Origin: Euglena gracilis
Taxonomy: Eukaryota
Reading direction: 5' to 3'
DNA length: 64,000 nucleotides
Assembly (NCBI GenBank): GCA_039621445.1
Contig: CP154954.1
Location: 47,719,847 to 47,783,846 of the forward strand
Every line of letters begins with the position of its first letter. The stretch's first letter is position 1. The notes under the pieces are model-generated. The model did no database searches and was not told the DNA's origin. It worked only from the letters and a program-made list of their open reading frames with translations. The translations under genes and the position numbers were made by a program. This document shows, one piece after another, positions 1 to 64,000 of this stretch.

Positions 1-1370
1 ATCACACAAATTTTTTTTCTGAGTTGCATGCTGGAGATCACAAGAACAATCGCATTCCCCGCCACCTCCCCATACCCGCCCGCCCATCTATCCATTCACA
101 CCCACACACGCACACGTTGGCCCACCTGCCCGCCCACCCATGCGTACCGCGTGCAACAACCCTGGGAGCCTGCTTGCGAGATTGTCGCCCGGAGGTGCTT
201 TGGCCCCAGCATCCGGGGCCGTCATCAAATGCATGATGGCTCAGAAGAACCTCAAACCATCGAGCCGCCCCCCGGTGGCTAAGAGGCCCTTCGGGGACGT
301 GTTGGGGACCTCGCTGCCGGTTTCGAAGGCGGCCCGGACCTCGCCCGCGTCTCTCAGGCACAGCCACATTTGGGGGAGAATGCAGTTGAGTGGCAAGGAA
401 TCCTGCATCTCTGTCATATGCTCACTGTGTTAAACATTGTCCATTGGTTGGAACGGCCCCCTTGGATAATGACCACCCATTGATAATTGTTCACTGAGGA
501 AACTTTCACCAGTTTGAGAACATATTGACCACCTGCCAAAAATTCTGGAGGTAAAAATGCAGAGACTGAAAAAAGAAGGTCCTGTTGCATTCATTGTATA
601 CATTTTTGGGACACCATTTTTTTTCACAGATTTGGGCAATTTTGGGCCACTTTGAACCTGCAAGAGCAAGTGTATGGTCTTTCGCATCTTTTGTCATTCT
701 GGGCCAATTAAGGGTCATTTTGGGGGCCATTTTGGTTCATTTCGGTCATGTGGGACCTTTTGATGGCATGCTGACCCAGTTTTGACTGTATTGACCGTTT
801 TGGTCAAGGAAATGATTTTTTTTGTCTTCTCGACCCTCATGTTCTCGACCCCCATTTGTAATGACCTCCTCGTTGTTATAAATGAGGGGGTTGGGTCGGC
901 CTGCAGGTATTGGTTTTCTTTTCCCACCGTTTGCTTTCTTGTTATGTCGATGCGGGTGGCTGACAGGCAAAAAAGAAACAGCTGGATTTTTTGCACCTTG
1001 CCTGCCTGCTCCCAGGGGAAGCATTGATGGGGTTTAACTGCAGCCACTAAACTGTGTCCTCCCTGTAACTGAGTCCACCAAATATCTCCAGGCAGATTGC
1101 TTCAGGAAAGGTTGAATAATCCTTGAGCATTTACAGTTGGGGGAAATTGCCGTGAAAATCTATGGCCAGGATCAGGATTTCTTTCCCAATAGCCAGCAGC
1201 AAGAAACTTTTGCTTCCGGTTGTGATTGCTGTGGAAGACGGTCATTTTTTGCGTGCTTCCAAGCAGCCAGCATTTTTTCAAGAGGTGGTGCTGAAAGACG
1301 AAATTCTTGAGATGTGAATGCCCATTTAGCCTTTCAACAAACCACACCTGCAACCCAGTGAGCTCCAGCC

Positions 1371-1855
1371 CAGGCATTATTATTCATTTAAAACTTTTTA
1401 ATTTGAAATTACTTCAAATTAAAAAATTTGAAATTTTTTAAAACAAAAAAAATTCAAAAATTTTTTATGGTTTCTAAAGGCGTTTCTTTATTTTTTTTAA
1501 GGGTTTTTGAGGCATTTTCAAATTTTTAATAATTTTTAAGGCGTCTATTTGTCATGGGTGGTCAAAGAGCCATCTGGACATCGATCCAACGTCGGTCCAG
1601 GTTGAAAATCAAACCCATTTTTTTGAGTTTTCGGTAGACACACAATGTTCCAGTGATGCCAGAAATCATTCCCCCCGGGGTTTAACTTGCTCTGCGGAGA
1701 TATGCGACTTCTTTTTTGATCAAAAGATTTGAAAAATTTTCCAACACCAATTTTTTTTTTAAGTTTTTCTAAGGCATTTTGGTTCAAAAATTTTTAAGGT
1801 TTTTTGAAGTTTTTTTTTAAAGGTTTTTTAAGGTTCCTTAAGAAAATAATACCTG
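1371..1855. mobile_element. AT-rich MITE, hAT-like
   Basis: Termini CAGGCATTATTATTC and GAAAATAATACCTG; perfect 8-bp flanking duplication CTCCAGCC (1363-1370, 1856-1863). Confidence 0.8.
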
Positions 1856-2721
1856 CTCCAGCCTTCCTGGCCCGGGCTACTCTGGGTCACTGGGTATTTA
1901 CGAGGAAAAAATTTGTTGATTGAATCCCAAAAATGATCCCAGCAGACCTTGTCCAAGAGGGCACTCATTTAATGCCCCCCCCCCCAACAAGACACCTTTT
2001 CGAATTTTCTGACCGGCACCAAATACCAAGCCTGTTTTCAGAATCCCCAATTTAAGACACCATAGCCTTGTGTTTGGGGGTTTACCTTGCACCCCCCCCC
2101 CCCAGGGGGCAACCAGCAAAAAATTAAACAACAAAATAGATAAATTTGGCTGCGAGGAGGGGAAAAGGGAGCTTTTTCCTTTCAGCTTTTGTCCAAAAAT
2201 GTTTTTTTTTTTTCTTGCTTCCCTTCTCTTTTTTCCCTCTTTTTTTTTTTTCTTCCGCGGCGGCATTTTTTTTTTTTCCAAGAAAATCCAGAAACCAATT
2301 TTGGGGGGGGAAATTCCAGAAACACAAATCTTGGGGGGGACTTCCGACAACATGAAGCCCCAAAGGTTTTTTTTTGGTATTTCCTGTTGGAATATCTTTC
2401 ATGCAACCGAAGGGGGCCCTTATCTCTCAGGTGGCCTGGGGAAGGTTAAGAGAAGTTAAATTCACAACGCTCACATCTGACCACACACCAACCTCACCAG
2501 TATTGCGTCGTATTGTCCAGTTTGAGCAAAGATTGATTTTTTTTGAACTACCGAGGTTTGTGGCCAACAAATTTGATGCTTTTTTTGAGCTTGTTGACGC
2601 ATCGTGACCGTGCCTGCGGGTGTACGCTCCGCAGGACCTGTACCAGGCACTGGTGGCGTTCCAGAACTTCCAGCAGCAGGGCAGCTTGGGCCTCCCGGCT
2701 GAACGCTGGAGGACGTTTATG

Positions 2722-2952
2722 CAGTAACCCCCCAAAGAACCCCCCCCCCCCCCCCGGTGTGTTATTTGGGCACCTGAGCTGGGGCCCCAGGGGGGGGGGT
2801 GTTATTTGGGGGGTGTATTATTTTTACATGGAAAACCAAAGGAAAACAGGAGGGTGTGTTATTTTGGCGCTCGAAATCGGCCCCCGAGGGGGGGGGTGTT
2901 ATTTGGGGGGGGGTGTTATTTGGGGGGGTTCTTATTTGGGAGGGGGGTTTAC
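2722..2952. repeat. Non-autonomous inverted-repeat element with GGGGTGTTATTTGGG subrepeats
   Basis: Ends CAGTAACCCCCC and GGGGGGTTTACA; internal TTATTTGGGGG repeats. A related arrangement occurs at ~38260-38467 around a TA tract. Confidence 0.45.
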
Positions 2953-4532
2953 ATAGGCGTTGTCCCCAAGTCCAGCTTTGCCACATTTTAGGTTGGTGCA
3001 GGTGGTGTGTATGTGTGTATTAGACATTCCTTTAGTCACCATTTTTTGTTCTCGTGTGTTCACCAATAAAAAAAATGTGTGTGCGTTCACCTATGTTTAC
3101 CCAAAAATTGTTTTTTATCTGTGTTCACCGAATGAAACATTGTGTTCAAACGTGTAAAACATTTTTTTTAGTATCTTCAAAATTTAAGAAAATTCTTGTA
3201 TTTACCCCCATTCAACAGCGTTCACCAAAATTGTATTGTGTTCAGTCATGTCCACATTTTTTTTGGTTTTCTCCTGCTTTCCCCAGAATAAAATTTGTAT
3301 TCACTACGGCTTTTGCGAACACACTAAATGAATGCCTGACGTGCACATGATGCGCGCGTGCGTGTGTGCGCGCATGCGTGCATGTGCGTAAAATGTCAGG
3401 GATTTTTGAAAGACCGACTGGGAAGTGGGGTCCCTCAACCCGCCCAGGTGTATGCAAGTGCGCACGCACATGCACACCTCTCGGGGGGGGGGTCCGGAAA
3501 TCTCTTCCAGTTGGTCGAAAACAGCATGGCCCGAAATCATTTTTGCACAACTGCGCAAAAAGCATGTTCGAAAGGACCATCCTTGCTGAAGTGTTATGAC
3601 CATAGGTTCACTGAGTGATCCCAGGGGGGGGGGGGGCTTTCCCCTGCGACCCACCCCCGACCCCCACCCAGAACTCCCAGAAGAGGGGGGGGGGTCAACC
3701 ACCGACCCTCTCACCCAAAATCCAGCCGAAATCGGCTGAAACCCCTCCAAAAATTTTTCCAGCCAGTTTTTTTTGAAAAAAAAGTTTGGACCCTGGGGGT
3801 AGGGGGTAGGGTGAATGGGTTTGCTGGACCCCTCCTCCCCCAGGGGTGCCCCCAAAGGCTCCAAGGCGAGAGGGGCCATTTTCTGGCCTTTTTTGGCACG
3901 AAGGCCTGTTTTGACCCCAAAGTTGACCCTCCAAAAATGGGTCCACTGAAATAAAGTTCGGCCACAAAAAGAACTGGCCATTTTTTGCGGGTTTTTGGGG
4001 TTTCGGCTCCAAACTTTGGTTGAAAATACCAACCCGGCTGAATTTTTGTTGTTTTTGGGGGACCGCGCTGGGACCAACCTGCACGGTTTTCCCGGAGGCG
4101 TATGGGAATCTCCGAAACCCTATGGGTGGTGAGTGGGGTGTGTGTCGACAACCCCCATCCTGTGGTGGGTGGGGAGCATTTCCCGCATTTCCGGGGGCGC
4201 CGGTTCTTTGTTGAAATCCTTCGGCACTGAAGGAATTTATCCTTGTGGAGTGGTGTTGTGGGTGAGGGGGTCATCAGCCCCATCCTGGATCTGGTGGGAG
4301 GATCATTCGTGCGTGCTTGCTGATGCGTGTATGCGTGCGTGCGTGCGCGTGTGCGTGCGTGCTGCATGTGTCAGCGCGTGCGTGCCTGCATATGTGCGCA
4401 TGTGCGCTTTTGTCTGTGTGCGCGCGCGCACGTGTGTGCGTGCGTGCGTGCGTGCATGCGCGCGCGTGTGTGTGTGTGTGTGTGTGTGCGCGTGCGTGCG
4501 TATGCACGGGCGCATGCACATTGTCGTCCCAG

Positions 4533-5630
4533 GTGGCAACAACTTCTTGTTGAGCTCAGCCGACAGTAGCCCACCTCTTCTCCTGCTGTGGCCAGATCAT
4601 TGCTTAACACCTGTCCCACCCCACCCCCCGGGGGGGTGACTGACTGGCTTTTTCAGAGTGACCGACTGGTTTTTTGGCCGTGACCCCCCTCCCGGGGGTG
4701 GGGTAGGCCAGAAATCACCCGAAAGTGGCTGAGTGGCCAACCGGCGCCGAAGGCGCCGGAGAATTTTTTTGGCCAAAAATGGATTTGAAAGGCCAAAAAG
4801 TGACTGGTTTTCCTGAGTGGCCGCCCCCCCCCCCCCCGGGGGTAAAGTGACTGACTGGCTTGGCCGAAAAAAAAAAGACTGACTGGTTTTTTCGGAGCGG
4901 AAAGGGGCCCCCCCTCCCCCCCCCCCCCGGGGGTCGCTAAGCAATGGTGTGGCTGTGGCCCAACCGTGCGACACTCTTTATGTGGCAGGCCTGCCTGCAA
5001 ATGTCACAGAGGAGGAGCTTCGCACGTACGCCTCCTCGACCGGTGGTTGCTAGCCACCTCCACACCGTTATCCTCTTTCAGCTGGTCTGAGGCGGGGTTT
5101 TTTTTTTTAGAGGACATGTTTTCCTCACTTTTCCCCCCAGCTTCGCTCACCCAGTTCAGCGTTGGACTCGGATTCTTTTGAGTTCTTTTCAGCTTTTCTC
5201 CCCTTTCATGTGCAGAAATGCCCCCCCCCCCATGTCTAATCAACCCTCTTGCCCAAGGATCGGAGGTGCCCAGACCATCTAGTTTGTCGCCTTTTAATGC
5301 CCAGACAGACAGACAGACAGGCAGGCAGGCAGACACTGGAGAGCAAATTTCGTGTTCATTGGGCTTGGGGGTACCTGTTGACTCAAACCGTCGTCCCCTG
5401 CTCGGGAAGGGGTCCCCTGAACAGAGGGCATGTTCGCACCTTTGTTCCAACCCCCCCCGTTGCTCCCGGCTGGGGAGTGAGCCCGAGCCTCCGCGCCCTC
5501 GCTGGCCCCCCCCCTCCCACGGCAGCCCCCGCCCCCGTTCCTGGGCTTCAAGGACCTGCGCCTGGTCAACAACGGCCAGAAGTGCTTTGCGTTGGTGCAG
5601 TTCGACTCGGAGGCGTTGGCCTCTCAGGCG
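4533..5630 (+). CDS. RRM-domain RNA-binding protein, partial multi-exon model
   Basis: Exon 4533-4560 (WQQLLVELS) joins in frame to an exon from 4961 ([24 protein letters not shown]2-like). Exon ~5540-5630 reads [31 protein letters not shown] (RNP1-like). GC-rich segments at ~150-360 and ~2610-2720 may be upstream exons; full structure not resolved. Confidence 0.65.
4593..4951. mobile_element. MITE, GTGACTGACTGG family, hAT-like
   Basis: Termini CAGATCATTGCTTA and TAAGCAATGGTGTG; perfect 8-bp TSD GCTGTGGC; internal GTGACTGACTGG repeats and a central GGCGCC-GAA-GGCGCC hairpin. Confidence 0.8.
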
Positions 5631-7299
5631 ATGTCGCCCAGGCTGGCCCTCAGTCTTTGGGCAACCCTTGGTGTCACCTTTCTGTGCAAAAACGATTCAC
5701 AAATCGCCTGGGGGGGGGGCTCTGAAATGAACACACCCCAAAAATGGGGTGTGGGTTCCAGTCTTAAGCGACGCACTGGGCTTGACTGGGCTTGACCCTT
5801 ACCCCAAAACGAAGCTGGCGTTTCCTATTTTTCTTGAGGCTTTGCGAAAAGAAGGCTGGGTCGTAAACCAGTTATTCTTTATGACACTTTCGACGCAGTT
5901 CCATTGGCCTTTTTTCAGAAATGCTTTCCGCACTGCTTCCCCCCCTTTGTCATTAACTTTGAAGGAGTGAGTCTGGAACCACAAATTGAGATGTATCCGT
6001 TGCGAGGACAGTTGTTGCACCTCCAGTTTTCGAAGTCTCCTTTGGGTGTGCCAAAGCATTTCAAGTGAACACAAGCATGCACATTTCGCAGACTGCGACT
6101 TTCCTTCTGACAACCAGAATCCCACTTTCGTTTTCCACTCTTATGGCGTCCTCACGTCACGCTGCCATTGCCACAAAAGGAGTTTTTGTTGACGTTCAGT
6201 GCTGGGATTATGATGTGTTTGGATTCTGTGGCACGAGTCTGAAGTGTAAGAAACCCGTTCAAATGGGATGGTGATTGCACAGTGTCACCCCGATCTCCCC
6301 CCCCCCCCCGAATGATCCCCCCCATTTTCACCCAATTTTTGGAATCCTGGCACCGTCCAGAAATCGCTGAATAATTTCCCTCCCCAACTCGGGAGCCCAA
6401 AGAGCCCAAAGGTCATGAATGACGGGTGCAAGCCCAAAAAGTGGATGTCAATCCATCTTTCTTCCCCAAAAAGTTGCAAGTTCAGTGCCAATTTTTGAGC
6501 AAATATGGCAGAGGAAACATAAATGGTTATGGGTGTCATCCATTCTCTACTTCCCTCACTTGAGAAACGGATTTTTTGCACTTTGCATGCTCTTCTTATG
6601 TTTACAATTTCAAAGATTTCAAAGGCAATCATCTTCAAGGCTAAAATCCGCAGTCAACCCCAAAAAACACCAAACAGCTTACCCCCTCAAAATTTCAGGT
6701 ATTTTGGCTGCCCAAGGGTGGGGTTGATGAGGGTGACACTGTGCGGCATATTTTCGTTATTTACGCCAGATGAAGGTATCCACTTACTGTGTCCTTGTGA
6801 ATATGGGCGTAATTTTTTGGGGGGTTATTGTTTGTATGGTCTCCGGTGGAAATTTAAACTTGCGCCGCCTGCCAATGGGAGTTTTCGAAAATGCTTTCGA
6901 AATGAAATGCTTTAGGAGAGAGAATGATAAAAATTGAGGCTGCCAAAATTTGGCGGATGGCGGTGACGAGAAAATTTTAGAGTCGCACGGGATTTATCGA
7001 GCAGTTTTTTTTGCGACCAATGAGCGGAAAACTCGTGCACTCCGGGGTCCTTTAGGGAACCAGGAGGAAATGACAAGGAGGACGAAGCACAAGGGCAGGG
7101 TGAGATCCTGCTTATTTGTGCCGGCTGTTTGTTCATGGTGTGTTCTTTGGCGCGGTGCTTCTTACTGCGCGTTTGTTGCCGGAGATGGCGGTCGTGCTCC
7201 CCCCCCGGCGTCTGGTGCGGCTTTTTGAACTCGAATGTTTTTTTCCCCTCCTGGTCATTTCCCCCTGGCTCCCTAAAGGCTCCCGTAGTGAATGACCAC

Positions 7300-8100
7300 T
7301 CGGGCGTCGCACTTCGGTTGGGTGAATTTTTGTGCACCAGATGCTCGTTTTTTTCTGCCGCCCTTTTTGGGGCATTGATGCGCAAATAATGGGATGTACA
7401 ACTTTTGAAAGCTTTCCACTTGCCTATTTGGCACACTTCTTCTGAATCCAAGCGCAAAGACTTGAAGAAAGAGACACCTGCACCTCTTCTGCTGTGTGCC
7501 CCATAAAGGGAAGGGACCCCCTGCTGCAACAAAAAACGTTTTGTGAGGCCATTGATGGAATTTGGCTTCAAAGCATTAAAGGGGGGTGGAAGTGAAAGGA
7601 AAACCGGCACCCCGTTTTTGCCCATGTGAGCTGTACGTCTAACATACTCCAACAATAAATGTACTGGACTGATGTGCACTTGTGAATTCAGAGAAGGCAA
7701 TTGCTCCCTCTGATGTAGTTTCCAACCCTTTCTCCTGACTTGTATAAAAAATTTGTCATGAAGTCTGGAACAAGTTCTAAGGAGAGAAGCCAAACCCCCA
7801 CCTCGAAATATGGAGAATAAACACACAATCACAATGAGACGTAACCGCAGTTCAGGTAAGGGCAAAGTATGCAGGGGGGCATCATCAGCCGCCAGTCTTT
7901 GCACAATTGGGGTGGCATCCCAAAAATCAGCATACTTTTGCACAGATGATGACGATTTTTTTCCTCAGAGGTTGTACAATTTGCTCAAACCTCAGACTCG
8001 AGCATCCTGGGATTAACAGACAAGCACTGTAGGCGTTTTTGGCTTGTGACACTGAAAATTGAAATTATTTTTGGATGCCCTGTGCAATGTCCAGTGGGGT
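7300..8100 (-). pseudogene. DIRS-A tyrosine recombinase
   Basis: Within ORF 6912-7943: SIFRG (catalytic Arg), HSRRGAG, GKWK...SHYLR (catalytic Tyr). N-terminus disrupted; the frame reads through ICR and ITR. Confidence 0.85.
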
Positions 8101-8299
8101 GGCTGAGGGGGGGGTGCAAACCCATGTCTTACATGACAGCATACAGAAAGATGAAAGGAGGAGTTGTAACGATCCAAACATTTCAGTTGTTGGAAATAAA
8201 GTGTAATGTTGGAAGGGTTGACCTGTTGTTGTTCCTACTTCCCCCTGATAACACTGTGCAGGCTAGGGGCCATCTTGGCCTGGGCATGCAGTGTTGCAA

Positions 8300-8772
8300 A
8301 CAGTTGAAGAACATTCCCTCCTGGGGGGTATGACCAGGCATTTGGTGTGTTTTTACCCTCATTTTGATTAACAGGGGCCACCGTGGTGCTGAATCCCAAA
8401 AGGGGCAATTGAAAAGGCAAACGATCTGAGGATTTTCTCTCAGTCTGTGTAACCAGTTTGGAATAATCTTCCGGGGGAGTTTGCCCAGACATGAGAAAGG
8501 TCTTGCAGGGGGCAATTCAGGGCATCCACCCTGAAGGCTTGATGGTGGGGCCATGGACAAATGAATTTTGGGCATTTGAAATTCCCTGGACTGGCAAAAC
8601 AGTCCACAGCTGGCTGAACGTCGTTTTTGAAGTGGCAGATGATTTTTTTTTTTGGAAAAGGTGATGATTTTGGGTGTAATCCCCAGGGTCCTGGATCCAC
8701 CTGGATAAGCTGTCTGCCTGCATTTGCTGGCTTGGCACAACCCGAATTTGAACTCGATGCTTCACTGCCCAT
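8300..8772 (-). pseudogene. DIRS-A Dam-like N6-adenine methyltransferase domain
   Basis: AVDCFASPGNFKCPKF...VDAL...WANSP, a degenerate NPPW motif; frameshifted. Confidence 0.7.
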
Positions 8773-10140
8773 AGTAAAAGGGGGCGAATAATTTCGTTCA
8801 GGGCTTGAACCCTCCCCCCTTGCTTCCTGAGGTAGCTTGCAGCTACCTGATTGTCTACCTGAATGACTACTGATTCCCCTGGTTTTGTTAAGGACAAAAT
8901 GGTGTCCTTTGCAGCTGAGAGCTCCTTTAATTTATGTTCTATCCTTGATTGCTTCTCCAAAAGCTGTGCAGTTTTTGCCAAGGGTTTAGATCCAGACCCC
9001 CCCACCCCTGTGTGGAACTGTCTGAACACAAAACCCTGTTGGGATTCACTAAAAAGGGTCTTCCATGGGTTACTGCCAGAAGAGGTTTTAGAGACAAAAT
9101 TTGATCTTTCACTGACTGAGGAATGGGTACCTGATGATCCCAGCTGTGGGTTTGATGCAGATCCACAAACTCCTTTAAAGTATTGGTGAATGCCATTAAA
9201 AAGGGCAGAGGGGTGAGATTGGAACGAATTTGACCCAGAATTGCACCTATTTTTCTACAAGTTAGATGACTTGCAACCAAAACTTTTCCTTTTTCCTTTT
9301 TTAGGGTTTTTAGCTTTTGAAGTGGGACCTGAAGTTCTCCTTCTGCCAGGTTTATCACCGCTGCTAAGTGGGGGATCACCTGACTAGGGAGTAACACACT
9401 TTTGGGGATGTTGATTTTGAAACCTGCCGCCAGCAGGTCCTGGATCATGGCCTTTAGGTGTTTTTGTACCAGCTGGGGGGGAATTTGCCAAAATAAGTAT
9501 ATCGTCGAGATATACAAAGGCTAGGATCCCCCTTGTGTGCCACAGTTTTTCCAGAGGCTTCACAAATTGCATGAACAGGAACGGTAATTTGCTCATTCCA
9601 AAACTGGCTGACTGAAATCCAACACTGTTTCCCCCACCTGGAGATGTAAATATTTCTGAAGAATTGGGTGAAGGGGGAGATGGAAGTGTGCATCCTTGAG
9701 GTTCAACTTCCCCCCCCCACCAACCCTGCTGCAGGTAGGGGAAGATCCCTGACAGGGTGGTCAGTTTGAATGGGGGGGGGGTTGTGAAAAATGCGTTCAA
9801 TCCCTTGCAATTTGTGATCAAACGATGTTTGATGGTGCCCTTTTCCATTTTTGAAATAATGAACCAAGGCACCAAGTGCTTGGACACAGCTCCTGGAGGT
9901 AGCTTTCTGACTGCAACTGAGGACTCGTAATCCCTCAAAATCCTGTTTGCCAAATCAATTTCTTCTCTCCCATAGGATCTTGTGTTTTTGACAGGTTTAG
10001 GGGTTATGGGAAATCTGGTAGAATGCCTTCTTGCAGAATTTGACAGAGAAAAGTGTTTCCATGTTTTCTCCACCAGGACAGACTTTTCACAAGTCTTTGG
10101 GGCATGGGGGTGTCCCCCCACATTTTCCCCCTGCACTGAA
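8690..10140 (-). pseudogene. DIRS-A reverse transcriptase / RNase H
   Basis: PWFIISK...HRLITNC, FG...P, FVYLDDILIL (~9490-9520), GFKINIPKS, CSDSSTQGWGG, KELSAA, QVDNQVA, ADSLSR; several frameshifts. Confidence 0.88.
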
Positions 10141-10939
10141 TCATGTGTTGTAGTGGGCATTCTTGATAAGAAAGCCGCTGAGTTTTGGGACCCACCATGG
10201 GCCGTTGTTCTTGCCTTGAGACTGGCTGGCCAGATAGAGGCTCCTCCACGTCCACGACGTTTGATTCCATAGATTCTGCCTTTGCCCAGGCTCTTCCCCT
10301 GCCACGGGGATGGGTATGAGCTGCCATAGCTCCTGTTGAGGGGCAGACTGCCCTTGCCTCCTTTTCTTCTCCAATGTCTCCAACTACGATATGGAGCGAT
10401 TGGGAGTAAGGGGAGCTTTACCTGCTCCATTGATGTTATGGACCTTCTGTCCAACTGCAAATCTGTTGAAGTGAATAAAACGTTGCTGGACTCCATCACA
10501 GCTCCCGGGATGCTCCTGCGCTTTCTCTCCCGCAGGAGTTGCACTTCTGTTTCAGCCGAATAGTAAAACAGTTGTTGACACAGCTGGTGATAAGACGTGT
10601 CCTCCTGCTGCAGCACAATGGGATGCAATGTGGCCACCATCCTCATGGCGTTCAGCATACGTTGTTGCACTCCCTTCATAAATTTGTCAACGATTGAACG
10701 ACCATCGGCTTTGTGATTGTTGTCTTCTGCCCTCTGTTTCATTCCAGAAAACACTGGTACGTCTTGCAAGACATGCCTCATGCCTAGTCTTTCTCCTTGC
10801 TGTGCCTTTTTGACACAGAGCGCCAGGTCTCCTGGCAGCTGCAGAGACGGTGCCTCCCAAGGCACCCGCTCTTCCTCCTCCGCCTCGTCGCCTTCTTCCT
10901 CTGTGTCCATGGCGTCGCCAGCGCCGCCGCTCCTCCTGG

Positions 10940-12874
10940 TGTAAGGATTGCCCCTCCTGATGTCCCGGTGAAGGGACCCCTGGCGGCGCAACCTGCGTAG
11001 GATCGTTTTCGTTTGAGCCCGTCGGGCCCACCTGGCGGGGGTTTTCCCCTTTGGAGGAAAAGTGGGGTAGGGGTTGGTGTTGGTGTGGATGGTGATGTTG
11101 AAAATGACATACTTTTGCCTCAACAAATGAACTTGAATACTTGATCAATGAGACATGAACTTGAAATGTAATTTGTTGTTTCCTTGATTTGTTCTTTGAA
11201 TTGGCACTTGCAATGGAACACGACTGTCGCCAAATAAACAGATAAAAACAGAGTGTGAACAGAGCCCTGTGCAGAGTAAAAATACAATTGGGGGGGCTAC
11301 AGCTGGGGGGATACTTGGTATACTTTGCGCAATTCTAAATGAATTGCGCCATCTGGGCGCCAACCAAGGGGGCGCGCATGCTCGCGCAAAGCCCAGAAGG
11401 GCTTGCGCATCCCCTTGGGGGTTGCCTGTTGGCCCCCTCAACCTTCCCCCTCCTTTACCTTCCCTTTCCATGGTTAAATGGGCTGTGGGGCCCCTTGTGG
11501 GCCAGGGGGGGCTCAAAAGGCCCTTGGGGGGCCTTGGAGCCCCCCGTGGCCCTTCGTTGCCCCTTTGGGCTCCCTTGGGACCCCCCCTTGGGGCGGGCAC
11601 CCTCGGACCGCGCAGACTCCCCGCCTCAAAAAAATTGCTGCACAATTTAAAATTGACTCCTTTGCCGGTCCGAGGTCCCCCCCCCTTGTGCTTTCCGGCC
11701 TCCGAAAAAAAATTATTTTTTTGTTGGAAACGCACGAAGCGGTGGTGCCACTGCTCCGCGCCGTGTATGGCGCGTGCTGTTGGGGAGGGGGTACACGGGA
11801 GGGGCAATAAGTGGGAACGGGCGCCTCCGGGCTCGCGGCCCGGGGAGGCACCGTCTGGGCCCCTCCGCTGCCCCTCCGATCTGTGAGCCCTCTTGGCCCA
11901 TGGGCAGGGGCGGACCGCCCCCCCCCCGAAACGCTCAAAGCTGAAATCGAAAAATCGAAAGCCTCCTCGGCGCCCTTGCCGCACCATGCGGTGTTGAGCA
12001 CGTGCGGCGCGTGGGGCGCCTCGTCTCGTGGGGCGCTTGCCACTCGGGGCGGATTGTGGCCGCGGGTGTTAGGCGAGGCCAGCCCTGGGGGGGGGAGAAT
12101 GTGGGCCCCCACAGGGGCCCTTGGGGATGGGAGCCCCCCCCCCGTGCACTCGTGTGGCCTCCTCGCCCTGCCCGGGCGTCCTCTGCTACCATGTAAGGGT
12201 TGCCCCTCCTGAGGTCCCTGTGAAGGGACCCCTGGCGGAGCAACCTGCGTAGGATCGTTTTCGTTTGATCCCATCGGGCCCACCTGGTGGGGGTTTTCCC
12301 CTTTGGAGGAAAAGTGGGGTAGGGGTTGGTGTTGGTGTGGATGGTGATGTTGAAAATGACATACTTTTGCCTCAACAAATGAACTTGAATACTTGATCAA
12401 TGAGACTTGAACTTGAAATGTAATTTGTTGTTTCCTTGATTTGTTCTTTGAATTGGCACTTGCAATGGAACACGACTGTCGCCAAATAAACAGATAAAAA
12501 CAGAGTGTGAACAGAGCCCTGTGCAGAGTAAAAATACAATTGGGGGGGCTACAGCTGGGGGGGCTACTTGGTATACTTTGCGCAATTCTTAATGAATTGC
12601 GCCATCTGGGCGCCCACCAAGGGGGTGTGCGTGCTTGCGCAAAGCCCAGAAGGGCTTGCGCATCCCCTTGGGGGTTGCCTGTTGGCCCCCTCAACCCTCC
12701 CCCTCCTTTACCTTCCCTTTCCATGGTTAAAATGGGCTGTGGGGCCCCCTTGTGGGCCAGGGGGGCCACAAAAGGCCCTTGGGGGGCCTTGGAGCCCCCC
12801 GTGGCCCTTCGTGGCCCCTTTGGGCCCCCTTGGGACCCCCCCCCCTTGGGGCGGGCACCTTTTGACCGCGCACA
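10940..12874 (-). mobile_element. Non-autonomous LTR retroelement (TRIM-like) nested in DIRS-A
   Basis: Direct repeats 10940-11616 and 12192-12874 (~680 bp; the 5' copy runs TG...TTACA on the minus strand). PBS TGGTAGCAGAGGA at 12179-12191, PPT GAGGCGGGGAG at 11617-11627, 4-bp TSD CTGG/GTGG. No recognisable coding domain in the ~575-bp interior. Confidence 0.85.
12179..12191 (-). other. Primer-binding site complementary to initiator tRNA-Met 3' end
   Basis: Plus strand TCCTCTGCTACCA matches the 3' end of vertebrate-type tRNA-iMet as I recall it, and directly abuts the 5' LTR. Confidence 0.8.
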
Positions 12875-15800
12875 GTGGCGAGGCGCGTTCCTTACGCCGC
12901 TTCCCCGTTGAATTCATGCGCCCGGACGTCGGAGAGATGGAACGCTACATCCGCACATTTGTCCGATAAATCTGCCAGGGCCATGTCCACATTGGCCACC
13001 AAGACGAGGCTGTACAAGAAGCTGTTCAGGTAGTCCACGAAGTTTGCGCTGACCAATGCTATCCACGTCAGTCTTTGTATGGCTCTGGCGCATTTCGTCG
13101 AAGTCCATCCGCCACCATTCCACGCTTGTCCGGCTTGCAGCACGCCTTGAAGCTTCTCCGTTGATGTTGTCTTCAGCAAGTCGCGTACTTCACCGGGGTC
13201 CAGGAACCGACGTCCCCAGGCTTCGTTGTAGACGCTCTCGTCTGTAGATGACAAACTCTCGGATGTGATTGATGTCGACGTGATTGCTTGTAGCCCAAAA
13301 GGCGCTTAGGATCCGCCAACTCCGGCAACAAAAAGCAGCAAGAAGCACCGCGCCAAAGAACACACCATGAACATACAGCCGGTACAAAAAAGCAGGATCT
13401 CACCCAACCGAAGTGAGAAGCCCGAGTGGTCCACAGCCCCTCGGTTCAATAAGCTGATCTCTTTCTTCTGTCTGTGGCAAAATCCTCGGCCGCTCCGCTC
13501 GGCTGCTATCGCACAAAAAATGAACCGACTCCGGCCAATGTCGCCGGCGTCTTTTTCAGAAAGGCCAAAACATTAGAGAAGACGAACCCTCTCCCTCTCC
13601 TGTTCGATGGGACCCCGAAACTCCCTTTCTCGCTCTAAAAGTCGGCGTTTTAATCAGGATAATTAAGGAACGGGTGGCTTTTATTTCTTTTCTGAATGTT
13701 TGAAAAGACCCATCAGGGGTGTCTTTTAAGGCGTCGTTACTGTCGTTAGTGGAGAGGCTATGATGACCACACCGACTCCGGCAAAAAAGGCACTCAGCAG
13801 GGACTCTTAACTCAAAAGCACCGAATACATCCAAAAAATCCGCCAGTGAACAAGGAATGGTCTATACTGATCTTTGTGCTTCGTTTCCTTCAAAGTCTGT
13901 CCCGGCTTTGGTGCTTTTAATTCACCCGAGCTGATTCCTAAGTTTGACCTTCGACACCCAAAATAAAGCAACTTCAAATATCTTGTCAATTGGGAGAAGA
14001 AGAAGTCAATCATTCAAATTCAAATTGTCCAGAAAGAGACGCCGGCGTAGAACTATACAGCAGAAATTGTTGAAGTTTTGAACGAATTCAATGAAAGATG
14101 CAATTTGAAAAAAGAACAGCGCTGGAGCCCTTCACGAGGGAGCAGCCGAAGCATCTGGACAACCTGACGGAGCCGACCCGCTGTTGCGAACCGTGGCTTC
14201 TCCTTTCCCCAAAAGATTTCAAAAATAAAAAAAAACCCAAAGTGACGGCCACGAACTCTTGTGGACAATGGCCAGAAGACTCGTACTCCCTCGAGGAAAA
14301 CCGTCCAGGGAAAAAGGCATGGCCCCACAAGGGTAAAGTGCGTAGCCTGAGGTGTTCCCGTTAGGGCAGAAGCAACAGCCAGCTGGCCACCACGGCCGTT
14401 GGAGAGAAGAAATTTGGGGCCAACATTCCACAACACAGAGTGTGTTCAAGAGGGGCTATGGCAGCCAAAGCCGCGCAGGCCATGACGGCACCACGGGCCA
14501 TGACTGCACAGCCGACCGCGACGACACCTCCATTCACAAAGGTCGATGGAATAGTTTCAAAGGGGACCATCAGTGCCAAAAGGGCCCCACAAGCCATGCC
14601 AGGTGCAGAAACGGTCCAACACACAATCCCCATTCTTTCTCATTCAAACCACCATTCAGGGGCCAAGGGCAGAGTCCAAGAACCCCTCAAGCTGAGAGCG
14701 GGGTTGGCGGCCCAAAAGCCAATCAGGCCAGTTGGGCCTTTCGTGTCACTACTGGGGCCAGAAAATGCAGCAGGAAGACCCAACAAAACTGGCGGCGAAG
14801 AAGATGAAGGGCTGCCAGGGCTGTGCGTTTAAGTGGGCCCTCAAGCTACAGGAGTAAGATGGCGGGTTTCGAAGATGAGAAAAACCTCCCTACCTCGTGA
14901 CCATTCGGGCACCGCACTGCGAGATGGTGAGGTCCTGCTTTCCTTGCCGGCTGTTCTGTTCTGGTGTGTTTGTGTGTGCGCTGGGGGTGCTTCTTACTGC
15001 TTTTTGTTTCCGGAGTTGGCTGATTCCTAATTCTGCCCTTCGACCGAAAGGAGAAAGAGTTTCACTTCTACGAGTTCAAGTGGAATTATTTTACGAGGAC
15101 TACTACATTCACGAAGACCATCACTTTATCAACTGGTGGAGCGAACTTTTTTCGGACCTTCAACTTCCTGGAGGAAGAATTCAACTCTTCGAGTTCAACT
15201 GGAATTATTTCCAGAAACATTGCAAAGATCAACAACTGGACCTCCATGAAGAATGCATCTGAAAGAAAGTCAGACTGCCAAGGAGAACTTCAAAGAACTT
15301 CGAAGAAGGCATCTGAAGCTGGGGAAGGCAGGGGCTATGGCAGCCTTTCCAAAAATATCAGAAATACAAGGGATTCAAGTCATCATCAAGGCTATGGCAG
15401 CCATCATGGCTATGGCAGCCATCATCCAAAAGGACCTGGGGTCCAGAATCAAGGCTATGGAAGCCATCATCTAAGAGGGCAGTGGGCCCAGGGGCAAGGC
15501 TATGACAGCCAGTACCCCAGCCTGGAAAGATCCCATTGGGGAAAGGCATGTCCAACTTTCCCCCCAGGAATTTCAGACACAAACCCCCCAGGAGTAGCAA
15601 GCCACTGTCAAAAACAGGCCATGGTGGACTGTATGGCGAATCAAGAGGGACAGAGAAGAGACAAGAGAAGTCCTGGAGAGAAGGCCAATGGAGGAAAAGC
15701 AGGCCTGATGGCCCTGAAGGCAAATGGTGGCCAATACAATCAAGACCATCCACACCACGTCAGCCCTTGGGGGGGGGGGAGGCCCAAGATTGGCTCAGAC

Positions 15801-16019
15801 AGGCCCCCAGCTTTATATGTACCACCCAACTGCAGACACAGACCTTCCCCCATCATTCAGAAACAGGGGGAAAGCCTGTCTTTGGGGAGCCCTATGGCAG
15901 GGACAGCAGCAGCAGCCCCAGTGAGGGGGCAGCCAGAGGTGACCCCAGTGATGGGGCAACCAGGGGGAAGGACCCCAGCGATGGGGCCTGTGGAATCCCC
16001 AGACACATTACACCCAGGG

Positions 16020-17460
16020 GTGCCCCCCTACAAGGCCCTGCAGGCCAGCATACCCCATTGGGTAAGGGCAGGTGCCAGCAGAGAGGTATTAAACCTGATA
16101 AGGGAGGGAGTTATGGCAGATCCTCCCCTCCCCCCTCAGATGTCCTTAAAAGTTCCCTTCAAAAAACCCCAAGAAATAGTGACTGCCCGAAAAATTCTGA
16201 GAGAGTACGAATGTGCAGGAGCAACCAGGCAAATACCCCCAGAGGAGGCAAAACATTTTGTCCCTTATTTCATCATTTCCAAAAAAGAGGGGGAAAAGAC
16301 AAAGGAAAGACTAATTTCGGACTGTCGACAGTTAAATCACCATTTCACCACCCAGAAATTCAGACTGGAACACATGGGAAGCATCTTCCCATATTTGAGA
16401 AAGGGTTGGTTCTGTGGAAAAATAGATCTGAAAGAGGCTTATTTTCACCTAAAGCTGCACAACAGCCTGGAGAAACATGTTTGCATGCAAGTGGGGGGGG
16501 GGGGACGTGGCAGTTTCAGGCTGCATGCTTTGGCATCAGCAGCCTGCCACAAAAATTCATGACTCTCATGAGAATCTGGGAAAGAAAATGGAGAAAGGAG
16601 GGGAAAGTAGTTTTCATCTACCTGGACAACATTTTGCTCTTAGCCCCCAGCAAAAAGACAGCAGCCCAACATTTGGCAGAAGTGAAAAAAGATCTCCTAC
16701 TGGCAGGTTTCAGATTAAACCTCCCCAAATCCTGTTTGGAACCCACGCAGGAAATAAAGCATTTGGGCCAATGGATCAATTTGAAAAAAAGGCCAACTGG
16801 AAATTCCTCAGGAAAAACTGAAATCCTTAAGGAAGGAGCTAGGCAAAGTGCTCACAGCACAAAAAATGAGCTGCAGAAAACTCAGCTCTATTGTGGGACA
16901 GGTCAGAAGCTATTTAGTCTCCATGTCATTTCTCAGAATTCTGACAGATCAACTTTGCAAAATGGTGGATCTGCACACAACGTGGGGTTGTGACCACACC
17001 CTAACCATTCCCCAGGGAGTCAAGGATCAAATTGTGGAATTAAAGCATTTTTACAGCCAGGTGTTGGCAGGGCATTTCAATCCCAGGCCTCTCAAACACT
17101 CTTTTCGGACAGCAGCACCTGGCAATGGGGGGGGCTGGACAAAGATTCAGGCCAAAAGGTGCAAGATTTTTGGAGGGACTTACATGTCCTTCATATCAAT
17201 CAAAAAGAGTTGCAGGCTGCAGTGGAAACGGTAAAAGCACTAGCCAAACCAAAGCAAACAATTGTGCTTCATGTGGACAGCCAAGTGGCTGTAAGTTATC
17301 TAACAAAGTGGGGAGGCAAAAAGCCCTACCTAAACTCTATCTTAAAACCCCTGCTGTATCATTGCCAAGAAAAGCAAATCAATTTGCAGGTGGTTTGGGT
17401 TCCCACAAAGGAGCAATTGGCAGACTCCCTGACCAGGGAGCAAAAGGACCCAGGGGATTA
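16020..17460 (+). pseudogene. DIRS-B reverse transcriptase / RNase H
   Basis: PYFIISKK...ERLISDCRQLN, KIDLKEAYFH, FQAACFGISSLP, FIYLDNILL (YxDD changed to YLDN), FSDSS, HINQKELQAA, HVDSQVA, ADSLTR. Several frameshifts fall in G/A homopolymers. Confidence 0.9.
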
Positions 17461-17950
17461 TACCCTAAACCTAAACATCTTTCATCAAATTCTTCAATTT
17501 TTCAAAACGGACATCACCCCAGAGGTGGACATGTTTTGCACCCCCAGCAACAAAAAATTCCCCAAGTTTGTTTGTCGATACCCCCACCAAGGGGCTTTGC
17601 TGGTGAATGCCTTAAAGGCAGATTTGAGGAGCCTCCCCTCCAGTTTATGCAACCCCCCCCCCCCCTGGAGCATCATTCCCCAGTGGGTTCAGAGATTGAT
17701 GGTAAATCCAGACCTGCAATGTCTGTTGATTGTACCCCACTGGGTTTCGACATCATGGTGGCGCCAATTAATGTCAATCCGACAGCCAGGCAGCAGAGTT
17801 TTACTGGTACCCCCCCCCCAGTGGGGTCTGTTCACCAACTGCTGGGGGGAGGAGATGCCCCCCCCAAGGTGGAATTTGGCCTGCTTGATTGTGTCAGGCA
17901 AATATTACAATCCCAGGAAGTTTCGATGTCCAGTATCGACACTTACATAA
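17460..17950 (+). pseudogene. DIRS-B Dam-like N6-adenine methyltransferase domain fused to RNase H
   Basis: EVDMFCTPSNKKFPKF...VNAL...CNPPPPW (NPPW with an expanded C-run)...LIVPHWVSTSWW. Confidence 0.8.
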
Positions 17951-18748
17951 AAAAACTGGGAAATGTCAAGAGATATGACTCAGCATTCAGGGCTTTGGTG
18001 GGCCACTTGTTGCACAAAGGGGTGCCCCTGCAGGACTGCACAGTCCACAAGATGGCCGAGGCCATCCTTGATGTTGCTACCCACAGCCTCAACACTGCAC
18101 GAAATGCATATGCAGCAGTTTTATTACTCCCAGGGTTTGGGTCATTGAGGTTCTCCCCTCTTTTGTCTCCATTGAAAAGGAAATGGAATGCCAATGTCTG
18201 CAAGTATGTCCATTTTTGGGACCCCACTGATTTTCTAGACAACATCATCAGACAATCAAGACCCCTCTCAGAACTCTCTGTGAAAGAGCTCCGAAACAGA
18301 CTCATCATTTGTTGGAGGCTTTTGGCCCTCCACCGGGGGGTTGATCTAGCCAGGACACAGCGAAAAATCAGTTTCGTGGGAGGAAAATTTTTCATTTTAT
18401 TGCAAAGGAAAGGGTGGCAATTCCCAAGATGGGAGGAAGTTTTGAATTTGCCACACCCCCCCCTCATAAGCCCCTGGCATTTATTGAAAGAGTATGCGGA
18501 AAGGACAGCCCACATGGTTGGGCACAAAAATAATTTGTTGTGGTCTTTGGATGGTAAAAAACCTTTGACATCAGAAAGAGTGAATTCCCTTACCAGAGAA
18601 ATTCTGCATGAGGGGGGGTGGACACCACCCACTGGAAACCCCACAGCACCAGAGGGGCTGGGGTTTTATGGTGGAAAAATGCTGGTTTGCAAGTGGAAGA
18701 AGCCCAGCAATTGGGTCAATGAAAAAATTTTGGTGCCTTCCAAGCTCA
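17880..18748 (+). pseudogene. DIRS-B tyrosine recombinase, 3' truncated
   Basis: LALHRGVDLAR, then after a frameshift in the G-run near 18615, HWKPHSTRGAG...LGQ*KNFGAF. Similarity to DIRS-A ends just before the catalytic HY. Confidence 0.85.
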
Positions 18749-19509
18749 AGGGGCAAATGGGAAAAGAATTTTTTTTAAAAAAACTTTACGGTTGGTGAGG
18801 ACCACCTCTGACCTTTTCTGCTTCTCGGTCGGCTATCGGACTCCCACGACAGAGGAAGGGGGAGGAAGGGACCATGAGGGCGAAGCAAAAGAAGATCGTG
18901 AGGTCCTGCTTTCCTTGCCGGCTGTTCTGCTCTGGTGTGTTTGTGTGTGCGCTGGGGGTGCTTCGTTGTCTCGTCCACCCCTCGGGGGAGTCCGACTCCC
19001 TGGCCGGTTTTTTCCCCCAAGGAGTGGGCATGCACTTCGTGGCGCAGAAAATGGATAGTTTCGCAAATGTTGCAAATTCAAAAATTAATCACGAAGCTGC
19101 TCGCCACTCATTGCTTTGACTTGGGAGACTGCGGAAAAAAATGACACCCAACCCAACTCAAAATCTTTCGAGGCCCAAGAAAGCCGTGCAATTTGATTTT
19201 CCCCCACGTATTTCCTACACATTTTGGGCAGGGTATTTCTCTGTTTGCAGCGTGTGGGTTTGGTGGGAATGGGTACATGGCCAGATAAAGCATTTGAATG
19301 ATATGTGGGGGGGTGACATGCAATGTTGTGAACTATACCACAAATCAGGCAGAGGAGAGAGAAAATGACCGTCGCAAGCGTCAACATATTCCATGGGTCC
19401 ATGGGTCAGTGCTGATAAAAACGAAATCGATGCGTGGCATGGGCAACGATTGTGAGGTGCGATGTGGATCACAACGGCATCACCCCAAAAGCGCATGCTG
19501 ATCATTCGT

Positions 19510-19720
<211 letters not shown>

Positions 19721-20097
19721 CCTTTCGTCTGAGGTCCGGGGAATGCACCTTTCGTGCCACTGGTGGGATTCACTTTCATTCAACAACTGAAAAATCATTT
19801 ATCTGCTCCCTAACCTCCAGACTTTGGAAATTTCTGAGATTTCAACAAAAATCCAAACTTTTTTTGGTGCTTCGCTCAAGGCGTTCCGGATGTTCAAAAT
19901 TGAACAGAGAACAAATATTGCCAAAAAAAACCAGGGGCAAAGCGAATGCAAAATAACCCAGAAAAACTTGCAGAACAAAAAAAATAAAAACGCTGATCGC
20001 TGCGCGAAGCTTCCCCCCCCCCCCCCCCCTTTTGAGCCCTCGAAGCCCATGCGGCGCATCCCATAAAAAATATTCCGCCAACGGCGGGGGCGCCGGC

Positions 20098-23000
20098 TTA
20101 CAGCTGGAACTTGCTGGCCGCAGGGGAGGCCTTGGCGGGCAAGAAGAGCGGCGACATGGCGAGCTTGTTGGGGGCGAGGGACGATGTGATGAACTCGTAC
20201 GCCTCGGCCACGTCGTCCGTGAAGAGCAGGTCGTCCACGTCCTTCTGGGAGATGGTGCCAAGGTCCACCATCGCCTGCCAGTTGATGACCTGCACCAGGA
20301 AGAGGATTCGCCACCCCGCTCCCCCCGCCAGGCCACGACTTCCATACGCCACCTGTCTCGAACCGGGGGGGGGGGAGGCTGGTCCAGCCAAAACGCCGTC
20401 TCATGCGTGCATGCGTGCATGCGGTCCACCTTCTCCCAGTACTGTCGGCCAAACAGGACGATGGGGAGGTCCGGCCGCAGCTTGCCGGTCTGCTTCAGGG
20501 TGACGGCCTGCAGCCCAAGGCCCGCCCAAGTGCAACCACACCGAGGGGAATATCCGCCCAGGAAACCTTGAACCCAACCCGCTGCCTTTTGGCAGAACTG
20601 CGCCTGTAACGCGCCCCGAACGGCGCCTGTCTTCCGGATTGGAATCGCGACGACCATAGACAGGCCGGGGGGGGAACGAGAACGGAATTTGGAAGGCCTT
20701 TTAGACCCACGTAATGCACAACGGGTTCGCGCTTGCGATTGCCTTTTGGCATAACAACGACGCGGTGAGCGGGCCCCGCTTCCAATACTTAACAACCACC
20801 ACTATCCTGATTGCCCCCCCCCAATTTGTCATAATTTTCTTCTCTTCTTCTTCAAAAAAAAAACTGCATTCAAATGAACAGAAAAGCACCTGCAGAGCAG
20901 AAATGCACTGTTCAGTCCAACTATGGTAGCATTGTCAATCAGATGCATTCGTCGAAATGTCACAGGCACCCCCGGCAGGGTAGCTTTGCATTGCCGGCCA
21001 CCCCTGCACACCTCGAAGAGCTCGTCGAAGGTGCCGAAGCCGCCCGGGAAGACCACGATACAGTGGGCCTGGTACACCATCCAGAACTTGCGCGTGAAGA
21101 AGTAGTGGAACTCGAAGGCCAGCTCGGGGGTGACGTACTGGTTGGGGGCAGGGGCGGCCAGGGTTCGTCCGCCCTGTCCACTGCCGGAGGGGGGGTGGGG
21201 GGGCTTGGCCGACAGGGGAACTGGGCAACTGGGCAACCATCTAAAAATGTGGTGGTACAATAAAGAAAAACCGATTGCCAGAAACTCACCAAATTCTACA
21301 ACCCAAAACTCATACGATGCGCTTCGAATGCTTGCTGGTGTACGTTGTATGAGACCCCCTACCCTCCCCCGAGTCAAAATCCTCACCAGCCACGACAAAA
21401 CCTGGTAACCTGGTGACCTGGTAATCCGGTAACCATGGTTCCCCTTGGTTGTCCATGTCTTGTCTTGGGGTCCAAACTCATTCTTAAGCTATCTGTACTT
21501 ATCCATTTCAAGATAAGCACAAATTCCTGGTCTGTTACAGCGGGTCAGCGGGTGGTCATTCATGGGAGGTGGGGCGACCGTTGGTAGGGTTCAACTGATG
21601 GGAGGGTTCCTGTCCAAAATTGCAGATATGAAAACTCATTTTCCCACAAATTTCCTCATCGATCAATCCAAAATCATGACTGACTGACAGAAACTGACAG
21701 AAACTGACAACAAACATGTCCGGTGAATATGTTTGATGAATGCCAGGGTTTCTGATTTTATGACTTCCAAAAAACCTGCCTCTTGTCAATAAAACACTTC
21801 CAATACTTGATACCACCGGTGCTTCCCTTTGAGTCGTTGACCCAACCTTTACAACGCGGACGTATGGTTTGACTGCGTCCCACCTGGCCCTCAACTGGTG
21901 TTTGGCTTCAGCGACTGGATACGTTGGGGCCCAGCAGGACAGTGGTGGGGCTGCCCAGGCTGGCCCTGGGGGGAGCCCTTCTCGAAGGGCAGCGAGATGC
22001 CCATCCCCATCGTCTTGGCCCCGGGCACCTGTGCCCCGAGATGGTGGCGCGAGAGGAAGCCATGCCGGGGGGGGGGGCGTTGGACCAGGCCGTTGCTCGA
22101 GGACCCGGGGAGGGGTCTGCTGGCCAGGAACTGGGACCAGCTGCAGAAAATCCTCTGGAAAGACACCCTCTCATGGGGGGGAGTGGAATTTTTTTTTCTG
22201 ATGCAAGTCAAAAAAGGGAGCTTTATCAAACATTATTTTTATAATTTTGTTTCGAACTTGCTGCAGTCCAACCCGGCCTCCGGGGGTTCAGTAAATAATA
22301 ATCAGAGGCCTGGGGTGGAAGCCAGGGAGTATTATTTCAAGGAGAAAAATGTCAAACTCTTTAAAGGATGTTTAAGGTACTTTTTTTCCCTTTTAAATTC
22401 TTTAAGGCCTTTTAAATTTCTTTAAAGTCCTGTTTTCTAAGGTCGCACTAAAAGTTCTTTAAGGCTTTAAAGCACTTTGGCCAAATTCTTTAAAAAAGTT
22501 CTTAAAATTACCTGAAAATGGTGCCCGGTGGATGCCTGAGGAAATGTCTGGGGGACAGTGAGCCTCGTCCATTCAGGAAGTTTGAGATCAATGTCAAAGA
22601 ATGGTATTTGAAAAAGAGGGCCCTTTATTCTGCCTGTGTGCAGGTGGGGGGGAAATGCAACTTGGCCCTTCAAATTATGCAAGTCAAAAAAATGCAAAAA
22701 AATGCAAAAAAATGCAAAAAAATGCAACTTGCATAAAACCCCTGAGAAAAGGCTGGAATATAACAGAGTTTTGCTGCCTAAAATCAGTAAACATGTGACA
22801 ATGCCGGTGTACCTGTCAATGATTCACAAAGAAGACCTCCTGGAAAGCAATGGCAAGCACTGAGACCCAAAAGACCCCAGGCAACTGCAGAGAGACCAGA
22901 GACAAAACGTGACATATGGCGACCAACCACAAAATCACAAAATCGCAAAACCAGGGCAAAACATTTTATGCAAAAAAATGCAAAAAAATGCAAAAAAATG

Positions 23001-25737
23001 CAAACATATGGCGACCAACTACAAAAAAAATTTTCAGGGCAAAATATTTTATGCAAAAAATGCAAAAAAAGCAAAAAAAATGCAAATTTCGGAAAACCTG
23101 ATTATGCAAAAAATGCAAATTATGCAAGTTGCATATTCCCCCCCCTGCTGTGTGCAAGATCGTCATCGAATCCCATACCGACGCCGCTCCTTGGTTGGCC
23201 GCCTCCATGACGCCTGGGCCGCCTCCTGTACACACCACGATGTGCTGTGGGTACGCCGGCTCTGCCGTGGCATCCGCGGCGTGGGCTGGGGGATACATGT
23301 GCGATGCGATACGATGCGATGCGATACAATGCAATGTGAAGCGATGTGGTGTGTGTGTTGAATTGCAGGAGTACACACGACACAAGACTTTTTTCCACCC
23401 AACGCTCAAATGCGAAGATGATTCCTGCCTGATGATCGCTGGTGGAGGCAGACGGGGGGATATACCTTTCCCGTTCCCCCTGGGAAGGTCCTCGGTGAGG
23501 TACCGCGTGTAGTGCTGCATCGAGCCGCTGTCATGGTTCAGCCCCTGGACGCACAGCCCCTTCCTGACGTCCTACGAGAGGGGAACATATTGCTGTATTT
23601 ATGAATCAAATCTCGTCACCCAAGTGCTCACTTTCTGGGCGGCTTACCCCATATAACCAGTCAACTTCAAAGGCAATGAACACCCTCACAAACAAACTTG
23701 TGGCGTGGCTTTGATGGGCTTGGGCTCATGGCGGTGATTCCACACACCTCTGACATGGTCCACTCCGTCAGCCGCTTCGCAAGCTCCCTTGCCTTGGTGC
23801 AGTAATCGCACATCCAGACCGACCGCCGCAGGCGGCTCAGCTTTGCCTGCAGCCGCGCCAATTGTGCCTGGTCTGCAGTTGCTGCAATCTCCTGCGAGCC
23901 GCCCATGGGAGGAGGGCGATTGGCTTTTGTCGTTTGCGATTTGAAAATTATTGATTGTGTGCCGTCATTGACCATATCATTTGATGTGAAGCTGTTGGCT
24001 GTCTCTGAAAATGACAAATGCTCCCGAACACATCACCTTCAGGTGAACTCGGTGCAAAAAAATGGTAAAAAAGTTCTACTGAAAATTTGCCAACTTCAGA
24101 AATATAAATCATGAAACTTCTGTCCTTGTGGGACATTGATAGCCAAAAAAAAATAACATGCATGGCCGCCAACACAACGGGATCAATGGGATGAGCGGGA
24201 GGGCAGCACAATGATAAGACACAAATCCATTAAGAGAACAAAATTATAACTGTTTTATATAATGCACAAGAATCAACACATAAATGAATAACAATTAAAC
24301 CTAATGTGAACGAAAAATAAATGCGTTTATTTTGTTAAAAATAGGTCCCTCGTTGTGCATGCCAACGGATAAATTCTTCAATTCCTCCCTCCCAGGTACA
24401 AGGTTTACAAACACCATGTGATGGTGGCGTTGTGATCTTAGTAGTTCCTGATCTGATATCGGTGGCAGAGATGCCTTTTTTGGTGTTGGCATTTTTCTTG
24501 ATTTTCATGAACACAGTGCTGGGTGGCCGGAGGCAATGCAAGGCAGTGGCAACGGAGAGGAGGGATTGACCTCCTCACAGTTCTTCACCGCCTTCGCATG
24601 GTCCTCATGGGAGAGCGATCGGGCGGAGCCAAAGATGAGCAGGGTTCCCTGCAAACCCCAGGCGCAACTCCAACGCCAACAAGCACACGGAGGAGTTCTT
24701 GGGTGGCGTCTGGGTTGTTGGTGTGGGGGGGGGGCAACGGTTCTGTCTTTCCGCCAATCCAGGATCACCAACGCAAACCTAAAAGGCCCGCAACAGCGAG
24801 CAAAAGCTCACACTCATAAATAATGGGGGTATGGGCGAAATATTTCGCCCAAAAATGAAGGGGAACACAATGGTAACAGAATTGAAGCCCAGATTGGCTT
24901 TGCATCTGCAAATCTGCTGCACATGCTACATGGGTGACATATGTATGTGCAAATTAAGAAGGAGCCGGTGGGAATTTGCACGCCTAGTCGATTGGCAAGA
25001 AATGGCCATGCCAAGCCACCTTGTTCTCATTATTTCTCACCAAAATCCCTTATCCAGACCAAGGTTCGTTGTAAATCAGGAGGAGGATTTCAGAGGGGGG
25101 ATGTGCAGATGGTTCAAAAATTAAAACACATATGTAGGGGAAGATTTCAAATCAACAAAACAGGTAAACTATAAAGCGCAGGCAGGGCGCGTCCAAGCGC
25201 CACGCAGACTCATCATGCAGAGCCAAAATCAATGCGGGCACAAAATCATCCAAACGTGCGGCACTTCCCACTTACACTTCGCACGGATGCACACAACAAC
25301 ATGGCCACACTTGGATGCAGTGCTCCCGGAGGCGGCGGCGGGGCTCCTCGAACTCGCACATGATGCGGATGGACCGGGCATGCCGGCTGCTGAGGAAGTC
25401 GAGGTTCTTGTACGCCTTGATGGTGGGCGTGAACTTTGTCTCCTCCTGGGGGAGCCAGGTGGCAAATCGGTTGGAGGTCATGGAGCAGTGCTTGGCCACA
25501 GGGTGGCTCAGGGGGGGGGGTTGTGGACGAAGGGCAGTGTCGGGATACCCAACCACCCACAACCACAAACCGTCCACCCAATCACCCACCCAAACCCATC
25601 CCCCCACTCAGTCCCCCCCCCCCCCAGCTACCACCCACCTACCCAGCCACCCACCCACCCACCAACCCACCCACACACGCACACACCTTGGCATCGTATG
25701 GGCAGTGGTCCGTCTTCTGCCGCTTCGGGTCAGACAT
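20098..25737 (-). CDS. LOG-family (Lonely Guy / putative lysine decarboxylase-like) nucleotide monophosphate phosphoribohydrolase, 10 exons, ~374 aa
   Basis: Exons 25737-25687, 25490-25311, 24648-24571, 23891-23748, 23571-23466, 23285-23179, 22028-21972, 21143-21012, 20507-20430, 20289-20098 join in frame. Motifs IFGSAR, TGGGPGVMEAANQGA, GISLPFE, FHYFFTRK, PGGFGTFDE. Eight GT-AG introns and one non-conventional intron (21144-21971). Confidence 0.92.
22641..23147. mobile_element. MITE with 7-bp TSD (P-like termini), inside a LOG intron
   Basis: Termini CAGGTGGGGGGAAATGCAACTTG and CAAGTTGCATATTCCCCCCCCTG; perfect 7-bp duplication CTGTGTG; internal AAATGCAAAA tandem repeats. Confidence 0.8.
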
Positions 25738-26051
25738 GTCTGTGGGCTGTGGTCAACCAGACCAAGGGGCAGGCCATGGGCAAAGTGCAAATCTCTGCAT
25801 GTGCACCCCTCAAACGATGCTTCTTTTCGTTGCGCAAGTTCGAGATTGAGTTCAAGTTTGAGAACGAGAATCCCGAGTAAGGTGACCAGAACAGACCCAA
25901 AAAAAAGCCTGGGTCTTTCCATTTTGGGGAGGTTTACAATTATGGTTCTGCTTCATCTGCCTTTATCTGCCACGTTGAGCCACGGAGGGCAATCAATGAA
26001 ATATAACACCAAAAATACAATATATGTACAAATATATTAATAATATAAATA

Positions 26052-26292
26052 TATAAATGGCGGGGGTGAACTTGTGGCCCCCCCTACACCCTTATTTGAA
26101 GGAGTAGGGTTAGGTGCGCACATGCTAATTTGCGCTAATTGGCTATGTTGCGCTAATTGGCTATGTTGCGCAACATGGCTACGTTGCGCAACGTAGCCAG
26201 GTAGCGCAAATTAGCATGTGCGCACCTAACCCTACTCCTTCAAATAAGGGGGGTGTAGGGGGGGGGGCCACAAGTTCACCCCCGCCATATAA
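26052..26292. repeat. Long near-perfect palindrome (foldback/MITE-like)
   Basis: Arms of ~95 bp (GGCGGGGGTGAACTTGTGG...TGCTAATTTGCGCTA and its reverse complement) around a short internally repeated spacer. Confidence 0.85.
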
Positions 26293-29200
26293 ATGTAACG
26301 TAACAAGCATCCCCCAAATAGAAGCCCCCCTCCCCCCCATCGGGTATCCCACCAAAATTCAAATAAGCCAAAAATTGAGAGAAAACTCGAAATATTTGCC
26401 GAAAGCAGGTGGACTTCGAGAAAAAAATTGTATCTGGCATCCTTGACCATCGCCCACCCACCCAAAACATGTGTTTTTCGGCCATTCGAGAAAATTTTTG
26501 AGCTTTTCCATTTTTTTTTTTTGCACACGTGTGATGATCACCCTTTTCACCTGAAATGTAGATATGCGCATTTGCATACAGGTGTGCGTCCCAGTGGAGG
26601 TGCACACATGCGAGAACCGCCCTTGCCAATCACACCGGCAAGCTAAATGGGGGCCTCACCCATCACTTTCTAAATCCAACACCCCCTGGTCCACAGGCGC
26701 ATATGCGCGCGCCTCATGTCCCAGCGTTTTGCACTGACGTTCAACATCGGGGCCTGGAGACACCACGGGACGGCTTGCACAAAGCACCGCAACCATCTCC
26801 TCACCCTGGCCATGCCCACAGGGCCGGAGGCTGCAATCCTCTCTGGCAACAGCCCCAGATCGTGTGCGAATCCGCATGCTCGTTGTGTTCAAACAGGAAA
26901 ATGTGCGCATGTGGATTCTGGATTGGATCGAGGGATTGGCTGGAGGGGCACACTCGGCATATCCCACTTCAAACCAGCGGCTGGGGGTTTCCTCATCTGT
27001 CTTCGCAACCATGTGCAGATACACCTGTCAGCACGTGCCAGCGCCTGTACCACATTAGGGATCACGCATCTCCTCCCGCAATCAGGTGCACACGGCATCT
27101 CCCAGTGCTGTAGCACACCACCAGCCCCACTACCGCACGCATGTCCAAAATAGCCCTTCCCAGCCATCCGTATACCCTCTCCTCTGAGGCCCCAAGGCTC
27201 CCATGCTCCAACCCAACGGGACCTTGCACAGCACACCCCACGTCTTGCACTGGTGCAGCGACACCAAAACCGGCCCGTTTTTGGAAACGAAAGCTTTCCC
27301 TCAGAGACCCCCAATCAGGCGCACATGCGCACGACCCCGGCTGCTGAAGACCCCTCTTCTGTGGTCAATGCATGGCCCTCAGCCACCGGGGTTTCAAAGC
27401 TGAGCCACAAATGATTTTCCAATTTCATTTTCGCTGGCCGACGTTTCAAAGACGAGCCATGAAAACCTTTTCAACGTGTCAAAACAATGTGTTCGGACCC
27501 CACTTCTCGAGGTTCAAACCCGGAGACATTCAAGCCATGCTTGGGTTGCACGTCCGTAGGTTGCGGATGGTCGGAGTTTCAAACCTGGCAAACTGAATGT
27601 TGCAAATTCGCGCGCATTCGCCTGAATCGGCCCTCCAGTAATTTGCGGCTGTTCAAGACGCTCAGGCACCCATGGTCACTTCCCATTTGGGTTCTCTGGC
27701 CCTGGTCGGCTCCGGTTGGCAAATAGTCGGCCATAGGAGGGGGGTTATGCCAATCAAAAAAATAGGCACATACACAACACACAACCATGCAATGCTCTTT
27801 TATGAACTTTCACCCAGTTTTGGCCATTTTTGCCAACTTTGGTCACATTTGGACACATTTGGGCGGCTTCTGGTCACTTTTGCCTGCTTTTGGCCGCTTT
27901 TGGCATTTTCCCCACTTTAGGCTGCCATAAGCCGTGTTTGGTTGCTTTGAAATACCTTTGAGTGCTCCTGGTTTTGTTTGTTGGCTTCTGACTTCTCTTG
28001 ATTGCCTTTGGCAACTTTTGGTAAAATTTGGCTTTCTTCCCACTTTTGGCCATTTTAGGTCGCTTCTACTGCTTCATGGTCACTTTTGGTCACCGTTGAC
28101 TGCTTTTGGCCACTTTTGGCTTTGGCTTTTTGGTGTCTTTTACCCACTTTTTACCCACTTGAGGCTGCTTCTGCTGCTCTTTGGCCACTTTTGCCCACTT
28201 GAGGATACTTCTGCTGCTTTTTGCCCACTTGACCCACTTCAAGCTGCTTCTGTTGCTTTATGGCCACCTTTTGGTCACTATTGACCACTCGAGGCTGGTC
28301 TGATGACTGTTGGTAACCTTTGGTAACTTTCGACTGCTTTTTGTCACCTTTGACTGTCATTTTTGGTTACTTCTTTCTCCTCAGCCTGTGGAAGTGGACA
28401 AAAATGGGCAAAGATTGCCAAAAAGTAGTCAAAAGTGGGCAAAGGTGGTCAAAAGGGGGAATGGGCAATGGTGGCAAAAATGGCCAAAAACTGCCGGCCA
28501 GGGAAAACCTTGTCCATCATTTGCCATGAGCATTATCGGCTGACAAAAGCAAAGTCAGCCCTGGTCGGCCCTGGTCGGCCCTGGTGGAACCCCCACCCAC
28601 CTATGAGGGTCCTGAAAACCATAATCCATAATCGGCCTTGGTCGCTCCCGGTCGGCCCTGGTCAGCTCTGGTCTGCCGTTGGTGCCTGGACGCTGGGTGC
28701 CTGGACGCCAGGCCCTGTCCTTCATCGCTAGGCCCTGCACTTTTAACACCACGATCTGCACTTATTTGCTCGGCCCTGGACTTTGTTTTTGTTGGGCATT
28801 ACAAAAGGATAAATGCTGTAAAACATGCTGGAATTATCGCTTCAAAATGTGGGAATTTTGGGGGATTGACTTCGGGTGGGCAAATGAAACTTCTGGGACC
28901 TAAAACGTTGTCCTTTAAAACCACCCTGAGGGTCTTGAAATCACGCCCAAATACATACACTAAACCCGGGTGGTCTGCCCTGTAGGTTCTCTTTGGACTT
29001 GCGCTTCAAAATGCTCATGGTGTCACCTCGAGGGCTCCTTGGGCGTGCTGCCGCCTGTTGATGTCTGCCAGCCTGCCCAACGGAGGCTTCCCTGCCCCAT
29101 CTCATCACTGGTGGACGCAGGCAAGAGCTCGAAGACGAAGGCGCTGGCGAGGACGTCGCGAGGCGGGGCCGACGGCCGTCGGGCCCTGGGGCCACCCAAG

Positions 29201-29587
29201 GTGACCCGCACAACAGAGGGGAGAGGGGGGCGTCGTGCGGGGCTGAGTGCCCAGCCCGCAGACAGCCACGGGGAAAGGAGAGGGGTGGCCAGGGGCAAGC
29301 ACCTATAATTAAGCCCAAAAATTTCCCCATTTTAGGCCATTTTAGGCTTGAAACTCAGAAAAAAATAAGCACATGGAAACTGAAGAAATCCTCAAACCTT
29401 GTATTGTGTTCAAAGTGTAATCCCACGCTTCACTAATCTGGACGCTTTACATTGTTTGCAAAAGCAAAGTAACGTGGAAACAACCTTGTTCAGTTTGGTT
29501 CATCAGAAGAAACAACTCACACGTCCAATTTCAGCGTGATGACAATCACACCATTCCTTCTTCAATGATATTTGATTTGTTTAGAAG

Positions 29588-30454
29588 CAGGGTTTCCCAC
29601 AAATTCTAGGGACCCTCAATTCTGCTTCGTGATTATTCGTGATTATTCGTGATTATTCGTGCTACCCAAAAATCGCCCGGTTTTTTTTTTACTGAACCTG
29701 CCCAGAAAACCAATGCACACTCCTCATCCAATTGTGTATCACCTCCAATGGCAGAAACATAAAAAACGAAACTCTATGACCACCGAAATTGGACAACAAT
29801 ATTGAACATAAAGCAAAGCTGCAGACAGAAAGTGACAATGACAATAACAAGTGAAAATGACGTTGTTGCTGACGCGTGTGGTGTTGCATTGTGCAGTGTT
29901 TTGTTGCACGGTGTGCTGTCCATGGGCAGAAAGGGTCAGATGACATGTTGAACAAAGAAGTGCTGCTCAACATCACCATTGCAGAGCATCATGACAGCGG
30001 CTTGATGCAATGTCTTCCACACACTTCGGTTTGAAAGCTTGGAACATTGCCCAACCCACTAACACAATCGCAAAAGTCAAAAATGAAACAAAATGCACCA
30101 CATCTCCATGCCTCTGGTTTCCATAACGTCGCGGAACTATGAGGTGAAATGAAGCAAAGAGTTGAAACAATAGAGTTGGGGATGGCACTGAGCAGCACAC
30201 TTCTGGGCCGTCGTCATATTTCCACCCCATTTCCGTGTTCGTTTCCCTTTTAAAGAGAATTGCTCCTTGATTGAGGCGTCATTCTCAGATGAAGACATTC
30301 TGCAGTGAGAACAAAAACTGTTCCAGGTCGTTTGTGGAAATTCGTGATTATTCATGATTATTCGTGATTATTCTTGATTTTGGAAAATCCCCAAATTCGT
30401 GCTGGTTCGTGATTATTCGTGATTATTCGTGGCACGAATTTGTGGGAAACCCTG
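29588..30454. mobile_element. Non-autonomous DNA transposon with 19-bp perfect TIRs
   Basis: TIR CAGGGTTTCCCACAAATTC at both ends; flanks TTAGAAG/TTAGAAA (7 bp, one mismatch); tandem TTCGTGATTA subterminal repeats near both ends. Confidence 0.85.
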
Positions 30455-32073
30455 TTAGAAATCAAATGCGGCGAGTCGATAACACTTTTTTGTTCATCAT
30501 AATTTGGAAATCCAAGGAGGTTGTTTAAAACGTTTACTTGCCTTCAAAACATGCGGAAACTCTCAAAAAAAAACAACAAAAAGAACTTTAATTATGTCTT
30601 TTTTTGTTGCCATCCTTGTCTTTTTGCACGAAATCCACCCGTTCCTCCTCCACCAAATCCACTGTTCACCGTCCTCATTAACAAAAGACACCGAAAGTCA
30701 TAACCTGAGTGGCTTCAATTGTTCACAAAAAAAATTGCAACAGAATCATGCAACTGAATTTTCCCCATTTTAGGCCATTTTAGGCCATTTTAGGCCATGT
30801 TAGGCCATTTTAGGGACCCCCACCTATAGGGGGTCAAAAAGTCATTTTGGGCCATTTTGGCCATTTTAGGCCATTTTTGCTAGGTGCTTGGCCGGGGGTG
30901 TGAGGGTGGGCGGATGTGCCCGGCCGGGGGGGGGGGACGACGATGCGGTAGGCGGCGAGACCATCCCGATGGGATCCCCAAGGTCTCCCATGTTCATCCG
31001 CCTGTGGCAGCTAACCTGCCCAAGTGCATAGAAAACGCTCGCTTGCCACCACGAAAGCATCGCTTCCATCGTACAGGAAAATAAAGGGAAAATAGAAGAA
31101 ATAAATGGATGCCCCCCCTGCAGGTTTCGGCCCACCGAGTGAAACGTCATTACTTCATTTGCTTGTTGAGCAGGGCTTGAACCCTACGGGGAACGCTTTG
31201 GGGCAGGATGGCTTCGGGCTGCGTTGTAGCATAAGCCCCAGGGGCAGGACGCTCCCTGGGGACAGGCAACCACCGGACGGTATGACCCCCTCGGCAAAGA
31301 CGGGAGGACAGGCGACCCATTGGCAGGCCTCCTTCCTCGGCCCAAAACACACCCTATTCTCCCCCCCTATTTACACCCCTATTCAGCTGCGCTGATTTAT
31401 GCTATGTGGGGGGGCATCCAACAAAGCACGCCAAAATATGCAACACAAAAAAATGCAAAGAATGTCAAAAATGCAAAATTGCATGTAACTTCCTTCAGGA
31501 TTATTTTTTTCTGCTGGAGAGGACTTAGATAAATATTTACCTCCTCCGGATTTTTTCCCCACTTTGCAAGGTTTCCTATGCAGGGTGGCGCATGTTTTGG
31601 ACAAATATTTGCATTTTTTTTTCTAACAGGACACATAAAAGCATAAACAGAATTGTGTCTTGGATAATATATGAAAAAAGGCCAAAAAATAATAATAATA
31701 AAAAACAACGAAAAAAGCCACACCAACCACTTCCAAATGGCATGCTTGGTTTGCCCAGTTGCATTCACTTATGTTTCATTACAACTACTGTTATTCCCCG
31801 AGAAAAATCAGAAGAAATTTTCCAAGGTTTTGGATCACATGAAAAAAATGCAAATTCTCCCGAGGTGTAGGCAGTGTTCCTCAGGGAATAGCCGGCACCT
31901 GCCGATGCCCTTGCCTTGGAGGGGGCAGTGCGCATGTGTGTATGTTGTGTGTGTGTGTGTGTGTGTGTGTTGTGTGCCAGTGTGCAAAAAAAAAAGGAAA
32001 CCTGGCCACCTGCAAACCTCGGAGATACAGACTCAGGACATCAAAGCGGGGGTGGTGGAGTGGGGGAGGGGGA

Positions 32074-35000
32074 TCACTTGGCCACGTACCCCGCAGCCTC
32101 CTCCAGGTCAGCCCTGGCCACAGAGGCAGGTGCCGGTGGGCAATGGGCGATCTGGGTGAACTGTATTTTTGCAAAGTTCCATCCGGCCAATCCACATTGC
32201 TCAGCGGCCTTCAAGGCGGAAGAAAGAAAACTCAAAACAGGCCGGCAAACAAACCGGCCACAAAATTGAAAAGTACCACCCCGTGTTTGCTTGTTTTCCT
32301 TGGCCTTTTCATAAACTTCTCCGTGGGCTTTTCTACTTCTTCTTTTGCTAGGTTTCGTCGTGGGATGTCAAACCAAACTCTGGTCTTGCAGGGCTCAGCC
32401 TTGTTGGCTTCCATTTGGGGTTTGCCACCAGACGAGAGGCTGAATTATTTGCCTTCAAGCTGTGGCGTCACACAGCAAGGCTGACGGACGCACAAAGGTG
32501 GTAGAAAAAACACATGCACACCCCCTACAACAAATAGGCAACCCAGACCCCCCCCCCCACGAAAGTTTGTTCTGTTCCCCGCTTGGCCACCCCGACCAAC
32601 TCCACAGCTCCATCCGTCCGACGACGGACGACCCCGGCGGCCGGCCCCTGCCCGGTGGTGGGGCCGAAGAGGGACGGCAGCCCGTCGGCGCGGGCCTCGT
32701 AGTACGTGCCGAGGGCGGAGGACCTGCGGTGGCTGCGGTCGAGGGCGAAGTCCCCGTCGTCGTCCAGGAGACCCATTTCGCGGGCCCGCAGCTTGGACCG
32801 GCCCCACGCCCCAGCGCGGGCCGCCGGGGGGCAGCAACCTCCCGGCACACCCCCGGCGACCTCTGCGGAACGGGGGGGGGGTGGGGGAGAGGCGACGGGG
32901 CGACGCGGGACACCGTTCCAGACACCGTTCCACACACAGTTCGGGACACCGTTCAGGACATGGTTCGAAACACGGTTCAGGACACCGTTCCGCAATGTGC
33001 CGGGAGGTTGCTGCCCCCCCCCCCCCCCCGGGGGGGCGCACGGGAATGGGATTGTTGGTTGCCCTTCTTCTGGTTGGCGGCGGCTGACTTGGAAGGTGCG
33101 GTGAGCCACACCTGGACAAAGCAACCTCCAACGTGTCGAAGCTTGAGCAGCACATCAAATCTGATGACAGCTTCTCAATATGGGAAGAGCTGAAGCTCAA
33201 CCAAACGAAGATTTCAGGGCGGGTGATCGTCTGCCATCAATGGAAACGACAACCCATCCCCAACCAAATTTGGTTCTAAATCCTTTGGAAATTGGGTTCC
33301 ACTTGAGAAATGGATGGTCCCTTTGTGTTTCTCAACCTTGAAACTGTTTCGGAGTCCTCGAGATCTGCCGGCGACAATGCTGAGGCGTGGCTGTGTGTAC
33401 ACCTGCTTGACGAGGGGGATCCGCAGCCCATCCGCCCCAAAAGCCGGGCACAGGGGGCGTTGGACTCCCCCCACCACGCACCTCCCCAGCGGTCAAGAGA
33501 GGGGGAGGTCTGATGGACAAAATGAAGTTTCTCTGCCCACACCCACCTGAACATCTTTTCGGCCTGGAAAAAAATAATTTTCCCGAGGCTGGATTATCTT
33601 CACCGAGAGAAATATGTCGTTGCACATCACCGATCGCCGTCCCCTGGGGGGGGCCCTGCCCGCCGAGGTCGTACACGGAGGGCAGGCCCGGGATGCGGGC
33701 CAACACCTCCACGCTGTCGTCGAGGGCGCAGGTGGGGCTGTGGAAGAGGAACGCGTTGCGCGTCTCCAGCAGGTAGCCCGTCGACGCCCACCCGATGCCG
33801 TTGTATGCCCCGAACGGCCCCGGCGGCTGTCCCCCTCTGGTGGTTGGGTGGTGCCCCCCGCTCTCCTGGACCTCCCCCCCCCCGCCCAAGGGGGGTATTG
33901 GGGCCATACAATTTTTTACCGACCCCCGGGGGGGGAGGGAGGGGGGGGGTCACTCCACTTTTTGAAAAACCAGTCAGTCACTTTTCTTTGGGAAGCCAGT
34001 CAGTCACTACCCCCCCTGGGGGGGGTCGGCCACTCAGGAAAACCAGCCACTTTCCAGTCACTTTAGGCCATTTTAGGCCAAAAAAATTTTCCCGGCGCCT
34101 TCGGCGCCGGGGTCACTCAAGCCACTTTTGCCCACCCCTGGCCGACCCCCCCCCCCCAGGGGGGGAGGGGGTCCGGGAACGGACCTGGTTTTGGTCCGGG
34201 CCCAAAACCAGTCAGTCACTCTGAAAAAACCAGTCAGTCACCCCCCCAGGGGGTGGGACAGTGCTTAAAAAATTGTCTGATTGGGGCTAAGGCCGCCGCA
34301 CAGCACTCCGGTGGTGGTCTTCCCCACAAGGATAGCGGGGCCGCGGTTGTCGACCAACCGGTGGCATCAGAGCCCCCCGCCGCCGTCAGGTGCCGGTGGG
34401 GGTTAGGAATGGCCGCATCCCATGCCACCTGACCTTGTGGGAGGCTGGGGCCACAGTAATGAAAGCCACACAGATGAGAGGGCTGGCAAACTGCGGGGAG
34501 GTCTGGGCGGAAGGCGGCGGCGGACCAGCCATCACGGGTCGCGTCGTACGCGAGGGCGAGGGGCAGGGACTCGAGCCGCGTGCCGGGCATCACCAGACTT
34601 TCATTTAGTGTGCCGCGGCGAAGTTTGCCGCCGCACAAAAATCTTTTCCATGGCGCACGCGGCGCAGAAAAAATTTCCAGCGGCGCATTAAATGCAAGTC
34701 TGGGCAGCACCGTGCGCCGCAGCGCCGCTGTCTCCGCGTCGTCCTCCGGCACTGCCACCGCCACCCCGCCCTCCGGCTCCTCCTCGTACCGTGGCGGCTT
34801 GAAGAGGTCGAAGAGGCTCGCCCGCAGCGGCGCGACGCGGGAGCGGTGGGAACTCAGGGCCTGGGCAGCAGAATCACCCCCCTACCCATCTCCTCGCCGA
34901 TTCTGAAGCTGCAGGAGGTGGAGGTGCAATCCAATAGGCGCGCGGCTATGCTGACTGTCTGGGGGCAGGGGGCTAAATGGCGGAAAAGCAACCTCGTTGG

Positions 35001-36760
35001 ACGGTGCAAGCACCCAAACAAAAAACTGTTGCGCGCTCTGCCGGTGCCGTTGCGTGCGAACGTCTTCACGACTTCCCCAGCAGCTCACGGTAATGCGCGC
35101 GGTGGCGACCCACACCAAGCCACCATCAACCACCGAGCGGCACACTACATACAACTACTGCATACTACGCCCACAAATGGGAAAGAGGCGGCGCTGCAAA
35201 GTGCGAGGGAACGGGCATCGGACCTCCAAAGCCTCTCCTGCCCGGGATGCGTCGCCGGCCAGGGAGAGGCACACCACTGGGTCCGGCTGACGGGTTCGTC
35301 GCCGGCGGCGGAGAAAGGCGGTGGTGAGCGCTGTCAGCAGGAACGCCGCCAGGGAGACCGCCGGCGTTCGGGAGGCGGGCGGTGCGGCCGCCGGGTGTTC
35401 GGCAAGGGCGGGCGTGGAGGAGGCCGCCGGAGGGGGCTGGGCCCAGACCATGCCTCGAGCAGCCGGAAACGCCGCCGGTCCGGCCACGGCGGTACGACTC
35501 CAGAGGGCCCTCGCTCGTTGAGACCGCCTGTTGCGTCGAGGTAGGGCCTGTCCGGACCGCGGCCGGGGCCCCCGCCCTCCGGACTTCCCCATGGGCCCCA
35601 TGCTGCCCTTCAGCGCCCTCCGGTGGGACAAAAGTCGATCCATCACCTCCAATCTTGGTCCGTCAGTCAATAATGACCCTCCTTTGCCCGGAGCAAGGGC
35701 GGGGGATGGGGGCCCCAGTGCCGGGCCCAAACATAGGTGGACCGGGTAACGCCCCACCCTGCCATCTCCCTGTGTAAGACCCCGGTCAACCCTTTGAATC
35801 GGTGGCTCCCAATCCATTGGAGGGGGCCATATTTGTTCCGGGGGTCGGGTTGTTTGTGGCCTTTCCTCTGGGGGAGTCTTGCCTGGTCCCTTTTATTTGC
35901 AATTTCGCTGATAGTCGGCAGGGAGGAGAATTTTTTTGGGGGGGACCTTGGCGGGGGCCGAATGCAACGCAGTGCCCCGGCGACCGGCATGGGAAAGACG
36001 CCCTCCCCTGCCGGCAGCAAGGATCCCGACAAACGGGGCGGGAATGGCGGGAGTGGCGGGGCGGGAGGCAACGTGGGACGGCGCTGGCAAGGGATAGCGT
36101 AATTAATTTGGGCATGTTTGTTCAAAGGTAAATGCCGGTGCTTAAATGTCGAAGAGGATGCAAAAAGCACCAAAAACGGCAAAGCACACACACACACACA
36201 CACACACAGGCAGGAAAGGAAGGTTCCTAACTTGGTGCCTCCTTCAAGCACCTTGGGGGGACAAGGGGGAAAAACGAGTGTCTGGGGGGGGGGACTTCGG
36301 TTGGCCTCTCTCATGCCCGCTTGCATGTAGCCCCAAAGAGTCCCAAATCAGGCTGTTTTTTTTTTACCAACCCCGGGGGGAGGAGGGTCCGGGGTGTCTA
36401 TGAGTGCCTGCCCAGGCAGGCACTACCCCCCCCCCGGGGTCGGATTTCAGGCCCAGGCACAATCCTTTGAAAAAAGGCCATTTTTGGCTCCCCAGCACCA
36501 GGCGCCGGGGTCTGTGCCAGGGCACTTTTGGCCGTGTGCCTCCCCCCCCCCCCGGGGTCAGATCGGGAGTGCCTTGGAGTGACTGCCCAGGCAGGCCCCC
36601 CCCCCCCCCCCGGGGTGGAGTCGGCACCCGACTAAAATACGGCCTGGTCCCAGTCGGCCCAGAAATAGAAAATGGGCTGGCCCTTGGGCCGGAGGAAATG
36701 GCCGGTGGACGGGATGGCCGGCAGGAGGAGGCAGAGGGCCCTGACAGCGATCCCCGGCAT
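32074..36760 (-). CDS. TLDc-domain protein (plant/algal plastid type) with euglenid class I-like presequence; 5' exons uncertain
   Basis: Exons give LAYDATRDGWSAAAFHRLVDNRGPAILVGKT, AYNGIGW...AFLF, GGQGP-AFGADGLRIPL, SSALGTYYEARADGLPSLFG, RADLEEAAGYVAK*. Upstream hydrophobic segment AVSLAAFLLTALTTAFL followed by RRRRR (~35300-35360). Possible signal peptide MPGIAVRALCLLL at 36760. Confidence 0.8.
33905..34279. mobile_element. MITE, GTGACTGACTGG family, hAT-like
   Basis: Termini CATACAATTTTTTA and TAAAAAATTGTCTG; perfect 8-bp TSD ATTGGGGC; reverse-orientation relative of 4593-4951. Confidence 0.85.
36349..36646. mobile_element. MITE, CAGGCTG family
   Basis: Termini CAGGCTGTTTTTT and TAAAATACGGCCTG; flanks GTCCCAAAT/GTCCCAGT; homologous to 48166-48275. 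Confidence 0.7.
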
Positions 36761-38319
36761 CCCGTTGCTGCCTGGCACAGTGTGTGGGGACAAGGCGGGG
36801 GGCTGGGCCTGCGTCTTCCAAACAGATCCAATCAGGCAGCCACCCAGCCGGTCCGGGAAAACGATGCTGACTGGCTGCATGAATCGGGAATCAGTGCCAA
36901 CGGTCCCCTAATTTTGTGGTTGCCCCGTGGGTTAGTGGGGGGGGGGATGAGCACGACTGTCGCACAAGCCACAGGGGGCAAAAGCACTGCGGGTGTCCAA
37001 AACAAGGTTAACCAAGAACTCATCCCACACCACAACACGTTAATCACCCCCCCCCCCAACACCACCAACAAACTGGTCGAAACCTGGGTCAAGCAACCGA
37101 ATGACCACCACCGCTGCGGTCACAGTGGCATAGATGGAGGCAGTGGCTGACATACGGGCGTGTGGAGAGAGCTGCCCCTGTAGTGATGAAGGCACCAGGA
37201 CCCCCCGAAGGGGTGGACCACAAAACACAACCTCTGTCACCCACACGGGGAGGTTATCTCATTGCAGGAGGCCCAACACACAAACGGGCTGACACAGACA
37301 GACGCATGACGGTGGACTGGGTGGGGAGAGATAAATGATGGATTCCTTTGTGTTCCGCTGTAGGGGTGGACCAGAGCAGCAATACCAAATGGAGGCGACC
37401 CTCCCCTGGGCACAACTGTATGGAAAAACGGTTGGTGCTCCCCCCAAAACTGGGAGGTGGGGGAGGTCAGTGTCCCAACCAACCATGACAATTCACAAAA
37501 AGAATCTTCTTCAGTGAAAGCCACAAAAATGAATATGGGGCCCAAAAATTTGCGCCATCCAGGAGGGGGGCACCACCAGCACCAGCATGGGTTGGGCTCA
37601 CATCCACACACCTTTGTGCCCTGCCCCATTTTGAGAGACCCCCAGAGACACCCCAGGCGCCTAATTGATGGGCAGATTAGGTTCGGTGCAAAAGCCAGCC
37701 ATTGTTGGAACGTCAACAGCACCTCAGCTCATGCGAGTGGGGTGGGGTGGGATTGGTGAAAGACTGCAATTGTGGCTGTACCAATGGTGTGATCTTTCCC
37801 AACAGTTTGTCGGGGAACACCACAAAACACGCACCAGAGGTTCCGATGTGATTCCCGGGCGTTCACAAAATGCAAACTATCTTTATCCCCAGTGTAATTC
37901 AACACAAAAGGAACCCAGGAGGGTCTGCAACCCTTGAAAGGACCCGACCCATCCGCCCAGAATGCAGATGTGTGGGGCCACACGTCTCATAAACTGCAGG
38001 CTCGAGGGTCACAGGCATCCGTCCCCCTCTTCAGCGAGAGCAAAAAAGGTTCTTCTTGGCACCTGGCAAGCACAGGGGCCGGAGGCTCCCTGGAGGTGGC
38101 AAGCGGAGGGATCCAAAAACTGGCCATCTGGTCGATGGATTGTACGTGGGATGGCGGCGAGAGGACAAATGATGGAACGACGGCCACCAAACTTCAATTG
38201 CGAAGCATGGAGCCAAAATGAGTTTTCCAATGTCTTCAGTGGTGTGTGCTGAAGCTGTAACTAAACCCTCCCCCCAAATAATACCCCCCCCCCTGGGCCG
38301 GGACTTCGGACGAAAAAAT

Positions 38320-38357
38320 AATATATATATATAATAATACATATATTATATATATAT

Positions 38358-38402
<45 letters not shown>

Positions 38403-38430
38403 ATATATATATATCTATATATATATATAA
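38320..38430. repeat. (TA)n microsatellite
   Basis: Visible directly. Confidence 0.9.
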
Positions 38431-38843
38431 TAATACCCCGGGGGTATTATTTGGGGGTGGTTAGCTGATGTGCAACGCACTGCAAGGGTCAGAATAGGAA
38501 ATTTACAGATGTTCAATTTCCCCCCAGCAAAAACAATATTCACAAACAAAGGAATATTTTTTCTTCGTACACAGTTAAGCGTAAAAATTTATGAAAACCA
38601 AAATTCATGACTTTGATGAAAGTGAGCCACAAACAAACAAACAAGACAAATTTGACGTTAACTCTTTCTGGAAAAAATTGGCACTACCTTCGGATGAAAT
38701 CATTTTTCAGCGTGCTCCTCCGGACTGAAGACAGGGGACATACACTCTCCGCACTAAAATGCCACGATCCAGTCAAAAGAGTTGCACACACCACAGCCCT
38801 GCAGCCTGGAAATCCTGCTGGGGACCCTGAATGGCCGTCTCTA

Positions 38844-41209
38844 CTACACAAACGGCGGAGCAAACTTCAGGCCGGAGGTCCGCACCTGCTCCGTGATGCC
38901 CAGCGTGTCCCACCGCCGGTTGGCCTCCCACCCGCCGAGCCCCCCCTCCACCTCCGCCCGAACCCGGGCCCCCTGAGGGCAGGCCCCGGCGGAGCCCGTC
39001 CCGGCGGGCCGCCGCCCCCCCTTCCCCCCTTCCCTCCCCGGCGCGGGGCCGCATTGAACTTGGGCGCTGAGTGCTGAGCCGCTGACGGTCCGCCATCGGA
39101 TTGGGTGGGGCGTTGGGTTTTGGGTGGTGATGAGTGGTGAGGATGATGATGAGGGAGGAATGGGGCAGATGTGGCTGTTTTAAAACAGGGGGAGGGAGGA
39201 GGGGTTCCCCACCCACCCACTCCCTGGGGAACACCAGGGAGACCCACTTTGCTCCAACGGAGTCACCAAACTTGAAAAAACCTCTGGAATGGAGGGCGAA
39301 ATGGAGAGCCAATCCATATGCATTACCATGGAGGTGAGGCCAAACAGGAAAGAAGGAACTGTGAGGCTTGAATTGGGAAATGGGGCCAAATTGGGCCCGG
39401 CACTCTGCGCCAGCGACGGGGGAGGATCCCCCCCTGGCGCACGGGGCCAACTTCCAGTGCCGGAGCCTGTGTGTGGGTCTCTGGACAGGAAGTCGAACCA
39501 CTGGGCCAACTTCGGGCATCCTGCAGCGGAGGGGGTTCAGAGCTTGGTGGGCTGGGATGTCCACGCCAGTGACAAATGAAACCTGCGAGCTGCTGTCCTG
39601 CATTCCTCTTTTTATCAGAGGAGTGCCTTAAACTTTGTCCACCGAACATACTTCAGGTTGTCTTGCAAGGGGCTGCCTCATAACAATTTCTGCTTTCCTT
39701 TGCCTTCCTCGCATTCCATGCACTCTTAATCTGGTTGGAGGTGAGATGCTCAATGCGGTAACCTCCCTTCCGTGATTTAAGACACTTGATAAAAGATCTC
39801 TTCACTGTCAGGCAGATCCTAAATAAGACATCTGGCATGCCATCCCTGAAATTTTAAAAGCTTTGCATACTCCGAAGGCTTTCTAATGAACACCTGGCCA
39901 AATTCTTTCATTTCAGGAAAACGCCTTGATCACAATCATCCTGAGACGCTGGTTCGCATGCCGTTGTCAGGGTCAAGGTTGCCACTGCACCGAGCTGGTG
40001 GCAAGGAAGGCCTTCCTCACAAGACACCCCCTCCCTTTTGATGGGCGGCTCAGCACCGCGCACACCATCGAAGGCCGAGGCCCAGCCGAAATGGTGCGGC
40101 AGGATGAAGTTTAGGAACACCGCCGTGGGGAAGAGGGCGGCGTCCGCGGCGGTGGGCTCGGAGCCGGCCAGGTACGGCGCCGCCCTGGCCCGGCCCTCAA
40201 TGACGCGCAGCTGCTGCCCCCGGGCCGGTGGAGGGGGGGCGTTGGCCATCCCAGACAGAATGGGGATCGGTGTGGGTTGCGACAGCGTGATGCACGCGTG
40301 ACGTGTGTGACGGACTGCCGCCTGTGGGGAGTATGGCAACCCCCAAAGGGGGGGGGACTCCGACCTGGAGAACGGCAATGCTCCAGCCAATGCGGTTCAG
40401 GCCGGGCTTGGGGATGGGGCTGCCCCCAAGGGCCCGGCCGGTGGATCTGCTGCAGCCCCGCACGCCGCTCCTCCGCCCCCATCGCGCGGTACATCGCGCC
40501 CTGCACCGGCGCCAGGTACAGGTCGGGGGCAGAGGCCTCGTCTTTGGGACCCCCGGGTCAGTCCGGCGGGGCGCCAACCAGACATGCACTTAGTGTGTTC
40601 ACAAAGAAGCTGGCGAACACACTTTTTTTGGTGAGCACAGGCGAACATAAAAAAATTGGTGGACACAGAGGAATACAATAAAATTTTGGTTAACACAAAA
40701 AAGATTTGACAAAATATGCATACATATGCAAAAAATGTGTGAAAAAATATGCCAATTATGGAAAAACTTTGAACTTTTGACCCTAAATTTGAGCTGGCCA
40801 GCCCTTTTATGATCCATTTTTGGCCCACTTTTGCACCCCCGAAGCCAAAAACAATGCCACCGCCCAGCCTTCTTTCGGGTGGTTGCAAAATAATAAATAA
40901 AACTCGTCGATGGGGGGGAGGAAAGAGAATCTGAGGCTGGAAAAAAGCTGCTGGCTGAAAAAAGGCGCCATGACCAAACCATTGCTTACCGACGCCCGGG
41001 GGGGGGGGTCAATCGATCTGGCCACTTGGCCAAAAATGTCAAAAAAAATCAAACGATTTTGGTCAAAAATCCAAACTATTTTCCGGCGCCTTCGGCGCCG
41101 GGTGGTCACTTTCGGCCATTTCTGGCCAACCCCGGGGGGAGGGGTCTGGAACCAGTCAGTCACTCCCCCCCCGGGGGGGGGGAGGTGGGGTCGGACATAC
41201 CTTAAGCTT

Positions 41210-41266
<57 letters not shown>

Positions 41267-43306
41267 CATACTAAAGCTTAAATATATACTTATATATACT
41301 TAACCTTAGCCTTATGGTATGGCCCTGACCCACACCCTAGGGTGAAATTTAAGGTTCGGTCAAAATATCATTGGTGAGGATAATCAGTGTGGGTTAGCAC
41401 AAAAAAGACATGCCACCAACAACCATCAAAAAAACCTCCGGGCGTGGTACCGCGTCAAGAGCGCCACCTCCGCTCGCTCCAGCGGGGTCGCCCCCAACAG
41501 TCCCGCCCAACGAACGTTTCCTCCGCTGATGGCCGGGAAAAGCACTGCGGGGTGGTTTGTCCTCGGACCGGTGACCAGGGCGGGGGCGGAGACGATCCCT
41601 GGCCAACGTTTCTGGACCCCTATGGCGGGTGGTACGCCCCCAAACAGTGCCAGGACGGTACACTCCAAGCCGCACCATGTTGGTGTGTTCATCCGGCCAT
41701 TTGAGTGATTCCCCGGCCCTCCCGCTTCCCCCTCTTCCCATTAAAATCCTGCAACAGCAGCTCCACCGAGGAGAATTGGCACCTTTGGAGATGGGTGACT
41801 ACCAAACCAAGCGTTCCTTGTCGTGGCCCGACCTCAGGAAAGCTGTCGAGGAGGAATTGGGATATTACCTGCAGAACGGACGTGGCGATGACGCATTTTC
41901 AAACCAATGACTTGCCACTGCACATTTTTTTGTTTTCCCAATGTTTTATTAATGGGCAGTTTGGATGCAAAGGTTACGCACGTGCACACAAATTTGTCTG
42001 AGATATGCATGTGTGTGTTATGCCATTTCCACACATGTTGCTTGTGACCTCAAAGCTGACAAATAATTCAGCTCTTGATGGGGCTGAAAAATAGATTTTC
42101 CAAATTTTTATTTGCAATTTTGTTTGCAGGGAAGACACAAAACCAATTACTCACAGAATTTGTACGTGAAAGCAGATATACCTCATCTTTCAGAACCAGC
42201 ACAAACGGTTTTCAGTTGCAGGTTCACTTTCGTCGGCACACCTCGCTTTCTGGCAGGGCACTGCCGTCAGGCAAGACGAGGGACGGCATCTTGCCCTGCG
42301 GGTTGATGGCGAGGTACTCTGGGCTCTTCAGGCCGCCGGCCTCCGCCGGGGACTTAATGACGACCCGGTCCTCGAGCCCCTTCCAGTAGATGACGAGTCT
42401 GCAGGGGGGGGGATGTGTGCGCAGGAAACGAGCACAAAAAATCTGTTTTGCACCACCACAAAACAAGAGGTGCACTCCCAATAGCTGAGCACGAACGCGC
42501 AAACTGGACACATGCGCGAACAGGGGAGGGAAGCTAAGACTGCTCAGCAGCTGTCTGGAGAAGGAATCAGGGTTTCCTTCGGAACCCCTCGGTGGGTCCC
42601 GCAGAGACCGATTTGATGCGCATTCCTTCCAGGAGGTTTCTAGGCCGGAGGGGACACTAACCTGGAGGGGGTCCAGCCAGCCAGCACCTTTTTTTTCCAG
42701 CCAGCTGCTCCCAGACGACCCCCCTTTCCCCAACTCTCAGCAGACCCCCCCCCCCGGCTGGATCGGAAACAGAGGGTCAAAAATGTCCAAAAAATGGTAG
42801 GTCAGGTTCTGGGAGATCATTATAGCAGTTCCAAGCATGTGCTACGACAGTGAATTCTCAGACACATGCGAAGGGGTCCTAACTGGGTAGGATTGGCCCG
42901 CCCCCCCCTCTTCCGACTCTGCCATTTTGCCGGGGTCCAAAACTCGGTCAAAAATCGATTTTTCGAAAATATCTACGGACACACCGGACGCGGGCCCCGT
43001 GGTTGGACACGGGCGTGTCGTACAGCGTGGCCGGGCTGGCAGCGCTCAGGGTCATCGCCGGCCGCGTCTCGACGGCCCAGGGCCGAGGCTGAGGGAGGGC
43101 AGTGTGCCCAGAAGGGGTAACTGCCTTGCCTGCAGACCCCAGGGCAGTGTATGGATGTGTGTGTTGTGTGTGTTGTGTGCGTGCGTGTGTGCGTGCGTGC
43201 GTGCATGTGTGTTGTGTGTGTGTGTGGGTGTGTGTGTGTTGTGTGTGTGTGGGTGTGTGTGTTGTGTGTGTGTGTGTGTTTGTGTGTGTGTGTGGGTGTG
43301 GGTGTG

Positions 43307-43353
<47 letters not shown>

Positions 43354-44024
43354 TGTGTGTGTTGTGTGTGTGTGTGTGTGTTGTGTGCATGCGTGTGTTG
43401 GAGGGGCTGTGAGGAGACACGCTGCCCTGTGCAGCGCCGGCCGTGCGGAGGGAGACAGTGAAAGGGACGCCCCGCAGCCCGGCGGGGGAAGCGGAGGGCT
43501 GGGTCGCCCGGAGGGAGGACACGCTGCACCACGGCACAATACGACCGGCCCCCCCTCCATGCAACTCCAAGGCAACGAGTCCTTCATCGACTGGGGATGG
43601 AACGAGAGACGTTGGCATTTGTAGTGTGGGGGGTCGTTACATTTTGTTGAAATTGGCGGCCAACTCCTTGGGCGGCTTTTGGATAATTTCAATCCGGCGT
43701 CTTCGACTTCGGGCGTTTTGTGCTGGTCCTTCCTCAGCAGCCTGACCCCCCTAACGAAGCCCCCCGCCCCCCAAACGTCCCAAAACACCCCCGGCCCAAA
43801 CCAAGCATTCCCCCCAAAACGCCCGCCAGTCAGCATGCCCCTCCCCGGGGACCAGGCCACCGCCTGGCAGGGTGGTGGAGCTCCGCTGCGGAGGGCCCGG
43901 GGGCCCACGGGCCCAGGGTGGTGGCCAGGCAGGCGCCGAGCGCGAGGCCGGCCAGCCCCCAGACGAGCCGCCAGGCGGGGCCGGAGGGGTTGGGCTCGGC
44001 CCCGGCCGCGGGGAGCGGGTCCAT
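38844..44024 (-). CDS. Glutathione S-transferase family protein with signal/transit-like presequence
   Basis: Exons give MDP...WRLVWGLAGLALGACLATTL; TLYDTPVSNHGARVR; LVIYWKGLE...INPQGKMPSLVLPDGSALPESE (42398-42242); VISQFLLDSFP; LLGATPLERAEVALLTRYH; DLYLAPVQGAMYR; PYLAGSEPTAADAALFP; CPKLAQWFDFLSRDP; GARVRAEVEGGLGGWEANRRWDTLGI...FV*. Confidence 0.9.
40975..41321. mobile_element. MITE, GTGACTGACTGG family, with internal CA/TA microsatellite
   Basis: Termini CAAACCAT and ATGGTATG; flanks GCCATGAC/GCCCTGAC (7/8); nested in non-conventional intron 40525-41443. Confidence 0.65.
43155..43400. repeat. (TG)n microsatellite
   Basis: Visible directly; intronic in the GST gene. Confidence 0.9.
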
Positions 44025-46097
44025 CGGCGGCTGCGACGGGTGGGGGGGGGAGGGGCGGGGAGAGGGCGGGGACCTGACCGATGGACTGAAGAAAGAGAAA
44101 ACCTGACCCCCACCCCGGCAAACCTCCCGGAGGTGCATTTTTGGGGGATTTGAAAATCCCCCTGGGGTGTGATCATTAGGGGGGGCGACAGTTGGGGAGG
44201 GAAATCAAACCTCCGGGGCCGAAAACCAGTCAACAACACGCAATGGGCAAGAACTGAAAGTGGGCTCTTTCCTTCAAATCCGCCGCCTGGGATTGATTTA
44301 GCGAGTCGCTACATCAATTAGTTCAAATCAACTACGGTTTGGAATCGGGGGCGGCCATGTTTGGTCGCTAATGGCGACCAAACATGGCCGCCCCTGATTC
44401 CAAAGCTTGCCTCAGCTTGCATCAGGAAGGGTCCAAAAGAAGCACCCCCCCCCCCCACGGAGGCCATAATCCACTTTAAGCGCATCCTTTCTTCTTCTTT
44501 CCTTGGGCGTGGGGGAGCTCATGTGCGACCGCGGCTTGAACATGATCTTTTTTTCCTGCCGGGTCCCTTTTCCTTCCCCACCACGTCAACGTTTGCCAGT
44601 GCAATAGACCGCCGACTTACAACCGGCGGCAGGACGCTTCTACTTGGGCCCCCCTCCTTGATCGTGGTGGCAAGGCTGAACGGGAATCCTGGAAATTCAA
44701 TGAGGGTTCCCCTTCCTTCATGTGCCAATTTTTAATTAAAATTTTCCTGCAGCGCCTCCGACCTTTTTAAGGAAGAATTTTCCATTACGACAGCTGCCTC
44801 GCCCTTTGGGTGGAATAAACCAACAAACAAACAGGAGCTCCTTCGGGAGTCTCAGGAGGAGGCCATATCGTTATAATGATTTGAAGTGAGACAAAGATGC
44901 ACTTTGCGATATAACTTTCCCGCCTGTTCCTCAACATCTCAACAGGGGGAAGTATAGGTGAGCTTACGAGGTGGTTGCGGCTGGACCTCAAAAAGAAAAC
45001 AAAAAGTGGATCTGTCACCCGACCTCCAGAACACATCACCACTGTTCTGTCACCAGTTGTCACACACGAAATGTGGCGGGCAGAACCAAGGTTTTTGTGC
45101 ATTTTTGGGTGAATTCTTATTTCCCGGAAAGCCAAACCGGGGGGGGGAGAGTCAAAACTCAACGACATATTTTGGAGGCAAAAAAAACACCAATTTTGAC
45201 CTTTCCCCTGAAGACCCACCCACCCACCCACCCCCTGGAGGGACCCCCAGTGGGGGAGGGGGCTAGGGGGGACCCACTTTTGGGGGTCAATTTCGGATAA
45301 AAAAAAATCGGCGCTTCGCGCCGAAAATAGAACAAAACCCCGCCTCCAGCGGAGTACCCACTTGCCCTCCCCCGGAGGGAGGGGGGGCTCGGCCGGGGCC
45401 CAACCACCCCCCCTCCCCCCAGGTCACAAAACTTAAAAACGTCTCTGAACTCAACACACTAAAATCACTAAACATGGTAAAAAATACTGCCTTCTGGGCC
45501 TGAATTTGGGCTTCAGCAGTTGAACCTGTGGGAAGCTGTTTTATCACACCTGAAACATCAAATAACCCAACAATCAGGTAACAAAAATTTGGTTTTGAAA
45601 TGATCCCTGGGCAATTGCAATTATGCGATTGCACACCCCATCCCCCCTCTCAGACCTCACCGGCCCCAAACACTAGTCCCTGACCAGGAATGCCCTCTTT
45701 CTGCCCCCCAACCCCCCTCACCCCTGCCCTCCCCCAGGTTTGTGCGACAAGCACCGGTGAAGTCAAGGGTCACGCTGTGGGTTGAGGAGGTGCGCTGGCC
45801 GTGACTCGTGGCAGGGTCGTCCCAATGTGAAGGTTCGGTGTGGGCGAGAAGAACCTTAGCATGGCGCGTTTAACAAAGGCCGGTCAGCGGCCGCCCCTTT
45901 GATGGCTGGAGGCAGCGACCATATGGGAGGCCCGGAACTGTGCCATCCGCAGAAAGGAGGAAACCAACACACCAATGCATTTCCACTCTCGATGATCTGG
46001 AGGGTGGCATCTGGAGGGTGGCGAGGGAAAAGACTTCGGGTTTGGACTACACTTTATGAACATCAAACTTCTTTATAAAATGAATTTAAATTTCATT

Positions 46098-58320
<12,223 letters not shown>

Positions 58321-60647
58321 CGCCCGCGGGGCCGACCGCGGCGGGAGGAGGGCCCGGCCCGGCGGCCGTCACAGCAGTGCCGTGTGTCTGGAGGACCAGT
58401 GGGGGGAGGGGGGTCCACTCAAACTCTGCAATACACACAGCAAATCTTGTACACATTCAATGTGCAACACATACTGTGTAAAATGCAAATAAATGTAAAT
58501 TTTAAAAAGGAAATTGGTGTAAATCCTGTTTGGAACCTCCCCCAGACAAAATCTCCAAAGGATTTATAAAATGTACCTCCTCCACGAAACATTATGCATC
58601 GCAATTTTACCTCCAAAAAAAATCTGCAAAAATGGGAAATAAAAATGGAACAGCAGAAAAATAAAGCGAAAGGCAGACTTGCACGATTCCAGCATACATT
58701 GCCTAGTTTTATGCACTTGCATTTCCTCATCCGACACCTCATTGTGCATCCAGGGGGGTAAACCCAACATCATTTTGAGAAAAGAGTACTTTGGACTCTG
58801 TGTGCACTCTCTGTGGGAAGATTACTTTGGACATCATCTAACACAGACAATTCAGACCCATCCTCGTCATGATTCAGACCCCCCCCCCTCGTCATGCAAC
58901 CACTAACCTGCAGTCAACGAAAAAAATCAAACCACAAAACCTATCTCGCTAATGCAGCGGGGTGGTGGATTAACCCCCTCAACTCAACACTCAACCCACT
59001 CGACACAAAAACAGGGGGGGGATTGAAATTGGAGACCTTCAATGAAATTGCGGAAAATTGTGAGAAATTGTGGAAATTGTGGAAATATCGATACCAGGAC
59101 TGTACACACTTTTTCTTAGAAAATATTCACCTCCCATGCTTTGAGCCGCCATTTCCGTCCTGTTGAAAAAGACAAAAAGTGCAAGAACATGATTATTGAT
59201 GTAATGTTCAGAATATACTGATTCCGAAAACCTTGTTGGCCAAAAAAACCACAAAAATGATATAAACATTTGACAAGAAGTTTGGTGTCAAGGGAAAATC
59301 TGGTCCAGGACGTGGGATTTTTCAAAATCGAACTCATTTCCCAGCAGAACTCCACAAACCTAAAACTTCAGAACCCCAAAAAAACAAAAAAAAGAGTTAT
59401 AAAATTGCAAATCTTTCCAAAATTTGCATCAAAATAAATCCATTTTCCCGTGTGCGGAGAAATGACTGGAAGTAATTGCACCTTCCACTTCAAGCTTATG
59501 CGGACTGAAAGAGACATTTCACGAAAATTTGGATATCACCCTGCAGTCAATGACAACGGGGGGTCATTCATCATGGGATGGTTGTAAGACCAGATGGGGG
59601 ATAAAATGGGGGGGATTCTTCTTCTTCTATTCACTGCCCCCCCCCCCCCGTCATGGCCACCACGGCGATGGTTTCCCACGGCATCCTCAACTCTTATGCG
59701 TTCTGCCGCCATCGACGCAACCGCACTGGGGGGCAGCACACGACGTGTACACGAACCCCTGCAACCAAACCACGGCGGGTACTGCGTGGGGCGGTTGCAG
59801 AGACACAGACAGCGTTGCCGGGAAGACCGAAAGGTGGCCGATGGCGCGGGGTCCTCCACAAAATGGAGGCAACGGGGAAGGGGGGGGACAAGTGGGCCTT
59901 CCACTGGGGCAGAGGCGGTGGTCGTGGGTCTTCTACGGGGTTCGGGTGGCCCTTGTGCCACCTTGCCTTCTTCATGGGCTGTGTTTTCCCAGCTTCTCAT
60001 CACCCGCAAACCTCACCCCACCCCGCTCCACCATGATGCAGGGTTTTTCATTCATACGTGCTGCTTGCCGAAAATTCGATGTGTGATTTTACATGATTTT
60101 ACGCGATTTTGCGTGACTCACGTCAGAGCCAAAATTTTTCCTGTATTCCCCTGGTATGCACACTTTCTGTGGAGAGGACACTCTTCACCTCCAACGGGGA
60201 ATTATTTTCATTCTATGCAAACATGCAAATAAACTCAAAAATGCAGACCAAAAAAATGGCAAAAAATGATTCAAAATTGACAAAAATTTGGGCTTGGGGA
60301 AATTTGGGGCCAAAATGGGGAATTTTTCAAAGGAAGAAAAATTTCCAGCAGAAATTGAATAATCCGAGGGAAATAATGACAAAAAACTATCACTTGTTAT
60401 TCTCAGATGTAATTTCCTTGATTATCCGTGATTTACGTGTTTTTACGTGGGCGTATTGATGAAAAACCCTGCATGAAGCCATTTTATTTGAAAGAAAATT
60501 GCCATCCCCAAACCAGAAACATGCTGTGCAGGGTCCTGGGGGCAACTTCTGTGGGGAATCCCACCGCAACGCAAGACCTCACAACCTCCCAATTGTGTTC
60601 AGCTCTAAAGGTCCCCCCCCCCCACTGACTGTTCAGTCAGTGGAGGT

Positions 60648-61935
60648 GTGCCACAGGAGGTGGAGTCCGATTTGGTGGAACCGCGGCCGGCCGCGGTCAG
60701 CCGCGGCCGGCCGCGGCTGCACATGGTGGTGGGAAAATGGCCGACCGCGGCCGGCCGCGGCCAGCCGCGGTTCCACTTTCCCAAAATTTTTTTTTCGAAA
60801 GTGGGACCGCGGTCGGCCGCGGTCGACCGCGGTTCCACTTTCATGAAGTATGAACAACATTGTGGTGGGACGACGGTCAGCCGCGGTCAGCCGCGGCCAA
60901 CCGTCGTCCCACCACAGCAAGCCATCACCAGCCTGCTCGCATTGGGGTATACCAAGTAATCTCTGCGGCAAACAGTGGCGGATGAGCGAAGCAAAAACAG
61001 AGGCGATGGAATCTGAAATCCCAGTGATTGGGGGGGGGGGTGTGGGGGGGGGGGGGGCGGGGGTGTGGGGGTCTGGGGGGTGATAAATTGGCCCCTGCAA
61101 GGTACCAGCTACTCCAAAGAGCCGCCCAACTAGGGTTAATACACATGGGGGACTCGGCGCCTTCGGCGCCTCGCTCGGGTCCCCCCATGTTTTTAACCCA
61201 GGTTGGGCGGCTCTTTGGGTTCGCTGGGTACCTTGTAGAGACCAATCTAACAACGTTGAGCGGGAGATGTTCTGCTGCTTGGATAAGAATCGTAACCCGA
61301 ACCCTACTCCTTCAAATAACCTCATAAATTCTTTTTGGCCACAATGAAACGCCATCGGGAAATTCTTTTGCAGAAATATAAAAATAAAAAAAATAAAATA
61401 CATATAAGCAAAAATAAAATGTATGGGGGGGTGTGGGGGGTGTGGGGGGTCTGGGGCGTGATAAATTGGCCCCTATTGCGGAACAGGAGGCATTAACAGC
61501 ACCACAGCATGATCGTCTTAGACTCTGTGTGCGGGATTACCAGGGTGGCCAATTTCCCAGATTTTAAGCCTTCCTTTCTGCCAGCAAATGGCAATGCTCT
61601 TGGTTGTTGATAAATGCAGGCAGGATGAAAGCTGGGCAGCCGTCGGAACTGAGCCGGCTGGTGATGGTGCCTGATTACTGCATAGATGGTCGGCCCTGGT
61701 GGAACCGCGGCTGACCGCGGCTGACCGCGGCCAGCCGCGGTTCCACCAGAGACACGTTACAAAATGCTCTTGGTGGGACCGCGGCTGGCCGCGATTCCAC
61801 CAGCAACACTCTCTTGGTGGTGGCCGCGGCTGGCCGCGGCCGGCCGCGGCTAGCCGTCATCCCACCCAGGTGGACGCGACGGTCGCCGACGGTCGACCGC
61901 CGGTCCACCTCCAGCGACTCCACCTCCTGTGGCAA
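60648..61935. repeat. Foldback-like element with CCGCGG palindromic arrays in inverted arms
   Basis: TGCCACAGGAGGTGGAGTC (~60649) is the reverse complement of ~61916-61934; both arms carry GTGGAACCGCGG...CCGCGGTTCCAC cassettes. Confidence 0.6.
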
Positions 61936-62571
61936 CCCCCCCCCCCCGACTGAACTCCACCCAGCAACACAGCCAGGCTTCTCTTTAAGACCTCTTAGGG
62001 AAACTCCCTTGGGAAAAACCCTCTTAGGGCATTTCCCAAAAAAAAGCTCCGTCGGTTCGCACCAAAACCAATGCCCGGCCCTCCCGACCGGACTAGGCAA
62101 GGGGATCCCAGTCTGGACCCCCCCGGGGCGTACAAGTGTACCGATCCCCGAGGAGGGTCGCTTTCAATATATTTTTTTCAATCACCCCCCCGGGGGGGGG
62201 GTCCTCTGGCTTTCTGGAATCCAAGTGAAAATTGACCACAAACGTGTAAAACAAGGCCAAAATTCTTCAAAAAAAGCCAAAAAAAACTTCCAGCGCCTTT
62301 CTTGTTGGATCACTTTTGTGGTAGTTTAGTGGGTTATTTTTGCCCCCCCTCCCCCTAGGAGAGAGGGGGGTCTGGGCCAGAATCCAGCCAGTCACTCTGA
62401 AAAAACCAGCCACCCACCCCTCCGGGGGGGGGGGGGTCAGCCAAGTGGCTAAATGTTGGTGACTGGGGTGTCGGTGTCTTCTGAGTTAAAAAGAAACGAC
62501 CACTATCCCGGTCGTCCTCTCCTGTTGTTTGTTCGGGGGAAGAGGATGCCAGAGACGGAGTGAGCCGGGGG

Positions 62572-63500
62572 CTACAGCTTGCACTCCGGAAAGGCCCACT
62601 TCCGGATCAGGACGTGGGCGAGCGTGGTGGGCGGCGGCAGGCGGAACGGGCTGCCGTCCGGCCCCGGCAGGCCCCCTTTGTTGCACTACAGCGTCTTGTC
62701 TGTTTATGGACGGCGGTGGCCCTGTTTGCCGTGTGGTGAGTGGCCAGGGACCCCCCAACACCAGTGTTCTTGTGTTGCTCCCCCTGGCCCGGTGAGTAAC
62801 TCTGGCCCTGGCTGGCCCCCACCCCTGTCACCCCTCACCCCCGCTGCAGCTGTGTGTTTCGGGAGGAGCACCCTCTGTGGTGGGGCGGGATGGCAGCCGT
62901 GGGGGGGCCTGGCTACGGCGTACGCCGCCGCGGCGTCCAGAGCCTGCTGCACCTCCGTGCGGGGCACCCCGCCAGGCGATTGCTCAGGTCTCCCGAAGGG
63001 GACTCTGAACCCCTCCCCTCGTCCAGTACCCCCTCCTCCTGCGACCTCCACAAGGGGTCACGAGATCGTTTTCCTGACAAAAGAGGTCATAAGGTCCGTC
63101 CCTCTCCACCGGCTACAGATCGCGACGTCGGGGAACAATGAAGCGTCCCGCCTCGAAATCCGGAAATGGCGGGCAATCCTCGTGCGACATCGGGGGCCAA
63201 CCCGACGCCACCCCTCCCCCCAACCGGTCCATTTGGGGGGAGGCGGATCACCAGCGCCGCTCAGGCAACCGGCTGCCCCCAGCGCGCCTCCTCTATCTCG
63301 TCGCTGGGCACGATGGGCTGGCTCGGGAGCGGCCCCTTTTCCACTGAGCAACAATGAACACACGGCACGATGGAAAACAGAAAGAGAGGGGGTGGCGGAG
63401 GGGCGACGGGGCCGGCCGCGTCCCCCTGGCCGAGGAAGCCGATCATGAGGGAGTTGGGGAACGGCCACGGCTGCGACTGCACGTACTGCGGCCCGCCGGC
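62572..63500 (-). CDS. NADH pyrophosphatase (NudC/NUDT12-like Nudix hydrolase), 3' exons only, C-terminal PTS1-like CKL
   Basis: QYVQSQPWPFPNSLMIGF (SQPWPFP signature), SDEIEEARW|VPRTEVQQAL, FRLPPPTTLAHVLIRKWAFPECKL*; the 5' part lies outside the window. Confidence 0.88.
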
Positions 63501-64000
63501 CCGCCGAGCGACGGGGCAGGGGGGGGCCCCCGGGGCATTCCTTACCTCTCCTTCTCTTTCCGTGGAACGCAGAGAGTCACTGCACAGGCGCTTTTTTAAA
63601 AAAAAAAGAGGGTAGTGGGCAGGCTTTTGCTTCAAGGCCACGGGGGTCCATGAGCTGGGGATTATCCCTAGCCACTGAAGAAAGCCGCAACCTGGATCCC
63701 CCCGGGGGGGGGTCCCGGGGGTCTGCCCATTGAAGAAAAATATCATCGTCTGGCAATCAGGGAATTTCTTAAGGACCCCCAGGGGGGGGGGGTCCAGCCT
63801 CCGGCTGGCAAAAAGGCTGCTGGCTGAACCCCCCCCCCCCCCTGGGGGCGGGGGGGAGGGGGGGGGGGGGGGCCTGGGGCTGGAGGGGGCTGGGCTCGGC
63901 TGGGTCGGTGAAAACCAAAATTTTCTAACACGTTTTTGCCATTTTCGACATTTTGGTGGATGGAGCTAGATCAAGCTGGGGGCTGTGATGGAGGAAGCTG

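Follow-up and report, generated by a model that had tools for sequence, protein, structure and literature searches.

Eight-nucleotide direct repeats at the ends of nonconventional introns in a Euglena gracilis locus suggest the footprint of inverted-repeat DNA elements

Where the nonconventional introns of euglenids come from, and what removes them, has been a question since the 1990s; Tessier is said to have dealt with such introns in 1995. A 64-kb stretch of Euglena gracilis nuclear DNA (hereafter the window) bears on both halves of it. A sequence-only reading of this stretch had proposed that eight introns in it carry, on either side of their CAG...CTG ends, the 8-bp target-site duplications of former MITEs, the 3-nt and 5-nt splicing spacers adding up to that length. 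Were these spacers the halves of an 8-bp duplication, the origin of the introns could be tested simply across the genome, the flanks being expected to agree most at offset 8 and less so in older introns. The 3+5 rule would gain a reason, since no other sum would leave an insertion silent; the candidates for the splicing enzyme would be reduced to activities that take their measure from the paired ends of a transposon; and a non-spliceosomal case would join the growing list of transposon-made introns.

The geometry itself proved exact. On the minus strand all eight introns (Table 1) read NNN-CAG...CTG-NNNNN, with CGG replacing CAG in 40525-41443; in each, CDG lies 3 nt in from the 5' end and a complementary CHG lies 5-6 nt in from the 3' end (seven CAG/CTG, one CGG/CTG), the first downstream exon base is a purine in 8/8, and none has GT-AG or GC-AG borders at the predicted cut, where the intron at 34589-34705, the focal intron in what follows, begins GCCCAG and ends GGTGAT. 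Pairing after CAG and before CTG, with G-U allowed, covers 6-8 of 9 positions in all eight introns and 8/9 in the focal one. Knock-in experiments in E. gracilis found CAG/CTG, spacers of 3 nt and 5-6 nt, the purine and this pairing, tested over a stretch of 12 nt, all to be required, and wholly synthetic introns with the required features are spliced (PMC12501133; papers are cited here from the portions of their text available).

Table 1. Introns, repeats and free elements in the window, with their coordinates
Feature	Position	Strand	Details
Nonconventional intron in LOG/TIGR00730 gene	21144..21971	-	flank identity 4/8; transcript-derived protein P0002
Free MITE, 228 bp	26059..26286	.	ends GGCG...CGCC; perfect 8-bp duplication ATATAAAT
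Free non-exonic element, 867 bp	29588..30454	.	perfect 19-bp inverted repeat starting CAGGG; subterminal TTCGTGATTA repeats
Nonconventional intron candidate	32116..32653	-	flank identity 4/8; GC3 1.00 upstream; downstream 13 codons then stop
Nonconventional intron	34363..34508	-	flank identity 5/8; best-paired of 2 alternatives
Flank repeat copy GGCATCAC (+ strand)	34586..34593	.	7/8 identical to 34703-34710
Predicted nonconventional intron, 117 nt (focal)	34589..34705	-	GCC-CAG...CTG-GTGAT, next exon base G; has the sequence items of the published code
Element proper, 109 bp, CAG...CTG	34594..34702	.	23-nt terminal inverted repeats 34594-34616 and 34680-34702
Flank repeat copy GGCAGCAC (+ strand)	34703..34710	.	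7/8 identical to 34586-34593
Nonconventional intron candidate, weakest coding support	38975..39472	-	flank identity 5/8; GC3 0.75/0.95; best-paired of 2
Nonconventional intron candidate (CGG...CTG), GST-like gene	40525..41443	-	flank identity 5/8; GC3 0.90/1.00; best-paired of 7
Nonconventional intron candidate	51550..51755	-	flank identity 6/8; GC3 0.95/0.95, one frame across junction; best-paired of 10
Second free CAGGGTTT...AAACCCTG element, 433 bp	60039..60471	.	16/20 inverted repeat
Nonconventional intron candidate	62968..63278	-	flank identity 6/8; GC3 0.95/0.90; best-paired of 8 alternatives

The sample comprises eight introns from a single 64-kb window, of which seven rest on prediction and one on a transcript-derived protein. 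That protein, P0002 (EukProt EG_transcript_14579), matched 10 exons at about 100% identity, identifying the DNA as E. gracilis nuclear; seven of the nine introns of its gene fit GT-AG, one is odd, and the last is 21144-21971. Only three slid versions of this intron reproduce P0002, one of them being exactly 21144-21971, which fits the nonconventional code. Third-codon G+C (GC3) indicated continuity of frame across the junction in seven of the eight introns. For the gene with the focal intron, a full HMMER search returned a sole homologue, P0123 (133 aa, 46% identity), and word-index searches at near and longer lengths returned no transcript; removing 34363-34508 from this gene raised the score to P0123 from 123 to 162 and left a gap-free junction of DGWSAAAF with HRLVDNRG. 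For the focal intron P0123 does not discriminate, scoring 159 with the intron removed and 162 with it retained and 3 gaps.

Among single-exon open reading frames (ORFs), Pfam detected only fragments (LOG, GST). GST_N and GST_C exons lie on either side of 40525-41443, an intron that contains nested repeats, and PDB searches to bridge the GST junction there gave no usable match. An attempt to predict additional nonconventional introns de novo, by combining the code with open frames and GC3, was abandoned, as it yielded false candidates in thousands, or dozens per junction; these were reused solely as decoys.

The 8-mers flanking CAG...CTG agree at 7, 6, 6, 5, 5, 5, 4 and 4 positions in the eight introns, 42 of 64 positions, exactly as had been reported from the sequence, and the agreement is beyond chance. 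The baseline between flanks of different introns is 2.71 of 8, so that the similarity is intron-specific and reflects no shared consensus; in a cross-intron permutation, which retains position-specific preferences, 6 of 100,000 rounds reached 42. Local code-compliant decoys, which retain composition, averaged 2.33 of 8 (0.29 per position; 168 decoys), and in 200,000 draws from them 42 was never reached, the maximum being 35. A scan of offsets within the window gave a single peak, at n = 8 with z = 6.6, no other offset exceeding 3.1. Individually, both introns with 4/8 are unremarkable (P(>=4) = 0.21 in GC-rich decoys), and 32116-32653 ties in pairing with 32122-32653, whose flank identity is 5/8. 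The flanks act like direct repeats that are specific to each intron, have a fixed length of 8 and adjoin CAG and CTG, which is what target-site duplication would leave; a duplication of fixed length is a feature of MITE/terminal-inverted-repeat transposons, and here it is seen in the peak at n = 8 and in the 7/8 of the focal intron. The graded identities had also been taken for an age series, for which the evidence is weak: across the eight introns, flank identity correlates with inverted-repeat identity at rho 0.35 (p 0.40) and with intron length at rho -0.72 (p 0.046).

The focal intron is the clearest case. The 23-nt inverted repeat claimed for it was confirmed, its arms being complementary at 20 of 23 positions; beyond CAG the match is 17/20, tied top among 42,715 CAG...CTG pairs, and 20 block shuffles gave at most 15. 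Its flank identity was reached by none of the 168 local decoys. The predicted RNA fold joins the two ends (-61.2 kcal/mol, z -4.17), and in-frame GC3 falls to 0.45 in the intron from 0.86 and 0.92 in the exons on either side, the trough being what speaks for its removal from RNA. The element keeps the reading frame and contains no stop, and BLAST against the 64-kb window matched it only to itself. Because the focal repeats are identical around the cut, junctions from -1 to +4 nt about it are equivalent. What the window yields is one clean specimen together with a signal that is small but statistically clear, short of proof.

The only clean free MITE of the window with a perfect 8-bp duplication, 26059-26286, appears from its sequence to be Merlin-like, Merlin families of E. 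gracilis having GG ends and 8-9-bp duplications (PMC8101967). Two further free elements do have CAG...CTG ends, but in both the flanks match best at another length: those of 29588-30454 agree at 6/7 for n = 7 and 4/8 for n = 8, those of 60039-60471 at 6/7 and 2/8. An 8-bp reading of the former, with one substitution and one deletion, was dropped since the latter shows the 7-nt register too. The proposed link from the introns to the free MITEs therefore fails, the clean one having GG ends and both CAG-ended ones a 7-nt register. Within the 64 kb no intron belongs to a repeat family, multi-copy MITEs included, and the intron termini have no match elsewhere in it; in metagenome contigs, pattern scans for further copies gave 0 matches. 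From one intron to another the arms have just CAG-R-S in common (5.24 of 17 positions versus a null of 4.30), and a shared end family was rejected, the best pair agreeing at 10/17 where about 0.6 such pairs are expected by chance. Pfam scans of 30 ORFs detected no DNA transposase domain; retroelement reverse-transcriptase ORFs are present in the window.

The reading that we favour has two parts, which we judge jointly to be on balance probable: that the eight are ordinary E. gracilis nonconventional introns, all predicted except 21144-21971, and that their ends carry the insertion footprint of a DNA element with terminal inverted repeats and an 8-bp target duplication. Independent published data in favour are the eight-nucleotide direct repeats bordering a young nonconventional intron in E. 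agilis gapC (PMC4770533). The element proper would run from CAG to CTG, with the 8 bases on each side as the two copies of the duplication; its inverted ends would pair in the pre-mRNA, and non-spliceosomal machinery would cut 3 nt upstream of CAG and 5 nt downstream of CTG. A cut at 3 and 5 nt would take out the element and exactly one 8-nt copy and so restore the reading frame that preceded the insertion, and would do so in either orientation of the element. This cut model had been put forward from the sequence; the geometry fits it, and experiments in E. gracilis have established the 3/5 spacers (PMC12501133). The earlier interpretation as a whole is partly supported. The geometry, the 8-nt register of the flanks and the inverted repeat are observed in this DNA; a transposon origin and any link to a superfamily are inferred. 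More tentatively, and with the odds in our view somewhat against it, euglenid nonconventional splicing could perform 'precise excision' at the level of RNA and be adapted to a single class of DNA transposon, its 3+5 ruler corresponding to the 8-bp duplication of CAG-ended (hAT-like) elements; it would erase insertions together with one copy in either orientation, and that tolerance could be why most introns came to be of this kind (71.8% in E. agilis).

Repeats of 8 nt could also arise without transposase or MITE, from staggered double-strand breaks repaired by fill-in, with the paired ends demanded by splicing. Milanowski et al. 2016 read in this way the eight-nucleotide direct repeats at the junctions of a recently gained, strain-specific nonconventional intron in E. 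agilis gapC (PMC4770533), and the want of a multi-copy family in the window and of a transposase among the 30 ORFs agrees with them, as do the inverted repeats of the seven non-focal introns, which at 7-10 complementary positions in the first 12 nt are no longer than splicing needs. Such repair, however, gives repeats that vary in length, and the signal in these introns is confined to one offset; the focal inverted repeat well exceeds the 12-nt stretch tested for splicing (PMC12501133), and the same window holds free CAG-ended inverted-repeat elements with subterminal repeats. We consider break repair unlikely as the source.

Slightly less likely again is that there was no duplication, and that the flanks resemble each other through G/C-rich, low-complexity exons, junction preferences (pyrimidine then purine at both) and the choice of introns. 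G/C runs do raise identity at n = 1-5, where it reaches about 0.5 and z as much as 3.1, and account for the raised values at n = 3-5; 21144-21971 owes its 5/5 at n = 5 to a C-run. Five of the eight introns have C as the fifth base of the repeat, seven rest on prediction, and the window's minus strand contains 11,455 code-compliant decoy pairs. Yet the permutation that keeps position-specific preferences and the local decoys both leave 42 matches exceptional, and identity drops to z 1.9 and 1.1 at offsets 7 and 9. Ranking by end-pairing alone, blind to the flanks, also returned the pair chosen in the sequence-only reading as best in seven of the eight introns; in the eighth it tied in total pairs with one Watson-Crick pair fewer, and apart from this near-tie the ranking argues against picking bias.

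We know of no mechanism that picks targets by spacer similarity rather than complementarity. Spread through RNA, in which excised circles (N3 + element + N5) would reverse-splice at spacer-like sites and be copied back to DNA, the similarity then being target choice, can draw on the release of nonconventional introns as full-length circles described in a review (PMC11282704) and on the reverse-transcriptase ORFs in the window, but it leaves unexplained why free DNA elements have similar ends, and we regard it as highly improbable.

How, then, does an insertion footprint sit with known systems? In Micromonas and Aureococcus, introner elements are short inverted-repeat DNA transposons that become introns on insertion (Huff 2016, as given in PMC11282704); likewise, they duplicate the target, and splicing takes out the element with one copy of the duplication. 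Introners differ in that the spliceosome removes them, one splice site being borrowed from a 3-nt duplication (PMC11282704), whereas none of the eight introns here has GT-AG and cutting is measured from the paired CAG/CTG. Merlin elements are DNA transposons of the same genome with 8-bp duplications, but they end in GG...CC rather than CAG...CTG (PMC8101967) and so did not give rise to the introns; it is probably because of them that the 8-bp duplications of free MITEs looked like support.

The hAT elements, for example maize Ac/Ds, also make 8-bp target duplications and have a 5' end of C/TAGGG... (PMC3260210). The ends of the introns are CAG-R-S, and the free 29588-30454 has CAGGG and short subterminal repeats; counting 18 arms, 17 start with CAG and one with CGG, with a purine as fourth base in 17/18 and G as fifth in 9/18. 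No hAT transposase was found among the 30 ORFs, and both free CAG-ended elements are in the 7-nt register. hAT elements prefer T at position 2 and A at position 7 of the target; by eye, the upstream flank copies have T at position 2 in 3/8 and A at position 7 in 0/8, a departure from this preference that, with the missing transposase, leaves the earlier suggestion of hAT unproven.

From euglenid nonconventional introns there is no difference in kind, and the window's introns are members: they share CAG at +4 to +6, CTG at -8 to -6 and paired ends (Milanowski 2014, PMC3935182; Milanowski 2016, PMC4770533; Nomura 2025, PMC12501133), as well as the lack of GT-AG, the purine at the next exon and the presence of GT-AG introns in the same gene. 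The available text of PMC3935182, PMC4770533, PMC12501133 and PMC11282704 presents the 3+5 spacers as a rule of splicing, regards the direct repeats as troublesome ('slidable introns') and contains no explicit reading of 3+5 as an 8-bp duplication. Already published are an origin from MITEs, repeats resembling TSDs and, in an intron gained recently, a repeat of 8 nt (PMC3935182, PMC11282704, PMC4770533), the terminal inverted repeats and the 'TSD-like' ones at the junctions being taken as the transposon signs (Milanowski 2014; PMC11282704). Those proposals, in the available portions of PMC3935182 and PMC11282704, come without a repeat length, a register test or a superfamily; here the register was measured and peaks at 8 only, and one intron joins a long 20/23 inverted repeat to a 7/8 flank repeat. 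The data from this window thereby sharpen an already published idea of intron origin.

All eight introns lie on the minus strand in the NNN-CAG...CTG-NNNNN layout that the sequence-only reading had described (CGG in 40525-41443), and a purine directly follows each of them. The identities it had listed between the 8-mers abutting CAG and CTG proved exact: 7/8 in 34589-34705 (the focal intron), 6/8 in 51550-51755 and 62968-63278, 5/8 in 38975-39472, 34363-34508 and 40525-41443, and 4/8 in 32116-32653 and 21144-21971, or 42/64 in total. The focal element, the CAG...CTG part of the focal intron, is flanked by GGCATCAC and GGCAGCAC, and its 23-nt arms are complementary at 20/23 positions. The eight introns show every sequence feature of the published splicing code and appear to belong to the known euglenid nonconventional class; we consider that their flank repeats are probably the footprint of an insertion.

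Nonconventional introns account for 71.8% of introns in the sequenced E. agilis (Nomura et al. 2025, PMC12501133). In the same study, knock-in experiments with E. gracilis GSL2 defined the signature N3-CDG...CH'G-N5-6|R, a 5' spacer of exactly 3 nt and pairing after CAG and before CTG being required and a 3' spacer of 5 nt tolerating 6; fully synthetic introns made to this code were also spliced. Short direct repeats occurred at the junctions of 84.4% of introns, such 'slidable' introns being set aside, and MITE-like elements were named as a possible source, an origin earlier proposed by Milanowski et al. 2014 (PMC3935182); a 2024 review terms CAG/CTG a TIR and the repeats 'TSD-like' (PMC11282704). 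Milanowski et al. 2016 (PMC4770533) describe direct repeats of eight nucleotides flanking a strain-specific, recently gained nonconventional intron in E. agilis gapC, for which they suggest double-strand-break repair. For the repeats described here, such repair with no transposon involved is an unlikely source. Our finding largely repeats a published hypothesis and adds a precise, testable geometry. In full-text literature searching, these papers included, we found no description of the 3- and 5-nt spacers as two parts of a single 8-bp duplication directly next to CAG/CTG, and no named transposon superfamily for these introns; supplementary tables may differ.

The 8-nt register and the intron-specific similarity of the flanks are real and statistically clear for a sample of this size. 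When left flanks were matched to the right flanks of other introns, which retains position-specific junction preference, the mean was 2.71/8 and 42 was reached in 6/100,000 permutations. A further 168 CAG/CTG pairs that comply with the code, lie no more than 36 nt from the true ends and share their local composition averaged 2.33/8; in 200,000 draws of one pair per locus the highest total was 35, short of 42. The proposed check of other offsets bore the reading out: across assumed repeat lengths n of 1 to 14, z was 6.6 at n = 8, against 1.9 and 1.1 for the neighbouring lengths 7 and 9; lengths of 3-5 scored as high as 3.1, a level to which G/C runs in a few of the introns contribute. Picking bias was assessed by ranking all alternatives that fit both code and frame on end-pairing alone, with the flanks ignored; the pair chosen was best-paired in 7/8 introns, and in the eighth it equals 32122-32653 (flank identity 5/8) in total pairs with one Watson-Crick pair fewer. 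Window-wide, GC-rich decoys reached at least 7/8 in 0.8% and at least 4/8 in 21%, so the two weakest introns carry no weight individually. That the flanks hold no duplication at all is, against these controls, distinctly improbable.

Seven of the eight introns have GC3 of at least 0.85 on both junction sides in one shared frame; 38975-39472 is weaker (0.75 and 0.95), and downstream of 32116-32653 there are 13 codons and then a stop. Removing 34363-34508 raised the alignment score to P0123 (a 133-aa JGI protein, 46% identity, the sole homologue found) from 123 to 162, gap-free across the junction. For the focal intron this homologue is non-discriminating, scoring 159 with it removed and 162 with it retained with three gaps. 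The focal intron is 117 nt long, in frame and without stops; its in-frame GC3 is 0.45 (38 codons), whereas that of its flanks is 0.86 (58 codons) and 0.92 (26 codons), the fold predicted for it is closed at the ends (-61.2 kcal/mol, z -4.17, 0/200 shuffles as good), and it complies fully with the published code. The GC3 trough, stable end-closing fold and code compliance speak for its removal.

Removal of 21144-21971 is backed by a transcript-derived protein. The window has GC-rich eukaryotic composition, and an unspliced-ORF search led to EukProt EG_transcript_14579, a 355-aa protein (P0002) of the Euglena gracilis transcriptome; by tblastn it matches ten minus-strand exons from 25737 to 20101 at ~100% identity with one D/E difference, so that the window is E. 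gracilis nuclear DNA or that of a very close strain. We enumerated every splice position reproducing P0002: six introns permit GT-AG and visual inspection adds a seventh, side by side with one nonconventional intron. At 21144-21971 just three slid solutions reproduce the protein, one being exactly this interval and fitting the nonconventional pattern. Intron 23274-23465 is odd, starting with GT and ending in GG, CG or GC by slide, and may be of 'intermediate' type. Third-codon G+C is 0.88 in the verified exons, and overall G+C is 0.49 in the introns. A Logan-derived ORF (P0001, 194 aa) matches the unspliced frame of 20832-21488 (-) at 94% identity, including part of intron 21144-21971, so a second allele, paralogue or strain carries the same intron.

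Features of the window
Feature	Position	Strand	Remark
Complete LOG/TIGR00730-family gene, 10 exons	20101-25737	-	matches transcript protein P0002
Focal element proper	34594-34702		
RVT_1, retroelement remains	9387-11144	-	domain match
RVT_1, retroelement remains	15506-16990	+	domain match
RNase H, retroelement remains	16994-17947	+	domain match
Free MITE, 228 bp, palindromic, ends GGCG...CGCC	26059-26286		perfect 8-bp duplication ATATAAAT; one clean case in scan
Free CAG...CTG element	29588-30454		perfect 19-bp inverted repeat; subterminal TTCGTGATTA repeats (10-mer, Ac/Ds-like)
Second free CAG...CTG element	60039-60471		

In the most likely mechanism, an element with inverted CAG...CTG ends would enter coding sequence and duplicate 8 bp; its ends would pair in RNA, and cuts 3 nt ahead of CAG and 5 nt beyond CTG, a rule already published (PMC12501133), would remove the element and one 8-nt copy, and hence return the mRNA to its pre-insertion sequence. 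Removal would work in either orientation, given that the ends are inverted repeats. In the focal intron, the repeat copies share identical stretches, so that all junctions between -1 and +4 nt of the proposed cut are equivalent and even RNA reads are unable to place the cut more finely. We infer a transposon origin for the introns; RNA-mediated spread is highly improbable.

The link drawn between the number 8 and the window's free MITEs did not hold. When inverted repeats bounded by perfect repeats were sought, one clean case emerged outside low-complexity DNA, the 228-bp MITE at 26059-26286 with its 8-bp duplication and GGCG...CGCC ends; it fits the signature of Merlin, families of which are known in E. 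gracilis with GG ends and an 8-bp duplication (PMC8101967), not that of the intron ends. The two free CAG...CTG elements share CAGGGTTT...AAACCCTG ends, and their flank repeats lie in a 7-nt register (6/7 each; at n = 8, 4/8 for 29588-30454 and 2/8 for 60039-60471). We know of no superfamily that accounts for this register. The window holds no second copy of any intron element, arms of different introns have CAG-purine-G/C alone in common, two metagenome scans gave no match to the focal arms, and no DNA transposase domain was found among 30 scanned window ORFs, the long ORFs at 9-18 kb being retroelement RT and RNase H. The suggestion that graded flank decay is an age series is weak: flank identity correlates with arm identity at rho 0.35 (p 0.40) and with intron length at rho -0.72 (p 0.046), n = 8 in each case. 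Membership of hAT is doubtful: the sole further feature examined, the target preference of that superfamily, is not seen.

Elsewhere in the window, retroelement remains span 6900-19000 on both strands, and a 680-bp direct repeat (10940-11614 / 12192-12872) has 95.7% identity. A composite family of CCAGTCAGTCAC units and C-run/G-run palindromes occurs at 4620-4953, 33903-34257, 62331-62434 and 40974-41133, and the TLDc-like and GST-like genes carry copies in their introns. A code-compliant CAG...CTG pair at 35439-35553 (-) (element 35444-35550; ends 9/12 paired, flank identity 5/8), located upstream of the focal gene, may be another nonconventional intron. A candidate next intron of the TLDc-like gene, 33816-34301 (-), has flank identity of 5/8, end pairing of just 5/9 and several alternatives; its removal would give ...TTGV|LFGAYNGIGW, which resembles the TLDc core. 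Across 20000-64000 the minus strand holds every GC3-detected exon and each of the three genes identified (LOG, TLDc-like, GST-like), and a long trinucleotide run at 53600-53850, poly-Leu, poly-Gln or poly-Asn by frame, gives a false GC3 coding signal.

In comparison with known systems, the combination of an 8-bp duplication and CAG ends resembles hAT elements such as Ac/Ds (PMC3260210). As in introners, which are transposon-made introns, splicing would take out the element and one duplication copy; unlike introners, the eight introns lack spliceosomal sites.
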